Source: Trypanosoma brucei
Lineage: Eukaryota
DNA length: 64,000 nucleotides
Direction of reading: 5' to 3'
NCBI GenBank assembly: GCA_000002445.1
Contig: CP000071.1
Span: forward strand, 1,088,001-1,152,000
Part shown: one piece after another, positions 1-64,000 of the stretch
How positions within the stretch are numbered: the first letter of the stretch is position 1
Layout: every line of letters starts with the position of its first letter
Notes under the pieces: model-generated
What the model was told of the DNA's origin: nothing
Database searches by the model: none
What the model saw: only the letters and a program-made list of their open reading frames with translations
Made by a program: the position numbers and the translations under genes

Positions 1-656
1 CAAACCCGTCGAGATACATCGAGTGGAGGGTAAATAAGAGGTACAAACACACATCTCCAGGTGTATAGAGAGAAATGTGTTGACGCTCCATCGGTTACCA
101 TTGGCATCCAGCTCGAATGGAAAAAAAAAGATAGCCACAAAAAGATAGGGAAAAGAAAGACAAGGGACCACTAAATCCTTTCCATCACAAACAAAAAAGG
201 TGTAGTCTGGAAAAAAAAATAGAAGAACACAGACGAAGTTGCGGTAACAAAATATAAAATAAGGTGCTTTCCTGACCCCAATAGGAAAACAACAACAACA
301 TAAAGAAAAAATCCACAAACGATATAAAAAAATTTTTCACGTGATAAGAGGAGAAAACTAAAGTCACAACCAAAAAGAAAATTCATCCACCATATTTGCT
401 TGGGGGAAAATCACATCCACACATGCGCAGAATATAGTCCACCTGCTCATAGAAGAAAAAAAAAACAGCCATAATAAAAAATAAAAACGTCTTTTCAAAA
501 ATATAAAAAAAATAAAGTCATGGTAAATAGAATTACTTTGCTTCACGTTCCCCTCTTCAATCTCTCCCATCAAATAATTCTCTATTACTAGCAGTGTACA
601 TACAGACACTGGTTGGAAACATATTTCCATGTGTAGTATCAAAATTACATCATACA

Positions 657-674
657 TACACACACACACACACG
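657..674. repeat. (CA)n microsatellite in duplicated 3' flank (paralogous copy at 5032..5049, one unit longer)
   Basis: cacacacacacacacg, read directly from the sequence. Confidence 0.9.
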
Positions 675-839
675 CATGCCATTGAAGAGCGTAGGAAGGA
701 AGAGGTTGCGATGGAAGGGGCGTGTCACTAAACATGTAAAAAAAAATGGTCACCGCAGAAAACGATATAGAACTCCCATTTGTAAGCCGCAATGATGGAT
801 CGATTCAGATATTGGTGATGGAAGGGTTTCGATATGGTT

Positions 840-2765
840 CTAATTGGCTGTGGGTTCCCGCCGTCTGGGAGAATCATTAGAGGGGGCATGAACATCCTCC
901 GCCTTCTTTGTAATAGCTTTGCCGTTTTCGTCAAGAACATCACATATACGTGCCGCAGGTATCAGTAAAAACACAAGAGGAATGTTGATGAGTGGAGTGC
1001 CAAAGTGACCAAGAAGTAGAAGCCACTTCACATTACTGAAGTCGCATGGACCCACCGTAATGTCTGATTGCACATTCCATACGTATTCCATCAAAAGCCA
1101 TCCAAGTGTGTTGGAAAGAGAACGGCCAAAATTAGCGAATCCTGCAAGTAATGCATACACCATACTTTCAGACCCACGGGGACAGAGCCTCGAAATGAGC
1201 ATTACAGTTGGCATGAAGTGCATCATGTAGCACACCTGGTGTATAATTTGGTCACCAAGAACGAATACAACGTGATCGCTAACATACGGACGGTTCCATC
1301 GCTCCACAATGATTATATCAAAGATACTCGAAACTATCTCAATCAAAGTTGTTACGATGAATGTTAGGCGATAGCTGCGCTTTGAGAATACGTATCTGAA
1401 TAACGTCACACCAATAACACCACCCACAGCTCCAATCATATTACCCACAGTGCTGTAGTAAAAGTATGAAAAGTTAGGACCACCAGGGAAACAATCGGGG
1501 GTCGCCATGAAGACATTGTCGATTGCGCCAGGAAGTTGGATGTACGCGACCCTCGAGATGAATGTGAACATATTTGCCTTCGCGATCACAAGTGGAAGAG
1601 CAACGAAACCGAGTCCACAGAGTGTAAATGACGCCACAACACTGGTTATTAGCAGCTGCAACCTTGTGCCAAGGACTGTCACGAGAACCATACCGATGGC
1701 GCCAAGTGTGAGAAGCATGCAGTAAAACACAACCTTCTTGTTGCGAGCAAACACTTCTCGATTCACTTCAAAGGCACCACAGCAACAAGGTAGTATCCGT
1801 GCTCCGCCCTCACCCACTTCCTCGGTATCCGATGGATTGTCCAGTGAGCCACTTGTTGCTTCGCTCCCCTGTAACCTCGCGGCGTCGGCTTCACGCTCCA
1901 GCTGCTCTTCCCGAATAATCTTCAGGTCGTACGCACGTTCCTCTCGGTTCTTCCGTTCACCATACCAATTCAGCATGAAGAATATCGTCGGCACCAACTG
2001 CATCCCAGCAGAGATAAACACAGCCACTCGCTGCAACCTCTTATCGGTAAGTGGTCCTACAATGGAGGACGCAACAAGGGAACCAGTTAGAACGCACCAC
2101 CAAACCCAACTCACAAGCGATGGGCCCGCCAATGGGACGCGGCGAATCAAGCGACTGTAATGCCCTTGTGTGAGGATATCAAGGTTAGCCTTGGTAAACG
2201 ACGTCACAAAAACCAGTATTCCGGCCACCGGTACATACGACAACTCTCCGGGCAGTGAACCGTACACAATAGCGAGGGTGGAACCCACCACACAGGATAG
2301 AGCGAGGTACCATCGCTTCGTGTACCCAAATAACGCAAAGAGGTCACTGAACATAGCTGCAAACGGCTTCACTGCGTAACCAAATGTAACCAAGCTACTC
2401 ATTCGTTGGTAAAGCTTTGCATCAGCACCAAAGGTGTAGGTAAACATTGGAAAAAGTGTGGTTCGAATGATGTTGTCAGCAATTCCTTTGCCGAAGAGCT
2501 CGGAGAGGCCAAGGGCGAGGACACATCTCGGTCCGAACGCTTCCACAGCAGTGCCGAATACGGGAATGCTCCACACGCATGGCAGCTTTCGGAACAAGGC
2601 CCTTGCGTCAGGGTGTACAGGACGAGCATCCATTGTTTCCTCTGCAGAGAGTTTGTGAGTTGTACACTCAGCTTCGTGAGCTTGGGGTGCGGAATGTTGA
2701 GGTGGTTGGTCCTGGCATGCGTTCGGTGACGTGGTCATTGCTGGTACTCGAATATGTTCCCACAA
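840..2765 (-). CDS. Polytopic membrane transporter, copy A of a tandem pair; tentatively folate/biopterin transporter (FBT/BT1, MFS-like) family
   Basis: 641-aa uninterrupted ORF with about 12 hydrophobic segments and a hydrophilic N-terminus. It is 97-98% identical to the ORF at 5216..7141. The family assignment comes from overall architecture and remembered synteny, not from a verified motif. Confidence 0.55.
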   Translation of the reverse strand: MWEHIRVPAMTTSPNACQDQPPQHSAPQAHEAECTTHKLSAEETMDARPVHPDARALFRKLPCVWSIPVFGTAVEAFGPRCVLALGLSELFGKGIADNIIRTTLFPMFTYTFGADAKLYQRMSSLVTFGYAVKPFAAMFSDLFALFGYTKRWYLALSCVVGSTLAIVYGSLPGELSYVPVAGILVFVTSFTKANLDILTQGHYSRLIRRVPLAGPSLVSWVWWCVLTGSLVASSIVGPLTDKRLQRVAVFISAGMQLVPTIFFMLNWYGERKNREERAYDLKIIREEQLEREADAARLQGSEATSGSLDNPSDTEEVGEGGARILPCCCGAFEVNREVFARNKKVVFYCMLLTLGAIGMVLVTVLGTRLQLLITSVVASFTLCGLGFVALPLVIAKANMFTFISRVAYIQLPGAIDNVFMATPDCFPGGPNFSYFYYSTVGNMIGAVGGVIGVTLFRYVFSKRSYRLTFIVTTLIEIVSSIFDIIIVERWNRPYVSDHVVFVLGDQIIHQVCYMMHFMPTVMLISRLCPRGSESMVYALLAGFANFGRSLSNTLGWLLMEYVWNVQSDITVGPCDFSNVKWLLLLGHFGTPLINIPLVFLLIPAARICDVLDENGKAITKKAEDVHAPSNDSPRRREPTAN

Positions 2766-3083
2766 GTATGAATGTTTGTCGCTATCGTTGCTTTGGCTTC
2801 GACTTTATCTCCAGAACAAAATGGAAGGGTTACCTTTTCGATACAGCGGGTAGAGGACAACATAGTGGCAGCACAAGAGAGCGGTTGAAGGAAAGAAATC
2901 GCAATGAACATTGAGAACGGAATCAGGCCGTCAAATAGCGCGTGAAACCACTGCAGCACTTGCTGGTACCGTACGTCAACTGGATACAAAGCGCTTTGCG
3001 GTATTGTATAATGTTACGCTTTGAAAGAATATACGGATACAAAACGCCTTTAAACAGTTGTAGATGAGGGTAGCAGTTATATA

Positions 3084-4247
3084 TTAAACTATTCTCCGGT
3101 CACGCTTCGCCATGACGCGCAATGCAGTTGCGCATTTTGTGTGAAGTGAGAGTAATGTCAGCATGAGGGCACAACTCTCACGCAAATTATGAGTAACGGA
3201 ATTGTCTTCACATCGTGTAGGCGGTGCTACAGGTGATGCAATGGAAGGAAGAACATCGCATATCTTCCCCACATGCCGCAGCACTTCGCTGTCGATGGGT
3301 ATGCAGCTACCCTGCTGACTGGCGGTGAGATACTTGATGACTACAAGCACCTGTCGCCTTAACAAACGAAGGGAACGTTGCACCCGCAGCAGGCGCTCCC
3401 ATGCCGTCGAGTTGCCACTCACATCCACGGAACCAGTGGGAACTGCACAAATGCCGGCAGAGGAAGCGTCCAACCCGACCCTTGTTATATCATCGGTTTC
3501 ACAAACATGCCGCACCCTCACCAGCTCAACCGCGAGTTGCGGCTTTTGGGGCAGCCTTATCGTAACATGATTTCCATAGTTTAGAGCACCAATGGGAATC
3601 AGAGGAGAGACGCCGCCGAGGAATCGGGTGGTACTTTCAGGTGTGGTGGTGGGAGCATCCTGGCATTGGGAGTCGGTTAAGTGAAATTGACGGACCTTTA
3701 ATGCGTACATTCGGGAGGAGGCAAATCCCACGGACTCACTGGTGTCAACGATCAACGCAAGCAACACAGTGGAGGGATGGTCTTCAATAATCTCACGAAT
3801 TCCGGTGTCGAAAACTGCACACCATCGGGCAGCGTCACTCAAGTTGCATCCGACGGCATACCAGCCAACCACGTGTAACCCCGGTAACACGTTAGCAACC
3901 TGCTCCCGTTTGCGCTTCATCGCCGGCCAATCAAGGGCAGACACGGCTCCGCTCTGTGATGAGCAGCTGTCAACGGCTTCGAACGACGTCGTGACCTCGC
4001 ATTCGTACACATCCGAAACGCTCCCCAAAAGAATGCCGGCTGCATATCTCCTTGACAACCGCACCCCATCCACTTCACGCATTCCGCGCCGCACCCTTGC
4101 AGCGTGCTTGGTAATGCTTAGCACTACCTGGGGATGAACATGAACGTACGTCGAGACGGCACACAATTCCCCACGACGAGCAGCCATCATTGGCACCCTG
4201 TACTTGAAGCACCAAAACACACACAACCGCTTACTAGCAAATGCCAC
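3084..4247 (-). CDS. MPN (JAB1/Mov34) domain protein lacking the JAMM metalloprotease motif (eIF3f/h-, CSN6- or Rpn8-like scaffold)
   Basis: 387-aa ORF. The N-terminal MPN-like core runs VHPQVVLSITKH...GILLGS...VTTSFEA and includes HVVGWYAVG, where the canonical HxHx7Sx2D zinc site is absent. The true start may be the internal Met at about 4190. The gene sits between the two transporter copies. Confidence 0.45.
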   Translation of the reverse strand: MAFASKRLCVFWCFKYRVPMMAARRGELCAVSTYVHVHPQVVLSITKHAARVRRGMREVDGVRLSRRYAAGILLGSVSDVYECEVTTSFEAVDSCSSQSGAVSALDWPAMKRKREQVANVLPGLHVVGWYAVGCNLSDAARWCAVFDTGIREIIEDHPSTVLLALIVDTSESVGFASSRMYALKVRQFHLTDSQCQDAPTTTPESTTRFLGGVSPLIPIGALNYGNHVTIRLPQKPQLAVELVRVRHVCETDDITRVGLDASSAGICAVPTGSVDVSGNSTAWERLLRVQRSLRLLRRQVLVVIKYLTASQQGSCIPIDSEVLRHVGKICDVLPSIASPVAPPTRCEDNSVTHNLRESCALMLTLLSLHTKCATALRVMAKRDRRIV

Positions 4248-4922
4248 AACCCTCCGTCCGCGTTGTGCTTACGGCTGCCCCTGCGTGCTAACACCCCTTA
4301 ATGGATTCGCGGGCCACCTATTACTGATGTCGACTCACGCACAGTAATACGGGAGTAAAATTATTAATAAGGTAAAATTTGCATCTGAGGTCGAGGCCAG
4401 GCAAGTAAGACGGGGAAAAAATGCAGGAATGGAGAAGGTAGAAAGTATGGAGACACACATTCCACAGTGTAGTACTAACACGTACAGATGTCCATGCAGA
4501 ACAGATCGCTCTCCCGCTTCACTCCCTGAGGCTCGGTCGACCGAAAATACATAAATGCAACCATGCAACGTTCTCCTTTTGTAATGAAAGGGATCACCAC
4601 CCTCACAAGAACAACAACAAGGGAACATCACACCACGTCGCCACTTGTGTCATGCAGGTGCTTGTTCAAAAATCGACATATTCGATAACACAGGTTAATA
4701 ATATTCCAAACAAAACGAAAAAAACCATAAGCAAATACGCAAACTACGTACCTCTACCCTCGGTTCAGTTGTGGCAAGGCATTTAAACACAAAAACCGCA
4801 ATTTCAGACTTCAAAAAGGGAAGTATAATAAAAGTAAAAAAAACAAATTTATTTCATTACAAAAAGGGATAAAGTAAATATAATCGTTTCAAGGCCGCGA
4901 GCACAAACAAACAAACCAGCGC

Positions 4923-7211
4923 TCCCCTCTTCAATCTCTCCCATCAAATAATTCTCTATTACTAGCAGTGTACATACAGACACTGGTTGGAAACATATTT
5001 CCATGTGTAGTATCAAAATTACATCATACATACACACACACACACACACGCATGCCATTGAAGAGCGTAGGAAGGAAGAGGTTGCGATGGAAGGGGCGTG
5101 TCACTAAACATGTAAAAAAAAATGGTCACCGCAGAAAACGATATAGAACTCCCATTTGTAAGCCGCAATGATGGATCGATTCAGATATTGGTGATGGAAG
5201 GGTTTCGATATGGTTCTAATTGGCTGTGGGTTCCCGCCGTCTGGGAGAATCATTAGAGGGGGCATGAACATCCTCCGCCTTCTTTGTAATAGCTTTGCCG
5301 TTTTCGTCAAGAACATCACATATACGTGCCGCAGGTATCAGTAAAAACACAAGAGGAATGTTGATGAGTGGAGTGCCAAAGTGACCAAGAAGTAGAAGCC
5401 ACTTCACATTACTGAAGTCGCATGGACCCACCGTAATGTCTGATTGCACATTCCATACGTATTCCATCAAAAGCCATCCAAGTGTGTTGGAAAGAGAACG
5501 GCCAAAATTAGCGAATCCTGCAAGTAATGCATACACCATACTTTCAGACCCACGGGGACAGAGCCTCGAAATGAGCATTACAGTTGGCATGAAGTGCATC
5601 ATGTAGCACACCTGGTGTATAATTTGGTCACCAAGAACGAATACAACGTGATCGCTAACATACGGACGGTTCCATCGCTCCACAATGATTATATCAAAGA
5701 TACTCGAAACTATCTCAATCAAAGTTGTTACGATGAATGTTAGGCGATAGCTGCGCTTTGAGAATACGTATCTGAATAACGTCACACCAATAACACCACC
5801 CACAGCTCCAATCATATTACCCACAGTGCTGTAGTAAAAGTATGAAAAGTTAGGACCACCAGGGAAACAATCGGGGGTCGCCATGAAGACATTGTCGATT
5901 GCGCCAGGAAGTTGGATGTACGCGACCCTCGAGATGAATGTGAACATATTTGCCTTCGCGATCACAAGTGGAAGGGCAACGAAACCGAGTCCACAGAGTG
6001 TAAATGACGCCACAACACTGGTTATTAGCAGCTGCAACCTTGTGCCAAGGACTGTCACGAGAACCATACCGATGGCGCCAAGTGTGAGAAGCATGCAGTA
6101 AAACACAACCTTCTTGTTGCGAGCAAACACTTCTCGATTCACTTCAAAGGCACCACAGCAACAAGGTAGTATCCGTGCTCCGCCCTCACCCACTTCCTCG
6201 GTATCCGATGGATTGTCCAGTGAGCCACTTGTTGCTTCGCTCCCCTGTAACCTCACGGCGTCGGCTTCATGCTCCAGCTTCTTTTCGCGAATAATCTTCA
6301 GGTCGTACGCACGTTCCTCTCGGTTCTTCCGTTCACCATACCAATTCAGCATGAAGAATATCGTCGGCACCAACTGCATCCCAGCAGAGATAAACACAGC
6401 CACTCGCTGCAACCTCTTATCGGTAAGTGGTCCTACAATGGAGGACGCAACAAGGGAACCAACCAAAAGGCACCACCAAACCCAACTCACAAGCGATGGG
6501 CCCGCCAATGGGACGCGGCGAATCAAGCGACTGTAATGCCCTTGTGTGAGGATATCAAGGTTAGCCTTGGTAAACGACGTCACAAAAACCAGTATTCCGG
6601 CCACCGGTACATACGACAACTCTCCAGGCAGTGAACCGTACACAATAGCGAGGGTGGAACCCACCACACAGGATAGAGCGAGGTACCATCGCCTCGTGTA
6701 CCCAAATAACGCAAAGAGGTCACTGAACATAGCTGCAAACGGTTTCACTGCGTAACCAAATGTAACCAAGCTACTCATTCGTTGGTAAAGCTTTGCATCA
6801 GCACCAAAGGTGTAGGTAAACATTGGAAAAAGTGAGGATCGAATGATGTTGTCAGCAATTCCTTTGCCGAAGAGCTCGCAGAAACCAAGGGCGAAAACAA
6901 ACTTCGGTCCGAACGCTTCCACAGCAGTGCCGAATACGGGAATGCTCCACACGCATGGCAGCTTTCGGAACAAGGCCCTTGCGTCAGGGTGTACAGGACG
7001 AGCATCCATTGTTTCCTCTGCAGAGAGTTTGTGAGTTGTACACTCAGCTTCGTGAGCTTGGGGTGCGGAATGTTGAGGCGGCTGGTCCTGGCATGCGTTC
7101 GGTGACGTGGTCATTGCTGGTACTCGAATATGTTCCCACAAGTATGAATGTTTGTCGCTATCGTTGCTTTGGCTTCGAGTTTATCTCCAGAACAAAATGG
7201 AAGGGTTACCT
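4923..7211. repeat. Tandem segmental duplication, unit B
   Basis: Direct alignment with 549..2835. Similarity is lost at both ends (4922/548 and 7212/2836). Confidence 0.9.
5216..7141 (-). CDS. Polytopic membrane transporter, copy B of the tandem pair (same family as 840..2765)
   Basis: 641-aa ORF collinear with copy A. It differs in a clustered patch, for example PRCVLALGLSE vs PKFVFALGFCE and REEQLEREADAAR vs REKKLEHEADAVR. The conserved downstream flank includes a (CA)n repeat. Confidence 0.55.
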   Translation of the reverse strand: MWEHIRVPAMTTSPNACQDQPPQHSAPQAHEAECTTHKLSAEETMDARPVHPDARALFRKLPCVWSIPVFGTAVEAFGPKFVFALGFCELFGKGIADNIIRSSLFPMFTYTFGADAKLYQRMSSLVTFGYAVKPFAAMFSDLFALFGYTRRWYLALSCVVGSTLAIVYGSLPGELSYVPVAGILVFVTSFTKANLDILTQGHYSRLIRRVPLAGPSLVSWVWWCLLVGSLVASSIVGPLTDKRLQRVAVFISAGMQLVPTIFFMLNWYGERKNREERAYDLKIIREKKLEHEADAVRLQGSEATSGSLDNPSDTEEVGEGGARILPCCCGAFEVNREVFARNKKVVFYCMLLTLGAIGMVLVTVLGTRLQLLITSVVASFTLCGLGFVALPLVIAKANMFTFISRVAYIQLPGAIDNVFMATPDCFPGGPNFSYFYYSTVGNMIGAVGGVIGVTLFRYVFSKRSYRLTFIVTTLIEIVSSIFDIIIVERWNRPYVSDHVVFVLGDQIIHQVCYMMHFMPTVMLISRLCPRGSESMVYALLAGFANFGRSLSNTLGWLLMEYVWNVQSDITVGPCDFSNVKWLLLLGHFGTPLINIPLVFLLIPAARICDVLDENGKAITKKAEDVHAPSNDSPRRREPTAN

Positions 7212-7827
7212 CGTTTTACTTTCACTATTGATTATGTTTCGTCGCCTCTTCCTCTTATTTTTTGATACTTATATGTTTATTTTTTGAGTTGTTAGTTTTA
7301 TTCTGTAACTTCTCCGTTATCCCCGTTGAGAGTGAACTGTTATTTAAAAATGTTTGTCCTGTTGCCGCTTTTTAGACATTTTCATTCACTTTTTTTGTGA
7401 CTTGGCAACCTTTTTCTTGTTACAAGTTTAGGTACACAGCCGGAGGTGTTTGTAATATTGCTGATTGTTTCAAGTTGCTGTACTCTTATTTTTTTTATTC
7501 GTTAGCAATGTTGTTTGCCTTCTTCTCTCTCGTCTCCTTTTTGTTGGTGCCCTTTGTTGGTTTTATTTGCCACTGTCTTTCTCTCCCTATTTTTTTTTTT
7601 GAAATGTATTAAAGTATCTACTCTCTCTAAGGAAGGTGCTCTGGGGATGAGAGAAAGAGAGAAAAGTAACTGCAAACCTTTATTTGAACTTCCAGTAACC
7701 AGTGAGGCGTGACTGAGAGGAGGAGGTTAAATTACACGCGGACATGCACAATACATTCGTTAACGTCAGCCACCATATCGTTAAGACAGCGAACGGAGTT
7801 GCGTAGGTGAGGAGTGTTGGTGTTGCA

Positions 7828-7857
7828 TTTTTTTTTTTTTTAGGGGGGGGGAGGGCG
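7828..7857. repeat. T14 followed by G9-A-GGG homopolymer block (C-run/A-run on the coding strand)
   Basis: tttttttttttttaggggggggggaggg. A similar G10-13 run is at 60777..60790. Confidence 0.85.
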
Positions 7858-8056
7858 ACGGTGACTACTCTTCTTTTTCTCCTCTTTAGTATTGAGCTTG
7901 GGATCAATGCTAACCTCCTCAGAAAACCGAACAGACAACATGCCATACTGTCACGTGACTGGAGGTTGAATCGCCGAAAAAAAGAAAACACAGCAGAAAC
8001 GGATCTCGCTTTTTTTTTAAAAAAAAAGAAAAGAACAAAAAAAACTCGCTGAGGCA

Positions 8057-10966
8057 CTACTTTTTCGACTCTGGCGTAACAACAGCTTGTTTCAGGGACT
8101 CCATAAACTTGACAATGGAGGCATCGTCAGTATATATAACGTCCGACAAATCTGACACGCCGTTTCCACCACGAGCACCACTGTGGTGTGTTGTTGTGGG
8201 ATTCATCCTCGTTTTGATGTGCCGCGCTTCCGATCCGTTAGCGTCTGTTCGCGAGAACCTCGGATACGGGTAACGCATGTCAAGCAGCATGGTGGCCTCG
8301 TTTTCTACTGTTTCAAGCAGCTGTGCGAAGTGGGCGTATTCGGGGTTATCTTGGTACCTCGCTTGTATCCAAGCAAATATAACAGTTCCCCACATAATAT
8401 GAATGTTGAAGAAAGCATCCATCAAGAGGATGTTGTCTGGTCGCAGACTGCAGCTATCAAGTGGAACCGCTGTTGCTGTTGGTGTTTCCATATCGTACGA
8501 GTGCAGCGTCGGTTGGATCATTAAAACACAATTATCTACAGATTCCCGCATTAGCCAGTGTCGCTTGAATGTCGACTCATCGGGTGATATATTAAGGACC
8601 ATGAAGTACTCTGAACGACGCAAGTTAAACACAAACGAAGGAAATAAGGTGAAGCACGGACGAAGTCGCAGCGACTCCGGGGAGCCAGGTGTGAACGAAC
8701 CGTAGCGTCGCACAAACCGCACAAGCACTGTGTCCAACCATCTTTTTGCATCGTTCCACTTGCTTGGATGCTTTTCCAATATGCTTACTGTCATGCGGGC
8801 GAGTACTGTGGCCGCACATGTCTGATCGAATGTGTCGTATTCAGAAAAATACTGCGGGTTAGCCGTGCTCACTCCATCAGCTGTTATTGTAACGGGGGCA
8901 ATGGGAAGTGCCACACTTGTCACGCGGATACGGGATTCGCCGAGTGGGGTGGTGAAATGCGTCACAAATTGTATGAAACGGTTTTGCTGCTGTTGCGGCA
9001 TACCATCCACTTTATTTAGTGTCGCTGTGTCAAAAACCACAGTGTATGTGGTTCCCTGGTCTATAGTACTAACACGCCAGTCTGTTGTCCCACCGACTCC
9101 AATTTCAATGGGCGAGATGGAAGCGCGGTGGGCTTTCGTTCCCGATGTTTTTTCCGCAGCCACACAAGGCCCTAAAACTCCAGAGACGAGTGTGTCGGCA
9201 GATGTGTGCACATGGAGTTTCACACCAAAACCGCTGTTAGCCACTAGAGCACCGGGGGCAGAACCATCAATATCACCAGCACTGCTAATACCACTGCTTT
9301 CGACGCCTGGGGGGCGAAGGTCACAGAGGTCAAAATACCGCTGAAGGGAAATAGTGAACATTTGGTGGTCGAATGTGTCACCACAGATGAAGGTACCACC
9401 CGTTTGGTCCACTGCCTGTCGCATTTCCAGTATGCCTATTTGATCAAAACTCTCGGCAAATACGCTAAGGCTTGCGTTCACATCTAAAAGACGTAGTTGT
9501 ATTTCGTTGTAGAATTTGAAGGCAGCTTCGTAGTAGGGTGTCTCACCCTCGATAATATCACGATGAAACCTCATCATGCTCTCCTTTTCAATGCTAACGA
9601 CGGTGCCCGGACCACGAGTACAAGGACCTCCAGTAAAGAGCAGCACCCGACCCGCCTTCCGTACGGGTGCCACACCAGCTGGCGCAGCGCCCGACATCTC
9701 CTTCTTTACAGGGACTTCGGGCAGGGCTTCAAGCAGTCGCACAGCGGCACTCACCGCCGTCCCAGTTGCTCTCAGAGGACGTTTATTAACGGGTGTCACT
9801 CCATCGTGGCACTGAAGTCCTTCAATGCTTGTTGTTAGTGTAAATTCACACTCCTCCAGTGGTACCAGGAAACGACCGCGAGCTGGGAGGCCATCATTCA
9901 GCTGCAACATATTCCCGAGCTCCGCAGTGGTATAGGCTCGATCGCCCCGTATGCTGTAACATCGTGACAGGGACGAACCGCTCAGATCCCACACAGATAC
10001 GCGAGCCCCAAATGAAACGAGCCCAATGAGCGATTGTGGGGGAAGCCAGTTGAGGCAGCGTTGGATGTTACACTTAAGGGCCTCTAGCTCTTCGACTGCG
10101 ATGCAAGTGTCAATAATGAACACAAACGTCGGAGAAAAGCCGACACCTCTCGTTGCCTGAGCTGTTGTGGGTTGCTCTAGTGGTAAAATGTACTCCACAG
10201 TGTCATTGTGTAGTGCAGGGTGTTCAGGTCTGTAGTGGGGTGGCAGCTGGTTACGGCGTTGGCACGAAAAACACACCCAAAACTTCCCCTCTTCCCTATA
10301 GCAGTGGTGGCTCCAGAACGCCCCACAGTTTTGGCATTGTTGACCACATGCCGTGGGATCGCCAATAACCATACGAGATGCATCGATGGGAAACAAAGGA
10401 GTGTACATGCAAGCGAGGGGGATAACCATCTCTGGAAGTGTGAGGGCTGCAGCAGAGGGCGCTTCCTGCTTTCCGTCACGGGTATGGTTTGGGTATGTGC
10501 TCCAAGTCCACCTCAAACCATTCTCATCAGTGCATTCCGCTGCTGGTGGTGGTGGCGGTACGTGGGAAGCAGTTGTAGCGGATGCGCCACTACCCGTCGG
10601 TGCGACCGCTCCGCCAACATGGGAAGCAGCAGCCGCTCCTACTGCCGTTGGTGGGGCAAACATGTTGGTGTCATTAGTGTTGGCAGGGTTATGTATACCT
10701 TGCTGAGGTGCGTATTGCTGCTGCCACGGCGTCTGGTTGGCATTATAATTGTAATTATTCATTTGCTGCTGCAACTGTGTGTACTGGTTCGAATACGTAC
10801 CCTCAGCGGTACCGCCCCCGTATTGAGCATTGTGGCCCTCCATGAGAGTAGCTGGGTCCTGATACGACACATAACCCTGCTTAACATCCTGGGTAGGATA
10901 CAACCCTTGATAATCCGCTTGCCGCGGGTAACCTCCGTAGGATTGCTGTGGTACGTGTCCTTGCAT
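8057..10966 (-). CDS. SEC23: COPII coat subunit Sec23 with an N-terminal low-complexity extension
   Basis: 969-aa ORF. The zinc-finger region CGQQCQNCGAFWSHHCYREEGKFWVCFSCQRRNQLPP matches the Sec23 LWACNFCxQRNxFPP pattern. FIQFVTHFTTPLGESRIRVTSVA matches the conserved Sec23 IQFxTxYQHxxGxxRIRVTT block. The first ~125 residues are rich in Q, Y, G and N. Confidence 0.75.
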   Translation of the reverse strand: MQGHVPQQSYGGYPRQADYQGLYPTQDVKQGYVSYQDPATLMEGHNAQYGGGTAEGTYSNQYTQLQQQMNNYNYNANQTPWQQQYAPQQGIHNPANTNDTNMFAPPTAVGAAAASHVGGAVAPTGSGASATTASHVPPPPPAAECTDENGLRWTWSTYPNHTRDGKQEAPSAAALTLPEMVIPLACMYTPLFPIDASRMVIGDPTACGQQCQNCGAFWSHHCYREEGKFWVCFSCQRRNQLPPHYRPEHPALHNDTVEYILPLEQPTTAQATRGVGFSPTFVFIIDTCIAVEELEALKCNIQRCLNWLPPQSLIGLVSFGARVSVWDLSGSSLSRCYSIRGDRAYTTAELGNMLQLNDGLPARGRFLVPLEECEFTLTTSIEGLQCHDGVTPVNKRPLRATGTAVSAAVRLLEALPEVPVKKEMSGAAPAGVAPVRKAGRVLLFTGGPCTRGPGTVVSIEKESMMRFHRDIIEGETPYYEAAFKFYNEIQLRLLDVNASLSVFAESFDQIGILEMRQAVDQTGGTFICGDTFDHQMFTISLQRYFDLCDLRPPGVESSGISSAGDIDGSAPGALVANSGFGVKLHVHTSADTLVSGVLGPCVAAEKTSGTKAHRASISPIEIGVGGTTDWRVSTIDQGTTYTVVFDTATLNKVDGMPQQQQNRFIQFVTHFTTPLGESRIRVTSVALPIAPVTITADGVSTANPQYFSEYDTFDQTCAATVLARMTVSILEKHPSKWNDAKRWLDTVLVRFVRRYGSFTPGSPESLRLRPCFTLFPSFVFNLRRSEYFMVLNISPDESTFKRHWLMRESVDNCVLMIQPTLHSYDMETPTATAVPLDSCSLRPDNILLMDAFFNIHIMWGTVIFAWIQARYQDNPEYAHFAQLLETVENEATMLLDMRYPYPRFSRTDANGSEARHIKTRMNPTTTHHSGARGGNGVSDLSDVIYTDDASIVKFMESLKQAVVTPESKK

Positions 10967-12891
10967 ATCAATGGAACGGTAGCCCCTTCCCCTTCACTTC
11001 CTTTTTCCTTCAAATTCAAAAGCGAACAAATGGCACTTCAGCTAGTTGCCCTCTTCTGTGAACTCACGGGATACAAACAGCCTTCTCTCGCTTCTTATTT
11101 TTACCAGAGGGACAGCTAACACACTTGTCCTATTGGTGTTTACTAATTCTGCTGAATCCTTCCAAAAAGGCTAAATACTCACACGTTACTTCACGTGCCG
11201 CTTCCGTCGCTACACCTTGTAGGGGGCAGCGCTGCACGCTTAGTCAACTCCGAGAGTTACAAGAAAAAAAAAAGGCAGCACCTTACAGAAAAGGGAAGAA
11301 AATCGTTTTAGTTTCCGGTTCTCACGGGTAGGAATAAAACATTTCTCGGCCCCTCCTCTCACCTTGTTCGACACTCAACCTCAAGAACTGCCTTTTACGG
11401 GAAAGAACTTGTGGCGCTTAATATTTGTGTTTGCAACAAGAATCGAACCTGGAGATGAGTGCACCGTACTCCCTCCCCACCACCACGCGTTCGTTTCTAT
11501 GTATTTGTACTCCCCTGGTGTATTTGTCCCTCCGCGTCAGCTCGATTAGTGTGCTGGCTGAATTTGCTCAGTCTATCACCGCCCAACAAAAGAAAGAATA
11601 CCACAGAAGTATAACTTGGGGGAGGTCCAAACAGTGTAGAGCGACGCATCTTAGAGGTGAAGGAAGTAAACCACACCAATGGCAATAAGAGAAAGGTCGA
11701 AGAAAAAGAAACGACCACTTGTTCCATTTCCTCTGATTCCTGTGCCTAATGCTCCATACCCCTCCTCCAACCGTCTCGTCTTTTGAATTCTCCGTTCTCC
11801 TTTTCCCTCTTTGTTAAAACTCAGAAGAGACATGATCTAATTTTCGTGCGCCAAAGGCACTGCGCAGGACGGTGGCGCTGAAAAGTAATACAGCAACATC
11901 AAACACCAGCGACAAGAGCACCGCGATCTCTCATTTCCTGCTGAAGCTATTTTATTTCTTTTACCTTTTCCCTCACCATCCTGCCTTTGGGTGTGAAAGT
12001 GGTATCTACACCTCCCTTCACGCACTAAAGATAATAAAGCGAAATACAAAAGGCAGAAGGGAGGGGGAAAAAAAAAAAGGAACATTGGGCCTGTACAAAG
12101 CGTTTTTAAAACACACACATGCACAAATAAATGCATCTTCTGACGGAAGTGGCTGCATGGGCAAAGAGTGAGGGAGGGAGGGAAAGGTGAAAAGGAAAGG
12201 GGGGACGAAGAAGGGGCACGACGTAGCGCCAGCGGGAACTGGAAGCAGGAAAAAATTGATGGGAGGTAAGAGACGCAGGAGAATGTACGAAACAAAAGGA
12301 GAAAAACAGGAAACAAAACCAACATTATTCAGTTTTGTTTCCCTCCATTCTTCATACAATGCTCAAATAGTTTCCTTCCTTCCCATATACATGCTACCCC
12401 ACTCTGAGACGTCACGCCATACATCAACTTTCATTTCTATCACCATTCATATGTATGTGCGGTTTTGTCGACTGACAAAAACAAAAACAAGAGGAAAGCG
12501 CAGAAATCATAATTATTTTCCCATAATCCTCACTAAGCGAAAAATAAGGTAAACAAACAATCACCTTCAATTAAGATAATATCATATCTTCTATCAGTGT
12601 AGACCCTCTTACCATCTACATTTGACACAACGTCGGTGAATGGCCTTATCCACGCCTAAACCGTGCATTTCACCCACTAAAGTCACTACCCTCATGAAAC
12701 TACACGCGTATATATTCGCAGAGGCGTCCATAGTCAGGTGAGCGAAATGCACATAACCGATCCTTTTCGTGTCGCAGAGCCCCGCATGGTTCGGTTTTGG
12801 GAGCGCTTTGTGGAGGAAAGCAGCTGATCATATATAATCACGCACAAGCAGCAGTTTCCTCGCTCCAACCGTACCATACGCACACAAACCG

Positions 12892-14829
12892 TTAATCACG
12901 ACTTATAGCGAAACGTAACAACTCATCTCCTGACGAAACTACGACTACGTCCTGATCGTTCGAGCTCCCATTTCGTTTCGTGCCAACCACCTCACCGCCA
13001 CCGAACTCCACCACACGTTGCAGCATCGTTTTCACCACTCCTTCCGGCATTGTCAAAAGAAACCGTTGACATCTTAACGGTGGCGGGAAGTACCGGAGTC
13101 CGCCCTCAACTTCCTCATCCAACCAGAAACCGGCACCGAGTGAATCAAACACATATGACGGCTGAACTAACCATTTTGAGGACACAACACCGCACAACGC
13201 TTTCACGCTCCGTGGGGGACCACGGAGAACAATATGTGTTGTGTTCAGCGGAAGAATTTCATCTACCTTGTTATCAACAAGGACCGCGCGCTGACCGAGT
13301 TTCTGGATCGCCTCCATCACACTGTTCCGTTCCTTTTCTGTTAGACTCGTCGTAATAAAGTAACGTGGCTGCACTGCCCCTCGCTTCGGATCGACAGGAG
13401 AAGGGGAACGAGTGGACCCTCCAACAGCAGAGGAGGCACCGCTCACTGGGCGAAACGGTCGGCGGAGTCCACGACTACTTGGAGTTGCCATCAGTGCAGA
13501 ACCGCTCGATGATGCGACGGGGGAAAGACCTCCTGTGCGTTGACGGAGCGCTACCGCGCCAGATCTCGGCTGCATTTGAACACTTTCACTTCGTTGTTGC
13601 TGGAACTGTTGCCGACTGTTGCTCACAGCTTCCACTAGAGTGCACGCAGCCGATGTATAAGAGGTTTGTGCACGCAAGATGTTGGAACCAACCGCAGGTT
13701 GATACCCCATGCCGTCGAGGCACGTCTGTTGTGCCTCCGCCGTCGGCGAATTGAGTTCCTTCTTCACCACAGGAGAACCTTTTTTGACGTATTCATCCGT
13801 TTCGGAAATCCTGTCGGCTACAGTATAGCTGGGGGTGCGGGGATTCCGCTTCTTGAGGGGTCTGGTGGGAGTCGTGGAAACAGTGCCCTCGCGCTCTCGT
13901 TTCACTGAGTGACTGTTTTTAGTGGTGACTGGTGCGGACCTGTCGTCGCTGGTGGTGGCACTCATCCACGCATTCCCATCGGGGTGTGGAAGTGTGTACG
14001 GTTGATTCGGTCCACTACCAGATGATGTTGTGGTTAATCCTCTGGTGTGATTTACAGTATTAGAAAGCGGTTGCCCTGAGGTGGTAGATACGGAATTACC
14101 CCCGCCAACATTATTGGCACAAACAGCCGTCTGGTAGTTCCTAGCGGCAGTTACCAACTCCTGTGCACTTACCAACTTCCGCACTGCGGCTTCATGCGTC
14201 TGTGTGAGGGATTTTATCTTTAATTCATAGTTTTTTTTCATCTCATGAACCTCTAAGTTATGTTGAGTTGCGTGTTTCTCTAATGCGCTCTCTTTCTCCT
14301 CAACAACCCCCTGTAGATGTCCTATCGTTCGCTTAAGTCTCGCCACTTCCTCTTCAAGATCAAGGACACGCTGCGTATCGACGACGGGTTCACTCCTCTT
14401 CCCTTGTCTCCGGTGTGATTGCTTCTCTAGTTCTTTGTAGCGAGCCATGAGCCGCTCATAACGCTCAACAGAAACGACGCCATATTTCCCTACATCGCTT
14501 TTGCTGTCACCACGCGACTGTAAGTTACTGCTTTCAGACGCAGTTGCCACTGGTGAGGGCCAGCGAGTTTGCTGACGTGGGGGTTCAACATTTAAGCCAC
14601 CTGCCATGAGAGAAGATGCTGCTCCCATATCTGTTGTAGCCGTATTTTGCAGTGTGCGCGGCTGGGGGCATAACGCAGCAATTTGTTCTAGACCCACCCC
14701 TCCAGGGCGGGCACCAGTGGCACCATCACCATGTCCAGGTGACAGAAGTGCTAAAATTCCCTGCATCTGAGTAATCAGCTGGGGATTAGATGCGAGTTGC
14801 TGTAGCACAGACAGTGGATTGTCTCCCAT
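12892..14829 (-). CDS. Hypothetical protein with a central coiled coil and a C-terminal BRCT domain
   Basis: 645-aa ORF. Heptad-rich segment ERYERLMARYKELEKQ...LEEEVARLKRTIGHLQGVVEEKESALEK. The C-terminus HIVLRGPPRSVKALCGVVSSKWLVQPSYVFDSLGAGFWLDEE fits the BRCT fold signature (W...S.....G...DE). Confidence 0.5.
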   Translation of the reverse strand: MGDNPLSVLQQLASNPQLITQMQGILALLSPGHGDGATGARPGGVGLEQIAALCPQPRTLQNTATTDMGAASSLMAGGLNVEPPRQQTRWPSPVATASESSNLQSRGDSKSDVGKYGVVSVERYERLMARYKELEKQSHRRQGKRSEPVVDTQRVLDLEEEVARLKRTIGHLQGVVEEKESALEKHATQHNLEVHEMKKNYELKIKSLTQTHEAAVRKLVSAQELVTAARNYQTAVCANNVGGGNSVSTTSGQPLSNTVNHTRGLTTTSSGSGPNQPYTLPHPDGNAWMSATTSDDRSAPVTTKNSHSVKREREGTVSTTPTRPLKKRNPRTPSYTVADRISETDEYVKKGSPVVKKELNSPTAEAQQTCLDGMGYQPAVGSNILRAQTSYTSAACTLVEAVSNSRQQFQQQRSESVQMQPRSGAVALRQRTGGLSPVASSSGSALMATPSSRGLRRPFRPVSGASSAVGGSTRSPSPVDPKRGAVQPRYFITTSLTEKERNSVMEAIQKLGQRAVLVDNKVDEILPLNTTHIVLRGPPRSVKALCGVVSSKWLVQPSYVFDSLGAGFWLDEEVEGGLRYFPPPLRCQRFLLTMPEGVVKTMLQRVVEFGGGEVVGTKRNGSSNDQDVVVVSSGDELLRFAISRD

Positions 14830-15246
14830 CCTTATTCCTCTGATCTAGCCCCCTTTTGCTGTTGTGTAACTAAAATAGAAAGCGTAAGCAAAAAAAAAAG
14901 AAAATATTCGTCGAGATACTCACGTAAACACATGGATAAGAACAAGTGCAACTGATTTCACACATGGAAATATATGCGTACACACAGCAACCATATATTT
15001 CGCCCTTTGTGTTGTTTCCCCTCCCCTTCTCATCTAATGAGATGCCTTTGTTCTTTCCTCCTTCCTTCCCTTTGGAATCCCCTTTACGCCCATTCACCCA
15101 CGTGCGCACAAGGGTGCAAACTCGTGTTTATACACATATAGCCACATTATATGCGGTGTTTGGTATATAACATATACTCCCTGCTTATTCCTTTCTTTCA
15201 TCCACCCATTTAATTTCTCTTCGTCTTGGCAGGAATGCATATAAAC

Positions 15247-15264
15247 ATATATATATATATATAT
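15247..15264. repeat. (TA)9 microsatellite
   Basis: Direct reading. Confidence 0.9.
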
Positions 15265-16949
15265 TTGAATGATGCTCAGTTAAATGCATGGAATAATAAG
15301 TACTTCATCCAACCTTCATCCACTACGGCTTCGGTTCGCGCTCGCCCACCAACAACTTTGTCCCCTTCTTTTTTGCTTCCTGTTTTGAAGGAAAAAAAGA
15401 GGCCCATGCCGTATAAATAAATAAACACCAGTAACATCCGAACGGTGTGGTGGGAACACCAAGAAAATAAACAAATAAACACGAGTGCGAAGAACAGCAA
15501 AAAAAGGGGAAAAAATAAATTAGTTGATAAATAAATATAACAAGAATGGAAAAGAGACCGACGCGTAAATGGATGAGGGAAGGAAAAGGAAAGGAAGATG
15601 TAACACTCAGTGGAATAAAGAAATCATTCCATACTCCCGGATCGCCACACGTAAATAAATTGAAGAACAAACAGTGCATAAAGAAGATAAGAACCCTTTG
15701 CTGAACGACAAGCAGCGGGGGAGGGGAGGGGGGCGGAATCGGAAATGCGGTGGTGGTACCAAACAGAGCCGCGGAGTTCGATAAAGCACCGAGTGAGTTA
15801 TTACCTTCACTTGGCCACTTGAGGCGACACTGTGGAGAGGGAAGCAAAAAAATCAGCAAAAAAGAAAGCGAAAGGAAGTGAAAGAAAGAAAAATTCATCG
15901 AACGGAAAAATAATTTTAATGACAATAATAACAATAACAATAATAATAATAATAATGACGAACACGCTTTCGGGTGAACAGGCGGAATGATTTGCGGGAA
16001 CGAAACGGGGGAGAGGGAAGAAATGGGACACTCCCCAACACAACATTAGATATTGTCTGACAAGAACGACAACAACAACAGCAGCAGCAAAGCACACACT
16101 CCGAGCCAACAGAAGAAAAAAGGGCGGGTGGAGGCCTAAAGATCGCATATGACGGGCGAACCAAAAACAACAACAACACAAAAATAAGATGGATCTCTAC
16201 AAAGAGACAACAAATGTGCTTGAGAAGTTGTACATTTGCATGTGTGACCCTCACAAGTAATCGAACAAGGGCAAAAATGAAGGGGTGGGGATGGAAACGT
16301 GGAAATGAGGCAACAGTGCCCCCCTACTAACAGAGGAGAAAAAAAAAAACGGCAACACATACGAATTTACATCGTTATGTGAACTCCTCCATCCCTTCCC
16401 TTTTTCGTTGAGTTCTGGAATCCGTCCACATAATTCCAGGGCCTCTGTTCCAAACCATACTTCTTGGTTAGATCCAAGACAAAGACAAAACAACGACAAA
16501 ATATCTGTCTTTTTTTTCTCCCTCCCCTCTTGCGTCGTTGACACGGTTACCATTCCTTCCCTCCATGAATACCTGCCCAGCCCCTGTACCTTCACTTTGC
16601 TTCTCAACAGTTCACAGCATCACTTGAACCAATACAAAATATGAGGGATCCCCTCACCCCTTCTCTTCTCCGTCCCTTTCACTGTCTCAGTCTACGCGAG
16701 TGTCAGCAGATTAGTCACAACATTTCCCACATATTCGATGTAAATGTGTGCTACATGCATATGCAATAAACAAACAAGTATATATAACACTGATTATGAA
16801 AACGTGAACAAACAAACTCACATACAGATATACATACATACACACACACACTTGTACTGCTAACGCTTCCTCACTTCCAAATCATCCATGATATCGTTCC
16901 TCAGTGCATATCTGCCGTTACCAAAGCCGTGTACCCCACTTTTAAACCT

Positions 16950-18263
16950 TCACCCCTTTACTGAACGCGCCAATTCCTCCGCCACGCTATCAATAAACAC
17001 TTCTGTTGTCTCGTAGTGAGACCGTTGCAGTGCTGCTGCCCCGTGCACGCAAAGCGCAAGGTCCTTCGTCATGTGCCCACCCTCGATGGTTTTGATCGTT
17101 GCCCTCTCGAGGGAGGAAGCAAACTCCACCAGTGGCGCATTCCCATCTAATTTCCCACGATGAGCTAATCCACGGGTCCATGCGAATATTGATGCAACAG
17201 AATTCGTGCTTGTTTCTTTCCCCTTTTGGTGCTCGCGATAGTGCCTTGTTACTGTCCCATGAGCTGCTTCCGACTCAATTGTTTTACCGTCCGGACATAA
17301 CAACACCGAAGTCATGAGACCCAATGAACCAAAGCCTTGCGCGACTATGTCACTTTGCACGTCGCCATCGTAGTTCTTACAGGCCCACACGAACCCACCG
17401 TTGCCCTTAATCATTTGTGCTACCTGATCGTCAATGAGTCGGTGCACATAAGTTAGATTCAGTCGCTCAAACTGTTCACGATATTTTGTGTCATACATGC
17501 GCTGGAACGTTTCAAGAAACAAACCGTCATACTTTTTGAGGATGGTGTTCTTCGTAGAGAGTACGAGGGGGTAGCGCCGCATGATGGCGTATTCGAAACA
17601 ACTCTCCGCAAACGCTTCAACACTCTCCCGTGTATTGTACATGGCAAGTCCGACACCCTCACCCTTAAAGTTGAATACCTCCAGCACTTGCGGCGACCCG
17701 CCATTAGCTGGTGTATGCACAAGTTCCAGACGACCGGGGGGGAAAAGAGATTCCGTTGCTTTGTACTGATCACCATATGCGTGACGACCAACAATAATCG
17801 GTTCACTCCACTGGGGCACCACGCGAGGGACGTTCTTCACAATGATTGGCTCACGAAACACCGTGCCACCAAGAATGTTACGAATTGTCCCGTTAGGACT
17901 CTTCCACATCTTCTTCAAGTTAAACTCCTTCACACGAGCCTCATCGGGAGTTATGGTCGCACATTTAATACCCACGTTATGTCGTTGTATGGCCTCCGCT
18001 GCCTGTTCAGTAACTTTATCATTACTTGCGTCCCTACTCGTAATACTGAGGTCGTAGTACTCAATAGGAACATCGACATGGGGTAAAATGAGTTTCTCCT
18101 TTATAAGTGCCCATATGATCCGTGTCATCTCATCACCATCCATGTCAACAACCGTCCCACTCACCTTAATGCGACCCAAGCTTGGACGTGTTGTAGACAC
18201 AAAGCGCGGTGTTAATGCACCTGCGTTCACAGAGGAAGCTGCACAGGCTACACGGCGGAACAT
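16950..18263 (-). CDS. IDH: NADP-dependent isocitrate dehydrogenase, mitochondrial-type precursor
   Basis: 437-aa ORF. Arg-rich N-terminal presequence [31 protein letters not shown], followed by canonical dimeric NADP-IDH blocks: [26 protein letters not shown], and a C-terminal NADP-binding region. Confidence 0.9.
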
Positions 18264-18540
18264 AGTTTACACTAACCCGTTCTGTGATCACTTTTCTTCT
18301 ATATGTTTTCCTTTTTTTTTTACTTTTTTTTTCTCCACTATCACTTCGTACACAACCAACCTCCTTCTTTTGTCCTTTTTTGAACTGTTCGTTTTGTGCT
18401 TGCTGTTCACTAAGAACGCAAGCTTCCTTATTTTTAGAGACCTTTTTTTTTCTTTGCTTCAGTTTCTGTGGGTATGCACGTCTCTCTGTGGAAAGTGGCT
18501 TTGTTAGTGAAGAAATACGTACTTGAAAGATATAATAGTG

Positions 18541-18620
18541 ATAACAAAAAATGAAGGATAAAGGTAACGCATAATCCACTGATGAAAGTAGGTGGTAAAA
18601 GTAGAGTCGAAGAAAATAAG
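18541..18620 (-). promoter_or_regulatory. Candidate polypyrimidine tract (on the minus strand) and trans-splice acceptor region for the IDH mRNA
   Basis: The plus strand is purine-rich here, so the minus strand is pyrimidine-rich. It lies 280-360 nt upstream of the IDH ATG. This is expected for kinetoplastid SL trans-splicing but has not been mapped. Confidence 0.3.
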
Positions 18621-18624
18621 TCAA

Positions 18625-18672
18625 CACACACACACACACACACAAACGAACAAACATATATATATATATATA
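18625..18672. repeat. Compound (CA)10...(TA)8 microsatellite upstream of the IDH gene
   Basis: cacacacacacacacacacaaacgaacaaacatatatatatatatata. Confidence 0.9.
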
Positions 18673-19345
18673 CAAAAGGAATGGGTGAGCACGTAATGGT
18701 CTCCTTCCTTTTCCTCTTTCCCCCGGTTCCATTCACACTCCTCCTCGCCTTCCCTCCTTCCTGTACATCACGTGCGGCAAGCAACATTTACAAACTCACC
18801 GACACACAAAAACACACACAATATTTAAAACCAAACAAAGTACAAGAGGCAAATCACACTATAAAAAGAGGGGGAGGAAAAGCAATTAGGAACAGGAATA
18901 GAAGAGAAGCTAATGTTCTTTTATTTATTCGATGCTCGGTTTGGAAAACATAGCATGGTCCAAGCAAACCATGCGTTCCCTACACTCATGAATAATAACG
19001 GGAACAACATATGTGGATGGATGACGAACCCGAAAGGAGGGGGAAAAAAAAAGACGAAAGAGAGAAAGAGTTCAACAAAACATTATTATTTTTCTCTTTT
19101 TTTTGGTTTTTTTTCCGCGGGTTAACTATGTAAATGACGTTTCCATTTCATACAGCAACATAAATCAAAACACAAGACAACACACACACACGGAACCTAG
19201 TATATAACTGTACACGCAACACATCTCTTTATTTTTGCTCGTTTGCTAATTATTTTCCACTCTGACCTTTGCAGGCCGCCGCTACGCACGACGCCACATT
19301 AAACCCGAATAATAAAGAAGGCATCCATTCTGAAACACGGTAACC

Positions 19346-22300
19346 TCAGCGAGGTGACATTTTTTCCTTATCTCCTCCCTGTCGCATTCCACCATGTGGT
19401 GGTGTCCGTGGCGTTATGCTCGGTGACCTTCCAGTTGGGAGACTCGGGGGATTTTTCCCAACAATCACTAAAGGACTGCTGTTCAAATTTTTGTTGGTGC
19501 GAAGCGTCGGGCATCCGGTGGTGCCAGTTCCTCTCCGCGTCCCCACGTGCCGGCGAGGTGTCAAAGACCCGGCGCGACGGCACAAACCAACACGTCCATC
19601 CTGCACGCCGCCACCTCTTGGAGACGAGGTTGTATTGAGATGTTCTACTAATAGTGAATACCTCATTAATGCAGACCGCGTTCTTGCACAAAATTCACCA
19701 AAGTTCCACGCCCTACTCAATCTGCGCAGCGCGTTGGGTCGCCTAGGCGACCTATTCCGGCGCCGTAGATTGGCAGAAGCAACGGGTAGTGCAAACAACG
19801 ACCGCCCGTGCAAAGATCTATCGTCTTTCAAACCGTGTCCACTTCCGGAAAGTATAAACTGCGGAGAGCTGATGCATCCATCACGCCATTCCCGTGGCAT
19901 GCCCTCGCAGTTGATATCAAATAGTTCCTTCCTTAAATTTTCGCAGTGCATGCTGAAACGCCAGAAGTTGCGGTATATATTAACCAAACTTTCTGCCACA
20001 GCGGTCCCAGGTGCACCGGTATAATCGTCCCCTGTAGGACCTTGCCCATCATCCAGCCCTTCTCCTGGCTCGGTGTGCCCCTGCCGTTGAGTCCACCTAA
20101 AGGGTTGGAGATTTCTGCCGTACCTTACGCTGCTCTTTTTTGAACTCACGGACTGGCCCCATGGTGGTGGGGATACCGGTGCAGTGCTCTCCGTATCGCT
20201 CAAATGTGCCACATTCTGAACTGACTGACGTGGTTTAAACAGGGAGGACCGATCGAAGGAGGCGGACTCTGCGCCAACAAGGGCTTGCAGTTTCTCTTTC
20301 AATGCGCTCCCCGGAGCTTCCCCATCGTTCAACTGTTGGCCACAACCACCAGAAAAGGGGATCTCGGAGCGGTCCCCACCACAGGAGGGCAATCTATGCA
20401 GCGGCGGTAAGGTTACACGGTCCCGCAGGTTCCTTCCGAGCCTAGCAACTGGACCTTCACTGACTGCACCCTCGTACAGATCAATACCTGTGGATTTTGC
20501 ACTAAATAGGCCCCTACCACGAGTGTCATTGCCAACTGCACCACCAGTTGCCCTGTACATCGTATTTGTCAGCGGTGATCCAGCATTATTGTCAGCAAGT
20601 CCGCTCATTGACGACAATAGCCGCTCACTGAGCCGCAGAAGAAGCTTCGTGTCGAGAGCCATCGCAGGTTGCCCTTCATGACCAGCAACGCGGCTCTCCT
20701 GACCGGCTTCGACTGATCCAGCTGAACCATGTCGTGCCAAAGACTCCAAAGCAGCAACCTCAGATTGCAACATGGGTTGCAAAGCTGGGTAGCAGCAACA
20801 TAACGCTCTAAGGAAGTCTCCGAGGGCCTCGTGATGACTCAAGTAGTTGGCGCAAGACTGATCCCCCCCTGAGTCAGTTGTGCTTCCTGTCCCACAAAAG
20901 GGTCTGTCATCCGCAAAAACATGCTCGCGTTGGGAATGTCGTTGTTGTCGCTGCCAGAGATGCTCCGCAGGAGTTGGCAAACGTGTACCGAAGTCCTGCG
21001 ACCCGTTTGCGTCCCCTGCATGCAGCGTCCCTGGTCCGATGGGTGAAAGCCTTTTAGACCTCTCACTGGCACCTGATCCTCGAAGACTTGCGATACTAAC
21101 TTGCCACGAAGGGGAAATCCTCCCGAGTCCAGAGAGGGAAGTACCATCAACAACTAAGGACCCCTTGCTGCATGGACGCTGAAGCCGCGATCCACTCTGG
21201 GAAACTGGTCGCGACCAATCACCAGAGTTAACGGTGCCACTAGTCATGGACTGCCCCTTACCCTCGCAAGGGGAAGTGAGCCCATCGGAGAGAGTCAATT
21301 GTCCGCTCTCAGCTAACTTCAAGTTACTGGGGACGCGAAACCCTGTTTGATGAGTTGATTGAGCCTCACTATCATGTTCCCGGAATCTTATAGAATTCAC
21401 CCTCCTCAGTGGCATTATTTGCTTGTCACCTTTAGCAGCTGAAGAGCTTTCAGCGAAGTGAGTGGGTCGACTCCTTGCTGACATTGCTATCCTTTTGGGT
21501 GCTTCCGCCCAACTTTTCCGCCTCTCGCCAAGTCCATGCGCCGCTGAAGATGTTCGACTCCTATGTAGGGGCTCTGAACCCCTCGTGCCACATAACCCAC
21601 CACTAGCGAAACTACTTTTCCTACTCAGCGCCTTTTTCCCTTCCGGCACACCCTTAGTGGACGCACCACCAACGTCTTTCTCGCCCCGCCTATCAACGAA
21701 ACTTTTTTCCAACACGGACTCTCTTGCTCTATGCAACTCTCTTTGAAGCCTAGCGCATTTATCTGAGAGTTGTCCAACTCCCCAAGAAACTTTTGATGTG
21801 CTTTTTAAGAGGGCCTCATACTTTTCGTTGCATAGGGATTCCCCGTTATTCCGCGCCCCTTGAAGAAGCGTCTCAATCGCGGATATTTCACTTTGCAAGG
21901 CATCAGCCTTTGCGGCGCCCAGCGCATCAAATTGTGATGTCGCTGACTCGGTTGCTGACTCAAGTAAAAAATCATCGGCATCATCCTCTGCAGCAGGCAC
22001 ATCGTGGTATGACATTAGCGCTGACTCAAGTAACTGCACGTGATTCAAGCGTCTCCTGTTGGGACTGGTCATGGCAAGAGTAGGTTTCCTTAGACGGGAT
22101 TTTGACAATGCACCTTGTTTTCCATTTGGTGACTTCTTACCCAGCTTCCTCCTGGGACGAGGTCTGTCGAACATTACACCGTGAGTCCCGCCGTGCTCCC
22201 TTGCCACCTCCATCAAGCGTTCCTTCAACATGTGAATCTGTTGTTCCTTTTTAAGATAATTGGGTGTGTCGGGACTGTTTCCCTGGTCAGACGATGCGCT

Positions 22301-23806
22301 GGATGAACATTCCCACGGACTACGGACAAGCTCTTGAGCGGCATGCAAGCGCTCATTCTCTTCGGTGAGGGCTGTCAATGTCTGTTCGTACTCTTCTTGT
22401 TTTGTCAGCAGCTCCGAAAGCTCCCGTTGGTACGCGGCTATTGCGGCAGATTCCAACTCTTCCGTTTCATCCAACAGGGTATCCTCATACACTTCGTCAT
22501 CATCCCACACTGAGGAAAAGGTCCTAATGGTGTCCCCAAAGGAAGACTCAAGCCTTTTAGGTTTCGCGTGCGATGCCGTTTTGTCCAAGCGTTTCGATCT
22601 CAACGCAGGTCTCATGACGCTACCCACGAAATCTTTTGGAATCCCCGGTCTTTTGCGGCAGCCTCCCATACGTGAACTACAAACTGACTCATTGAATGCC
22701 ACTTTGCAACCTCTTAAAGGTGATCTCAGCGTTGCTGCTCCATCCGCCCGACCCCGTGGTGACGTGCAGCCAATCCGTGACCCCTGCTGTCTTTTATCAA
22801 GCATCAAAAAATCATCGGAGGGCTCCTCATCGTCATACTGGTCCAATGTACTACCAAATGCGGTTTTCATAATAGCGTAGTTGCCTCCGGACAACTGCTG
22901 ACCCATGTCTGCCTGCCACCTCCCAACAGCTGAGGTAAACATTTCAGTGAAGAACGCAACCACTTTGTGATCGAAACAGCGGCAGAGTGCCAAATCACAC
23001 CCGGCGTTGTACACCTCCTTCAACGTTGGGGCATGCTTTGGGAAAACAACCATTCCAGGGAGCCGGCTTTGATAGCCAGCATGCATCATAACTGTAATGG
23101 TGAGCATCATGTTAAACTGACTTTCCAGGGAACGCAGCTGACAAATGATGTCGGGTAACACCTCGTGCGTATACGCATCGATAATAACCAGATAGGGTAT
23201 TACTTCGCTCGAGAGAGAGGCAGAGGCAGTCTCGATGTTGCTCGTGGATTTCGAGGTCTCCCCTGTGTTATCCGTCGATAATTCGCACACGTCACTGTCG
23301 ATGTCACGTGAGAAAGCGAAAGTCGTGTCCTTACTCGTTATATTGCCTTCCTCCGACGAAACCTTCTGCGACTTTGTCTGGGGCTTTACCGAGGCTGCAG
23401 AATGTTGGGCCTCACGGAGGATTCTCTCGGCCTCCAGGGCTTCTTGCCTCAACGCCTCGGAAGCCTCAAAACTCGTCTGCGCCTCCAATACCCTCCAGCG
23501 ATGCATAGCTAAGTGAGAAGACATTATGGCAAGCGTAAGCACGTTGCCTGATAACACCACACACGTTGCTGTGGAACGCCGCGTCAATTTTCGCCGGGCG
23601 TTCACCAATGCATCCACCTGCATTATGCGCTCATCGGAATCTGAAATGCCGTATAACAGAACCTCCCCATCCAAGGTGCCCATAAGTGAATGCTCATAGC
23701 CTTTGCTAACCTGATTTGCGATGCGCCCGGTGTCTTCCACTCTCTTGCACAGCTGCTGTATGTACTCCAGACAAACATGTTCATCCGTACCCACTGACTC
23801 GCTCAT
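19346..23806 (-). CDS. Large (about 1486 aa) S/R/G-rich hypothetical protein
   Basis: Long uninterrupted minus-strand ORF. The ORF-track start at 23971 reads through the (TA)n microsatellite and yields an IYIYIY peptide, so the start is trimmed to the first in-frame Met downstream (MSESVGTDEH, ATG at 23804-23806). There is a predicted coiled coil at about residues 500-560. No recognised catalytic domain. Confidence 0.55.
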   Translation of the reverse strand: MSESVGTDEHVCLEYIQQLCKRVEDTGRIANQVSKGYEHSLMGTLDGEVLLYGISDSDERIMQVDALVNARRKLTRRSTATCVVLSGNVLTLAIMSSHLAMHRWRVLEAQTSFEASEALRQEALEAERILREAQHSAASVKPQTKSQKVSSEEGNITSKDTTFAFSRDIDSDVCELSTDNTGETSKSTSNIETASASLSSEVIPYLVIIDAYTHEVLPDIICQLRSLESQFNMMLTITVMMHAGYQSRLPGMVVFPKHAPTLKEVYNAGCDLALCRCFDHKVVAFFTEMFTSAVGRWQADMGQQLSGGNYAIMKTAFGSTLDQYDDEEPSDDFLMLDKRQQGSRIGCTSPRGRADGAATLRSPLRGCKVAFNESVCSSRMGGCRKRPGIPKDFVGSVMRPALRSKRLDKTASHAKPKRLESSFGDTIRTFSSVWDDDEVYEDTLLDETEELESAAIAAYQRELSELLTKQEEYEQTLTALTEENERLHAAQELVRSPWECSSSASSDQGNSPDTPNYLKKEQQIHMLKERLMEVAREHGGTHGVMFDRPRPRRKLGKKSPNGKQGALSKSRLRKPTLAMTSPNRRRLNHVQLLESALMSYHDVPAAEDDADDFLLESATESATSQFDALGAAKADALQSEISAIETLLQGARNNGESLCNEKYEALLKSTSKVSWGVGQLSDKCARLQRELHRARESVLEKSFVDRRGEKDVGGASTKGVPEGKKALSRKSSFASGGLCGTRGSEPLHRSRTSSAAHGLGERRKSWAEAPKRIAMSARSRPTHFAESSSAAKGDKQIMPLRRVNSIRFREHDSEAQSTHQTGFRVPSNLKLAESGQLTLSDGLTSPCEGKGQSMTSGTVNSGDWSRPVSQSGSRLQRPCSKGSLVVDGTSLSGLGRISPSWQVSIASLRGSGASERSKRLSPIGPGTLHAGDANGSQDFGTRLPTPAEHLWQRQQRHSQREHVFADDRPFCGTGSTTDSGGDQSCANYLSHHEALGDFLRALCCCYPALQPMLQSEVAALESLARHGSAGSVEAGQESRVAGHEGQPAMALDTKLLLRLSERLLSSMSGLADNNAGSPLTNTMYRATGGAVGNDTRGRGLFSAKSTGIDLYEGAVSEGPVARLGRNLRDRVTLPPLHRLPSCGGDRSEIPFSGGCGQQLNDGEAPGSALKEKLQALVGAESASFDRSSLFKPRQSVQNVAHLSDTESTAPVSPPPWGQSVSSKKSSVRYGRNLQPFRWTQRQGHTEPGEGLDDGQGPTGDDYTGAPGTAVAESLVNIYRNFWRFSMHCENLRKELFDINCEGMPREWRDGCISSPQFILSGSGHGLKDDRSLHGRSLFALPVASANLRRRNRSPRRPNALRRLSRAWNFGEFCARTRSALMRYSLLVEHLNTTSSPRGGGVQDGRVGLCRRAGSLTPRRHVGTRRGTGTTGCPTLRTNKNLNSSPLVIVGKNPPSLPTGRSPSITPRTPPHGGMRQGGDKEKMSPR

Positions 23807-23824
23807 ATTTCCTACGGTACCACG

Positions 23825-23826
<2 letters not shown>

Positions 23827-23862
<36 letters not shown>
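23827..23862. repeat. (TA)18 microsatellite about 20 bp upstream of the predicted ATG of the 1486-aa gene
   Basis: Direct reading. It is the longest perfect TA tract in the window together with 60598..60632. Confidence 0.9.
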
Positions 23863-23866
<4 letters not shown>

Positions 23867-24355
23867 TTTTAACACCCACAAGAGGGAGAAGTTACAAGGT
23901 GACGCAGTGCAAAGCACCACGTCGATGTATTGCTGCGAACGACGGCACCTGAACTTGTCTCCAACAGGCAATGCAGCTCAATCGCGGGACAAAAGCCACA
24001 CGGTAGCGCAAGAACAGCTAAACAACCGTAGAATTTAGATGCGGAGAGAAATGTGCAAAGAAAAAAGAAGAGGTTAGAGCATAAACTAGCGTGGAAGCCA
24101 ACATTCACCAAACATAATGGCGGTACACCGTTCACAAGCGGTGTGGCACAGCAGGATAGAGAAAGGGGCACAAGAATATATGTAACCGAAAAGAGTGCAT
24201 TCGAAGAATTGGCAAGATGACGCGTCCCCTCTGTATCGCTGCTCGTCTCATGTAAATGAAACTAATTCCAAATGTGAGACGACGAACGGCCGAAGTAATG
24301 AGCGAAGCAACTCCGCTTACCCCTCCCCTCCTACTGGAATGTTAAAGATAACCAT

Positions 24356-26725
24356 TTACTGTTGCTCGCATGCCGGGATGCTGCGCAACCCATCGGATGC
24401 GTTCGTCTCATCCTTCGCGCCGTCCCCGTTGTCCGTAAGCCCCTTATTAAGCCACGCAGCGAGTGGCCCCACCGCGTTGTCGTCCTTTACGAACGCAAAA
24501 CATGCGCCGCGAGGAGCAGCTCCTCCTGCAGGGGCAGAAGCTGCGTCCTCACCGCACTTTTTGCTTTTGTTCGTGTCGTTTGAAGAACCGGCGACCACGA
24601 CGACTATGAGGCTGTTGTGCGGCGCTGCTTGAACAACTTGCATGACGTGGCGATTGGTTTCATCAACTCGTTCCCTCTGCAGTTCCTCCCATGACGGGGT
24701 TTCCTCGTTCGCTACCTCAGCGTTTTTTGGCACAACGGTCTGGGTGAGTTGCACCCACGTCAAGGCATATGAAACTGCTACGTCATCACCTGCATCTTTT
24801 GGTGCATTACGACGCTTCTCTAAGCACCGTACTGCTTTCCGTACCGCGTCACCGTCGTGCCGTACGGGTACCGCATTAACTGCCACTCCCCCTTTACCCC
24901 TATTGTTAGGAACGATATCGCTAAGAACGCAGGCGTCGTCAAACAGGTTTAACTCAACGGAAATAGGTGAATTTACAGTGGGAGGACCACCCTGTCGCTC
25001 GTCACTGGCCTCCCCAGTCACTGACACCTCCTCCATAAGCTTCAATACGTTTACTCTCGTGTGCAGCCCGAAGTCCGGGCCATGCTGCATCTTTAGGTAC
25101 ACCAGCTCCGCACTGGTACAAGCATCTATCTCACTGTCGTGTGAGCCCTGTTGAATGCTTTTCTTTAGGTATCGCAAAGCAAGGTACCTTAAAGAGTTTT
25201 TACAGGGTAGCCCGCTCGGGTGCGGAAACAAATGAGCGGTGTCCAACAGCCAGCAGTTTGGCAGCATTTTACATGCACGCAAGTCGTTTTCAAGGCTATG
25301 ACCAACAAGAAAGGCGTCCTTTGTGACGTACCGCTTGAGTTTCTGCTGACAGTCCTTCAACGTGGTAGTCACGCCCTCGAGCATACCACTGTCGATGCCA
25401 CTAAATCGTGTAACGTAGTCAACCACTTCTTCGTCTGGCTTCACCAAAGTGTCCACAACGACACTGGACGCACGCACATCAACAAGCGTGACGCGTGCCA
25501 GGGCACTCACATTGTTTTTTACGAGTACCATTTCACAGTCAAGGGCGAAAACGTTCGGAAGTGAGTTTTTTGTTTTGTCTGCACAATTTGCATCCGCTGC
25601 ACTGCCGACTGCATCAAAAGATTCCCATGTAGACGGCTCATCATGGTCCGGTACCCCCACGGCAAAGCCTAAAGCTTCTAAAGTCGCTTTATCTCTCTCA
25701 AGAGAAAGCGCGTACTTTAAAAGCAGATCTCGGTCATCCCACAACGACGGTCCTCCGCCAGGTGGTGATGATAACACCTTCAAAGACTCAAGGGGCGTTG
25801 GGAGTTTGTCGTCACTCTGAGCGCTACTGGTGTTTGACGTGCCATTAGCTATTGTTAGTGCCCGATTAAAAAGCGCTCCCACCCCTCTGGGTGCAGATGA
25901 ATCGGTTCCGCTACTTCTATTCTCTCCCTTAGTTGCAGCCGCACGGGCGCCATTGCTCTGCTGTTCACCTTCCTGTGAGTGCTGCCCTCCCACTGGTGTT
26001 GCGGGTTTGCCGCCTCGCCAAAATATATCCCGCTCGACTCTCGAGTTACCCTCTTGCACAATCATAGGTGCGAACTGCACGCCGCATTCCGGTCGGGCCC
26101 AGCACTGCTGTTGGCGTATTGGGCACAACATTGCCCGACCAATGCTCTCTGAACATTGTCTTTCCACCGTATTTCGTTGTGTCGCACCCTTTTCGTCATT
26201 ACCTTCTCGTGGCCGCTTTCCGTTCTTTCCTTTTAACGAGGACTTGTTGCCCTGTGCTCCGTTGGCTGTGTTTTGGATTGCGGGAGCAGCGGTTGCGCCC
26301 AGTAGCATTTCATCGTGTGTCCACCCATTCACGTATAAGACAACAACATCGCGGAGTTTCGATCTGTTCTTGACGAAAATTACACGCGGGCCTTCAACGA
26401 GCGGTACCGGTGATGGTACTGACCACAACAGCAGTGTGCCAATATCACGAGGATAAAAACAGCCACCGCGCCGCTTTTCTGCGGCGGGTTGGAAGTAAAT
26501 CTCCACAGTGCTGAAGTGCTCGGTGATAGCAGCAGCAACGCCCTTTTCCCCATCCTTTTCTCCTTCTTGTGACTGCAGTGGTTGTGCTTCCGAAGTGTTT
26601 GGCTCACCTGCAGCGTTCATCACACCTTCAACAGGTGCTTCGCGAGCACCCTCATTACTTCCCGTTGTTGCATCTGGCCCCCCTGGTCGCTTTACTGTGG
26701 AAGCTGAACACTTTCGGCGTCCCAT
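24356..26725 (-). CDS. DEDDh-family 3'-5' RNA exonuclease (REX1/REXO-like) with a long N-terminal extension
   Basis: 789-aa ORF. Exo I FALDCEMV, Exo II LVGHSLENDL and Exo III GSHDSEIDACTSAEL motifs lie in the central-to-C-terminal region, after a roughly 380-aa low-complexity N-terminus. Confidence 0.7.
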   Translation of the reverse strand: MGRRKCSASTVKRPGGPDATTGSNEGAREAPVEGVMNAAGEPNTSEAQPLQSQEGEKDGEKGVAAAITEHFSTVEIYFQPAAEKRRGGCFYPRDIGTLLLWSVPSPVPLVEGPRVIFVKNRSKLRDVVVLYVNGWTHDEMLLGATAAPAIQNTANGAQGNKSSLKGKNGKRPREGNDEKGATQRNTVERQCSESIGRAMLCPIRQQQCWARPECGVQFAPMIVQEGNSRVERDIFWRGGKPATPVGGQHSQEGEQQSNGARAAATKGENRSSGTDSSAPRGVGALFNRALTIANGTSNTSSAQSDDKLPTPLESLKVLSSPPGGGPSLWDDRDLLLKYALSLERDKATLEALGFAVGVPDHDEPSTWESFDAVGSAADANCADKTKNSLPNVFALDCEMVLVKNNVSALARVTLVDVRASSVVVDTLVKPDEEVVDYVTRFSGIDSGMLEGVTTTLKDCQQKLKRYVTKDAFLVGHSLENDLRACKMLPNCWLLDTAHLFPHPSGLPCKNSLRYLALRYLKKSIQQGSHDSEIDACTSAELVYLKMQHGPDFGLHTRVNVLKLMEEVSVTGEASDERQGGPPTVNSPISVELNLFDDACVLSDIVPNNRGKGGVAVNAVPVRHDGDAVRKAVRCLEKRRNAPKDAGDDVAVSYALTWVQLTQTVVPKNAEVANEETPSWEELQRERVDETNRHVMQVVQAAPHNSLIVVVVAGSSNDTNKSKKCGEDAASAPAGGAAPRGACFAFVKDDNAVGPLAAWLNKGLTDNGDGAKDETNASDGLRSIPACEQQ

Positions 26726-27120
26726 GAAGTCCTTTCCCTTCGTTACTCTCCTTTGATGTATGAACCGCTACTTGATGATGGATAGTGCTCGGATCGGTAC
26801 CAACAACTGCCACAGGAGCAGTGATAGCTTACGGTGTTGTGATACTTAAAAAAAAAAAAAACAAGCGATCTCGACACAACGCAACTTCTCCACAGGTGGC
26901 TCACTTTTTTTTTGTTGTTGTTGTGCGTACAAACGCAATCAGGTGAGAAAAAGGGATGCTTCTAAGGCTAGGGAGTTCTTTTACTTCCAGTGTCCTTTCC
27001 CGCCGTGCGTAATGCCCTGTGTGTATACGTCAATGAATAGCAACAACAGCAACAAAAGACAGAGAGGTATCAAGGATAAAAGAGCTGCACCACCAAAGTG
27101 AAGGATAACAAAGCACCACC

Positions 27121-27250
27121 ACGAAACAGTTGCGACAACCCACTGGCAACACGAAAAGATTTGAAGTGCAAAAAAGAAAAAAAATGAAGTTCGAAGGCAT
27201 TCAAAGGAAAGCATCGTTTTTTTTCTTTTCTTCTTCAGAGTTCTCTCAAG
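27121..27250 (-). promoter_or_regulatory. Candidate polypyrimidine tract (minus strand) and trans-splice acceptor region for the exonuclease mRNA
   Basis: Plus-strand purine-rich block aaaagaaaaaaaatgaag...ggaggggggaaaaaacc, 400-520 nt upstream of the ATG at 26725. Confidence 0.3.
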
Positions 27251-27379
27251 GAGGGGGGAAAAAACCACGAAGGCGGTAAGGAAACGATTGTAATTGTAAG
27301 AAGAAACTTAGAAAGTTATAAAACGCTGTTTGGATAAAGCAAAACGGAAATTATCCGCCCTTATATAGCATTCGGCCGA

Positions 27380-28474
27380 TCAGATAGTCAGTGGGTTTCG
27401 CCACTGCGCACCACCGGGATTTTCTCCTGCTGGTGACTTACTGCGGCGTTCCCCGAGTTGTGGGGCCTCCGAGTCCGGGGCTCGACGTTCGCTTTTGGAA
27501 GCAGCCCGCTTTCCTGACGCACGGGACCGCTTGCTGTTGTTCCTCTTTTTCTCCTTATCAGCCTTCTTATTCTTCTTTTTATCTTTACTTGAAGACTTCA
27601 TGGAGGAGCTTCCTTTGGATGAGCTCCGACGGAGCGAGTCGTGGCGGCTTACATTGCTACTACCGGCAGCATCCTCGTTAAGAAAGAGGGAACCCTTTTC
27701 ATCTCCTCTCCTCCTCCTAGAAATCGCGCCGAGGCCAGCCACAATACTATACATCCAAAGCTGCTCGATGCGTGTCATAAGCAACACTAACACTATTGCT
27801 CCAAACATCCAGCCGCAGTCCGCCGCGGTTATAAAAATGTTGGAATCGATGCCAGTAAAAAAAGCCATAGACTCGTAGTAGTACATAACGGGGAGTGGGG
27901 GTCCTTTCGCCATGTCATAAGCGGCGTAAAGTGTGTAACTGACTCCAGAGGCTGAGTTGGTCATTTCACCCCCTTTACCTGCTTTCTGCGCTACATAGGC
28001 AAGAAGATGTTGTGCTGCCCACCCTGGCATAGATACAACTGCTGCCACGTAAAATTTTCCGGATCGAATACTACTATTTACCAGTCCCTCAGATGAAAAG
28101 GAACTTGTGCCCCGGCGAAACTTAAACAAACCGCTACTATTCTTATGACCGAACAGCCGGTCCAATCCCCTTTCAATATCACCGCTGGACAACGGGTACG
28201 TGTTGCCCCTCTTTTTCCCTGATTTGGTTGTGAGCCATAACTCAACATCCACGACATCAATGGCTGTGTAGAGGCAGTTGGGGAGAAGATAATCGCCAAA
28301 ACAAACACATTGGCACCGCGGGTTCTCCCTCTCCACCACGCCGTAATGGCAATCACATGTTGGCTGGGCATAAGGTCTGGGAGGTGAGAATACGAAGCCA
28401 ACGAGGCACACCATGCAAATAGCCTGAACAACAAAACAAATTTGTAGGCGTTTACCGCCACAGCATGCTTTCAT
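27380..28474 (-). CDS. Hypothetical membrane protein: Cys-rich N-terminal region, TM segment, highly basic S/K-rich C-tail
   Basis: 364-aa ORF. Hydrophobic N-terminus (signal-peptide-like) and Cys cluster CDCHYGV...CQCVCFGDYLLPNC. TM segment WMFGAIVLVLLMT. C-tail KSSSKDKKKNKKADKEKKRNNSKRSR. Confidence 0.4.
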   Translation of the reverse strand: MKACCGGKRLQICFVVQAICMVCLVGFVFSPPRPYAQPTCDCHYGVVERENPRCQCVCFGDYLLPNCLYTAIDVVDVELWLTTKSGKKRGNTYPLSSGDIERGLDRLFGHKNSSGLFKFRRGTSSFSSEGLVNSSIRSGKFYVAAVVSMPGWAAQHLLAYVAQKAGKGGEMTNSASGVSYTLYAAYDMAKGPPLPVMYYYESMAFFTGIDSNIFITAADCGWMFGAIVLVLLMTRIEQLWMYSIVAGLGAISRRRRGDEKGSLFLNEDAAGSSNVSRHDSLRRSSSKGSSSMKSSSKDKKKNKKADKEKKRNNSKRSRASGKRAASKSERRAPDSEAPQLGERRSKSPAGENPGGAQWRNPLTI

Positions 28475-28898
28475 CTAAATTAGTGACTGGTTGCCTCCTA
28501 ACTATCTAAATGCTTCCTTGATCCCACCGTGTCACTATTTGATCTCCTTTTCGTCTCGTCTTTAAGAGAATATCCTTTTCGTTGGTTTGTGGCTCCTTGT
28601 GCGTTTGTCTTTTTAGCTCTCCACCCCTTCCCTGCCTTCACCTTAAAAAAAAAAAACTTTCCGCAATGCGGGCCGCTTTTTGTTTTTGTTGTTGTCTCTG
28701 CCCTGTAATGGCGTTTTCCTGCAGCTGACTGTTTTCCTGCGGCGCCAGGGTTAACAATAATAAAGGAAACAAGGACAGACGGCAACGGGGGAACCTTCAA
28801 GGATACGGATGAAAGTTATAAGTAAAAAGGGGGGAAAAGAGGGGAGTTGAAATGAAAAAAAAAACAAATACAATTACAAATCCGGAAGCACAACTGCA

Positions 28899-28914
28899 CA
28901 CCCACACCCACACC

Positions 28915-28947
<33 letters not shown>

Positions 28948-28948
28948 G
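28899..28948. repeat. Compound (CCCACA)n-(CA)n-(TA)n microsatellite
   Basis: cacccacacccacacccacacacacacacacacatatatatatatatatg. Confidence 0.9.
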
Positions 28949-29297
28949 AGGCGGTGGAATTTCATCAAAGGAACGCAGGGAGAGGGAACAGAAACGACTG
29001 AGACGACAAACATCAATCTCAACCTCTTTCAAAGCAAAGCAGACATTATCCTCTGCTATTCGTAAGTAAGTGCAAATGTACTTCCTTCCATCACCCCAAG
29101 GGGGAAAAAAAACAATCTATTCCCCTTCTTTTCCTGTAGTCTTACATCCTCTTTTCCTTTTTTTTTTTGCATACGCTGAATGCACACCAGATAATCGAGG
29201 GAGTAAAGGTATGAGGGGGAGGTGGAGTATGACCACCTCTTTGTTTCCCCCCTCTCTGTCTTTTTTACTTCAAGAATATTTATAAAACAACATTTAA

Positions 29298-29316
29298 ATA
29301 TATATATATATATATG
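29298..29316. repeat. (TA)n microsatellite followed by the same TGAGGCGGTGG motif found after the 28932-28948 TA tract
   Basis: atatatatatatatatgaggcggtgg occurs twice, about 365 bp apart. Confidence 0.8.
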
Positions 29317-29902
29317 AGGCGGTGGGAGACGTAATGCTGTTGGCTCGATCAAAGCAATACCAGCTGTCGTAACTGTCATCGTAATTGCGTGGCTCAAACC
29401 CTAAAACAATTTATTTTTCCTTCCCCTCCCCCCCTCCTTAAGGATAATTTGTTGGATAAATTTAATGCGCACACGCCCTCTGCGGTTTGTAAAGGAGCAT
29501 TCGAGACACCTTTTAATATTGCAGAAATAGTGGTTGCATCGTGAAGCAATCATAGAAGAGGAATGGGGTGGGAGGGGGAAAAAAAGCAAGAAAAAAAAGT
29601 AAATTCGTGGGTCAAAGCTAATGAGGAGAGAAAGCAAAGAGATAAAGGTATAAAAATGTTGGGAAAAGTAGAAATAAAGGAGTGAGTGGAAGATCCCTCC
29701 TCTTCCTTCCTTCTTTTTTTGTTTTTTTTTGTCAAAGAAGAAAAAAAACTTAATTAGTGAGCGCTTACGCTAACGCAATCAGTGCTAAAATCCCAACCAT
29801 ATCCCTAAAACCATATATACACTCACCACCACCAGAAACCCCCCCCTCCTCCCCAATTGAGCAACCAAAGCAAACTTCCAAAGCCCACACTGTGGAGGGA
29901 GT

Positions 29903-30289
29903 TTAACTCTTATTAGCTATTACCTGTCCAACTATATTCATAATACTAAGCACGATCATAAATACACCAATAATGCAACTCGCCACTTCCTCCCCCAGCA
30001 GCAAACCACCCATGAATAAATAAAGAAAAGCACGGCCAACATATGATAGGAGAAACTTTACCATTTCATTGTGTTCCATCATTCCCAATTCAGCCGACGG
30101 CATGATCACAGCAAAGAAAGTCACATATAAGCGCGCTATGAAAACGCGGGCTGCGTCAATATTCTCCACGGTATACCACATAACTTTGTATAATGTCATT
30201 GTACCACTGGCAGCGGCACCAACAATACCCATAATCATCAATGCCAGTTGGAAACTATTTTTGCCGCTCATAGGTTGCAAGTCACTCAT
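29903..30289 (-). CDS. Small (128 aa) multi-pass membrane protein, about 4 TM helices (TVP15/COPI-associated-like or TMEM-like). Family uncertain.
   Basis: Compact ORF between two (TA)n-containing spacers with four hydrophobic segments: IMGIVGAAASG, YVTFFAVIMP, AFLYLFMGGLLL, IIGVFMIVLSIMNIVG. Confidence 0.4.
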   Translation of the reverse strand: MSDLQPMSGKNSFQLALMIMGIVGAAASGTMTLYKVMWYTVENIDAARVFIARLYVTFFAVIMPSAELGMMEHNEMVKFLLSYVGRAFLYLFMGGLLLGEEVASCIIGVFMIVLSIMNIVGQVIANKS

Positions 30290-30464
30290 TTTAACTCAGC
30301 CACAGTTGGTATGCACAATATTTTGTCCCTTGTGTGATGTCACGCTCTTAATACCCCTTTTCTTTTTTCTTTTTTCTTTATTATTATTATTTATTTATTT
30401 TTTTTTTCCAATCAAATGGTTCTCTTGTTTTTTCAGAAAAAAAAAATCCAATTCCTCACTGGTC

Positions 30465-30467
<3 letters not shown>

Positions 30468-30501
<34 letters not shown>
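30468..30501. repeat. (TA)17 microsatellite
   Basis: Direct reading. It lies between the PCD-like gene and the 128-aa membrane-protein gene. Confidence 0.9.
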
Positions 30502-30502
<1 letters not shown>

Positions 30503-30880
30503 GCGCACCTATTAATATTAATTTATTTAAATTCACTTATGGATAAATGAGTTATTCAGAGGACACGGTTTTTCTTCTTCTGTGTGCCTGTTGGTCGTTT
30601 ATGTCACCACACTAACTATTTTTTTTTAGTGGTTGTTGGCTTTTTTATTCTATATTTTAAAAATTCTAATGTTTGTTAATTTCATCCAAAAAAAGAAGTT
30701 AAATTAAACAAATAAGGAAACACAGTACAAAAAAAAACAAAAAATAACATTCATGGAAGAGAAACGAGCAAATAACAATAGTAATGGCAATAGAAGTGTG
30801 AATATAACATTCATCCAAAACACAGACACCACGCAATCAACTGAGAAAAAAAAAGGGAAGAAACTCGTGCAAATGAATAC

Positions 30881-31690
30881 TTACGGGGATGTGCAAGAAG
30901 AAGGAGTTCCGTCATTATTATTGTTATTACCGTCTTTTGAAAGAACAGCTTCCCATGAAGTTGCTATGCCCTCTACAGTTTCCGCGAGTGGCTTCTGGCG
31001 TTCCTCCTCGCGACGCTTCAACGCTTCCGCCACACATTCACCCATCATATCCTCAATTACGGAACGTTTAACCACTCCATCAATGATTACCTTTTGTTGC
31101 CGTTTGCTTTTCTTAAACATGTTGTATTGATCGTTCAAAAAGGCGGCGAGACGAGCCTCACGTTTACTGAGACCCCGGAAAGATGGCGAATAAATATATA
31201 CCGTTATCCTCGTCCCTTCCCAAGTTACGTTTGGGTACTTGTCGCTTCCGTAACAAAAGGCCCACAGACGGCCCATGAAAAGATACGCGTCGCGAAAATT
31301 AGCGAAATCAAAATCGCGCTTTAGCGCCCCCTCACCGGTAAAAATGGTCAGTGGGGCGGGACCCATTTCTTCTTTTTCTTCTTTTCGAGCATCAGCTCCT
31401 TCAGCATCGGCATCGGCATCAACACACGGAAAACATTCATCCACCGGCACCCAACCTTTCACGCTTTTCAGAAAATCCTCCACTTCATCTTCCCGCATCC
31501 TCCGCTCATGACGGGCGTAAGAGGCCCCATGCTGAGGGTTGGAGTTGTGAAAAATGTTAAAACCATAATCCCCTTTGCAACGGCGTGTGGAAACATCACT
31601 TGTGCGGATATTTCCCAAACATCCGCGCGCAGTCGCCATACAACAGGAGCGGCGCATGTGCAAATGAGTGTGAGATGTTAGCACATTCAT
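30881..31690 (-). CDS. Pterin-4a-carbinolamine dehydratase (PCD/DCoH)-like domain protein with degenerate catalytic motif
   Basis: The C-terminal ~90 aa KGWVPVDE...LKRDFDFANFRDAYLFMGRLWAFCYGSDKYPNVTWEGTRITVYIYSPSFRGLSKREARLAAFLNDQY align to the DCoH core (FxFxDFxxAxxFMxRVA...DHHPEW..V...V.I.LSTH...GLSxRDxxLAxFI). The catalytic HHP is replaced by KYP and STH by SPS. The ORF-track start (31909) reads through (TA)n, so the start is trimmed to Met at 31688-31690. Confidence 0.5.
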   Translation of the reverse strand: MNVLTSHTHLHMRRSCCMATARGCLGNIRTSDVSTRRCKGDYGFNIFHNSNPQHGASYARHERRMREDEVEDFLKSVKGWVPVDECFPCVDADADAEGADARKEEKEEMGPAPLTIFTGEGALKRDFDFANFRDAYLFMGRLWAFCYGSDKYPNVTWEGTRITVYIYSPSFRGLSKREARLAAFLNDQYNMFKKSKRQQKVIIDGVVKRSVIEDMMGECVAEALKRREEERQKPLAETVEGIATSWEAVLSKDGNNNNNDGTPSSCTSP

Positions 31691-31833
31691 AACGCGATTA
31701 AAAGCACTGTACCTAAGCAACTTTTTCTTTTGATGTGGGCTCTGTACAAAGCGCCCTTTCGTTCCCGACGAGAGCACATGAAATAAGACGAAGAAAGAAG
31801 CTGTGTGGTTAAACTGGAAAGGCACTTGAGTAT

Positions 31834-31857
31834 CATATATATATATATATATATATA
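31834..31857. repeat. (TA)12 microsatellite in the 5' region of the PCD-like gene
   Basis: Direct reading. Confidence 0.9.
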
Positions 31858-32812
31858 AAGACACACACACGCCCTGCAAACGTGTAAGTTGACGAAAACC
31901 ACGACTCAAAACTTCGTCCCTGTTTGGTAGTATTAATAACTTTTTTTTTTAAACGTGCATCAAGGGAAATATTTGAACCCGCGCGCACTCTGGCACCTCG
32001 TGCCGGCGTTATTCTTACTTAACGTGTGCCTGATAGTTTTTTTTTTTACTTCGCTGGAGCCGTTCTTTGCTTCCTTCCCTCCCTTCTCTCGCTGTCTCAT
32101 CTCCTTTCATTTCTCGCATGTCATAACAAAATCCGTAGAGTCACATGCTCAAAAAGAAAACAAAAAAAAAAGAAGCAAAGAACCGAAGAAAACACAACAA
32201 CCGAAAACTAATGGAGTGGAATGATGCTTCAATTGTAAAACTCAAATCAGCAGAAGTACACATGAACCCTCCCGTAAAGTCACCGCTTCCCCACCATCCG
32301 CTACTCATTCCATTCCCTTTTTTTCCCACTACTCTTGTCGTTCACAAACATAAGCCAGGCAAACACAGACATAAAATGGGAAATATATATATATATATGT
32401 AGAAACAAAATCCACATATCAACTTACCTTCATCAGGTATTGCGTCCTTCTTTCCCCCTTTCCAAAAGCATGCTGCGTTAACCATATTTCGACTTATTTC
32501 CCACCGCAACCTCAAACGAACACACCTCAATAATCCAACCAGTGACGTTACGTCCCCCGTCACCCCGCATGGCACCGCAGGAACGCTGGGCTCAGTGCTA
32601 AACTCAACTTCACGAGCGATTTGCAAAAGCGGGGTTGCCGTGCTAAACAAAAAAAATTCCGAAGGGAAAATGACAAGAACGTAAGAAAGAAAAGGGTGCA
32701 CGGCAACATACGAAATGCATGAACAGATAGTCCTACGTATATGTGTACGTGCGACCGCGTGTGAATGTGAATGTACTCAAACTTGGATGGTGTGTGTGTT
32801 CGTGTGGAAATC

Positions 32813-34264
32813 CTATGCCGATTCTTGTGGCACTTCTCGGCGTGATCGCTTCTGCTTCGGTGTCTCACTCACTTCCTCACGCTCACCTTCGGCTTCAGCG
32901 CTTTGAGCGGTCCGTTGTTTCTTTGCACGGCGGCGAATAATTTTTTTGTATTGTTCGAGCGCCTCCTCCATAGCTACACGGTTTGAGGGCGGTTTATTAC
33001 CCGTGTCAAAGAAATTGAGCCGCGCTTCCACCTGTTCTCGCAATTTCTCGCCAAAGACCTGCGGCGGGGCGTCCATGAAACAATCAATGCGGCACGCAAG
33101 GGCAGCTTTGTTGGCAAGGTAACGAGAAATCTTACCCCTATGCTCCTTAGCGGCGCGCTGAATGAAGGTGGAATGGAAAATAAGGCCGTATTTGGGGGTG
33201 TTGCCCTTCCGCTTTTTCAAGGCACGGAATAAAGCCTTCTCTGCACCGAGAATTTGGATGGTACTCGCAGGCGATTTGGCGAGGTTTGTAAGGGAACCGG
33301 CTTTCGAGATGAGCTTCGCACCGATGTTCTGCCCCATCAACTCCGTTAAATTGGGTGCCACAAGCATCATCTTATCCACAAGGTACTGTTGTAACGACTC
33401 TCGGTAGTCTCCAAGAGACACGACACGTTTCATGAAGCGGCGAATGTTTGACCAGTCAACCTCTGCCATATCGCCACCCATCGACGTGACGGCTTTCTCA
33501 TACACACGAGCCGCGAGAGCTTCATCACCCTCGAGAATCTCAGCGATTTGTTGCGTTACCTCCTCAGTATCGCGCTCTTCCAGCGTGCTGCGGCTACCAA
33601 TTAACAGAGCGACTTTGGAATACTTGAGTGGCTCCGGCACCTCCTTAGCCAATTCAGGAAAGTGCCAGCCGTACCATTCCTTTACGCGCATTCCAAGAAG
33701 GTTGACGCCCTTGTCCATGTGCTCTGTCAAAGCAGAAGATTGAATAATCATGTTGTCACTGCGATGAACGTTGAATTTCACTTTGTTGCGGGAGAAGGCG
33801 TGGCCGAGACCGCACTGCGCACGAAGTATATCCTTTTCTTGATGCTCGGGCAACAATTTCTCGGCGTGCAAACGCAAACAGCGGCACATCTCCACCACGT
33901 TTTCATTGCACAACACAGCGAATTTCAGCTCATCGTGAATGGCACTCCCCAACTTGGGGTCTGACACACCAAGCTCCCAGTTGGCTTCACCCTTTGTTGC
34001 CTTCTTTGACAGAACCGAAGTCAAAAAGTTATTCAGGAAAGGACTTACAATAGATTCATTAATGCAAACGGCGTCCTCCAACGCATTCTCCGGTGACTGA
34101 TAAGGTGCGAAGGATAGAAGTTTCACCCACGGGGAAAACGTGGCAAACGTTTGAAGGTCCTTCTGTAGTGCAACATCACCAGCACCAATTTCCTCCGTGG
34201 TGAGTACCTTAAACAGGGCATAACCCGTGGGACCCTCATATAAGAGATAAAGTGTTTTTGACAT
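32813..34264 (-). CDS. Nop56/Nop58-family box C/D snoRNP core protein
   Basis: 483-aa ORF. N-terminus MSKTLYLLYEGPTGYALFKV. Nop domain QILGAEKALFRALKKRKGNTPKYGLIFHSTFIQRAAKEHRGKISRYLANKAALACRIDCF. Charged K/R/E-rich C-tail. Confidence 0.8.
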   Translation of the reverse strand: MSKTLYLLYEGPTGYALFKVLTTEEIGAGDVALQKDLQTFATFSPWVKLLSFAPYQSPENALEDAVCINESIVSPFLNNFLTSVLSKKATKGEANWELGVSDPKLGSAIHDELKFAVLCNENVVEMCRCLRLHAEKLLPEHQEKDILRAQCGLGHAFSRNKVKFNVHRSDNMIIQSSALTEHMDKGVNLLGMRVKEWYGWHFPELAKEVPEPLKYSKVALLIGSRSTLEERDTEEVTQQIAEILEGDEALAARVYEKAVTSMGGDMAEVDWSNIRRFMKRVVSLGDYRESLQQYLVDKMMLVAPNLTELMGQNIGAKLISKAGSLTNLAKSPASTIQILGAEKALFRALKKRKGNTPKYGLIFHSTFIQRAAKEHRGKISRYLANKAALACRIDCFMDAPPQVFGEKLREQVEARLNFFDTGNKPPSNRVAMEEALEQYKKIIRRRAKKQRTAQSAEAEGEREEVSETPKQKRSRREVPQESA

Positions 34265-34480
34265 TGCCTATAGTGGTTCTCCTCTTATCCCCTCCCCTCC
34301 TTCCTTCCTTTTTTCTTTTCGTGTTTTTTTTTTGCTCTCGACCTGTCCTTTTTTATTTATTTATTTCTTCCGCTTCCTGGACTGTGTATCACCTTTTATT
34401 GCTTCGTGTCGTATGGTTCAACCAACCAAAGTTGCAGTACCAACGGAAACGTGCAATGTAATAGCGGTAATGACGCGCAA

Positions 34481-34600
34481 CCAACCAATCGAATACAAGG
34501 CCAAAAAAAAAAAACACAAAACGGGAGAATGTGAGAATGAGAATTCAAATAAATAAAAAAATAAGCAAATGAATAAGTACAGGTACTAAATATATCGTAA
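34481..34600 (-). promoter_or_regulatory. Candidate polypyrimidine tract (minus strand) and trans-splice acceptor region for the Nop56/58 mRNA
   Basis: Plus-strand purine-rich block, so the minus strand is pyrimidine-rich (T runs). It lies 220-340 nt upstream of the ATG at 34264. Confidence 0.3.
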
Positions 34601-35979
34601 GACATAATCCACTCCTTCTCTTCCTCCTTTATTCTTTTTTTTTCTTTTTCAATCATGAAAGGTACCCCACACACACCCATTCCTTGCCACTGCAGTGACT
34701 TCCTTATTTTGACTGCGCAATCGCAAAACACTAAGCAGATATTAAAGAATTTTGAGGGTAGTAGTAGTAGTAGTGGTGGCGGTGGCGGTGGCGAAGGAAT
34801 AAATAATCCGCTCATAATAATATTAGTCAAAAAACAAAACAAAACAACAAAACATCGAACGCACGGACCGCGAAAAATATGATAACGCATCCAATATGGT
34901 TCTGGTAGTTGATCTGAAATAATATCGTTTTTGTTTTTTGTTTCTTGTTTTTTGCAATTCTCTCGTTTTCTTTCACAAATATATAGCAGTGAGTAAAGTA
35001 ACCCAAAACACGGGAGAGGATTAAAAAAAAAAAAAACACAACAGAAAATAGAAGCAGTAAAGAGAACTGAATATATTCGCTGTGGAGAAGGAGAGCATAA
35101 AAATTAAACGAACAATATGACGTCCATCAAATGTCCTCACCTTCTTTTTGCTTTTTTTTTCTCTTTTGCCTTCCTTGTAGGTTCGTTCAACTCTCCTTTG
35201 ATTACTTCGCCGCGTGGAAAAAAAAAATGAACTATGAACAACAAGATAATAGGAAAAGTAAAAAACCTCGTGAGGGAGGTTTGTAGCAAATAGCAACTAA
35301 CCAAATCACAATAATAATAGTAATTATAAAGATAGCGAACGGAGCCAGAACACGCAAGAGAAAAAAAGGTTAAGAAAAGTGGACAACGAAGTGAAGAAAA
35401 ACCTTCGACATGACCAACAACAACAACAGCAACACACATGAGTAAGGCGAATACAAGGGAGATGTAGTGAGAGAGAGAGAGAGATCGAGAGGGAGTTAAA
35501 GGGTGTGCGCAGAAAAACAACAGCTACAACATCACCAATAAATGTTCCCAATGCAAAAAAAGAAAAAAAAGAAAAAAAAGAGAGAAAACAAAAACAAAAA
35601 CGTGTAAAAAAAAAACACTACAATACATACGCACACCTAGCGAGAAGGAAACCACACTTTTACGAACCGTCTCATACCCAGGCGTGAATGAACAAAACAT
35701 ATTAATCCTCTTTATTTTTTTTTCAAATGAAACAAATCAAGAAATGTACGAAAAAACAAAAAGTAATAGGGAGTGTAAAAACGACGACAATAACAACACC
35801 AAAAAAAAAACGACTCGTTTTTTTTTCTTTAGTTTTAATTAGTTTTCTTATTTGCTCCCTTCCTCTCTCCGACCAAGCGAACGCACATACTCATACATTT
35901 TATGAACTTTTTCTTTTTCGTTTATTTCCCTCTCCCTAACAAACAAATATAAATCAATAAGCAGATACAAACCTCCAGC

Positions 35980-36000
35980 TATATATATATATATATATAT
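35980..36000. repeat. (TA)10 microsatellite
   Basis: Direct reading. Confidence 0.9.
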
Positions 36001-36407
36001 CGTTTAAACTTTCCCACCCCAACCCCTTTACGTTTTGATTTTTTTTTAAATATTATTTGACGCCGACTGCTCCGCTCAATTTGCACGTCGCAGGGTAAAT
36101 AGTATCACAAAAGGACGAATGGCTTGTAAACGTATTTTAAACACACACGCACACAAACAAAAAAAGGAACAGGAAAACAGACGTATATAAATACAAGTGC
36201 GTACGAACCTTTTACAGGAAGCTAAGAGTCAACTTATTTTTGCTCGTATCCTCCAGCTTTTCTTTTTCTTTTTTTTGTTTTTCCCCCTCTTCACTTCCCT
36301 TACTTCTGCTCTCCTTGACTTTTTTCTTTTTTTCTTTTTCTGTTGAATACCATTGCACTTTTTCTTGCATTATCTGCTGCCACCGTAGGTCGTATGCAAT
36401 AGAAATG

Positions 36408-37637
36408 TTAGGGCATAGAGGTGGGAAGATCTGACACTTCCATAAGACTATGAGTCCGCAGCATATGGTCACAGCCGAGTACTTCCTTCGCATTTGTGGT
36501 GCCATTTGAAAGTGCGAGTCGTTGTTGTATGATATTCTCTCGCTTTAACCGCCGTGCCTCAAAGCCACGAACCTCCGCCAAGAACATTTGATGCATGGAG
36601 AAGATGTCGCTCACCTCTGGGAAATGGAAAGGACCACTGCATGCCTCCGTAAGATCCAGTGGGTCATATAGAGATGCAAAATAGGGATGCTGCAAAGCCT
36701 GCTCAGCACTGATACGCCGCGCTGGATTGAATTCAAGCATACGACTGAGCAAATCTATTGCTTCAGCATCGGCAGTGGGCACCACATCACACCATGGCCG
36801 GGGCTTGCAGTGCGAGAGGGCGTTACGAAGGTAATTCCGCGCCTGCGAAGATGAGAACATATCAAGGTGGTCTTCCTCCGTGGGCGCTCCTACAACTTCC
36901 ACAATTTTGTCTAACTGGTTGTAGAATGTAGAACCACGAAAAAGGGCACGACGGTTGAAAAGCTCACCCATTACGCACCCAGCAGACCACATATCGACAA
37001 GTTTCGTGAATCCTTTGAACTGCATCACGAGTTCCGGTGCGCGGTACCAGCGGTGCGTCACGTAGTGTGTTTTATTTGGATCCTGCGTATCCTCTCGTGC
37101 CAGATTGAAGTCACATATGGTGATGTCATTGTTCTCAGAGACAAGTACATTTCCTGGGTGCAGATCACGATGTACAACACCCGCTTCGTGCAGAACATGC
37201 AATCCAAGTATGATGTGGTACATGAAGAAGCGGATGTGCTGGGGAGAAATATCAATGCGCTTATCGTGTATAACTTGTGCCAGGTCGGTACGCATGAGGT
37301 CGGTGACGAGGTACAGTTTGTGCTGGCCCGGGGGCTGCAGATGTATGAACATGTTCTTCAGTCCGAGTATGTTTGGGTGGTGGAAGTGGTTCAGCAGCAT
37401 AATCTCGCGCAACACCCGTTTGCAGAGAAAAGGATCGGAGAGGATATTTATGGTCCGACCCTCAGAGATGGTGTTGAACACCCGTTTAATCGCCACGGGA
37501 AGATCGCTTTCATCCACGCCTGCAAAAACAGCCCCATAGCTCCCACTGCTGAGAAAACGGTGCACCGTATAACGAGAATTCATCTCCCGTAATTCCACAA
37601 TGAGCTCTTGCATCAGCTCCTCGCCTTTAGAACCCAT
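36408..37637 (-). CDS. MAP-kinase-like (CMGC) protein kinase with atypical catalytic-loop, DFG and activation-loop motifs
   Basis: 409-aa ORF. Gly loop SSGSYGAVFAG, VAIK, αC Glu, HRDLHPGNV (Lys to His), ICDFNLARE (DFG to DFN), activation loop THYVTHRWYRAPE (T-H-Y), and a CMGC-type insert. Confidence 0.7.
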   Translation of the reverse strand: MGSKGEELMQELIVELREMNSRYTVHRFLSSGSYGAVFAGVDESDLPVAIKRVFNTISEGRTINILSDPFLCKRVLREIMLLNHFHHPNILGLKNMFIHLQPPGQHKLYLVTDLMRTDLAQVIHDKRIDISPQHIRFFMYHIILGLHVLHEAGVVHRDLHPGNVLVSENNDITICDFNLAREDTQDPNKTHYVTHRWYRAPELVMQFKGFTKLVDMWSAGCVMGELFNRRALFRGSTFYNQLDKIVEVVGAPTEEDHLDMFSSSQARNYLRNALSHCKPRPWCDVVPTADAEAIDLLSRMLEFNPARRISAEQALQHPYFASLYDPLDLTEACSGPFHFPEVSDIFSMHQMFLAEVRGFEARRLKRENIIQQRLALSNGTTNAKEVLGCDHMLRTHSLMEVSDLPTSMP

Positions 37638-38726
37638 GTTGTCAAACCTTGTCAGTCTACACCCAAAAGCAGAAGACCGAGGTTAATGACAAAATTTCCA
37701 GAAAAAAATATGGGGAAAAGAAACCGCAAATAGTCTTCTTTGATTCGAAAATATGAAGTAGACCTCAACCGAATACATCAGGAGAGGTACGAAGATGTGC
37801 AAGTAGAAGAGTGCAAAATATTAATGTATAGATATTTATACAATCGCACGTATGGTTTTAATTTTCCTTCGTTTCGATATTAGAGCCCTTCCCTCCTCTA
37901 ATTGCCTGCCAGCTGTGCCGCTCTTTTGCCTTGTTTTCTTTTTTTGAATACACCTTTTGCTACTTGTCAGCGAGTCCATGCCTGGATGTGCACGACGCCG
38001 CTGACCTTCGGCATCGCAATTCGTCACTCACATGCTTAAAAAAATAATTGTTTTTCCCAGCATGGCTTTCAACGCATCCGAAAGTCCCTCCTTGCAGATT
38101 GTTCATTTATATGCCATATACATACAACATTTACATATATGTATATGCTTATTTATACGCATAAGCACTCATACTTTTTGTGTTGCTACTTTCCTTCGCA
38201 GGCACATGCGTAGTGAAATGTGGGAGACAGAATTCACACACATATGGGTGTGAAGGGAACAAGCGGATATGAAGAAAACAAACAAAAGGCACGCAAGTTC
38301 CTCCGCATACGCATATTTACATGCAAGAGAGCGTCACCATCGACCGCACAAACGTGGAGGCACAGTGAGAGCAACAGTAGCGAGGAAAAGAGGAAAGTGG
38401 AAAAGACCAAATTACAAATCAGCAAAAGCTAATTCCACCGTACGCCGTCTCACCCTGACATGATGCGAGTGGGCAGACGAAAGAAAAAAAAAATAATTAT
38501 ACAGCCACAAATCTGCCCCACACTAACATAAGCCGACAAACAAAAAAAAGCAGAAAGAAGGGCAAGAAAGATACGAGAGAGGCACCTCACTCCTTTTCTC
38601 AGCTCCTTTTTTTTCTTTTTCTTTTTTCCATGCTCATGGCATCCGGCAGCGGCGTGTGTACGTATATTTTTGTATGTGTATGTGTATGTGTAAAGGATGC
38701 ATATGATCCTTCTCTACCAATCGTAT

Positions 38727-39227
38727 CTAACCCTCTTTTTCATCCTTCAGTACATCTCTCTTGTCAGCAGCGGCAACACCACCACCTGTTGTTACGCATG
38801 GGGTGAGCCCCGGGCCGCTGCCGTTATAAAATTTCCCACTCCATACTTTCCCTCCAACATCAGTATATGTCCCAAGTCCATGCATACGGTTACCACGCCA
38901 ACCACCATCGTACATTGCACCGGAGGCCCATATGTATGTCCCGCAGCCTTCCATCACGCCGTGCACAAACTGCCCCGTGTAGGAGTCACCACTGACAAGA
39001 AATCGGAGTGTACCATTGCCATGCATTTCATCTTCAGACCAGTTACCTTCGTAGTGAATAAGAGGACTACTGTACGTTCCTTGTCCGTGGCGGCAACAGA
39101 AATTACTGTCGGTAAGTCGTCGCACACCACCCGTGTAGCGTGCCATTTCCCGCTGATGTACGTAACTCCCATTTTCTTCAACGAAAACCTGCTCCTCCTT
39201 CCTCTCCACCTTCTTTTTGGGTGGCAT
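38727..39227 (-). CDS. MORN-repeat protein
   Basis: 166-aa ORF with at least 5 consecutive MORN units: YEGNWSEDEMHGNGT, YTGQFVHGVMEGCGT, YDGGWRGNRMHGLGT, WSGKFYNG. Confidence 0.7.
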   Translation of the reverse strand: MPPKKKVERKEEQVFVEENGSYVHQREMARYTGGVRRLTDSNFCCRHGQGTYSSPLIHYEGNWSEDEMHGNGTLRFLVSGDSYTGQFVHGVMEGCGTYIWASGAMYDGGWRGNRMHGLGTYTDVGGKVWSGKFYNGSGPGLTPCVTTGGGVAAADKRDVLKDEKEG

Positions 39228-39762
39228 TGAAGTAAATCACCTTTCTATACTAATAATGGCACAGACTGTCGTTTAGAAAAAAAAAATAGGTACGCACTTA
39301 TAGGGAAAAGGTGAAAAAGAAAAGAAAAGAAATGGGAACTGGCGGTGATGAGAGAAAAATAAAAGGAAATGTCTTCAGACACATCCGACAACAACTGAAA
39401 TACGAAAACTGCGCAGTGCGGTAGTACCAGGACAGAAGAAAGCAGGGAAAGCTGTTGAAACAAAAAAGCAAAGTTAACACTTCTTCATATTCACCCTCTT
39501 CCTCCCGCTACCCAAACCTTGAAATAACTGCTTTGCACACTATTTCCCAGACAGCCTCCTTCCCCGCATGCGCTACAGGCGAGTATGTTCAGTTGAGGAC
39601 ATAAAAGTACACATAATTGTTGAAAATGCTACGAGCACTTTCTCACATATCTACATTGAAAATCTGGTGTTGCCCTTTGCCCCCACAATTATCTCTGCAT
39701 TTCCGCACCTCCATGAGGTCTCGCGGAGGGCTGGTTAAATCTTCAGGGGACAGGGAGTGAAC

Positions 39763-39764
39763 GT

Positions 39765-39795
<31 letters not shown>

Positions 39796-39796
39796 C
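39763..39796. repeat. (GTGTGC)n/(GT)n microsatellite
   Basis: gtgtgcgtgtgcgtgtgtgtgtgtgtgtgtgtgc. Confidence 0.9.
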
Positions 39797-39841
39797 TATC
39801 CGGTCTGCTGCTAACATTCCTCTCTATTTTTCCTTTTAAAT

Positions 39842-40522
39842 CTACGCACTGTTCGCAGCGTCGTATCCCTGAAGCCGTGTCTGAAGGTGCTGTTTACACG
39901 CGTCAGAGCACACGCAGTGCACGAACGGTATATCACGATGACCCGATTTGTTGTTGACTGTAACAAGCACTTCATGATCCCGCATTCTTACGCAACAGTT
40001 GGAGCAATCCACCGAGTATAACCGTGGGGCAATAGTTATGGGAGCTGCTCCATTGACCTCCTCAGGAAGTAGCAGTGGATTGTTTTCCAGCAGCAGCACC
40101 TCCAGACGTGGTAGAAAGAGAAGACCCCCGGGGAGAACACGTAATTGATTGTTTTCCACACGTAGTTCTTGTAGACTCTTCAGCTGCCACATCTCCATCG
40201 GCAGTTCCTGAAGTAAGTTGTTACCCAAATGCAGGCGTTCTAAGTGGGAAAGACGACCCATCTCTCGTGGAACAGTCGTCAGCCTGCAATAACTTGCATT
40301 AAGCCAACGCAGTCGGCCTAACTCCCCAATTGCTGATGGGAGGCTTCCAAGGGAATAGTTATTGTCAATGTGCAGTATCTCCAGTGTGCCACGCAGGGCC
40401 CTAATTTCAGGAGGAACTGCCGTGGTACCCTCTTGATAACTGAAGTGTAATGTAGTGGCATTCTCATCGAACGCCTGCTGTATTGCATTCAGGAAATTCT
40501 CTTCTGCATCCATGATCGACAC
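39842..40522 (-). CDS. Leucine-rich-repeat protein with a Cys-rich C-terminal tail
   Basis: 226-aa ORF. LRR units LEILHIDNNYSLGSLPSAIGELGRLRWLNASYCRLTTVPREMGRLSHLERLHLGNNLLQELP...LQELRVENNQLRVLP...LEVLLLENNPL. C-terminus CSNCCVRMRD...HCVCSDAC. Confidence 0.6.
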   Translation of the reverse strand: MSIMDAEENFLNAIQQAFDENATTLHFSYQEGTTAVPPEIRALRGTLEILHIDNNYSLGSLPSAIGELGRLRWLNASYCRLTTVPREMGRLSHLERLHLGNNLLQELPMEMWQLKSLQELRVENNQLRVLPGGLLFLPRLEVLLLENNPLLLPEEVNGAAPITIAPRLYSVDCSNCCVRMRDHEVLVTVNNKSGHRDIPFVHCVCSDACKQHLQTRLQGYDAANSA

Positions 40523-41044
40523 CGATCTGTCCGTTTGGCCCCCTCGTCTATTTGGTTGCCCTTGCCGGCGGTGTGTTATTCCTTTGGTTTTGACTTCGTG
40601 TCTTGACCTCTATATCCTTGGTGTCTATTTCTCAATCGGTCTTCTTCTAGTTTTGCTGATCACACCTACAAAAGAATACTGGCCCGCCAGTCACAAGTAA
40701 ATCATTGGGAGGGGAGGGGACGGAGTAAGAGAAGCAATAGCAGTCAAACGTCAGTATTGTAAATGTGACGTGCAATTACCCCATGGTCGTGGTTGCGAAG
40801 CACATCCACGAGTTGACTAAACAAAGGGGAAATCACGCAAGTCTTCCCTCTTTGGAAGGTACGACTTACGAACGTGCTCATACAATATGGCACACCCAAA
40901 CGGTGCAGCAATACCGTTTAGAATAAGACAGAAAGCTCGCTAACACCGAAACACCCAACGCGACTACCATCAGACAAGAAAAAGTTTGGCGCGCACCAAC
41001 AACCAATCCAACCATTAGTAAGGAACATAGACAAATTGGCTACA

Positions 41045-42856
41045 TCACACACAGTGCTCCTCTAAGCTGACAAGTGAGGCGCCGAGCGTCCACGCCGTCT
41101 CGTAACCGTCAATTTTCTTGGCGATGTGAAGCTCCTGATCAAGAGGGTAATGAAACCCATCGCGCAGCAACGCAACTACGTAGGACAGATGTAGACACTC
41201 CAATTCAGGCCTCAGCGAGGGGTGAACACTTACCTTCCCCTTATTTTCACGACGGAGTTGCTCCACCGATTTCATCGACTTGCAAACCTGGCTCGCGATA
41301 CCGATGATATCCTGCAGACGGATGACTGTTGTTCCTGCTGTCATGTGGGGCCTCAAGAGGTCGTGGTAGAATGAGAATGCATACACGGGTCCAGATACTG
41401 CAGTTCGCACATCGGGCTGAAAAACACCATTAAAGCCACAGCTTTTGCTACTACACTCGCCACCGGAGCGAACCACATGTTTCCGGAAGAGAGCTACACA
41501 CTCCTCCATGGATGGTGTTACACCTCCTCCTCCCACACCGTTGGAAACTCCACTCTTCTCATGAGCATATCCTTGTGGAAAGCATGGAAAAGCACGTAGT
41601 GGACCGGACTTTGCGGCAGTAGTTGTCCCCCCGGTTGCCACCGAAGTCGCCACAGAAGCTAGGAGTTGCTCTCTCGCGGCGTTCAATCCATTACCCTCGT
41701 AGCTGTGCTGATACAGCTTTATCGACTTGCCATTGATGGCAAACGTGTCTGTGAACTCCTCGTGGCCCTCAAGCACCTCTGGGTCATTCGGCCGCATTAC
41801 AACCTGCGTGGAGCCTCCGCCAAGGTCAAGTATAGTAGCCGTTTCCTTGGTACCACTTAGGCTCCCGATGAGGAAGTTAACCGTGAGCCACGCTAGCGGT
41901 CCCTCCTCACGTCCCTCAAGGATTCTCACAGACCCAAGCTCCGAGTGGACCCAAAACGGCCCCTTCTGGAACTCACGACGAACGGCGTCCAGCACTCTCC
42001 CGGCCTGTTCTGCACCAATGCGTCGCAGCCCTGCGGTCGCTTTCAGTTCAATACCTACACACGCGTGCATATCTGTTGGTACACGGGCTTTTGCTGCGTC
42101 GAGTAACGGCACCAAAGAGGCAGCAGCTCCTCTGGGATCGCTAAACCCCGACAGCGGCTCGTGGTTCTCAATGAAGAGTTCATCTTCCAGCTTCAAGTAG
42201 GGTAGCAACGAGGCATGCGCACCATTTGGTGCAGAATCTATGTTATCGTATGGGTTTGAGGTCAAGTTATACCTGTAAACGTGCACACGACTGCCAGTGC
42301 TACCAGCGTCAAACACAACACTGTATCGCCTTGGGGATTTGTTACACGCTGCCAATGACGGTGTCGTATCAGCTGCCTTTTTCAACCAACTTTCCGTTTG
42401 GTGTGTAAGACTGTCAATTAGATTGGCCGCCCGTTGGAGACTCACGGCGGCGCTACCAGTCATATTTCCTCCTCCGTCATTAACCGACGGACCTTCACCA
42501 TTGTTGGAGGTCGCATCTTTTCCTCCACATGACGCCGCCGGCTCCCCAGTGCGGCCCTTTCCTTCCTCAAGGAGTTTAAGTTTCTTCTTTAGCTCATCAC
42601 GATCCTCTTTCAGGCGCTTAAGTGTCCCCGCAGCCACCTTATGAGTGTTCCTCAACATCTCTTGTTGCGAAACACACCGTGAGTCACGCCCATCCGCATC
42701 TAAAGCGTGCTCATCCCTCGTAAGTGAATGGTACCGTGACAAACCAATGAAGTAGCCTGCGGCGTACAACAGTACCAACGTCAGTAACGTAAACAATGGA
42801 AAAATAACAAAAGGCGTCAAAAAGCGCGACTGCTTGGGGTGGTCTGAGTGCAACAT
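41045..42856 (-). CDS. GDA1/CD39-family nucleoside tri/diphosphatase (apyrase), type II membrane-anchored
   Basis: 603-aa ORF. N-terminal TM anchor FVIFPLFTLLTLVLLYAAGYFIGL, then a K/E-rich coiled stalk. Apyrase conserved regions VVFDAGSTGSRVHVY (ACR1), ATAGLR (ACR2) and LDLGGGSTQ (ACR4). Confidence 0.75.
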   Translation of the reverse strand: MLHSDHPKQSRFLTPFVIFPLFTLLTLVLLYAAGYFIGLSRYHSLTRDEHALDADGRDSRCVSQQEMLRNTHKVAAGTLKRLKEDRDELKKKLKLLEEGKGRTGEPAASCGGKDATSNNGEGPSVNDGGGNMTGSAAVSLQRAANLIDSLTHQTESWLKKAADTTPSLAACNKSPRRYSVVFDAGSTGSRVHVYRYNLTSNPYDNIDSAPNGAHASLLPYLKLEDELFIENHEPLSGFSDPRGAAASLVPLLDAAKARVPTDMHACVGIELKATAGLRRIGAEQAGRVLDAVRREFQKGPFWVHSELGSVRILEGREEGPLAWLTVNFLIGSLSGTKETATILDLGGGSTQVVMRPNDPEVLEGHEEFTDTFAINGKSIKLYQHSYEGNGLNAAREQLLASVATSVATGGTTTAAKSGPLRAFPCFPQGYAHEKSGVSNGVGGGGVTPSMEECVALFRKHVVRSGGECSSKSCGFNGVFQPDVRTAVSGPVYAFSFYHDLLRPHMTAGTTVIRLQDIIGIASQVCKSMKSVEQLRRENKGKVSVHPSLRPELECLHLSYVVALLRDGFHYPLDQELHIAKKIDGYETAWTLGASLVSLEEHCV

Positions 42857-43094
42857 GTGTTCAGTTTGCCCCTTTTACTCTTATTCTTACAAGCAACGAA
42901 ACCGAGAAAAAAAGTTACGCGTGCGGCACCGCAATACCGGATGTGCCGGAAACCCCTTCAGAAACAGAGCGGCTAGAGCAAATCACTTGAGCGCCGTCAA
43001 CCTGTGGTTAAGGGATGGGAACTAATAGGTGCAACCAAAGGCTCAATGGTGCGGTCGGATACGTGTCACACACCTTTTTGCTGTTCCCGTTTGA

Positions 43095-43130
43095 GTATAT
43101 CTATATATCTATATATCTATATAGATATAT
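43095..43130. repeat. (ATATCT)n-like imperfect repeat
   Basis: tatatctatatatctatatatctatatagatatat. Confidence 0.8.
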
Positions 43131-44714
43131 GGAAGTAAGAAAGGCAGTTCCAGGTTACAATAGGTTGCTACCTGATGGACCTCACTAATCTTTGCCGCGC
43201 GGTCAAATAGCAGTGGCGTGACGAGGCACCTATCGGAATGATGAAGTGTACGCACACAGCTGCAGATATGTTTTGTGCTATGGGGACGCGAAGGGGAAAA
43301 ACAAGCAGGGGTGGAGCAAAGAGGGAAAAATTTTAAAACACGAGACCACACGGAAAGGTTCACATGTAAAGGAAAATGAAGGTCACAGTGATATGTGGGC
43401 CACCACCAAAGCGAACAAAAAGCCGGGGACAAAAAGAAAGGATTGATGGAAAGCCAAACGTATACAATTAAGCAGTAAACATTGTAGGTTGAACCGTCGA
43501 GCCTTACAGAGGCGTAGAAGCGCACCGCTGCAGATGTGCATTCATCCTCAGATATGGTTTCGGCTGGGGACATGGGCAGTTTGGACACACGTATGGTGTG
43601 CCGTAGGTGAAAAAAGAGGTTGTCTCATCGTAAACTCGTTTGCCTGCAGCTCACCTTCACCTCCCCACACCCTTTCCCCCCCATCACGTGGAGGAGGACC
43701 GTTAGTTGCACCGATAAGCAACACTACGGCAGAATCGCTACGCAAAATGGCACCGGTACGGTACCCCACGCAACGCAGATATGCGCAGTTGGTGACGAAA
43801 TAGCTCCAGGTCCTAAGGAGAGTGAGGTGAAGCGGATAAATAGGCGCAACTGAACTCTACAACGGTACACAAAATAGGCACATGTCGTGCTACTACAAGC
43901 AAAGAAACAATAACATGCCCTTCCCTAAACGTGTGTTTCCGTCGCTGCATTTTTTGCGTGTCATCCTTCCCCCCTCTCAGCCTCGTAAAAATATTCGTTT
44001 GTAAACCCTCGTGGTACTATCTGAAAGACCATTATCTTCCAAATTGGTGCCCCTCTCCCTCCTCATCCCACGACACGACTTGATCACTTTTTCTTTTTCT
44101 TTTTCAGCCTTCGCCCCTTCTACGCCTTCGCTTACCCCACGTTTAGTGGTGCCTTTACGCAAACACACACAAACCTGCCGGTGCCACCTGCTACCTTCAG
44201 CGCAGTCGCCGCCATCCGCCTTCGAATGCCCCCCAACGCACTTTCTTATGTTACCCATCAACACATTGCCACTATGGCCGTCGTCTCAAATGGTGGGCTC
44301 GGCGCACCCACGTCTCGCAGCGAGAAGAGATCACGAGCGTAAGCGGCAACGAAATAAAACAGCAACCGCTTACAAGTACTAGTTGGAGACGAGATTGCAA
44401 GCAGATCCGTAACCACAAGACGCGCACGCTCAAAATTGCAACAAATGGAGGTATTGTCCATTGTTACACCCGCATACTGTCCGCAGGGAGAAAACAGAAA
44501 GTAAAACATCATTATGCTACAGACGAGGACAGACGCAGGAGTCATCCCTCCTTCCCATCAAGATTTCAGCTCGTGTATATGACTACCGCAGCGCATGCGA
44601 ATTTCCCCTCTAAGATTACGATACCCAAACGTGCAAACCACGATCGTTACAACAGTGGTCGTAAGTCACCTTCACATCGCTCATTCCTTCATTAATTTAG
44701 AAAATAAAAACGTT

Positions 44715-45887
44715 CTACGGGTCTCCGAATGTGCGGCGACCGCTCTCCCGTTCAGCCTCCGCTCGCATGATGCGCCGCTCAAGTTCATTACGCTTCTCAA
44801 TGTACCGCTCGCCCTGTTCATAGGCTTCGCGTTGTATAGCCTCCACTACTGAAACCTCATGCCTCAAATATTGTAGAATCTCCTGGTGGTCTCCACTGTC
44901 CACGCGACGATGCAATTGTGAATGAGTGCCAACACTTGAAACCGCAGACGATCCGGTGATGTCGGGAGTGGTAACAAGAGATGAATCGACGCAGGGGCCC
45001 GTACCGGCATCTGCGGAAGAGTGCACAAGAGAGTGTCGGAAACTGCCGCCACAACTTGTGGACTGTGTTTGAAGACGGTCGACAAACTCCTGCATTTGCT
45101 GAAGTGAAGAGTGCTCCGAAAGAAGGCTGTCCAAATGCTGCCGCTGACTTTGAAGCCTCACCAGCTGCTCGTTCATCGATGCCAGCGTTACTTCCTCCTC
45201 GCGTTGCAGCCGGCGCTCCAGGCTTAAGCTGCTGGCCTTTAGATCCATAAGTTTCTGCGCTTGCTCCGACTTCAACGCCTCCTCCCTATGCAATCTAACC
45301 TCCAGTTGGGCCTTCTGGCGGCGAACCTTATCCACCCGGCGCATCAGCTGATTTGTTATGCTCTCCCCTTCCCTTTCCGCAGCCTTGTATGTTTCCCTCA
45401 TACCCTCGTGCAACTTTGCCACATCCTCACGCTCACGGATAATGGTGCTTCGCAGCTTACGAATCCTAGTTCGAAGGTCGAGAACAGCGTCGCAGAGCTC
45501 TGCCCGGGACATTGTAAGAGCCGCCGCCTCCGCCTCTGCAGTCATATGCTCGAAGTCCACGAGTGACGACGTTTCTTCATCGCTTCTTGTTCCACCAGTT
45601 TGCCTACCGCTTCCACAATTGTTCCTCCTCTCGCCACGTCGCCCCGATAGCGGCAAGGTGTGAATGTCCAGAAGCGAAAGCAATATCGGTGCACCCGTCT
45701 CGACACTTGTCCCAGTCATGGAAGAATGAGCAGAACGACGCGTTGGGGTGTGAAGGAGACTACTATGAAGATGCCTGGAGGGTCGAGCGGATGTGGGGAC
45801 CGCCGATGCGCTGTTACTGATGGTCCCAAGGAGAGAGGGGTTCCGCACAGGAGAAATGGAACCGGAGCAATTCATACTTGCTCTCAT
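44715..45887 (-). CDS. Coiled-coil hypothetical protein
   Basis: 390-aa ORF. S/T-rich N-terminus, then long heptad-like segments: LRTRIRKLRSTIIREREDVAKLHE...QLEVRLHREEALKSEQAQKLMDLK...ERRLQREEE...LVRLQSQRQHLDSL. The start codon is uncertain. Confidence 0.45.
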   Translation of the reverse strand: MRASMNCSGSISPVRNPSLLGTISNSASAVPTSARPSRHLHSSLLHTPTRRSAHSSMTGTSVETGAPILLSLLDIHTLPLSGRRGERRNNCGSGRQTGGTRSDEETSSLVDFEHMTAEAEAAALTMSRAELCDAVLDLRTRIRKLRSTIIREREDVAKLHEGMRETYKAAEREGESITNQLMRRVDKVRRQKAQLEVRLHREEALKSEQAQKLMDLKASSLSLERRLQREEEVTLASMNEQLVRLQSQRQHLDSLLSEHSSLQQMQEFVDRLQTQSTSCGGSFRHSLVHSSADAGTGPCVDSSLVTTPDITGSSAVSSVGTHSQLHRRVDSGDHQEILQYLRHEVSVVEAIQREAYEQGERYIEKRNELERRIMRAEAERESGRRTFGDP

Positions 45888-47130
45888 TATGCTTCCCCTG
45901 GGGGTAGTAGCAGTTGCTGCAGTTCAGCCTGAGTTTAGAGTGACTAATGCCACCAGTGGAAGGTAATTCGAACGCAACTGCCACAGTGAACACACAACGT
46001 CCTCGAGTACTCCCGATTCGGCACACTTATGGGTTGTTCAAGCACCGTCAACAGAATCTATACGAGTACTTGCACCTCTCGAAGCTATTCAAGACTGCCA
46101 ATTATGCGTGTGCTAAGGACTTGCCGATTCAATAGAACTACAAATACCTGAAGTAAGCTTTCCCTCCGGTTACTCTTGCAGGTCCTTTTAGTACGCAGCG
46201 TTCCTTATTGTAATTTACCTCCGCACCAACACCAAATATGCGGTACTCCGTCTCCACACACCTTTTCTGCTAAACGTACCTTTTCACGGTGTTTCCCCCT
46301 ACACCCCTTTTCTTTACTTCTCACGTACTTAGCTAACTAAACGTTGTCCTCTTCACCTTTCTCCTCTAACCGTACCAAATCAGACACACTGTTTGTAAAA
46401 GAAAACTGGGAGACCATAAAATGGGCATAGGACAGAACAATAACAACAACAGCAATACATCCGCGCACACAAGTGACATAGGCTTCAATTCTGTTCACTT
46501 ATCGGTCTGCACAAAAAAATAATTATATATAAATAAATATATATATGTTGGTGTGACGCGAACAGACGATGTGATGAATGGTGAGTGACTCGTCGGTCAG
46601 TCTGTATGGGTGGATATAGGAGATCACTTAACAGCATTACACACATGCATATAAACACTCACATTCACCCTTTTACGTGATGTATTCCCTTCCCCATTTT
46701 ATGCTTCTCTTTTGCCTTTTTCCTCTTTAATTTTTTTAATTAATGCTTACTCACTTCACTTCACTTTCTTTTTTGTTTCCCTTAGCCCTTTAACGTTCCC
46801 CTACGAATTAAAATCTGTGCGCGCGTAGGATCACTTTCATTCATTTTTGTTTTCCACATGCTCCAGTAATCCGTCACTCGTTCTTCGTTTTGTTTCCCCC
46901 CACTTTCTTACTTCTCATTTCCCCATGCTTATAATCTTCCACATTATTTTAGGGGTTCCCAGTTCCTTAGCCGTTTCCCGTTTCGTTTGTAAGTCAAACC
47001 GGTTTGTTCTTTACACAAACAGATAAATAAAATTAAAACAAATAGTAAAATAACTGTTGCGAAGCAGTGGACAAGAAACCAATGGTAAAATAAACAAAAC
47101 ATGGAAAGACAAAAATTAAAAACAAACACA

Positions 47131-47151
47131 GATATATATATATATATATAT
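47131..47151. repeat. (TA)10 microsatellite. Adjacent (CAAA)n-like tract at 47231..47292 and (CACCT)4-(ATTTT)n at 47390..47440.
   Basis: Direct reading. Confidence 0.85.
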
Positions 47152-49298
47152 TAAAAGAAAAAGTAGCTGGCTTCAACGCACGGCACGAACAAAATCATCA
47201 CACACGCGAACACTTTACAATATTTCTCTCCCCCCACCCACAAACAAACAAACGAACAAACAAACACACACAAACAAACGCACACAAACAAATGCACCTT
47301 CTCACCACCTCCCGTCTCATCCCACTTATTTCCCAGAAATTGCACTCGTTTGTACTCCCGCCCTGCTCATACCGTCCCAACAAATGTTTCACCTCACCTC
47401 ACCTCACCTCATTTTATTTTATTTTATTTCATTTCGTTTTACACTTCTCCCGCTTCCCTTTTTTTAAAAAAAAATTTATAACATCATAGGGAAATCTCTC
47501 CAACGGAGTGAAGTTTACGGAATAGAAGAACTGTAAGCGGCCGAGTAAACGAAAGAAAAATGGAGGTTATGTTAAGTGGTCGGCATCATGAAAGAGGAGG
47601 GGGGAGATTATGTGAAGGAATAGAAAGGAAAACAACAACAATCTCCTCACATAAAAGAACGGTAGTAAGCAGCAGACGGGGAAGCGGATATATCAGGGGG
47701 GAACAAGTAAAAAAGTAAATAAATATAAATTTATTTACATATAAATATGTATGGATGATGTCCAAGTACAACAACGGCGCGAGCCATAAAAGAAAGAATT
47801 GGTAGAAACGCCCCGTATTTGCGTGCGTATGCTCGCGCGTAAATGGCGGTAGATGAACAAACAAACAAAAAAAGAAGGCAAAAGGCATCGGGCCGGCGCA
47901 CCCATACGGTAACCGTTATGGATAAGGGAAACAAGCACCTCTACACGCTGCAACGTTTTGTTGAACCTTCCCGTTGACCGGACCCAATTTTACTTTTTTC
48001 TCTCTTTTTGAATATACCTTTGGTGCAGTGTAGCACTTTTACCGGCGTGCTCCGGTTTGGTCTCCTTTCACACCCACTTCCTTTCAGTAACATACCTTTC
48101 ATTTTCCCATCTTCTTTCGTTCTGTATTATATCCCTCGTCTTCTCCTCTCCCCCTTTCTTTCCTCTTTCCTCTCACTTCATTCCTTCAAATGTGAAAGTA
48201 AAGCTAGAGGGGGAAAACAAAAGGAAGAAAAAAGGACAATCCGAGGCCCATATAAAATAAAATAAAAAATAAGAACGAAAGTAGGAAAGATATATATATA
48301 TATATATATTTCGTTTAATTCTTGTTCAAAAAACGAAAACGAAAAGGCGAAAGATGATGAACAAACGGAAGGGGTTGAACATGAGATACGCACGTATACA
48401 TTAATATAAATATATATATGTACATATATTCATAATGATAGTGATATATGGTAGAGGTGAGGAGAGCGCGTGCCCCGCCTCCCCCCTCTCGAACTCATAC
48501 ACCCACTTCCTCCAAATGGATGAAAAAAATGGCACAATTGGCGTTGAACGCGCTTCAAGTATCTGATGATCCCTTTAATTGGCTGTTTCTCTTTCCCCCT
48601 CCCTTTTCTTTTAAGAAACAAAACACGACTGATTCGTTCTTTTTCACTGACGGTATCGTTGCTACAATGAATCTTAAAGTACCCTCTTCTGTTGCCTCTT
48701 CGTCTTGATCCTTATACCGTTATTTACCCGTATGAATTCAATATACATTCCCCTTCCACATAGGCACACACGCGCATACACAGACGAATGAGAACTGCAT
48801 AGGTTTTATCACTCCAACGCAACTAAAAGAACAAATGAAACACTTTTCTTTCTTTTCCCATTGAGCACACTGTTCGTGTTTAAAACAAAACAAAAATGAA
48901 CAAAAGAAGGCTCAGGTGATGTCGTCTGAGGGTCACCCCACTCTTTTTTTTTCTTGTTGCCAACACGCAGCCTACCACCCACTTTCCGTCTTGTATATTC
49001 TCATCCCCCTTTTTTGTCATTACTAATACTGGCGTGGTTAACTTCCATGCTGGCATGACCCGGAGACCAATTTCAAGAAGGAAAAAGGGAAAACAGAACA
49101 GGGAAGTGTGTTGCCTTCAATAATAGAACCCCGCTTTCCATTTCCCCTCTTCCCCCCTTTCCCCGTTCTCTCATTTTTAATTGTTTACAACAAAATAAAA
49201 ATAAATAGAGGCGCAAGTTGTCCCACAAACTCTGTAGCAATGGTTTATATAAACAATGGCTAGCAAGACACAAGATTGAAAACAAACCATATAGGCGC

Positions 49299-49397
49299 AT
49301 ATATATAAATATATATATATATAAATATATGTGATCATACGCAATCAAAATGAGCAATATAACGAGAGTGGTGCATATATATATATATATATATATA
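49299..49397. repeat. Two (TA)n tracts (49299-49330 imperfect, 49375-49397 perfect) just downstream of the proline-rich gene
   Basis: Direct reading. Confidence 0.85.
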
Positions 49398-49476
49398 CAG
49401 ACACGCACACATACATATTAAACCTACTTTACAACCGGTTCCCCTCCTTCGGCTTTGGCCATACGGTGGAGCCCCT

Positions 49477-50496
49477 TTACTTTCCCCTGTTCCTTTGATA
49501 ATTAGACTCAACAGCATCCTCGTAAGGGTAAGGTGGGGGCGGCTGGACGTGGACTGGAGCCGCCGGTGACTTCATGCACGCACTCATGAAGGTGTACGTA
49601 CCGCCTCCGCGCACACCTTCTGTACCAGCGACTCCAGCTACGCCACAGCTCAGAATGTGGCTCCCACCGACACCAGCACCACTTGCTAATGGGGTGTTGT
49701 ACGCACCAGGCACCTTCGTTGCAGCGCCCAAATCTTCGCCTGCCTGCTGAACAGCTGTGCAGAGGGGCGGCAGCGTAGCCGGTGGTAAAGCACAACCCGT
49801 CATGGGTGTCATGGGTGTGGTAACAGCCACGGGCGGAGTGTACGGCGGGGTCGGTTTGGTAACAGGCTGTAGCATAAACACACCGTATTGGTTGCGGACG
49901 AGAATGGGATCGTGTTGAGCTGCCGGCATCTGGGGAGCAAAACGCGAGCCGAGCGGTGACATGTCAACAGGCATGCCAGAGAGCGGTGGCGTTGTGGCAA
50001 TGGCCACAGCAAACGATGGCGGCGGATGGCCATTGTGTGGTGTAGTGGTGTAGCTGTAAGGACTATTCGCGGGCTGGGGAGAAGAGCCATAAACCGGTGG
50101 CGGCACGTAACCGCGGGATGACAGTCCATGAGACTCTTCGACGGTGAATCCACCAACAATTCCGGAGGCACCAGCACCTTTTCCGTCGCTGTTATCAGCG
50201 TTGGCGCCCGAAATGGCACTAGGGGGGAGCAGATTATTCGCCGAACAGGCTTCCTCATCGTCGTCAGAGCCGCACTCCTGTTCCATGTCGTTTATGATAC
50301 GCATATAGACGGCTTTTTCATCTGCTGTCTCCGGGGGTTGTCCGCTTCCCACGAAAGGTGATGTGCCGAAGCCCGGGAGCGTGCTTGGTGATACATCGTC
50401 CTCTACCAATCGGGCCGCGGAGATCTCGGTCTCTGGACTCAAATCTGGTGAATTGAATGATGCCGGGTTCCACTCAGCATCAGAAGATCGATTCAT
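49477..50496 (-). CDS. Proline-rich hypothetical protein with C-terminal PPPYPY (PY-like) motif
   Basis: 339-aa ORF with an acidic N-terminus (SDDDEEACS). About 200 aa are P/T/A/G-rich (YVPPPVYGSSPQPANSPYSY, PPYTPPVAVTTPMTPMTG). It ends HVQPPPPYPYEDAVESNYQRNRGK. Confidence 0.45.
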   Translation of the reverse strand: MNRSSDAEWNPASFNSPDLSPETEISAARLVEDDVSPSTLPGFGTSPFVGSGQPPETADEKAVYMRIINDMEQECGSDDDEEACSANNLLPPSAISGANADNSDGKGAGASGIVGGFTVEESHGLSSRGYVPPPVYGSSPQPANSPYSYTTTPHNGHPPPSFAVAIATTPPLSGMPVDMSPLGSRFAPQMPAAQHDPILVRNQYGVFMLQPVTKPTPPYTPPVAVTTPMTPMTGCALPPATLPPLCTAVQQAGEDLGAATKVPGAYNTPLASGAGVGGSHILSCGVAGVAGTEGVRGGGTYTFMSACMKSPAAPVHVQPPPPYPYEDAVESNYQRNRGK

Positions 50497-51791
50497 TCTC
50501 TGATTTGTGCGCCTTGTTACACCTACTAACCTCCACCCAGAAACTCACCTTTCGACTCTCACAAGTGCGATACGAGGCAATCTCTTTCCTCGGAGACAGG
50601 TGTGCAGTCGTTCAACGGTTAAGGGGCTCTACTTGCCGTCAGGCGAAGTGTTGTTCTTTCCTGAACAAAGCAAAATAAGTTCCCCTGACCCTGGTACCTG
50701 TTTGCAGCGACTCGGTTAACTGGTACTCTGTTGATCTTAAGTTGTTACCGATTTGCCCTTTTCCTGCACCCTTCTTCTTGCAACGTTTCTCAGTCCGAAG
50801 ACGGTGGTGCTTTTATTCCTTGATTTCCCCTTTCTTATTTCTATTGTTGGGTACTCTAGTCTGCGACAACCGTTTTCTTATTCACTAGCTTTTCTATCAA
50901 AGGGAGGAGCCGAACAATATCCTTCACAATCCGATTCCTCTTCTTTTCGCTGATCTTTTATTTTTATTCTCTCAGTCAATTTCCAACTTGTGTATCTGGA
51001 GGTGAACGAATCGTCGGCAATAATTGAAATCGGTCACGCGCGGCACGTGCCCTCTGATTGACACTTATAAATCCCAACCCAATGATTTTTTTTTACGGTG
51101 GTTACTTGGTCAAAGATGAGGTGGGGCGAGGGCGTGTTAGTGACATATGTATATGTATACAGACACACGAAAAAAAAAAAAGAAAAGCAGTGACATGACG
51201 CACACAAGGGGAAAATGGGGGAGGGAGAAACAACTGTACACGGCGCTGAAGACAGCGGATTCGAGGGGATTTGCCAATGGGAGGAAGAGAAATAAATCCA
51301 GCGGAACACGGCGTGAACAATGAATTGCGGAGCCCCTCCTCCTTTCCTTCATTCTGTCAATGATGGTGAAGACACCGGTGGTAGCAGCCACCGTTAAAAA
51401 AAATAAAATGACATACCACCGCGCCAGTCCCGATGCGCCAATTAGGGTCAGCAACACTATTCTTGGTATGATGACAGCCACAAGACAGTTCGTCCGCCAA
51501 AAGAAGTGGACCAGTAAGCAGGCTTTAACTCTTACTGAGTTCTTTTATCTCTCCCCATGTGTTTATTTCCTTCACCAGCTCCACACACAAACAGTGCGAC
51601 AGCCTTCGCAAACGCTTTGAGGGTGGTGACGCCGCACGACCAAATGGATCTGTTGGTGCGGATAAAAGCGCTAAAATGTTAAAGCAGTCATTCTGGGGCG
51701 CACACTCAAGCCGTCACAAAACAACAAGATGCGTTGCGAGAGACACTAAACGGTGCAACCATAACAACCGCAACGTTCCCCCTCATCGGGA

Positions 51792-54041
51792 TTATTTACG
51801 GGTCGCTGGTCGCTTGAGCGTTGTAACGAGACCAACTCCTCGAACGTAGCGACTACCCTGTGTCTGCGTTTGCTTTTCATTGGCTGGTACCCGCCAATCC
51901 TTTCCTGCCACAGTCGAGTGAAATTTATATCGCTGGCGGGAAGGCGCTGTCCCACATCGTTCCACATCTTGCACTATTGAAAGTACGTCATCAGGTAGTG
52001 CCGCCCCCTGTTGCTGCTGCACAATGAAACGTGCGATAATCGGTGCGTTTGGGTCACCTGCGGTAACAAACGTGTGCGCTGTCCCGGTTCGGCCGGCTCT
52101 TCCCGTCCGCCCAATGCGATGTACGTACGCATCGACATGAGCTGGGAGGTCATAGTTGATCACGTGTGAAAGACCAGGAACGTCAATGCCGCGGGCAGCA
52201 ACATCAGTGGCGCAAAGTACACGGACTTCGTTGCAGCTGAAGCCTCGTATCATCGCCTCACGGCGCTTCTGCCGCATACCACCATGCAGAAACTGAAGCA
52301 TATTTGGTGGTGCTCGCAACGCACGTGAGAGTTCACTCGCCAACCACTCCACCTCCTCTTTCCGGTTGGCAAAAATAAGAACCTGTTGCCTTCGGTTAAT
52401 CACGCCATCATCGTAAAGCTTAACAATTGCCTGTAACCGTTGAGAAGGGTCGGACAAAGCGTACATTCTTTGCGTAACATTCGAGTTAACCTTATGCTCA
52501 CGGTCTACTTCTAGCAAAAGCCGCTCAGGTTGCATAAACCGCGTGGCCAGTCCCCCAACGGTGGCATTCCATGTGGCCGTCCACATCGTTGTCTGCCGGC
52601 TTCGTCGATACCTCTTAATATCTGACATCAGAAACTCCAACTGCGGTGCAAAACCAAGCTCCAACATTCGGTCTGCTTCGTCCATAATAAGAAAGCTCAC
52701 CGCCTTCAGGCTGACTTCTCGGGCCTCAACAAAGTCACAAAGCCGGCCCGGGGTCGCCACCAGTACGTCGCATCCCCCCATGTGCCGCACATATTCCAGT
52801 TGTTGCTCCCGATCCTGTCCTCCGTACATACCAGCTATGCGCACTGCATTTTCCGACAACAGGGAAAAAACCCGACGCGTTTGTTGCACTAATTCTCTAG
52901 TGGGGCACAGAACCAGCACATGCGGCACCGCCCGCACCCTCCCAGACTCCTCCGATGGATCTCCGCTGGCCTCAGTACTTGCGCTATTTTCAACATGGTC
53001 ACTCTCCAGCCGCCTGGCGAGGGCTGCAAGCGCAGGAAGCGCGAACGCTACAGTTTTTCCACTCCCGGTTGGCGCAACCCCAACAACGTCGTGTTTTGCC
53101 ATAAACAAAGGAATCGCCACAGACTGCACAAGACTTGGTGCAATATACCCGGATCGCATAAGTCCGTGCCGTAACCACGGAGGCAACTTGTTGGCGAGAT
53201 CCTCGAAAGAGAGAAGGCGCTGTACAGGGACAGTATTTCGCATGTGATCGCGCACAACGAAATTTTCTTTTTCACTGCCCACATCACTCAAGGAGCCGTG
53301 GTCAGTTGTTTTTTCCTCTGTGCTGAATGTTGAGGCTTCGCCGCGATCGGCATCAGTTGGTGAGCCTTGTCCACTCACAGACCGCATTGGAAGACCAGTT
53401 GTGCGTGTGTCACTGTGTTGGCAATTGCCCTGACATAGTGAGGGAATCTTCGAAGGAGATGGCCCCATTGCACGCTTTACCTCCAGAGAAGTTTCTGAGT
53501 CATTACTACCCGAAGCCAATAATGGATGTGGATTGGTGTCACGCACGCCAAGTTGCGTTCCACCCTCAACGCTGATGCCATTCTCGCCGCATGTCGCTAC
53601 CTTTGCCACAGCGGCGGGGACGTCACTCTTCATAGTTGAAGTATCAAACACTCGGTCCTCACTGTTGGTGGGCTGGTGAGGGTCCTCACAACGCAGCTCA
53701 GTGTGAAAATCATTGTTTGCATGCAAACCTCTGCATGACACACTCACAATACCATCGGTTACGAAAGAATGTGTGTCACTCGACGCGTTACTTTCATGGC
53801 TTTCAACGGGAGGAGCGTGAGGCATCCCCACAACTCCGTACTTTCGGGGTGCACCACTTTCAACCTCCTGTACCGTCGCCATACCTGAAGTGGCATGAGC
53901 GTTACCTGCATCGTGGGGAGGTAATTTAGCGTGACGGAATTGGACGCTGCGTGGACCCCAGTAAGCACTACCAACTTTCACTGAGCACTGACGAACAGTC
54001 CGCAAGCAGTGAAATGTCCAGTGTCGCATTTGCACAGGCAC
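51792..54041 (-). CDS. DEAD-box ATP-dependent RNA helicase with a long S/T-rich N-terminal extension
   Basis: 749-aa ORF. Q motif region ...SLVQSVAIPLF..., motif I VAPTGSGKT, Ia PTRELVQQ, Ib TPGRL, II LIMDEADRML, III TATW (a SAT variant), V ARGIDVP, VI HRIGRTGRAG. The start codon is uncertain (alternative MATVQEV). Confidence 0.8.
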   Translation of the reverse strand: MPVQMRHWTFHCLRTVRQCSVKVGSAYWGPRSVQFRHAKLPPHDAGNAHATSGMATVQEVESGAPRKYGVVGMPHAPPVESHESNASSDTHSFVTDGIVSVSCRGLHANNDFHTELRCEDPHQPTNSEDRVFDTSTMKSDVPAAVAKVATCGENGISVEGGTQLGVRDTNPHPLLASGSNDSETSLEVKRAMGPSPSKIPSLCQGNCQHSDTRTTGLPMRSVSGQGSPTDADRGEASTFSTEEKTTDHGSLSDVGSEKENFVVRDHMRNTVPVQRLLSFEDLANKLPPWLRHGLMRSGYIAPSLVQSVAIPLFMAKHDVVGVAPTGSGKTVAFALPALAALARRLESDHVENSASTEASGDPSEESGRVRAVPHVLVLCPTRELVQQTRRVFSLLSENAVRIAGMYGGQDREQQLEYVRHMGGCDVLVATPGRLCDFVEAREVSLKAVSFLIMDEADRMLELGFAPQLEFLMSDIKRYRRSRQTTMWTATWNATVGGLATRFMQPERLLLEVDREHKVNSNVTQRMYALSDPSQRLQAIVKLYDDGVINRRQQVLIFANRKEEVEWLASELSRALRAPPNMLQFLHGGMRQKRREAMIRGFSCNEVRVLCATDVAARGIDVPGLSHVINYDLPAHVDAYVHRIGRTGRAGRTGTAHTFVTAGDPNAPIIARFIVQQQQGAALPDDVLSIVQDVERCGTAPSRQRYKFHSTVAGKDWRVPANEKQTQTQGSRYVRGVGLVTTLKRPATRK

Positions 54042-55110
54042 AATGTGGAGTCGGGATCCTCTGCGTCGGTTTCTCCACCGTTCCTTGTGTGTGTGTGTGT
54101 GCGCTTAGCTGACTTTCCCCAACTCAGTGCTAAACGATGCCTTTCACCTCAGGTGCACAGAAAAAAGGTGCGAGAGCAGGAGGAGTTTACTTACCCTGAA
54201 TGGGGAACGTTCAAGAGACGCACAATCCCCACGCCACCTCCCTCGCATGACACAAAAAGGACCGTAAGAAAAAGAAAAGAGATATAATGCAGTGGGTACA
54301 AGCGGCGTAAGGTGATAGAGGCCGCACCAAACGGCAAGGATTTGATGGTAGAGAGAAGTTGAGCCAACAAATAAGCATACCACCGCAAACGGATACCATC
54401 AATAATGGGGAGGGGAAATGTGAAGCAAGATGCATACGACACTGCGGTCAGTAAGTTGAGATCGAATTGTGAAGGAAAACGCCATTTCCTCCCATTTTTC
54501 TTGTTTTCCCCACCCCTCACCGACCTCTTTTCTTGTTCATACATGTGTTAGCAGAGAGAGGAAGAACGTAATTGAACCTGTTTGCCCGATGTTCCTCCTT
54601 ACCCTATTCCTTTTTCTTTTTTGTGTTGTTATCTCTCATCCTTCCCTACGTCTTTTTCTTATTTCTCTGTTCCTTTCCACTAATACAACTTTGCACGTGT
54701 TCTCAGTCCCAGAAATGATAGAGAACGAAAAGGGGGCTTCTCCCCTCGGCAGCCGTTCGGGGGGTAGACGTGGTCCCTAACATTACTTTTCCGGTTTCCT
54801 CCCTCTTATTTATATTTTTCAAAAAAAAAAAATCAACTCACTTTGCACACACTCCTTTGTTTTTTTTTGTTTCCCCCAGGTTCTTTGCTTACTTTTTTTT
54901 AAAAAAATACCACTTTTCCCCCTTGTGGTTGTTGATTTTTCTTCTTTCACTGGTGCTTGTCATCACCTGCTCGTCTATAGCAACCCTCCATTCACCTTTC
55001 CCTTTATTATTTTTCTTTTTATTTTCCCACCTGATAAGCACATTGTTGCAGGCGTTAGAACCACTTTTTATCTCTTTCCCTTGTGTGTTTTCACTATTCT
55101 TGAAGATACC

Positions 55111-57336
55111 CTAACTACCAAAGTTGAAAGTAAGCGTGTGATTCCCACTCTCCCTCTTATCTTTGCTGACACTGAGGTGATCGGACCCAAAGTTGTATAC
55201 AGGCAATCCCCCCTCATTTCCCCCCGTGCTAAACGTGTTTTCCCCACCACTCTCGAATGAGTAGGTGGGAAGTCCACTCGGAGTAATACTAAAGGCAGGC
55301 TCATTGGTACTCGACCCTTCCATTTGAAAGGTATTGTACGTTATAGAATCATCTGCAACAAAGTTATTACCTTCCGTCTCACCCACATCGTATGTGAAGG
55401 CATCATCGTCAACGGAGACAATTTGAATAGCTGGAATTGATCCCGTTGGACCGTCTGCAAAACTTGATGAAAAGAAACCACCATGACCGCTCGTTGTGGT
55501 GTCCTCGAGAGGGGCGTCAAAGTTTAGTTGTGGTAAATCGGACCCAACAACTAGTGAAGAATTCTTTCGTTCCTGCTCTTGTTTCTGTGGAGCCGCCCTT
55601 TCTTGTCTTCTCGTAGAGAACATGCTACTTCCCAAATCCGGGGCAAGGGGGTCCCCATAAGAACCCTTACTTACAACCTGCTGCTCTGATCCCGCCCCAC
55701 CCTCAAAGTCGTTCGCTGAAGGAAGTCCTGTAGCTCCATACATGTCACTCTTCCTGATCTTACCCCAGTCAGGGAAACGTTTCGTAATCCTGGACGCCCT
55801 TGTGGATGATTTACCTGACGATTTTCCATCACCTGCGACCTTTGCAGTATCTCCATCGCTATCTGTATCAGAATCGTTCTCACTAGACTGCTGTGTGCTT
55901 GAATTGTGGGCTGCTTTTTCCGGCTCTTCAGTTTTTTGTGGTGTCTGCGTTGGAACCGGGTTCTGTGGCAGGGGATGTGCAGATTGGTTTTCTTTCCGCA
56001 TGTGATAACCTTGGGCCACTCCACTGAGACCCGTGTCATCCTTGCGGACTTCTTCCATTGGTGGATCCTTGCTACGGGCCCATTTGAGCACATGCCCAAC
56101 AGTGACATTACTCATGCGTAGCACCTTCTCCCGCAGTTGTTCCTCTTCCTTTGAGAGGGCAAGGATACGGGCACGTATTCCAATTACTTCATGTACAACC
56201 GGTGTGTGATCGTAGCTTCCGCTAGGTTTCACACCTGCGCCTTCAATTGTGGCGCATGAGCGCTGAAGCAGCTGCCTTTGAGACGTCAGCGACTCGATTT
56301 TGGCTGTGATTGCCTTCAACTCTTCGGCACTACCCTGGCTCCTAGACAGGGATTGCTCTATGTCCAGACACGTTTTCTCCCCCTCCAGTTTTTTTATTTG
56401 CTGCGACAACATTTCAATACGGCTTTGCATCCGTTGCAAACGCTCTTGAGTTGCGTCTACAGTAGACGATGAACCACCACGCCCAATGGTTGCACCAGTG
56501 TAGCGAGATATATCCAATGTCACTGGCACACCTGTGGAGGCGGCTAGCTGCCGCAGGTACGCCGCTACATGACCCGTGAAGTTTGCACGATGTGTTTGTG
56601 ATAAAGCAAGATACTGTGCCGAAATTAAATCCACCGTCCGGCTTTGCACCACACCTTGCGCCATGCCTTCCACACCGCTGAATGCGCGCCGTTTTTCCTC
56701 CAATTCGGCAATACGTGCCTTCAGGGGCGAGTCCTTATCAATGCCCTGCGCGATATTGGCACGGCGACGCTCTGCGAGGCCCTCTAGAGCTAAAAGAAGG
56801 GTTACAACATCATCGGTAGCCATCCGCTTCACATGACCCCTTGAACCTGTCGCTGTCTGATCCACGCCGCGGCCATCTCTGTTGCCTCCAGACGGTTGAG
56901 GAATAATATTGTTAAATGAGAGTGGAGCGTGCTTTTCGGGGTAAACGAGAAGCGCCACGGTCATTTTGGCGGGGCTCCCATGAAGACTAAAACTCACACT
57001 GACCGTTGTTGCTGCTGTCTTGCTGCTAGCCCCAAGCACGCCAGCGCAGTCGACCCTGGTTTCACCTACGGCCTTACGCGCACGTCCACGTATGTATTCC
57101 TCTACACGAATGTTTATCCATTTGGGCAGGAAGCGCAGCCCGCCACTTTTGAAGTGCACAACGGCAGAACCCTCTGGCATGGGGCTGAAGTCAACGTAAT
57201 TATTGTCGGCCACATAACACGGTGTGGAACGGAATGTCTCCCCACGACGATAGGTTATGGTATACTGTTGTCCCTTGGTTAGCGCCGTGCAGTCGATTCT
57301 CAGTACTTTGAATCGGACAATATGCGCCTCGGGCAT
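55111..57336 (-). CDS. Hypothetical protein: N-terminal C2-like (NT-C2-type) region, central coiled coil, C-terminal F/G/S-rich repeats
   Basis: 741-aa ORF. The N-terminal ~130 aa are beta-rich (VRFKVLRIDCTAL...YTITYRRGE...VVHFKSGGLRFLPKWINIRV). Coiled coil IAELEEKRRAF...LQRMQSRIEMLSQQIKKLEGEKTCLD...AKIESLTSQRQLLQ. The C-terminus has NFGS/FSTGG/FESGG-type repeats. Confidence 0.45.
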   Translation of the reverse strand: MPEAHIVRFKVLRIDCTALTKGQQYTITYRRGETFRSTPCYVADNNYVDFSPMPEGSAVVHFKSGGLRFLPKWINIRVEEYIRGRARKAVGETRVDCAGVLGASSKTAATTVSVSFSLHGSPAKMTVALLVYPEKHAPLSFNNIIPQPSGGNRDGRGVDQTATGSRGHVKRMATDDVVTLLLALEGLAERRRANIAQGIDKDSPLKARIAELEEKRRAFSGVEGMAQGVVQSRTVDLISAQYLALSQTHRANFTGHVAAYLRQLAASTGVPVTLDISRYTGATIGRGGSSSTVDATQERLQRMQSRIEMLSQQIKKLEGEKTCLDIEQSLSRSQGSAEELKAITAKIESLTSQRQLLQRSCATIEGAGVKPSGSYDHTPVVHEVIGIRARILALSKEEEQLREKVLRMSNVTVGHVLKWARSKDPPMEEVRKDDTGLSGVAQGYHMRKENQSAHPLPQNPVPTQTPQKTEEPEKAAHNSSTQQSSENDSDTDSDGDTAKVAGDGKSSGKSSTRASRITKRFPDWGKIRKSDMYGATGLPSANDFEGGAGSEQQVVSKGSYGDPLAPDLGSSMFSTRRQERAAPQKQEQERKNSSLVVGSDLPQLNFDAPLEDTTTSGHGGFFSSSFADGPTGSIPAIQIVSVDDDAFTYDVGETEGNNFVADDSITYNTFQMEGSSTNEPAFSITPSGLPTYSFESGGENTFSTGGNEGGLPVYNFGSDHLSVSKDKRESGNHTLTFNFGS

Positions 57337-57584
57337 GGTTTAAGATCCCTCAGATGGGAATACGTGCAAGGTAATATGGTGTAGCAAATCAGATATACGC
57401 AAGTCGGACGAAATAAAAACAAAAAGGATAATACCGAGTGGTCTCAGTCAGTGCTCCCTCCAACGTAGAACTGCTTTGGTATATTTATATGTGTGTATGC
57501 GCGTCTATGATCGTGCTAAAATGTCAACTTCCTCAAGCTGGTACTTACTTTTGAAGGTATCTTTTTATTTTTGTTTTTCCCCTG

Positions 57585-57611
57585 CTCTCTCTCTCTCTCA
57601 CACACACACAC
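57585..57611. repeat. (CT)8(CA)6 compound microsatellite. A (GT)9 tract lies at 57938..57956.
   Basis: Direct reading. Confidence 0.9.
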
Positions 57612-59893
57612 TTCTTTTTGACACACAATTGGAGTTGGGGAGCTCCTTTCGGTGACTGCTGGCTGGAATAAGAGCTCTTTCTTTTTTTCTTATTTATAGA
57701 ATCCGTATCTTTCCTTCCCTTTCCCTTCTTGGCTAATATGTCGTTAGTGGTGGTAAGGGGAACCAGCGTTGAGAGAGAAAAGGGAGGATAAAAGAGAGTT
57801 CAACGCTCTACTGAAGAAGTTACTCAATTAACAGACTTTTCTTCCGTGTCGCGACGCCCGCCGCACATACACGCAGAAAGAGACAAAGAATGGGGCGGTC
57901 CACAGTAACTCAGAAGAGGACGCAGAAAAAAAAAAGGGTGTGTGTGTGTGTGTGTGGAAATTAATAATCATGGGGCTCACGCAAACACAGTTCTCAAACA
58001 GAAGGAAAAACATAAAAAGAGAAAAAAGAGCGAGTAGCCGCGTTTATGGGAAGCGGGAAAACGCAAATTAGGGAAAAGGAAAAATTATAGCATCGCCGAA
58101 TGGCACAAGTAAAATGAAGTAAGGGGAACGGCAGCTGGCACGAATTGGCACAACACCCCCTCCTCCTTCATATCGCTGCCTTTTCCTCCCTCTCATTATT
58201 TGCAGTTCATTCAGCTCATCTCTACATTCTTAATGATCAGTATTCCTTCACATGTGTCCAATATCCTATGTGCCAATCGCTTCTGGGTCTGTTTTCCAGC
58301 TGTTCGTACATTTGGAAGGCGGGGCTTGAAATAAACAACAGTTATATAAGTAAGATAAAAGGCAAAAGGTGGATGGGATGCGGCTAATATTACTTTAGAT
58401 GATATAAGACACATGCAACAACCTCCTGTGCGTCGCAAACCACTTCCCACAGTTTCTGCTTCCAACTCGCCCCCACCTTTACGCAGTGCTAATCAACTTC
58501 CCCCCCTTTCCCATTACTCCTCGTTTGTTTTACTCTCCTCAGCAGCATTCCTTCAAGTGCAACAGAGGGAGAAAAGCAAAACAAAAAACAAAAAACAAAA
58601 TGGATACAACGAGCAAGGGAGGGGATGGAGGGGAAGAAACAACTGACGAAATCAAGCAGGGATTAAGAGAAGTGAATTTTTTTTCCTTTTCCCGCCTTTG
58701 CAAACACAACGACACAAACGCCCTCGGCATGTGAGCCACGGCAGTGAGGGAACTCCTAAGCGAAGATATCGATGAGGAAAGCAAAACAACAACAACAGTA
58801 ACAACACACAAATTGAAACAAAAAATAAAAGATAAACAAGGAGAAAGGTTTAAATAAGAACAGGAGGGAGAGTTACGTCACGGACGTACACAATCACACA
58901 CACACACAAAATAAATTATCTTGGTAAAGACAAGAAAACACGTAAATTGCACAAGCACACATATGAATAAATGCGTGCATGTGTGTTTGTGAGCGTGCGA
59001 TGTTTAACTCCCATCCTGCCTTTCCCCACGTGCCAGTTGTTCACCACTTCTGTTTGGAGCTAATTTATGTTTCTTTTTTTTTTCATTTTTTTGTTTTCTG
59101 CCACACCCCGCTTCTTTACCCCGTCGTCCATTACTTAACAACCGACAGAAACAAACTCTGGATTTCAATGGGTGGGAGGGGAAAGGGAAACATCACCAAA
59201 ACAAAAGGAAAAGGAAAAAGGTAGTGAACGCAGGGGGTAGTGGTGGAAAAGAAAACAAACAAAAAAATCAAACAGTCCTTCTCCTTTCTATGGGTCTATG
59301 TACTACTGAACCTCCCCACTGTTATTGTCTGACGTGTTACTCACTTCAGATCCCACCCGCCGTTTGTTATTTTACGTGTGTTAAACTTGCACTTATTGTT
59401 TCTTATTGTTCTTTTTATTTTCGTTTCTTTCTGCGTCCTCAGTTCTTTCCTCCCTTTTTTTTGGTCTTCCGTTTTTAGGTGTAATTTTTTTTTAACTTCC
59501 TTTTAAGCATCAGTATAGCTTTGAGATGTTACATATAAACATGAATACTTCACTAAACTTCAACGACAATCGCTTTGTTCAATATCATATCAATTCGATT
59601 CCCATCACCCACCCCATAAAAACATTCCTCAACTTTTTTTAATTAGTCCATTCATCCACCCGCTGTTACGACCTCTTCACTTCTTTTTTTTAAAAAAAAT
59701 CTCGTGTTACCTCACATTTGTTCGATTTCACGCTTTCAGCTTTTGTTCTCATTCTTCCTTTTTTCCGCTTTTCACCCTCTTCTTGGTGTCATCCGGGAGG
59801 GGAAACACGAGATTATTTTACAACAACATGACGTTTTCAGGTCGGTGCAACAACAAGAAGAGGGAGAAATGTTAAGTGCGAACAAATTTCCTC

Positions 59894-59930
59894 ATATATA
59901 TATATATATATATATATGTACATATATATA
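59894..59930. repeat. (TA)n microsatellite, imperfect at its 3' end
   Basis: Direct reading. Confidence 0.85.
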
Positions 59931-60595
59931 TTCCTTTATTCCATTGCTTTAATGCAAATAAGCAAACAACAAAAAAAAACATCAACAAAACAAAGAAGAA
60001 GCTCCAGGCATAGTACCGGTCTCTTTCCCTCTATGGATATGTAGAGATGATTGTTCAGGACTCCACACGGTTGTAGTAACAAAGAAAAATAAACATGTGT
60101 GCGGGAGATACATGAATATAACCAAATAATAATAATAATAATCAAAAAGAGTTAGACGGAGCGTGTATGGAAACATTAAAGGCGGAAAGGGAGTTTTATG
60201 TTGTTTTTTTTTTTAATAGTGAAGCTGACCAAACGTATTACATCGACCACCGAGTCATACGAAACGGGGGAATACTCCTGTCAGCATCTATGGTTGGAAC
60301 GAAAGTGTGAAAAACAAAATGAAACAAAACAAAAAAAAAGGGAAACATCAGCACTTGCATACATAAAAGTACAAACACACATGTGTGTGTAAGTATAAAT
60401 GAACAAAGAGGGGAAAGAACTGACATACATATATATTGAAGGTAGGAGGAGACGAAAGAGGAAGAAAAAGCGAAGCAAAGCCAACTACTTTTCTTGTGAC
60501 CGAATGGCTGTGCTTCATTTCCCGCACCCTTCCCCCTTGACCGCAAGTTAGCTGCCCCCCTCTCCATACAACTGTGGGAGCCATGAATTAAAATA

Positions 60596-60597
<2 letters not shown>

Positions 60598-60635
<38 letters not shown>

Positions 60636-60646
60636 TATATATATGC
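60598..60646. repeat. (TA)17 plus imperfect extension, about 300 bp downstream of the PSP1-domain gene stop
   Basis: Direct reading. Confidence 0.9.
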
Positions 60647-60942
60647 ATGTCTATGGGCATCGCCATTAGGTGCGCTTTCACAGGCAAGCACACCGAGAAA
60701 AAACGCAACAAGAAATGGTCATGTTACATATAATTGTACTAGAAGAAAATTTAAAAGGTAGGCCACTCCTTCAAATGGGAGGGGGGGGGGAAATTTAGAA
60801 AGATAAACCGAGCAGAATAAAAGAAGGGGAAATTGTGACTTCACTTATTTTCTTCTTACCTTCTTTACTGTGATCACCTTAACTTCCCCGCACCAACCGC
60901 AAAAAGTACGAAAACGTGGGGCACACTTAGCCTGCGGAGGCA

Positions 60943-62103
60943 TCAAGCGGCTACCGCGCCCGCCTCACAGCGCCGACCGCCTTCGTCCTTCAAACCTGAC
61001 CGTTTGCGGCCCTCGCCCTCACCACCTGCTGATTGCCTCTTATCCCTGCAGTTCATATCCCAGTTCAACTGGTGCATCCAAATGCGGCATTGGTATTGGC
61101 GATTGAGTGCGCGGAGAAGGGTCTTAAATTCCACGTAGGAGTCACTGGAGTACGTGAAGGTTAGCTTCTTGCGGTCGAACTGGAACACCGCCCTCTCCAC
61201 CTGCAGCGGAACGCGGAGGTTCAGCGACTGTACCGCTGCCCTGCAGAAGCGCAGTGCGCTCTCTTCCAACTCATCCAGGCGTTGAAAGGCTTCCAGTTCC
61301 TCAGCGGTCGCCTCACGTAGCACACGGGCTAGTCGGCGGCCAGCTTCAGACGCATCACCTGCCGACCGCGCCCCAGAGTGAGAAACGGAAGCAATGCAAC
61401 CGAGGTCCTCCCCACGGTCACCCTCAACAATAACGTAGCGACCCACAAGCTCTTCAGGGACCATCACAGCTCCGAGCACAGCAGGTACATCATCAACAAG
61501 GAACACTTCATTGCCCAGACGCAACTTCACGCTTACCTCCGCGCGAGTGACGCCTCGCACTACTTTGGGGCGGCCGTCTACGTACATTTTGTAAAGCGTG
61601 TTGCTTCCCTTGTTCGGTGTGGAAGTGGTTGGGGTTCCTGCGTTGCAACAGGATACGGTGCTGTTGCTGAGATTCACAGTTTTGTCGGCGCCTATACTCG
61701 TATTAATGCTTTCATCAACCTCCATGGGGGCCTCGTACGCCGCGGTTGCTGGGCATGCGTACGGTGCCGCTCCGTAACGAGCATAAGTCATTGACCTTGG
61801 ACACATGCCACCCTCATGGCATGGAACACTGGAAGAGGCGGGTTCACCATATGTGTGTGGCGGTTGCGCAACGTCCACGCCCCGATTCGGAGCGAAAACC
61901 GGGGCGCCAAAAGCGGCCTCATGTGATCGCGCCCAATCGCATGGTCCAGCAACCGAGACAGGTATGACGGTAATATGGCGGTAGGGGTTGTGAGTGTATG
62001 TCCTTTTCATTAATCGCTTCGCACACCCGGAAACCCCGTTAGCCACATTCTCCTCCTGGAAGGTTCCAACCGTGCAGTCCGCAAGAGGCGTTCTGACTAT
62101 CAT
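60943..62103 (-). CDS. PSP1 C-terminal domain protein
   Basis: 386-aa ORF. The C-terminal half YKMYVDGRPKVVRGVTRAEVSV...GRYVIVEGDRGEDLGCIASV...AVFQFDRKKLTFTYSSDSYVEFKTLLRALNRQYQCRIWMHQ fits the PSP1-C conserved region. The N-terminus is low complexity. Confidence 0.55.
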   Translation of the reverse strand: MIVRTPLADCTVGTFQEENVANGVSGCAKRLMKRTYTHNPYRHITVIPVSVAGPCDWARSHEAAFGAPVFAPNRGVDVAQPPHTYGEPASSSVPCHEGGMCPRSMTYARYGAAPYACPATAAYEAPMEVDESINTSIGADKTVNLSNSTVSCCNAGTPTTSTPNKGSNTLYKMYVDGRPKVVRGVTRAEVSVKLRLGNEVFLVDDVPAVLGAVMVPEELVGRYVIVEGDRGEDLGCIASVSHSGARSAGDASEAGRRLARVLREATAEELEAFQRLDELEESALRFCRAAVQSLNLRVPLQVERAVFQFDRKKLTFTYSSDSYVEFKTLLRALNRQYQCRIWMHQLNWDMNCRDKRQSAGGEGEGRKRSGLKDEGGRRCEAGAVAA

Positions 62104-62493
62104 TTGCTGCTAGTGCCCCTTTTCTTTTTCTCGTAGTGGTGTTGAGGCGCCTATTTCTTTTAATGTTTAGATCCGTGTTCTTTACTTTCCTCACCCGATT
62201 CTTGTATCGTTTCCAACTCCAGCAAAAAAGAAAACCGATGTGCGCTTGTAACTTTCACCACCTTCGTGCAGAGGTGATAACTTTCACAACTCTTTTGTTT
62301 TTCTTTATCTTCCCTTTCACTCCGCTATCCACGTAAAAGATTTTAGAAAAGGGAAAATTAAGCACTGAAGGGAAATCAAAAATATATAATGGGTAGAATC
62401 AGCAAAAGAACAGGTAGATATTAAAAGCTAAAGAAAATTGGGCGCCGATTTAACACCTGCGCACTGCCGATCCCAGACACACACCCTCTCTCT

Positions 62494-63768
62494 TCACAGC
62501 GCTGCAGTCACGCGCCAAATACGTACGATATTATCATCACCGCCCGACGCTAACAACAAACCTTCGCCACCTCGACTGTTGTCACCCCAAAGCTCGTTGG
62601 TGGAACGACTGAAAGCAACCGTGTTTACGTCCGCCTCGTGCGCGGAGGGAACCTCCGCGACAACACTCACATGAACCTCTTCGTACCCCCTTGACTGATA
62701 TACACCCAAGAGCGTTACCTTGTTATCACCACTTCCACATGCCACAATAGCTGGCGAGACATCACTACCACTTGGTGCCCAGCCCACAGAATAAATGGTA
62801 CGCTCTGCAAACCCAGAAGCAGTGCACACGGAACGAAAATTACCGTCGCCATCACGACTCCAGAAAGTAACAGTTTTGTCATCCGAGCTGCAACACACCA
62901 CTGGGCTGTACTCCAGTGCAGTGCCCTCCCTCTCTTCCTCCTCCATCTGTAATGAGTCAATGGGCTGCTCAATAGGTTGCACAGCTACTGACCAAACAGT
63001 ACCATCATGCCTTGTCAACGTCTGGTGACAGTACCAGTCGTCCCGCTTATGCGATTCCGTCCATACCTTAACGGTATTATCATACGAACAAGAAAACAGA
63101 AGAGGTTTCTCTACCCCGCCGGATGGAAAAAGCCATGCACACGCCTTAACGTCCTGCGCGTGGCCAGCCAGAACGCCAGCACATTCGAACTCTCCGACGT
63201 CGACACGGTCCCACACCCAAACAGTGCGATCACGTGAGCAAGTAGCCAGAGTGTTGTCTGTCCCCCATGCAGCACATTTGACTTCGTTTTCGTGTCCATC
63301 AAGAATAGCCTCTAACTCGAATTCAAAGCAGTTCGGATCGTCCGATACTCGTCTCCATACGCTTGCCGTACGGTCAAAGGAAGCACACGCGATAAACGTA
63401 CCGCTGGGGCTCCACGAAACGTGACGCACAGTCCGGCTATGCTCACCTTCTAAGGTATAGATACAGCTCCATGTTCCATTTTGGTCCCTTCCGTTTGGGA
63501 TCTCCTCACGACCAACATTCAACATGTAACCCCACAGTCGTACAGTTCCATCACCAGAGCAAGACGCCACAACATTAGCCGTGGGGCACCACGCCACACA
63601 CCAAATGCGGTCGGTATGGTCTCTGAGAGTGCAAACGGGCTCTACACGAAGGAGAGGTGGAGCCTCGTACGGCAGATATAAGGGCCGCATGTGGTTATCA
63701 GAGGTGCCACCGGCCCGGAGGACCCGAGCATCCACATGCTCCATCCACGAGAAATAACTAGACAACAT
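62494..63768 (-). CDS. CIA1: Cytosolic iron-sulfur assembly WD40 protein CIA1/CIAO1
   Basis: 424-aa ORF with seven WD40 blades and the CIAO1-specific blocks GHxRTVRxVSWSPSG..ASFDRTxSVW, FECxxxLxGHENEVKCAAWxxxxxLATCSRDRTVWVWD and the C-terminal LASGGDDNIVRIW. The start is possibly the internal Met (MRPLYL). Confidence 0.8.
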   Translation of the reverse strand: MLSSYFSWMEHVDARVLRAGGTSDNHMRPLYLPYEAPPLLRVEPVCTLRDHTDRIWCVAWCPTANVVASCSGDGTVRLWGYMLNVGREEIPNGRDQNGTWSCIYTLEGEHSRTVRHVSWSPSGTFIACASFDRTASVWRRVSDDPNCFEFELEAILDGHENEVKCAAWGTDNTLATCSRDRTVWVWDRVDVGEFECAGVLAGHAQDVKACAWLFPSGGVEKPLLFSCSYDNTVKVWTESHKRDDWYCHQTLTRHDGTVWSVAVQPIEQPIDSLQMEEEEREGTALEYSPVVCCSSDDKTVTFWSRDGDGNFRSVCTASGFAERTIYSVGWAPSGSDVSPAIVACGSGDNKVTLLGVYQSRGYEEVHVSVVAEVPSAHEADVNTVAFSRSTNELWGDNSRGGEGLLLASGGDDNIVRIWRVTAAL

Positions 63769-64000
63769 AATGCAAATGAGAAAGTTAAAGCGATGTGCAG
63801 AAGTAAAAGCGGGGTAAACAGTAGTTGTACGAAAATAGGGAAGAGCAGAAAATATTTAGGGAGAGAGGAGAAGGAATCCGCAAAAATTTCGCACAACATT
63901 ACCATTACCAGCACTATCACAGAATATTATTTAGTTACTTAACAAGCTGTATGATTTGTATCATTCATTCTTTGACAAAAAAAAAACGATACAAGAATTT

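What the first reader, a model, noticed from the sequence alone, without database searches (positions are those of the whole stretch)
549..7211. Tandem 2.3 kb duplication of a transporter gene with a mosaic (gene-conversion-like) divergence pattern
Two 641-aa transporter ORFs (840-2765 and 5216-7141) lie in direct repeats 4376 bp apart. Most of the unit, including about 290 bp downstream and about 70 bp upstream of the ORF, is essentially identical. Nearly all amino-acid differences cluster in one patch: residues about 80-300, PRCVLALGLSE vs PKFVFALGFCE, TT vs SS, CVLTG vs CLLVG, EEQLEREADAAR vs EKKLEHEADAVR. That patch includes a cytosolic-loop segment. A pattern of long homogenised tracts plus a divergent island is what repeated gene conversion produces in a tandem family. 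The patch could mark functional divergence of substrate or regulation between the paralogues. If these are folate/biopterin-type carriers, copy number and variant patches matter for antifolate and pterin biology.
Basis: partly seen in the sequence, partly recalled or inferred. Interest (0 to 1): 0.55.

Follow-up and report, generated by a model that had tools for sequence, protein, structure and literature searches.

The report
Trypanosome folate transporter gene copies
These are two of the three already published folate-transporter genes (TbFT2 and TbFT3) of Trypanosoma brucei; gene conversion keeps them almost identical, and the one divergent patch is where TbFT3 carries the sequence of the third copy, TbFT1, which lies just outside the window.

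Summary
Window 546-2835 and 4920-7211 are direct repeats: 28 mismatches plus a 2-bp (CA)n indel in about 2.29 kb. 23 of the 28 mismatches lie in 649 bp, and one tract of 1050 bp has none (p about 5e-6).

The ORFs are BT1/FBT-family MFS transporters. They are identical to T. brucei TREU927 Tb927.8.3630 (TbFT2) and Tb927.8.3650 (TbFT3), published as antifolate uptake genes. The real proteins are 632 aa from an ATG, not 641. The array is interrupted by an MPN/CSN6-like gene, so it is not strictly head-to-tail. A third copy, TbFT1, lies just beyond the window start.

Gene conversion is supported. FT2 and FT3 within one genome differ at 0-1 of 1029 sites in the 3' part, whereas orthologues differ at 6-7. 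Sixteen strain-specific sites are shared by both paralogues. At least 8 recombination events are needed.

The "divergent island" did not arise by new divergence. At 13 of the 14 amino-acid differences FT3 carries the FT1 residue, while FT2 carries the ESAG10/outgroup residue. dN/dS in the island is 0.6, so positive selection is not shown.

The locus is already known, and this behaviour is typical of T. brucei gene arrays. Interest is low.

The parts
546..2835 (-). Repeat copy 1: the TbFT2 unit. It holds the CDS, 97 bp upstream of the ATG and 294 bp downstream of the stop.
   Evidence: Local alignment and mismatch list; blastn 98.7% identity over 2292 columns.
4920..7211 (-). Repeat copy 2: the TbFT3 unit.
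840..2738 (-). TbFT2 coding sequence (Tb927.8.3630), 632 aa plus stop. It is a BT1/FBT-family MFS transporter.
   Evidence: The translation is identical to P0087/AAZ13128. Pfam BT1 E 1.1e-158. AF2 model and MFS fold matches.
5216..7114 (-). TbFT3 coding sequence (Tb927.8.3650), 632 aa plus stop.
   Evidence: The translation is identical to P0001/AAZ13130. Pfam BT1 E 2.9e-158.
546..1878 (-). Homogenised tract, copy 1 (partner 4920-6254): the 3' 1039 nt of the CDS plus 294 bp of 3' flank. It has 2 mismatches and one (CA)n indel.
   Evidence: For nt 871-1899, FT2 versus FT3 differ at 1/1029 sites in TREU927 and 0/1029 in T. b. gambiense, against 6-7/1029 between orthologues.
1879..2527 (-). Divergent island, copy 1 (partner 6255-6903). 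It holds 23 of the 28 mismatches, at codons 71-287 in 632-aa numbering.
6835..6903 (-). FT1-type tract in FT3 (nt 212-280 from the ATG, aa 71-94, helix TM1; FVFALGFC...SS). The partner in FT2, 2459-2527, carries the ESAG10/outgroup-like CVLALGLS...TT.
   Evidence: The triplet analysis gives 10 consecutive FT1-type sites. The difference is paralogue-specific in both TREU927 and gambiense. Protein table; helix 70-102 in the model.
6462..6469 (-). Short FT1-type tract in TREU927 FT3 (nt 646-653; aa 216 and 218 in helix TM5). It is absent from gambiense FT3. Partner in FT2: 2086-2093.
   Evidence: FT3-only sites that equal FT1.
6255..6287 (-). FT1-type tract in FT3 (nt 828-860; aa 278-287, in the helix of the central TM6-TM7 loop). 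Partner in FT2: 1879-1911.
3084..4190 (-). Unrelated gene inside the unique spacer (2836-4919): a JAB/MPN-domain protein, Tb927.8.3640, 368 aa. It is listed in the literature as a CSN6 candidate.
   Evidence: Pfam JAB and MitMem_reg. A 368-aa orthologue sits in the same position in gambiense, T. equiperdum and T. vivax. PMC4513851.
4296..4559 (-). 264-bp segment downstream of FT3. In T. b. gambiense its second copy lies downstream of FT1, not of FT2. It marks FT3 plus its flank as a copy taken from the FT1 end of the array.
   Evidence: 99.6% identity in L001, 8180-8443 versus 16268-16531.
2836..3019 (-). Upstream flank of FT2. It is shared with FT1 (281 bp in all) but not with FT3.

Best explanation
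The window carries two of the three chromosome-8 folate transporter genes of Trypanosoma brucei TREU927: TbFT2 (Tb927.8.3630) and TbFT3 (Tb927.8.3650). TbFT1 lies about 630 bp beyond the window start.

Each gene encodes a 632-aa, 12-helix MFS carrier of the folate-biopterin transporter (BT1/FBT) family. Together the three copies mediate folate and classical antifolate uptake, as published RNAi work shows.

Inferred history of the locus:
- The ancestor had one FT gene between the MPN/CSN6-like gene and an AKAP7-like gene, as T. vivax still has.
- An in-place duplication gave FT2 and FT1.
- A copy of the FT1-end gene, with its downstream flank, was placed between Sec24 and the MPN gene. That copy is FT3.

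Since then, repeated short-tract non-allelic gene conversion among the copies has homogenised most of FT3 with FT2. This covers the 3' 1.0 kb of the CDS plus about 300 bp of flank. FT1-type tracts remain in the 5' third of FT3, at nt 212-280, 646-653 and 828-860.

So the island of FT2/FT3 differences is a set of conversion-tract boundaries between two old haplotype classes. It is not recent divergence.

Shown here: the identity of the genes, their family and fold, the mosaic structure, and concerted evolution. Inferred: the direction and order of events, and that the tracts arose by conversion rather than by double crossovers.
For: Identity and family:
- The translations equal AAZ13128 and AAZ13130.
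- Pfam BT1 E 1e-158; AF2 pLDDT 81.5 with MFS-only PDB matches.
- PMC5114424 describes FT1-3 as a tandem array of 96% nucleotide identity, interrupted by Tb927.8.3640. Knockdown of FT1-3 reduces folate transport and methotrexate and raltitrexed susceptibility.

Mosaic:
- Among 40 residues that vary among TREU927 FT1-3, FT3 equals FT1 at 13, equals FT2 at 26, and is private at 1. All 13 FT1-type residues lie among the 14 FT2/FT3 differences.
- At DNA level, the FT1-type and FT2-type sites in FT3 form far fewer runs than chance would give: 17 runs in TREU927 and 5 in gambiense, permutation p about 1e-5.
- 327 of 630 informative site pairs fail the four-gamete test, and Rm = 8.

Concerted evolution:
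- 16 sites at which both paralogues agree within a genome but differ between TREU927 and gambiense, against 13 paralogue-specific sites confined to nt 212-280, nt 828-832 and nt -97.
- In the 3' part, FT2 and FT3 differ at 0-1 of 1029 sites, against 6-7 between orthologues.

Old haplotypes: dS is 0.14 in codons 68-100 and 0.004 in codons 301-632.

Locus history: synteny in T. vivax and the pattern of shared flanks.
Against: - The DNA of TREU927 FT1 could not be fetched. The DNA triplet tests therefore use gambiense FT1 as a proxy. Only the protein comparison uses TREU927 FT1.
- Only two well-resolved genomes with all copies were available.
- The gambiense assembly could be partly collapsed across near-identical repeats, which would inflate within-genome identity.
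- The T. equiperdum assembly has two copies and the Logan contig looks chimeric, so they were not used as primary evidence.
- Direction of transfer and non-reciprocity cannot be read from end-point sequences.
- The persistence of the TM1 block in both subspecies could reflect selection rather than a purely neutral conversion boundary.
Confidence: 0.85

Rival explanations
1. A recent whole-unit duplication was followed by fast, selection-driven divergence of one patch. On this view the island is new functional divergence between FT2 and FT3, for example in substrate or regulation.
For: The differences cluster in TM1, TM5 and the central loop. 14 of 23 changed codons change the amino acid. The TM1 block is kept paralogue-specific in two subspecies.
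Against: - The island states are not new. FT3's residues are those of FT1, and FT2's are those of ESAG10 and the outgroups.
- dN/dS is 0.6 in the island and 0.72 in the TM1 block, not above 1.
- dS in the TM1 block is 0.14, about 30 times that of the 3' half. This means old lineages, not fast protein evolution.
- The tracts differ between subspecies: nt 646-653 is FT1-type in TREU927 FT3 but FT2-type in gambiense FT3.
Confidence: 0.05
2. Conversion homogenises the copies, but the TM1 block (FVFALGFC...SS versus CVLALGLS...TT) is held apart by selection. The two forms would be functionally different transporter subtypes, and each genome would need both.
For: - The block is paralogue-specific and identical in TREU927 and gambiense, although homogenised sequence lies on both sides of it.
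[quoted passage not shown] In T. equiperdum the types sit in swapped positions.
- The FT1/FT3 form replaces residues that are common across 38 homologues: C72 in 24 of 38 and L78 in 20 of 38.
Against: - No direct functional data separate the copies; the RNAi in PMC5114424 hits all three.
- dN/dS is below 1.
- 10 differences in 69 bp would themselves hinder heteroduplex formation, so a neutral barrier explains persistence equally well.
- Only three genomes were examined, one of them of doubtful assembly.
Confidence: 0.25
3. The long identical tracts are an assembly artefact: repeat collapse, or consensus calling across two near-identical copies or alleles.
For: The copies are 2.3 kb long and more than 98% identical, which is hard for shotgun assembly. 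The T. equiperdum assembly shows two copies with a 1-nt gap in one. A short-read contig looks chimeric.
Against: - The same block structure is seen in TREU927 and in the independently sequenced gambiense DAL972 genome. Each has its own strain-specific bases, present in both copies.
- The island and the distinct flanks are resolved in both assemblies.
- PMC5114424 treats FT1-3 as three genes.
Confidence: 0.05
4. The clustering reflects only uneven constraint or mutation rate: the 3' two-thirds of the gene simply cannot vary.
For: The C-terminal half is the more conserved part across the family.
Against: The same 1029 nt differ at 6-7 sites between subspecies and at 17-24 sites from FT1. The identical tract also runs through 294 bp of non-coding 3' flank.
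Confidence: 0.02

Closest known systems
TbFT1-3 folate transporter array of Trypanosoma brucei (Tb927.8.3620, .3630, .3650; Dewar et al. 2016, PMC5114424)
   Same: This is that locus. The two window proteins are identical to the .3630 and .3650 products. The interrupting gene is Tb927.8.3640 and the neighbour is Sec24. The paper already reports a tandem arrangement with 96% nucleotide identity and an unrelated gene in between.
   Different: Nothing differs in the sequence. The paper does not describe the block-wise mosaic (FT3 as an FT1/FT2 chimera), and it does not separate the function of individual copies.
ESAG10 (folate/biopterin transporter homologue in telomeric VSG expression sites of T. 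brucei)
   Same: It belongs to the BT1 family and is 91% identical to FT2. ESAG10 proteins carry the FT2 residue at all 14 FT2/FT3-variable positions. They carry FT1-type residues at aa 114-119 and 530-585, so they belong to the same mosaic pool. Published work derives ESAG10 from a conserved core locus; its rate table pairs ESAG10 with Tb927.8.3620 (PMC3605285).
   Different: ESAG10 is telomeric, has a 54-aa N-terminal extension (686 aa), and is transcribed only from the active expression site. It is not in this window. Exchange with FT2 is only hinted at, from protein data.
Concerted evolution of tandem gene arrays in T. brucei (Jackson 2007, PMC1855330)
   Same: That survey reports the same behaviour: duplicates evolve in concert; variation from different parts of an array gives inconsistent phylogenies; and structural heterogeneity allows homogenisation and differentiation within one locus.
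   Different: The main text does not mention this array. Here an unrelated gene splits the array, and the split-off copy (FT3) is still being homogenised with FT2.
Leishmania FBT family (FT1, FT5, BT1)
   Same: Same Pfam family, at 40-47% identity. They are folate, methotrexate or biopterin carriers of the MFS type (as described in PMC5114424).
   Different: Leishmania has about 14 diverged members with distinct substrates and kinetics. The T. brucei copies are 96-99% identical, and no functional difference between them is known.
T. congolense FT2 array (TcIL3000.A.H_000597400, 597500, 597700)
   Same: It consists of three tandem, 97.8-98.4% identical genes (bioRxiv 10.1101/2020.07.28.224543). 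T. congolense FT2 is 73% identical in protein to TbFT2. So paralogues are far closer within each species than orthologues are between species.
   Different: The gene numbering suggests one intervening gene, as in T. brucei. The DNA could not be fetched, so the arrangement was not checked here.

Membership tests
Folate-biopterin transporter (BT1/FBT, Pfam PF03092) family | A match to the BT1 profile above the curated cut-off, over the full profile length | tested here: met
   529 and 527.6 bits (cut-off 22), profile positions 1-431 of 432, for both ORFs.
Folate-biopterin transporter (BT1/FBT, Pfam PF03092) family | An MFS-type fold: two six-helix bundles joined by a central loop | tested here: met
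   The AF2 model has pLDDT 81.5 and pTM 0.81. Long helices lie on either side of a loop at 256-333 that contains a helix at 264-290 and a disordered stretch at 292-311. All top Foldseek PDB matches are MFS transporters at probability 1.00. This is a predicted structure, not a solved one. No sequence relative is in the PDB.
Folate-biopterin transporter (BT1/FBT, Pfam PF03092) family | Transport of folate, antifolate or pterin | not testable with these tools
   Literature only: knockdown of FT1-3 together lowers folate and methotrexate uptake (PMC5114424). The activity of FT2 or FT3 alone has not been separated.
TbFT1-3 locus of T. brucei chromosome 8 | Protein identity to the annotated products and the same gene order (Sec24, FT3, MPN gene, FT2, FT1) | tested here: met
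   Exact identity to AAZ13128 and AAZ13130. Window 1-12000 is collinear with T. b. gambiense chromosome 8 at 98.7%, with gene order as.
Gene family under concerted evolution by gene conversion | Paralogues within a genome are more alike than orthologues between genomes | tested here: met
   nt 871-1899 differ at 0-1 of 1029 sites within a genome, against 6-7 between genomes; 16 strain-specific sites are shared by both paralogues.
Gene family under concerted evolution by gene conversion | Phylogenetic signal changes block-wise along the sequence, more than chance would give | tested here: met
   Runs tests p about 1e-5. 327 of 630 site pairs are incompatible and Rm = 8. Longest identical tract p 5e-6.
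Gene family under concerted evolution by gene conversion | Non-reciprocal transfer (conversion rather than crossover), with a known donor and recipient | not testable with these tools
   End-point sequences from two genomes cannot show direction or reciprocity. The short internal tracts (8-70 bp) flanked by the other type favour conversion, but this is an inference.
Strict head-to-tail tandem duplication | Repeat units abut, with no unrelated gene between them | tested here: not met
   2084 bp of unique DNA carrying the JAB/MPN gene separates the two repeats. T. vivax has MPN then a single FT, so FT3 is a dispersed copy.

The most novel reading that the evidence does not exclude
The TM1 block (aa 71-94: KFVFALGFC...SS in FT1 and FT3, RCVLALGLS...TT in FT2 and ESAG10) may be a selectively maintained pair of transporter subtypes that resists homogenisation. 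The subtypes could differ in substrate or drug recognition, for example folate versus pterin, antifolates, or low-affinity diamidine uptake. T. brucei would need one of each. Occasional exchange with telomeric ESAG10 would feed the FT2 type.
Probability: 0.2. Interest if true: 0.4.

Novelty: already known. Interest (0 to 1): 0.2.

Why it matters
Trypanosomes cannot make folate, and these carriers are the entry route for classical antifolates. Copy number and variant residues therefore bear on drug uptake and resistance.

This analysis adds a precise map. It shows which parts of FT2 and FT3 are kept identical and which short tracts separate two old sequence types (the TM1 block, two TM5 residues, and the central-loop helix). 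That map gives a small, defined set of residues to swap if anyone wants to test whether the three copies differ in function.

As genome biology it is a clean but expected example of concerted evolution in a T. brucei gene array.

Tried and rejected
- Fetching TREU927 DNA for FT1 by exact-protein look-up failed for P0088, P0087 and P0001. T. b. gambiense FT1 DNA and the TREU927 FT1 protein were used instead.
- The T. cruzi homologue (P0007) lies in a non-syntenic context and did not help with locus history.
- The Logan contig L003 carries a mosaic copy, but its first 2044 nt do not match the locus. It was treated as possibly chimeric and left out of the main tests.
- The T. equiperdum assembly has only two copies, one with a 1-nt gap. 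It was used only as supporting evidence.
- A sequence search of the PDB found no relative, so the fold was tested on a predicted model instead.
- Jackson 2007 was searched for this array; the main text does not mention it.
I could therefore not tell whether the variable TM1 and TM5 residues face the transport cavity or the lipid.
- The positive-selection reading was rejected: dN/dS is 0.43 overall and 0.6-0.72 in the island.
- The uneven-constraint reading was rejected because the identical tract varies between genomes and differs from FT1.
Full report
**Observation.** The ORF list shows two 641-aa minus-strand ORFs at 840-2765 and 5216-7141. A local alignment gives two direct repeats, 546-2835 and 4920-7211, with 28 mismatches and one 2-bp indel. 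blastn reports 98.7% identity over 2292 columns and finds no other copy in the window. This is also the only large repeat in the 64 kb. The indel is a (CA)n length difference.

The mismatches are strongly clustered. 23 of 28 lie in 1879-2527, which is 649 of 2290 bp (binomial p 5e-9). The longest mismatch-free tract is 1050 bp (permutation p 5e-6). In 200-bp bins, 746-1545 has no mismatch, while 2346-2545 has eleven.

**What the genes are.** Both ORFs match Pfam BT1 over the whole profile at E about 1e-158. A protein search returns T. brucei TREU927 'folate transporter, putative' at 98% identity, ESAG10 at 91%, T. congolense FT2 at 73%, and many trypanosomatid folate/biopterin transporters at 40-60%.

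The cluster holds three TREU927 proteins with consecutive accession numbers and three T. b. gambiense proteins. Translated from the ATG nine codons inside the tool's TTG start, the window ORFs are identical to AAZ13128 and AAZ13130, each 632 aa. By the gene order in PMC5114424 these are Tb927.8.3630 (FT2) and Tb927.8.3650 (FT3). The window is therefore TREU927 chromosome 8.

The ORF between them (3084-4190 from its ATG) is a JAB/MPN protein. It is Tb927.8.3640, listed as a CSN6 candidate in PMC4513851. The next gene, 8057-10966, is a Sec24 homologue.

PMC5114424 describes FT1-3 as a tandem array with 96% nucleotide identity, interrupted by Tb927.8.3640. FT1-3 are the strongest hits in genome-wide RNAi screens with methotrexate and raltitrexed. 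Their knockdown lowers folate uptake.

**Fold.** No sequence relative has a solved structure. An AlphaFold2 model built on a 42-sequence alignment has mean pLDDT 81.5 and pTM 0.81. It shows long helices on either side of a central loop at residues 256-333. All the top Foldseek matches in the PDB are MFS transporters at probability 1.00, including SPNS2, POT peptide transporters, XylE, GLUT1 and FLVCR1.

The FT2/FT3 differences map onto the model as follows (632-aa numbering):

| Residues | Location in the model |
|---|---|
| 71, 72, 74, 78, 79, 93, 94 | helix 70-102 (TM1) |
| 141 | GYTKRWY loop before helix 142-160 |
| 216, 218 | helix 202-232 (TM5) |
| 278, 279, 282, 287 | helix 264-290 of the central loop |

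By general MFS topology the central loop is cytosolic. That last point is an inference.

**The third copy.** The T. b. gambiense DAL972 locus (L001) has the order Sec24, FT3, MPN, FT2, FT1, AKAP7-like gene. Window 1-12000 is collinear with it at 98.7% and ends 631 bp short of the FT1 start codon. None of it is inside the window.

**What the divergent island is.** I aligned TREU927 FT1 (protein P0088), FT2 and FT3 with ESAG10 proteins and outgroups. 40 residues vary among the three TREU927 copies. FT3 equals FT2 at 26 of them, equals FT1 at 13, and is private at one (K141R). Those 13 are exactly 13 of the 14 FT2/FT3 differences. So the island is where FT3 carries FT1-type sequence.

FT2's residues at all 14 positions are those of most ESAG10 proteins. 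In the TM1 block they are also those of T. congolense and T. cruzi (K/R-C-V-L-A-L-G-L-S). In the wider family, C72 and L78 are the commonest residues. The FT1/FT3 form (F72, F74, F78, C79) is therefore the derived one.

The DNA alignment of the two TREU927 units, three gambiense units and two T. equiperdum units shows two sequence types per block, combined differently in each copy. I took FT3 as the 'child' sequence and FT1 (gambiense) and FT2 as the 'parents':
- TREU927 FT3 has FT1-type tracts at nt 212-280, 646-653 and 828-860.
- Gambiense FT3 has FT1-type tracts at nt 33-280 and 828-832.
- Both have far fewer runs than shuffled orders give (p about 1e-5).

Among five well-resolved sequences, 327 of 630 pairs of informative sites fail the four-gamete test. 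At least 8 recombination events are needed.

**Concerted evolution.**
- In nt 871-1899, FT2 and FT3 differ at 1 of 1029 sites in TREU927 and at 0 of 1029 in gambiense.
- Orthologues differ at 6-7 sites over the same stretch, and FT1 differs from either copy at 17-24 sites.
- Across the whole unit there are 16 sites where both paralogues agree within a genome but differ between genomes.
- Only 13 sites are paralogue-specific in both genomes. They are confined to nt 212-280, nt 828-832 and nt -97.

Both subspecies have the same three-copy arrangement with the same flanks. The shared strain-specific sites therefore require transfer between copies after the lineages split. Uneven constraint cannot explain the identical tract, because that tract varies between genomes and extends through 294 bp of non-coding flank.

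Synonymous divergence is 0.14 in codons 68-100 and 0.004 in codons 301-632. dN/dS is 0.43 overall, 0.6 in codons 60-300 and 0.72 in the TM1 block. The island thus reflects old lineages that survive in patches, not fast protein evolution.

**History of the locus (inferred).** T. vivax has Sec24, MPN, one FT and the AKAP7-like gene. FT2 and FT1 therefore sit at the ancestral site, and FT3 is a copy placed upstream of the MPN gene. The flanks in gambiense are shared as follows:
- All three copies share 97 bp upstream and 192 bp downstream.
- FT1 and FT2 share 281 bp upstream.
- FT2 and FT3 share about 300 bp downstream.
- A 264-bp segment further downstream of FT3 (window 4296-4559) recurs at 99.6% downstream of FT1 only.

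This fits FT3 having begun as a copy of the FT1-end gene with its flank, and then being largely overwritten by FT2-type sequence. The reverse is also possible: an FT2-derived copy that later received FT1 tracts. Both are conversion mosaics.

The shared 97 bp upstream begin at a pyrimidine-rich stretch followed by AG. I read this as the trans-splicing signal, but I did not test it.

T. congolense is reported to have three tandem, 97.8-98.4% identical FT2 genes, while its protein is only 73% identical to TbFT2. This suggests long-term homogenisation in both species. I could not fetch that DNA.

**Comparison with what is known.** The locus, its family, its arrangement and its role in antifolate uptake are published. 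Concerted evolution with incongruent segments is the reported norm for T. brucei arrays. ESAG10's origin from a conserved core locus is also published; that paper's rate table pairs ESAG10 with Tb927.8.3620. I did not find the block-level mosaic of FT3 in the papers I could search, but it is an expected detail.

**Caveats.**
- Only two genomes resolve all the copies.
- Collapse in the gambiense assembly cannot be excluded.
- T. equiperdum shows two copies with the TM1 types in swapped positions, and one short-read contig looks chimeric.
- No data separate the function of the individual copies.

**Verdict.** The feature is already known and is ordinary for this organism.

What remains open is whether the TM1 block is kept apart by selection. 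Each genome examined keeps both types, but the block's own divergence (10 differences in 69 bp) could by itself hinder conversion.

Noticed in passing
window 6693 (FT3) vs 2317 (FT2): K141R (632-aa numbering) is private to TREU927 FT3. It sits in the GYTKRWY loop motif, where all 38 other trypanosomatid homologues in the alignment have K. It is the only FT2/FT3 amino-acid difference not explained by FT1-type sequence.
   Followed up: partly
window 1879 and 1894 (FT2 codons 287 and 282): TREU927 FT2 has R282 and A287. These are absent from all three T. b. gambiense copies but present in most ESAG10 proteins. FT2 equals ESAG10 at all 14 FT2/FT3-variable residues. This hints at exchange between the core locus and telomeric ESAG10, but only protein data were available.
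   Followed up: partly
window 4296-4559; L001 8180-8443 and 16268-16531: A 264-bp segment lies just upstream of the MPN/CSN6-like gene. In T. b. gambiense it is duplicated at 99.6% downstream of FT1, upstream of the AKAP7-like gene. The two unrelated genes may therefore share upstream processing signals.
   Followed up: partly
L002 (T. equiperdum) 10001-11899 and about 14394-16290: This assembly has only two FT copies. The copy at the FT3 position carries the FT2-type TM1 block. The other copy is mostly FT1-type with a 1-nt gap and is annotated as a 251-aa fragment. This is either a real copy loss by unequal exchange or an assembly problem.
   Followed up: partly
L003 (Logan contig ERR7929156_654) 1-2044: The contig carries a mosaic FT copy with 264 bp of FT3-type upstream flank. 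Its first 2044 nt, which include a methyltransferase-like ORF, match nothing in the locus. It is either a chimeric assembly or an unplaced extra copy.
   Followed up: partly
window 30881-31909 (-): An ORF with a pterin-4a-carbinolamine dehydratase domain (Pfam Pterin_4a, E 4.6e-8) lies in the same run of minus-strand genes, about 24 kb from the folate transporters.
   Followed up: no
window 840-63768: Nineteen of the twenty ORFs of 250 aa or more are on the minus strand, which fits one polycistronic transcription unit. The one plus-strand ORF (10220-11119) overlaps the Sec24 gene antisense and is probably not a gene.
   Followed up: no
window about 655-670 and 5029-5046: The only indel between the two repeat units is a one-unit length difference in a (CA)n run in the shared 3' flank.
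   Followed up: yes
window 2765 and 7141; 4247: The ORF tool's TTG and GTG starts (bacterial code) over-extend these eukaryotic genes. The annotated proteins start at ATG 2738 and 7114 (632 aa) and at 4190 (368 aa).
   Followed up: yes

What the first reader, a model, noticed from the sequence alone, without database searches (positions are those of the whole stretch)
30881..31690. PCD/DCoH-like domain with all three catalytic histidines replaced (probable pseudo-enzyme)
The C-terminal domain aligns convincingly with pterin-4a-carbinolamine dehydratase. The active-site residues are substituted: His-His-Pro becomes Lys-Tyr-Pro and the downstream Ser-Thr-His becomes Ser-Pro-Ser. The DCoH-type dimerisation surface is preserved. 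Catalytically dead PCD domains have elsewhere been recruited as assembly or transcription cofactors (plant type-2 PCD/RAF2, DCoH-HNF1), so this protein probably has a non-enzymatic role. It carries an additional 150-aa N-terminal region with an acidic D/E-rich stretch. The organism imports pterins, so whether a catalytically active PCD exists elsewhere in the genome is relevant.
Basis: partly seen in the sequence, partly recalled or inferred. Interest (0 to 1): 0.5.

Follow-up and report, generated by a model that had tools for sequence, protein, structure and literature searches.

The report
Histidine-less mitochondrial PCD-like protein, kinetoplastids
This Trypanosoma brucei gene (inferred to be Tb927.8.3740) encodes a protein with the fold of the pterin-recycling enzyme PCD but none of its catalytic residues; it belongs to a conserved, probably mitochondrial kinetoplastid family that databases label as the enzyme but that almost certainly does something else, still unknown.

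Summary

The catalytic histidines are absent. His-His-Pro is Lys151-Tyr152-Pro153. The catalytic Asp is Glu178. No His occurs at these columns in 72 relatives, and none matches the published PCD-activity signature.

The anatomy was misread. The PCD domain spans aa 62-192 and is not C-terminal. The acidic stretch is a lineage-variable loop insertion inside it. The real additions are an Arg/Ser-rich presequence that looks mitochondrial, a nearly invariant 25-aa motif (KGDYGFNVFHNSNPQHGGSYARHE), and a long C-terminal helix.

The replaced pocket residues are among the most conserved positions, so the pocket appears repurposed rather than decayed. A separate gene, Tb927.11.7040, carries the PCD annotation; I could not obtain its sequence. 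The function is inferred: most likely a non-catalytic binding or assembly subunit in the mitochondrion. I classify it as a new variant of a known kind, of moderate interest.

The parts
30881..31690 (-). Complete CDS, 269 codons plus stop. It is identical to T. brucei TREU927 XP_847205.1 'hypothetical protein, conserved'. The gene ID Tb927.8.3740 is inferred from gene order.
   Evidence: The ID is inferred from three anchors in the window: IDH = Tb927.8.3690 at 16950-18263; the Nop-domain gene (NOP56/58-type) = Tb927.8.3750 at 32813-34264; the DEAD helicase = Tb927.8.3830 at 51792-54041.
31577..31690 (-). Variable N-terminal presequence (aa 1-38). It is rich in Arg, Ser and Thr, has 1 acidic residue, and has Arg at -2/-3 before the conserved block. 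It is a putative mitochondrial targeting peptide. Alternative starts are Met12 and Met18.
   Evidence: the same composition is seen in almost all orthologues, and deep members start MFRR/MLRR. Tb927.8.3740 is TargetP-positive and sits in the mitochondrial reference set of PMC5436138.
31502..31576 (-). Family-specific, nearly invariant motif (aa 39-63): KGDYGFNIFHNSNPQHGASYARHER.
   Evidence: G40, D41, H48, N51, P52, H54, G55 and Y58 are unchanged in all 53 of the 56 sequences that cover this region. pLDDT is below 50 in both AF2 models. No Pfam match.
31442..31501 (-). Start of the PCD fold (aa 64-83): N-terminal helix 67-76 and strand beta1, including the conserved Gly-Trp80.
   Evidence: hhalign aligns query 62-192 to canonical PCD columns 7-118. 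MAFFT aligns this stretch with human PCBD1. AF2 secondary structure.
31337..31441 (-). Acidic low-complexity insertion (aa 84-118) in the beta1-beta2 loop of the PCD fold. Its length varies between lineages.
   Evidence: It is absent in P0041, P0043, P0047-P0056 and reaches about 100 aa in P0035 and P0038. pLDDT is 57-64. It contains a GCATCG x2.8 repeat at 31404-31420.
31115..31336 (-). PCD/DCoH core (aa 119-192): beta2, helix alpha1, beta3, beta4 and the start of helix alpha2.
31232..31240 (-). Lys151-Tyr152-Pro153, in place of the catalytic His-His-Pro.
   Evidence: Column counts in 72 sequences: K66/R4/T2; Y69/F2/C1; P69.
31184..31192 (-). Tyr167-Ser168-Pro169, in place of Ser-Thr-His (the third catalytic His).
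   Evidence: Column 169 is P55/G9/A5/S1/K1/R1, with no His.
31157..31159 (-). Glu178, invariant, in place of the signature Asp.
   Evidence: It is Glu in 72 of 72 sequences.
30926..31114 (-). C-terminal helical extension (aa 193-255). Helix alpha2 continues to about aa 232, followed by a second helix at 236-255. The sequence is only weakly conserved beyond about aa 200.
   Evidence: AF2 secondary structure H176-232 and H236-255. A long helix is also predicted in P0053. Conservation profile.

Best explanation
The gene encodes a nuclear-encoded member of a distinct PCD/DCoH-fold family found in kinetoplastids and unnamed, more divergent relatives. The protein is probably imported into the mitochondrion.

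It keeps the complete fold but has lost every residue of the dehydratase signature, so it does not recycle pterin-4a-carbinolamine.

The residues that replaced the active site are fixed across the family (K151, Y152, P153, Y167, S168, E178, R180). So are the exposed faces of helix alpha1 and a 25-residue N-terminal motif. That motif does not fold in the single-chain models made here.

The most likely mechanism is a non-catalytic binding subunit. The old pocket and the helix face would serve as docking surfaces, and the N-terminal motif would fold onto a partner. The protein would then act as an assembly or regulatory cofactor of a mitochondrial protein or complex.

Shown here: fold, loss of the signature, conservation pattern, family boundaries.
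Inferred: mitochondrial location (presequence and a published TargetP call), binding role, existence of a partner.
For: Fold and family:
- Pfam PF01329 scores 34.3 bits against a cut-off of 26.
- hhalign gives 98.1% probability over aa 62-192.

Loss of catalysis:
- K151, Y152, P169 and E178 occupy the catalytic columns.
- None of the 56 + 16 relatives matches the activity signature. 108 of 120 vertebrate PCDs match, and so do 28 of the 34 single-domain PCD-type representatives listed (P0214-P0247).
- There is no His at the three columns in 72 sequences.

Distinct clade under selection:
- In an exhaustive profile search, 23 representatives score at least 146 bits. The next two score 79 and 68 bits, and canonical PCDs score 48 bits or less.
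- The pocket residues are nearly invariant across members that are only 38-50% identical overall.

Mitochondrial targeting:
- The presequences are basic, rich in hydroxylated residues and almost free of acidic residues, with Arg at -2/-3.
- Tb927.8.3740 is TargetP-positive and listed in the mitochondrial reference set of PMC5436138.

Partner-dependent element:
- The invariant N-terminal motif has pLDDT below 50 in two independent models.

Precedent:
- acRAF (PDB 4LOW) is a PCD-like protein without the active site that acts as a Rubisco assembly factor (PDB title).
Against: - No partner is known.
- The gene ID was not found in the protein-complex map supplements. It was also not found in the mass-spectrometry-based mitoproteome table as held.
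- No solved structure contains this protein.
- No paper text in the library mentions the gene.
- Strong conservation of polar pocket residues (Lys, Tyr, Ser, Glu, Arg) is equally what a new small-molecule or catalytic site would look like.
- Mitochondrial location rests on prediction only. MitoFates was negative in the same table.
- Oligomeric state and interfaces were not modelled.
Confidence: 0.45

Rival explanations
1. Prozyme model. The dead paralogue forms a hetero-oligomer with the annotated T. brucei PCD (Tb927.11.7040) through the PCD dimer/tetramer interfaces, and activates, stabilises or regulates it. Trypanosomatid AdoMetDC and PRMT1 (and deoxyhypusine synthase, from my own knowledge) are controlled this way by catalytically dead paralogues.
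For: - A separately annotated PCD gene exists. Its product is 14.2 kDa and was detected with 7 peptides in organelle-enriched fractions. Both genes appear in the mitochondrial reference set.
- PCDs work as dimers or tetramers (PDB entries).
- Helix alpha1, which forms the tetramer and HNF1-binding face in DCoH (my own knowledge of 1DCH and 1F93), is almost invariant in this family.
- Prozymes are an established trypanosomatid theme (PMC5201418, PMC6221367, bioRxiv 10.1101/776112).
Against: - The family is only about 20% identical to canonical PCDs and extends to divergent unnamed relatives. The divergence is deeper than I recall for known prozyme pairs (my own knowledge).
- It carries an extra invariant motif and a long helix that a simple prozyme would not need.
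- I could not obtain the Tb927.11.7040 sequence, so neither its catalytic competence nor interface compatibility was checked.
- No co-purification data exist.
Confidence: 0.15
2. Neofunctionalised pocket. The former active site now binds, and possibly converts, a different small molecule such as another pterin, a folate or molybdopterin-type compound, or a phosphorylated metabolite. It would use Lys151, Tyr152, Tyr167, Ser168, Glu178 and Arg177/180, perhaps with His48, His54 or His61 from the N-terminal motif. On this reading the protein is a sensor or enzyme, not a scaffold.
For: - The pocket-lining replacements are the most conserved positions of the family. Simple loss of function would relax them.
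- The N-terminal motif carries two His that never vary (His48, His54) and a third that is nearly invariant (His61).
- Non-canonical COG2154 proteins have been found active before (Naponelli et al. 2008, Plant Physiol 146:1515; my own knowledge, paper not held).
Against: - No known ligand or reaction fits.
- Neither AF2 model places the N-terminal motif on the domain with any confidence.
- No Pfam or PDB similarity to anything except PCDs.
- Conserved polar residues could equally contact a protein partner.
Confidence: 0.25
3. It is still a pterin-4a-carbinolamine dehydratase, as UniProt and recent genome annotations name it, and uses alternative acid/base residues.
For: - The PF01329 hit is above threshold, and automatic annotations read '4a-hydroxytetrahydrobiopterin dehydratase'.
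- The reaction is chemically easy, and some non-canonical family members retain activity (my own knowledge of Naponelli 2008).
Against: - It fails every position of the permissive activity signature except the Pro. This includes the His that is strictly required and the Asp.
- The plant type-2 proteins that lack the signature were inactive (my own knowledge of the same paper).
- T. brucei lacks PAH (PMC3060496) and already has a separately annotated PCD.
Confidence: 0.05
4. Nucleic-acid-binding protein. It would use the DCoH-type beta-sheet saddle, which resembles TBP, to act in mitochondrial RNA or kDNA transactions.
For: - Kinetoplastid mitochondria hold very many lineage-specific RNA- and DNA-binding proteins.
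- The DCoH saddle was originally compared with TBP (my own knowledge).
Against: - The solvent-facing residues of strands beta2-beta4 (positions 124, 126, 128, 156, 158) are the variable ones in the family.
- The mature protein is acidic, with a calculated pI of 5.3.
- It is absent from all solved T. brucei structures in the PDB copy searched, including mitoribosome and assembly-intermediate entries.
Confidence: 0.07

Closest known systems
Canonical pterin-4a-carbinolamine dehydratase / DCoH (PCBD1, PCBD2, bacterial PhhB; Pfam PF01329, COG2154)
   Same: - The structural motifs are kept: Gly-Trp, F-x-F, the A-x-x-F-M-x-R helix, D-x-x-P and G-L-S.
   Different: - All catalytic positions are replaced: His-His to Lys-Tyr, third His to Pro, Asp to Glu, Glu57-equivalent to Tyr.
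- About 20% sequence identity.
- It has a presequence, an invariant 25-aa N-terminal motif, a loop insertion and a roughly 65-aa helical tail.
- It forms a clade separated by about 100 bits from canonical PCDs.
PCD-like Rubisco assembly factors: plant RAF2 (type-2 PCD) and alpha-carboxysomal acRAF (PDB 4LOW)
   Same: PCD fold without the catalytic signature, recruited to a non-enzymatic role. Plant RAF2 is organelle-targeted.
   Different: - T. brucei has no Rubisco (my own knowledge).
- The predicted target organelle is the mitochondrion, not the plastid.
- The accessory elements differ.
Trypanosomatid prozymes (AdoMetDC prozyme, DHS paralogue, PRMT1 PRO)
   Same: A catalytically dead paralogue is conserved alongside an annotated active paralogue in the same organism. 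The enzyme family is obligately oligomeric.
   Different: - No evidence of a heteromer.
- The paralogues are much more divergent.
- The family seems older than the trypanosomatids.
- The active partner's sequence was not examined.

Membership tests
PCD family in the broad sense (Pfam PF01329 / COG2154 fold family) | Significant match to the PF01329 profile above the gathering score | tested here: met
   34.3 bits against a cut-off of 26, E 2.7e-8. hhalign against 121 canonical PCDs gives 98.1% probability, E 8.7e-14, over aa 62-192.
PCD family in the broad sense (Pfam PF01329 / COG2154 fold family) | beta-beta-alpha-beta-beta-alpha DCoH-like fold | tested here: met
   [not shown]
Catalytically active pterin-4a-carbinolamine dehydratase (EC 4.2.1.96) | Catalytic His triad (His61, His62, His79 in mature rat/human numbering) | tested here: not met
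   The triad is Lys151, Tyr152 and Pro169 by three alignment methods. No His occurs in these columns in 72 relatives.
Catalytically active pterin-4a-carbinolamine dehydratase (EC 4.2.1.96) | Activity signature [EDKH]-x(3)-H-[HN]-[PCS]-x(5,6)-[YWF]-x(9)-[HW]-x(8,15)-D (Naponelli et al. 2008; quoted from my own knowledge, paper not held) | tested here: not met
   The regex matches 0 of 56 family members and 0 of 16 deeper representatives. It matches 108 of 120 vertebrate PCDs and 28 of the 34 single-domain PCD-type representatives (P0214-P0247).
Catalytically active pterin-4a-carbinolamine dehydratase (EC 4.2.1.96) | Dehydratase activity in vitro, or complementation of a PCD-dependent E. coli strain | not testable with these tools
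   Needs a wet-lab assay.
Catalytically active pterin-4a-carbinolamine dehydratase (EC 4.2.1.96) | A pterin-dependent aromatic amino-acid hydroxylase partner in the genome | not tested
   The literature states that T. brucei lacks PAH and QDPR (PMC3060496). I did not search the genome.
DCoH-type transcriptional coactivator | Binds the HNF1 dimerisation domain through the helix alpha1 face; nuclear or cytosolic protein | tested here: inconclusive
   Helix alpha1 is highly conserved within the family. The protein carries a presequence that looks mitochondrial. No oligomer or complex was modelled. I did not search for an HNF1 homologue.
RAF2/acRAF-type PCD-like assembly factor | PCD fold lacking the catalytic residues | tested here: met
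RAF2/acRAF-type PCD-like assembly factor | Closer to RAF2/acRAF than to canonical PCDs (shared ancestry) | tested here: not met
   [not shown]
RAF2/acRAF-type PCD-like assembly factor | Rubisco client present | not tested
   Trypanosomes have no Rubisco (established knowledge). Not searched here.
Trypanosomatid prozyme | Catalytically dead paralogue of an enzyme | tested here: met
Trypanosomatid prozyme | An active paralogue is encoded in the same genome and located in the same compartment | tested here: inconclusive
   [quoted passage not shown] It is 14.2 kDa and listed in mitochondrial protein sets. I could not obtain its sequence, so its catalytic residues are unverified.
Trypanosomatid prozyme | Forms a heteromer with the active enzyme and activates it | not testable with these tools
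   Needs co-purification and an activity assay.

The most novel reading that the evidence does not exclude
The family is a mitochondrial 'pro-PCD'. On this reading a dead paralogue, conserved across kinetoplastids and deeper relatives, partners with the small annotated PCD (Tb927.11.7040) or with another mitochondrial client. It would control a pterin- or molybdopterin-type-linked step in an organism that lacks every known pterin-dependent hydroxylase. That would give a handle on the long-unexplained essential requirement of trypanosomatids for unconjugated pterins, the unknown reaction 'Y' of PMC12327612.
Probability: 0.12. Interest if true: 0.7.

Novelty: new variant of a known kind. Interest (0 to 1): 0.4.

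Why it matters
1. Annotation. UniProt and several recent genome annotations name this family '4a-hydroxytetrahydrobiopterin dehydratase'. The evidence here says that label is wrong for the whole clade, and it should not be counted as a pterin-recycling enzyme in metabolic reconstructions.

2. Pterin biology.
   - Published arguments use 'T. brucei possesses PCD but lacks PAH and QDPR' to infer an unknown essential pterin-dependent hydroxylation (PMC3060496, PMC12327612).
   - That argument should rest only on Tb927.11.7040, whose catalytic residues still need checking.
   - A conserved dead paralogue, probably in the same organelle, is an obvious candidate regulator.

3. Pseudoenzymes. This would be a third independent recruitment of the PCD fold to a non-dehydratase role, after DCoH-HNF1 and RAF2/acRAF. 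It comes with an unusually conserved, apparently partner-dependent N-terminal motif that can be tested directly.

Tried and rejected

- Retrieving the canonical T. brucei PCD sequence.
  - A search with human PCBD1 listed only vertebrates.
  - A profile of two candidate protist PCDs (P0214 + P0237) returned bacterial, stramenopile and fungal hits and no kinetoplastid.
  - Molecular weights of the canonical representatives did not match 14.237 kDa.

- Literature.
  - No paper text holds Tb927.8.3740, Tb927.11.7040 or the old IDs.
  - No hits for 'carbinolamine' with Tb927.
  - Naponelli 2008, Alsford 2011 and Pyrih 2023 are not held.

- Supplements.
  - The gene ID was absent from the Gazestani complex map, the Dejung proteome files held, the Zikova mitoproteome table as held and the TrypTag supplementary files held.
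  - The ImportOmics quantitative tables were truncated when stored.

- The AFDB50 fold library was unavailable.

- Taxon of the deep members. The contig of P0056 carries only one uninformative neighbour, and the cluster look-ups gave no names. The claim 'Euglenozoa-wide' is therefore not made.

- Second PCD-like ORF in the window. Six-frame HMM searches with canonical and family profiles find only this gene.

- Functional clustering with the two BT1 transporters 24 kb away. This was considered and set aside, because trypanosome polycistrons are not functional operons (established knowledge).

Full report
**What is there**

The window is Trypanosoma brucei brucei TREU927 DNA. The minus-strand ORF 30881-31690 encodes 269 aa. 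The protein is identical to XP_847205.1/AAZ13139.1, 'hypothetical protein, conserved'.

All long ORFs of the window lie on the minus strand, as expected for one trypanosome polycistron. Three neighbours anchor the gene numbering:
- the isocitrate dehydrogenase at 16950-18263 is Tb927.8.3690;
- the Nop-domain gene at 32813-34264 is Tb927.8.3750;
- the DEAD-box helicase at 51792-54041 is Tb927.8.3830.

Exactly five genes lie between the first two anchors. The gene is therefore Tb927.8.3740 (old ID Tb08.10J17.620). This is an inference from gene order, not a direct look-up.

**Is it a PCD domain?**

Yes.
- Pfam PF01329 scores 34.3 bits (cut-off 26, E 2.7e-8) over aa 120-187.
- A profile of 72 family members aligns to a profile of 121 canonical PCDs with 98.1% probability (E 8.7e-14). 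The alignment covers query aa 62-192 and columns 7-118 of the 120-column canonical profile.
- The AlphaFold2 model has core pLDDT of 91-97. It matches DCoH/PCD crystal structures with target-normalised TM of 0.85-0.89.

**Are the catalytic residues gone?**

Yes. HMMER, MAFFT and hhalign agree on the following, using Met=1 numbering of human PCBD1:

| Human PCBD1 | This protein |
|---|---|
| Glu58 | Tyr147 |
| His62 | Lys151 |
| His63 | Tyr152 |
| Pro64 | Pro153 |
| His80 | Pro169 |
| Asp89 | Glu178 |

The true equivalence is Tyr167-Ser168-Pro169.

Column counts in 72 relatives are K66/R4/T2, Y69/F2/C1 and P55/G9/A5/S1/K1/R1, with no His anywhere.

The PCD-activity signature of Naponelli et al. 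2008 is quoted from my own knowledge, because the paper is not held. It matches 0 of 56 family members and 0 of 16 deeper representatives. It matches 108 of 120 vertebrate PCDs and 28 of the 34 single-domain PCD-type representatives listed, P0214-P0247.

**Corrected anatomy**

The PCD domain is not C-terminal, and there is no single 150-aa N-terminal region. The layout is:
- **aa 1-38:** a variable presequence.
- **aa 39-63:** a nearly invariant motif, KGDYGFN(V/I)FHNSNPQHG(G/A)SYARHER.
- **aa 64-83:** the first helix and strand of the PCD fold, including the conserved Gly-Trp.
- **aa 84-118:** an acidic low-complexity insertion in the beta1-beta2 loop. It is absent in deeper relatives and up to about 100 aa in others. 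In T. brucei it is partly a GCATCG hexamer repeat.
- **aa 119-192:** the PCD core.
- **aa 193-269:** a tail in which helix alpha2 simply continues to about aa 232, followed by a second helix at 236-255. It is weakly conserved in sequence.

**A distinct, constrained family**

The first search found 56 homologues. The named ones come from Trypanosoma, Leishmania, Leptomonas, Phytomonas, Angomonas, Strigomonas, Novymonas and Porcisia. The rest are unnamed transcriptome and metagenome sequences.

An exhaustive HMMER profile search of 1.84 billion representatives gave 23 representatives at 146 bits or more. Two outliers followed at 79 and 68 bits, and canonical PCDs scored 48 bits or less. The clade is therefore sharply separated.

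I could not name the organisms of the deep members, so I do not claim a Euglenozoa-wide distribution.

Within the family the best-conserved positions are:
- the N-terminal motif;
- helix alpha1 (A135, Y136, F138, M139, G140, R141, A144, F145, C146, Y147);
- the former active-site region (D150, K151, Y152, P153, W157, Y167, S168, F171, G173, E178, R180).

The solvent-facing residues of the beta-sheet are variable. This pattern is not that of a decaying site. The pocket and the helix face are being kept for something.

**Location**

The presequences of nearly all members are basic, rich in Ser, Thr and Ala, and almost free of acidic residues. They have Arg at -2/-3 before the conserved block, and deep members start MFRR or MLRR.

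In Peikert et al. 2017 (PMC5436138, Supplementary Data 2a), Tb927.8.3740 is in the mitochondrial reference set. It is there because of its TriTrypDB annotation and a positive TargetP call. MitoFates was negative and there is no entry for the earlier mass-spectrometry proteomes. Mitochondrial import is therefore likely but inferred.

**A second PCD**

Reference annotations called the present gene 'hypothetical protein' in T. brucei, T. cruzi CL Brener and L. major. [quoted passage not shown] It appears in the mitoproteome table of Zikova et al. 2017 and was quantified with 7 peptides by Peikert et al.. T. cruzi likewise has TcCLB.503613.40.

This is presumably the 'PCD' that Ong et al. and Fairlamb's group count when they note that T. 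brucei keeps PCD while lacking PAH and QDPR. I could not retrieve its sequence, so its catalytic competence is unverified. In the Zikova table its KEGG-orthology cell is '0'. No second PCD-like ORF lies in this window.

**Mechanism**

- **Shown:** fold, loss of the signature, conservation pattern.
- **Inferred:** the protein does not dehydrate pterin carbinolamine (confidence about 0.9).

The reading I favour (0.45) is a non-catalytic binding subunit. The repurposed pocket and the helix alpha1 face would be docking surfaces. The invariant N-terminal motif has pLDDT below 50 in two models, which fits a segment that orders only on a partner.

The rivals are:
- a neofunctionalised small-molecule site (0.25);
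- a prozyme-type regulator of Tb927.11.7040 (0.15; precedents PMC5201418, PMC6221367, 10.1101/776112);
- nucleic-acid binding (0.07);
- residual PCD activity (0.05).

**Comparison with known systems and novelty**

No paper in the library mentions the gene, and no solved structure contains it. I rate it a new variant of a known kind, of moderate interest. It corrects a family-wide annotation and offers a testable candidate in the unresolved pterin biology of trypanosomatids. Its actual function remains unknown.

Noticed in passing
window 840-2765 and 5216-7141 (minus strand), with 3084-4247 between them: Two 641-aa BT1-family (folate/biopterin transporter) genes are 98% identical and are separated by a JAB/MPN-domain gene. 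They lie about 24 kb from the PCD-like gene in the same polycistron. Co-location in a trypanosome polycistron is not evidence of a functional link.
   Followed up: partly
window 31404-31420; also 30468-30501, 31835-31857, 32383-32398: The Asp-Ala-Asp-Ala-Asp-Ala stretch of the acidic insertion is a GCATCG x2.8 hexamer repeat. Perfect (TA)n arrays sit in intergenic regions around the gene (between the COPI_assoc-domain gene and this gene, this gene and the Nop-domain gene).
   Followed up: partly
window 31690-31909 (upstream of the CDS, minus strand): The T. b. gambiense orthologue is annotated as 318 aa against 269 aa in TREU927. In this window the in-frame upstream stretch has no ATG, and the mechanical ORF there starts with TTG. 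The family alignment supports the 269-aa start or a shorter one at Met12 or Met18.
   Followed up: partly
protein P0213 (554 aa, unknown organism): This protein has four tandem canonical PCD domains (NHHPEW, with T-T-D-D where S-T-H is expected). It also has an N-terminal signal-like peptide and a C-terminal hydrophobic segment. That is an unusual secreted or membrane-anchored multi-PCD architecture.
   Followed up: no
proteins P0223, P0230, P0236, P0238, P0240: Other environmental PCD-like proteins outside this family also fail the activity signature, for example H-T-P with Q-N-K, and E-H-Y-P. Loss of the His triad seems to have happened repeatedly.
   Followed up: no
proteins P0211 and P0212: Two outliers at 79 and 68 bits keep a weakened N-terminal motif (NPQ-G) and the helix signature. 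They have T-F-P or T-Y-P in place of K-Y-P, and one carries a very large insertion. They are possible intermediates or fast-evolving members.
   Followed up: no
Zikova et al. 2017 supplementary table (PMC5739487), row Tb927.11.7040: The KEGG-orthology cell of the annotated T. brucei PCD reads '0' although the product name is PCD. Its catalytic residues have not been checked here.
   Followed up: partly
window aa 39-63 of the protein (31502-31576): The most conserved segment of the whole family gets pLDDT below 50 in two AF2 models and matches no Pfam family. This is unexplained.
   Followed up: partly

What the first reader, a model, noticed from the sequence alone, without database searches (positions are those of the whole stretch)
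36408..37637. MAPK-like kinase with K-to-H in the catalytic loop, DFG-to-DFN, and a T-H-Y activation lip
The kinase has an intact Gly loop, VAIK Lys, αC Glu, HRD Asp and APE. It reads HRDLHPGN where eukaryotic protein kinases have HRDLKPxN; that Lys contacts the γ-phosphate. It has DFN instead of DFG, and a T-H-Y dual-phosphorylation motif instead of TEY/TDY/TGY. Three simultaneous deviations at functionally critical positions suggest a pseudokinase, or a kinase with an unusual regulatory mechanism. Altered DFG and catalytic-loop residues are known in some low-activity kinases.
Basis: seen in the sequence. Interest (0 to 1): 0.5.

Follow-up and report, generated by a model that had tools for sequence, protein, structure and literature searches.

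The report
Trypanosome MPK10: known atypical MAP kinase
The gene is the Trypanosoma brucei copy of MPK10, an unusual but already studied MAP kinase; its odd motifs are real and ancient, and in the Leishmania counterpart, which has a crystal structure, they go with a working enzyme, so this is not a dead kinase.

Summary
Window 36408..37637 (minus strand) encodes a 409-aa MAP kinase with HRDLH160PGN, D176-F-N178 and T190-H-Y192.

It is not new. The protein is 100% identical to 'MAPK10, putative' of Trypanosoma equiperdum. Published RNAi primers for Tb927.8.3770 match the ORF exactly. It is 75% identical to Leishmania major LmaMPK10 (PDB 3PG1/3UIB), which carries the same three motifs.

For Leishmania MPK10 the literature reports:
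- DFN holds the kinase in a DFG-in, spine-aligned state.
- Parasite-purified enzyme phosphorylates MBP, and this needs K51, T190 and Y192.
- A C-terminal tail with the DHMxRTxSxME motif auto-inhibits. The window protein has this motif at residues 390-400.

T-H-Y phosphopeptides are published for T. brucei (pT) and T. cruzi (pT, pY). The pseudokinase reading is therefore not supported, while 'unusual regulation' is supported.

New here, and modest:
- His160 and DFN co-occur in 56 of 56 relatives, a clade (98/100 bootstrap) spanning kinetoplastids, diplonemids and a euglenid.
- THY is confined to the branch of close, kinetoplastid relatives.
- The P+1-loop Thr that normally hydrogen-bonds the lost Lys is also replaced, by His195.
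- The nearest other clade (HRDxTPxN) lost both residues too.

How His160 substitutes for Lys is untested. No T. brucei kinase assay was found in the searched papers.

The parts
36408..37637 (-). Complete coding sequence of MPK10 (Tb927.8.3770-type), 409 aa plus stop
   Evidence: ORF list and translation. 100% identical to P0001 'Mitogen-activated protein kinase 10, putative [Trypanosoma equiperdum]'. Pfam Pkinase E=3.1e-56, residues 23-320. PDB 3PG1/3UIB E=1.5e-185. Published Tb927.8.3770 RNAi primers match at 37540..37559(-) and 37076..37095(+) with no mismatch.
37527..37550 (-). Glycine-rich loop S30-S-G-S-Y-G-A-V37; the first Gly of GxGxxG is Ser
   Evidence: Ser at this position in the kinetoplastid and diplonemid members; Gly in the Petalomonas-like members.
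37482..37496 (-). VAIKR with the ATP-anchoring Lys51
   Evidence: K51A kills the activity of the Leishmania orthologue (PMC4169501). Invariant in alignment A1.
37401..37415 (-). alphaC helix segment VLREI with Glu78
   Evidence: E78 invariant in A1.
37149..37172 (-). Catalytic loop H156-R-D158-L-H160-P-G-N163; His160 replaces the canonical Lys
   Evidence: HRDLHPxN in 56 relatives. Among the 146 representatives newly returned by the 1.84-billion-protein search plus 4 seen earlier (P0041, P0044, P0051, P0076), only 5 carry H+DFN, all MPK10-like.
37104..37112 (-). D176-F-N178 in place of DFG
   Evidence: In LmaMPK10, DFN aligns the R and C spines in an active-like conformation (PMC4169501).
37062..37070 (-). 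T190-H-Y192 dual-phosphorylation lip
   Evidence: pT190 peptide from T. brucei Tb427.08.3770 (PMC9633767). pT and pY in T. cruzi (PMC6380580). T190 and Y192 are required for activity in Leishmania.
37050..37061 (-). V193-T-H195-R196: P+1-loop segment in which His195 occupies the position of the conserved Thr (PKA T201)
   Evidence: Thr in 119 of 120 Lys-loop MAP kinases; H/Y/S/L and never Thr in the 56 His-loop sequences. Gap-free alignment. Coordinates derived from the residue numbering.
37032..37040 (-). APE motif (200-202), end of the activation segment
   Evidence: invariant in A1.
36651..36668 (-). Y324-D-P-L-D-L329, acidic patch where MAP kinases carry the common-docking motif
   Evidence: conserved in orthologues. 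The assignment as a docking motif rests on my own knowledge of ERK2/p38 and was not tested.
36438..36470 (-). C-terminal tail motif D390-H-M-L-R-T-H-S397-L-M-E400 (DHMxRTxSxME); Ser397 corresponds to Leishmania Ser395
   Evidence: [quoted passage not shown]

Best explanation
This is the Trypanosoma brucei-group orthologue of the kinetoplastid MAP kinase MPK10 (Tb927.8.3770). It is most likely a catalytically competent, atypically regulated MAP kinase. Proposed mechanism, step by step. (1) Asn178 in place of the DFG glycine keeps the DFG segment 'in' and the regulatory and catalytic spines assembled without activation-loop phosphorylation. This is shown for the Leishmania orthologue and inferred here from identical motifs. 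(2) Output is held down by the C-terminal extension (about residues 360-409), which carries the conserved DHMLRTHS397LME phosphosite motif. This is shown in Leishmania; here only the motif is shown. (3) Full activity still needs phosphorylation of Thr190 and Tyr192 in the T-H-Y lip by an upstream kinase. The requirement is shown in Leishmania; pT190 has been observed in T. brucei and pT/pY in T. cruzi. (4) His160 in the catalytic loop, together with the changed P+1 residue His195, takes over the gamma-phosphate and transition-state contacts normally made by the Lys-Thr pair. This step is inference only.
For: Identity: 100% to 'MAPK10 putative' of T. equiperdum; Tb927.8.3770 RNAi primers match exactly; the published Tb427.08.3770 phosphopeptide equals residues 182-196; Tb927.8.3770 is called MPK10 in PMC4621835. 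Orthology to the solved LmaMPK10: E=1.5e-185, 75% identity over 357 aa, all motifs and residue numbers the same. Activity and regulation in Leishmania: DFN and spine alignment; MBP phosphorylation abolished by K51A, T190A or Y192F; a 3.5-fold gain on deleting the C-terminus; the DHMxRTxSxME motif and pS395; reviewed as constitutively 'DFG-in' with an auto-inhibitory C-terminus; identified in an activity-based chemoproteomic profile of the Leishmania kinome (PMC12816314). Constraint: H160 and N178 are invariant in 56/56 relatives down to about 41-44% identity. The clade is monophyletic in 98/100 NJ bootstraps and includes Petalomonas cantuscygni and Sulcionema specki. The arginines aligned with those that bind the phospho-residues in ERK2 (R157, R181, R196, R199; assignment from my own knowledge) and the VAIK Lys, alphaC Glu, HRD Asp, catalytic Asn163 and DFG Asp are all intact.
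Against: I found no kinase assay for the T. brucei protein itself in the searched papers. Bacterially expressed Leishmania MPK10 has only weak auto- and substrate phosphorylation, so intrinsic activity may be low. RNAi of Tb927.8.3770 gave no loss of fitness in bloodstream forms (PMC3894213 supplement), so its role in T. brucei is undefined.
Confidence: 0.85

Rival explanations
1. Pseudokinase or scaffold: the K-to-H, G-to-N and lip changes abolish catalysis, and the protein signals only by binding partners.
For: The catalytic-loop Lys binds the gamma-phosphate and is regarded as critical for phosphotransfer (PMC9704751). Recombinant Leishmania MPK10 is nearly inactive on MBP. There is no RNAi fitness phenotype in T. 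brucei bloodstream forms.
Against: Lys51, Asp158, Asn163 and Asp176 are all present. Parasite-derived Leishmania MPK10 with the same motifs phosphorylates MBP, and this is lost in K51A, T190A and Y192F. Over-active MPK10-deltaC is toxic only when catalytically competent. MPK10 is among the kinases identified by activity-based chemoproteomic profiling of Leishmania.
Confidence: 0.05
2. Sequencing error or strain-specific variant at these codons.
For: None found.
Against: The same residues occur in 56 independent sequences from genomes, transcriptomes and metagenomes and in two crystal-structure entries.
Confidence: 0.01
3. An active kinase whose histidines (His160, and in kinetoplastids also His191 and His195) form a titratable cluster in place of the Lys-Thr pair. 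Phosphotransfer or lip conformation would then respond to pH or a metal, a sensing function beyond the published DFN and auto-inhibition model.
For: The Lys and its Thr partner are replaced together. In the branch of close relatives, THY and VTHR co-occur in 42 of 43 THY sequences. Recombinant Leishmania MPK10 shows different pH optima for auto-phosphorylation (6.5) and substrate phosphorylation (7.5).
Against: This is entirely inferential. His160 is equally conserved in relatives that I take to be free-living, and these have Tyr or Ser instead of His195 and TDY instead of THY. No coordinates could be inspected with these tools.
Confidence: 0.09

Closest known systems
Leishmania major/donovani MPK10 (LmaMPK10, LmjF.10.0200; PDB 3PG1, 3UIB)
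   Same: 75% identity over 357 aa. Same numbering for K51, H160, D176-F-N178, T190-H-Y192 and the same VTHRWYRAPE. The C-terminal DHMxRTxSxME motif is present.
   Different: Outside the motif the C-terminal tail diverges; 38-53% identity in Trypanosoma species according to PMC4169501. The biology may differ: Leishmania MPK10 matters for amastigote differentiation and survival, whereas T. brucei RNAi shows no bloodstream-form fitness loss and a phosphoproteomic comparison found the protein only in the stumpy-form-enriched fraction.
Canonical MAP kinases (ERK1/2, p38)
   Same: Full-length similarity (ERK2 chains E about 1e-72). TxY lip, RWYRAPE, HRD Arg, and the CMGC fold region align without large gaps.
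   Different: Catalytic-loop Lys to His160, DFG Gly to Asn178, P+1 Thr to His195, first G-loop Gly to Ser30, a 9-residue insertion after VAIK relative to the HRDxTPxN clade members in alignment A1, and a 50-residue C-terminal regulatory tail. Activation is not by a DFG/spine switch.
Euglenozoan HRD(I/L/V)TPxN MAP kinase clade (named MPK11 in Leptomonas records; solved relative 4QNY)
   Same: Nearest non-MPK10 relatives (about 40-44% identity). They also lack the catalytic-loop Lys (Thr instead) and the P+1 Thr (Met in 75 of 78). The clade is also found in euglenids and diplonemids.
   Different: They keep DFG and TDY. The sister relationship to MPK10 has only 52/100 bootstrap support.

Membership tests
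Eukaryotic protein kinase / MAP kinase (CMGC group) | Protein kinase catalytic domain | tested here: met
   Pfam PF00069 E=3.1e-56, 191 bits against a cut-off of 31.7, residues 23-320 covering profile positions 1-263.
Eukaryotic protein kinase / MAP kinase (CMGC group) | TxY dual-phosphorylation motif followed by xxxRxYRxPE in the activation segment | tested here: met
   T190-H-Y192-V-T-H-R-W-Y-R-A-P-E, aligned gap-free to TEYVVTRWYRAPE of P0167.
Eukaryotic protein kinase / MAP kinase (CMGC group) | Closest solved relatives are MAP kinases over the whole domain | tested here: met
   All 60 listed PDB matches are MAP kinases; ERK2 E about 1e-72 over residues 17-344.
Eukaryotic protein kinase / MAP kinase (CMGC group) | Canonical Ser/Thr-kinase catalytic loop HRDLKPxN and P+1 Thr | tested here: not met
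   His160 and His195. This is a deviation within the family, shared by the experimentally active Leishmania orthologue, so it does not remove membership.
MPK10 orthologue group (kinetoplastids) | HRDLHPGN + DFN + THY together | tested here: met
   identical in 3PG1/3UIB.
MPK10 orthologue group (kinetoplastids) | C-terminal DHMxRTxSxME motif with the regulatory Ser | tested here: met
   D390-HMLRTHS397LME400; motif defined in PMC4169501.
MPK10 orthologue group (kinetoplastids) | Groups with MPK10 sequences in a tree, apart from other MAP kinases | tested here: met
   H/DFN clade recovered in 98/100 NJ bootstraps. This is a rough distance tree, not maximum likelihood.
MPK10 orthologue group (kinetoplastids) | Kinase activity dependent on K51, T190 and Y192; auto-inhibition by the C-terminus | not testable with these tools
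   Shown only for Leishmania. Needs a biochemical assay of the T. brucei protein.
Pseudokinase | Loss of at least one of VAIK Lys, HRD Asp, DFG Asp | tested here: not met
   K51, D158 and D176 are all present and invariant among relatives.

The most novel reading that the evidence does not exclude
The Lys-to-His change is one half of a coupled rewiring of the two classic Ser/Thr-kinase signature positions: the catalytic-loop Lys and the P+1-loop Thr, which in PKA form the T201-D166-K168 hydrogen-bond triad. On this reading the rewiring arose at the base of Euglenozoa and is maintained in an active MAP kinase. In kinetoplastids the resulting histidine cluster (His160, His191, His195) would make catalysis or lip conformation sensitive to pH or a metal. 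That would be a natural example of phosphotransfer without the 'indispensable' catalytic-loop lysine.
Probability: 0.12. Interest if true: 0.5.

Novelty: already known. Interest (0 to 1): 0.15.

Why it matters
As a finding it mostly confirms what is on record. MPK10 is a named, structurally solved, functionally studied atypical MAP kinase and a candidate drug target in Leishmania. The T. brucei gene is annotated and has been through kinome-wide RNAi screening.

Some residual value remains:
- The catalytic-loop His, which no paper I could read discusses, is as invariant as DFN.
- The His is coupled to loss of the P+1 Thr.
- The combination appears to predate the split of kinetoplastids, diplonemids and euglenids.

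Together these make MPK10 a natural test case for how a protein kinase can work without the catalytic-loop lysine. They also identify parasite-specific active-site residues for selective inhibitors.

Tried and rejected
- The structure paper (Horjales et al. 2012, Structure 20:1649) could not be read. What it says about His160 is unknown to me, and its content is cited only through PMC4169501 and PMC7618733.
- Full-text searches for HRDLHPGN/HRDLHP and HRDITPAN/HRDITP found nothing. PMC4169501 does not mention histidine.
- The guess that the gene was Tb927.8.3550 was wrong: that is TbMAPK3. The correct identifier, Tb927.8.3770, came from the phosphopeptide and the primers.
- My first regular expressions gave artefacts. 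'CDLKI' was picked up instead of the true DFG in the Thr-loop clade (correct), and THY was missed (fixed).
- One search for a PKA K168/T201 citation returned nothing. Another returned a paper that did not state the contact. The triad statement was finally found in PMC2604893.
- 4QNY appears in a paper about L. donovani MAPK4, but I did not open that paper. I do not call it MPK4. I describe its clade by its motif and by the name 'MPK11' that Leptomonas records carry.
- Structure prediction and fold search were not run. A crystal structure of a 75%-identical orthologue exists, and the tool returns no coordinates, so the His160/His195 geometry could not be measured either way.
- The tRNA scan of the window was empty.
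- 'His and Asn are strictly mutually coupled' is rejected in one direction. DFN also occurs with a Thr loop in one metagenomic sequence, P0250, while His never occurs without DFN.

Full report
**1. What is in the sequence**

Window 36408..37637 on the minus strand is a single uninterrupted ORF of 409 codons plus stop. There is an in-frame stop 17 codons upstream of the ATG and no earlier start.

The translation contains:

| Feature | Residues | Window coordinates |
|---|---|---|
| ATP-anchoring Lys | V-A-I-K51 | 37482..37496 |
| alphaC Glu | Glu78 | 37401..37415 |
| Catalytic loop | H156-R-D158-L-H160-P-G-N163 | 37149..37172 |
| DFG position | D176-F-N178 | 37104..37112 |
| Activation lip | T190-H-Y192 | 37062..37070 |
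| APE | A200-P-E202 | 37032..37040 |

A BLASTP alignment with a canonical MAP kinase carrying HRDLKPSN, D-L-G (the DFG position) and TEY (P0167) is gap-free through this region. It puts His160 on the catalytic-loop Lys, Asn178 on the DFG Gly and THY on TEY.

The glycine-rich loop reads S30-S-G-S-Y-G-A-V, so the first Gly of GxGxxG is Ser.

**2. What gene it is**

- The protein is 100% identical to 'Mitogen-activated protein kinase 10, putative [Trypanosoma equiperdum]', seen on a 2.48-Mb contig.
- The gene-specific parts of the RNAi primers published for Tb927.8.3770 (supplement to the kinome-wide screen PMC3894213) occur once each in the window. Both lie inside the ORF and have no mismatch, at 37540..37559 (-) and 37076..37095 (+).
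- The phosphopeptide EDTQDPNKtHYVTHR reported for Tb427.08.3770 'MAP Kinase' (PMC9633767) is residues 182-196 of this ORF.
- Tb927.8.3770 is called MPK10 in PMC4621835.
- All ORFs of 200 aa or more that have Pfam domains lie on the minus strand, which fits a trypanosomatid polycistronic unit. They include BT1 transporters, Sec24, isocitrate dehydrogenase, an exonuclease, Nop58-like, MORN, LRR, a GDA1/CD39 nucleoside phosphatase, a DEAD helicase, PSP1 and WD40 proteins.

**3. Comparison with the solved and studied orthologue**

The best PDB matches are 3PG1 and 3UIB, Leishmania major MPK10. The match has E=1.5e-185 over residues 2-359 with one single-residue gap on each side and 75% identity over 357 aligned residues. 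HRDLHPGN, CDFNLAR and KTHYVTHRWYRAPE are letter-for-letter the same, and the residue numbers coincide.

The open literature on Leishmania MPK10 states the following:

- DFN in place of DFG aligns the regulatory and catalytic spines. This gives an active-like conformation without TxY phosphorylation (PMC4169501 citing Horjales 2012; review PMC7618733).
- Bacterially expressed enzyme is weak. GFP-MPK10 purified from parasites gives robust MBP phosphorylation, which is lost in K51A, T190A, Y192F and the double mutant.
- Removing the C-terminal domain raises MBP phosphorylation 3.5-fold. The truncated enzyme is toxic in amastigotes only if catalytically competent.
- The tail carries a conserved DHMxRTxSxME motif with a stage-regulated phospho-Ser395.
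- pY192 and pT190/pY192 peptides are detected in vivo.

The window protein has the tail motif as D390-HMLRTHS397LME400.

Other published evidence:

- In T. cruzi the orthologous peptide is phosphorylated on both Thr and Tyr (PMC6380580).
- MPK10 is among the kinases identified by activity-based chemoproteomic profiling of Leishmania.
- Its deletion costs fitness across the amastigote and infection arms of the L. mexicana kinome screen.
- In T. brucei, RNAi gave no loss of fitness in bloodstream forms.
- A phosphoproteomic comparison found the T. brucei protein only in the stumpy-form-enriched fraction.

**4. What the comparative data add**

*His160 and DFN.* Among the relatives retrieved, all 56 sequences with HRDLHPxN have DFN. 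An exhaustive HMMER search ran against 1.84 billion cluster representatives. I tabulated its 146 newly returned best hits plus four seen earlier (P0041, P0044, P0051, P0076). Only five carry H+DFN, and all are MPK10-like. Seven carry a Thr loop, and the rest have Lys.

*Age of the clade.* In a rough NJ tree the His/DFN group is monophyletic in 98 of 100 bootstraps. Source records place members in these groups:
- trypanosomatids: Trypanosoma, Novymonas, Phytomonas, Porcisia, Angomonas, Strigomonas;
- the diplonemid Sulcionema specki, whose 'Sspe' record prefix is resolved to that species;
- the euglenid Petalomonas cantuscygni.

The prefixes Tbor, Rhum and Hpha I read as Trypanoplasma borreli, Rhynchopus humris and Hemistasia phaeocysticola, from my own knowledge. 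The His160/Asn178 pair therefore most likely dates to the base of Euglenozoa.

*THY is younger.* It occurs in the branch of close relatives. The named members of that branch are kinetoplastids, and most of the rest are unnamed metagenomic or assembly sequences. There are 42 sequences with THY there, plus 2 with TYY and one divergent THY sequence with VTLR. Diplonemid and Petalomonas-like members have TDY or TAY.

In the His-loop clade it is never Thr (His 44, Tyr 7, Ser 4, Leu 1). In the Thr-loop clade it is Met in 75 of 78. In the window protein it is His195.

In PKA this Thr (T201) hydrogen-bonds the catalytic Asp166 and Lys168 (stated in PMC2604893). Lys168 binds the gamma-phosphate and is critical for phosphotransfer (PMC9704751). 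The Lys was therefore not lost alone; its partner went with it.

These two positions are also the classic motifs in kinase subdomains VIb and VIII that distinguish Ser/Thr from Tyr kinases (my own knowledge of the Hanks and Hunter classification).

*The nearest other clade.* It has HRD(I/L/V)TPxN, DFG, TDY and VTMR. Leptomonas records name it MPK11, and its solved relative is 4QNY. It shows the same double loss and is also found in euglenids and diplonemids. Its sister relationship to MPK10 is weak, at 52/100, so a single ancestral loss is possible but not shown. One metagenomic sequence (P0250) combines a Thr loop with DFN.

*The C-terminal motif.* The R-[TS]-x-S tail motif extends to deeper-branching sequences of the clade (including Tbor, which I read as the bodonid Trypanoplasma borreli) and to diplonemids, but not to the Petalomonas-like group. 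This is wider than 'trypanosomatid-specific' as described in PMC4169501.

**5. Mechanism**

| Step | Status |
|---|---|
| ATP-anchoring and catalytic residues intact | shown here from sequence |
| T-H-Y lip phosphorylated | shown in vivo in T. brucei (Thr) and T. cruzi (Thr, Tyr) |
| Tail motif present | shown here |
| DFN locks a DFG-in, spine-aligned state | shown in the orthologue, inferred here |
| Thr190/Tyr192 phosphorylation required for activity | shown in the orthologue, inferred here |
| C-terminal tail auto-inhibits | shown in the orthologue, inferred here |
| His160, with the altered P+1 residue, supplies the contacts of the Lys-Thr pair | inferred only |

I could not inspect coordinates, so the geometry of His160 and His195 remains untested.

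**6. Verdict**

The 'pseudokinase' interpretation is not supported, and the alternative 'unusual regulatory mechanism' matches the published model.

The gene and its DFN and THY peculiarities are already known, so novelty is 'already known' and interest is low. The only points I did not find in the readable literature are:
- the invariance of the catalytic-loop His;
- its coupling to loss of the P+1 Thr;
- the Euglenozoa-wide age of the combination;
- the parallel Lys/Thr loss in the HRDxTPxN clade.

These are worth a sentence to a kinase specialist but do not change what the gene is.

Noticed in passing
window 37050..37061 (-), residues 193-196: The P+1-loop Thr (PKA T201 position) is His195. 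Across about 250 MAP kinase activation segments, loss of the catalytic-loop Lys always goes with loss of this Thr: His/Tyr/Ser/Leu in the His-loop clade and Met in the Thr-loop clade.
   Followed up: yes
relatives P0052-P0120 (e.g. P0069 L. major, P0094 Bodo saltans); PDB 4QNY: A second euglenozoan MAP kinase clade (HRD[ILV]TPxN, DFG, TDY, VTMR; named MPK11 in Leptomonas records) also lacks the catalytic-loop Lys. It is the nearest relative of MPK10, but the sister grouping has only 52/100 bootstrap support.
   Followed up: partly
P0250 (JGI metagenome protein, 358 aa): A MAP kinase combining a Thr catalytic loop (HRDITPAN) with DFN, TDY and VTTR. This is the only case seen of DFN without the His. 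Its organism is unknown.
   Followed up: partly
window 37527..37550 (-): The glycine-rich loop reads SSGSYGAV, so the first Gly of GxGxxG is Ser. This is conserved in kinetoplastid and diplonemid MPK10, while the Petalomonas-like members have Gly.
   Followed up: partly
window 840..2765 (-) and 5216..7141 (-), with 3084..4247 (-) between: Two BT1-family (folate/biopterin transporter) genes of 641 aa that are 98% identical, separated by a JAB/MPN-domain gene. This looks like a recent tandem duplication or gene conversion.
   Followed up: partly
window 1..64000: All ORFs of 200 aa or more with Pfam domains lie on the minus strand, which fits one polycistronic unit. Six long minus-strand ORFs have no Pfam match: 12892..14829, 19346..23971 (1541 aa), 27380..28474, 44715..45887, 49477..50496 and 55111..57336. 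No tRNA genes were found.
   Followed up: no
window 36438..36470 (-) and relatives P0026-P0049: The C-terminal R-[TS]-x-S phosphosite motif, described as trypanosomatid-specific, is also present in deeper-branching sequences of the clade (including one I read as Trypanoplasma borreli) and in diplonemid relatives (e.g. HMPRSGSF, RTNSD). It is absent from the Petalomonas-like group.
   Followed up: partly
window 45888..49476 and 57337..60942: Two stretches of about 3.6 kb with no ORF of 200 aa or more on either strand. They were not examined.
   Followed up: no
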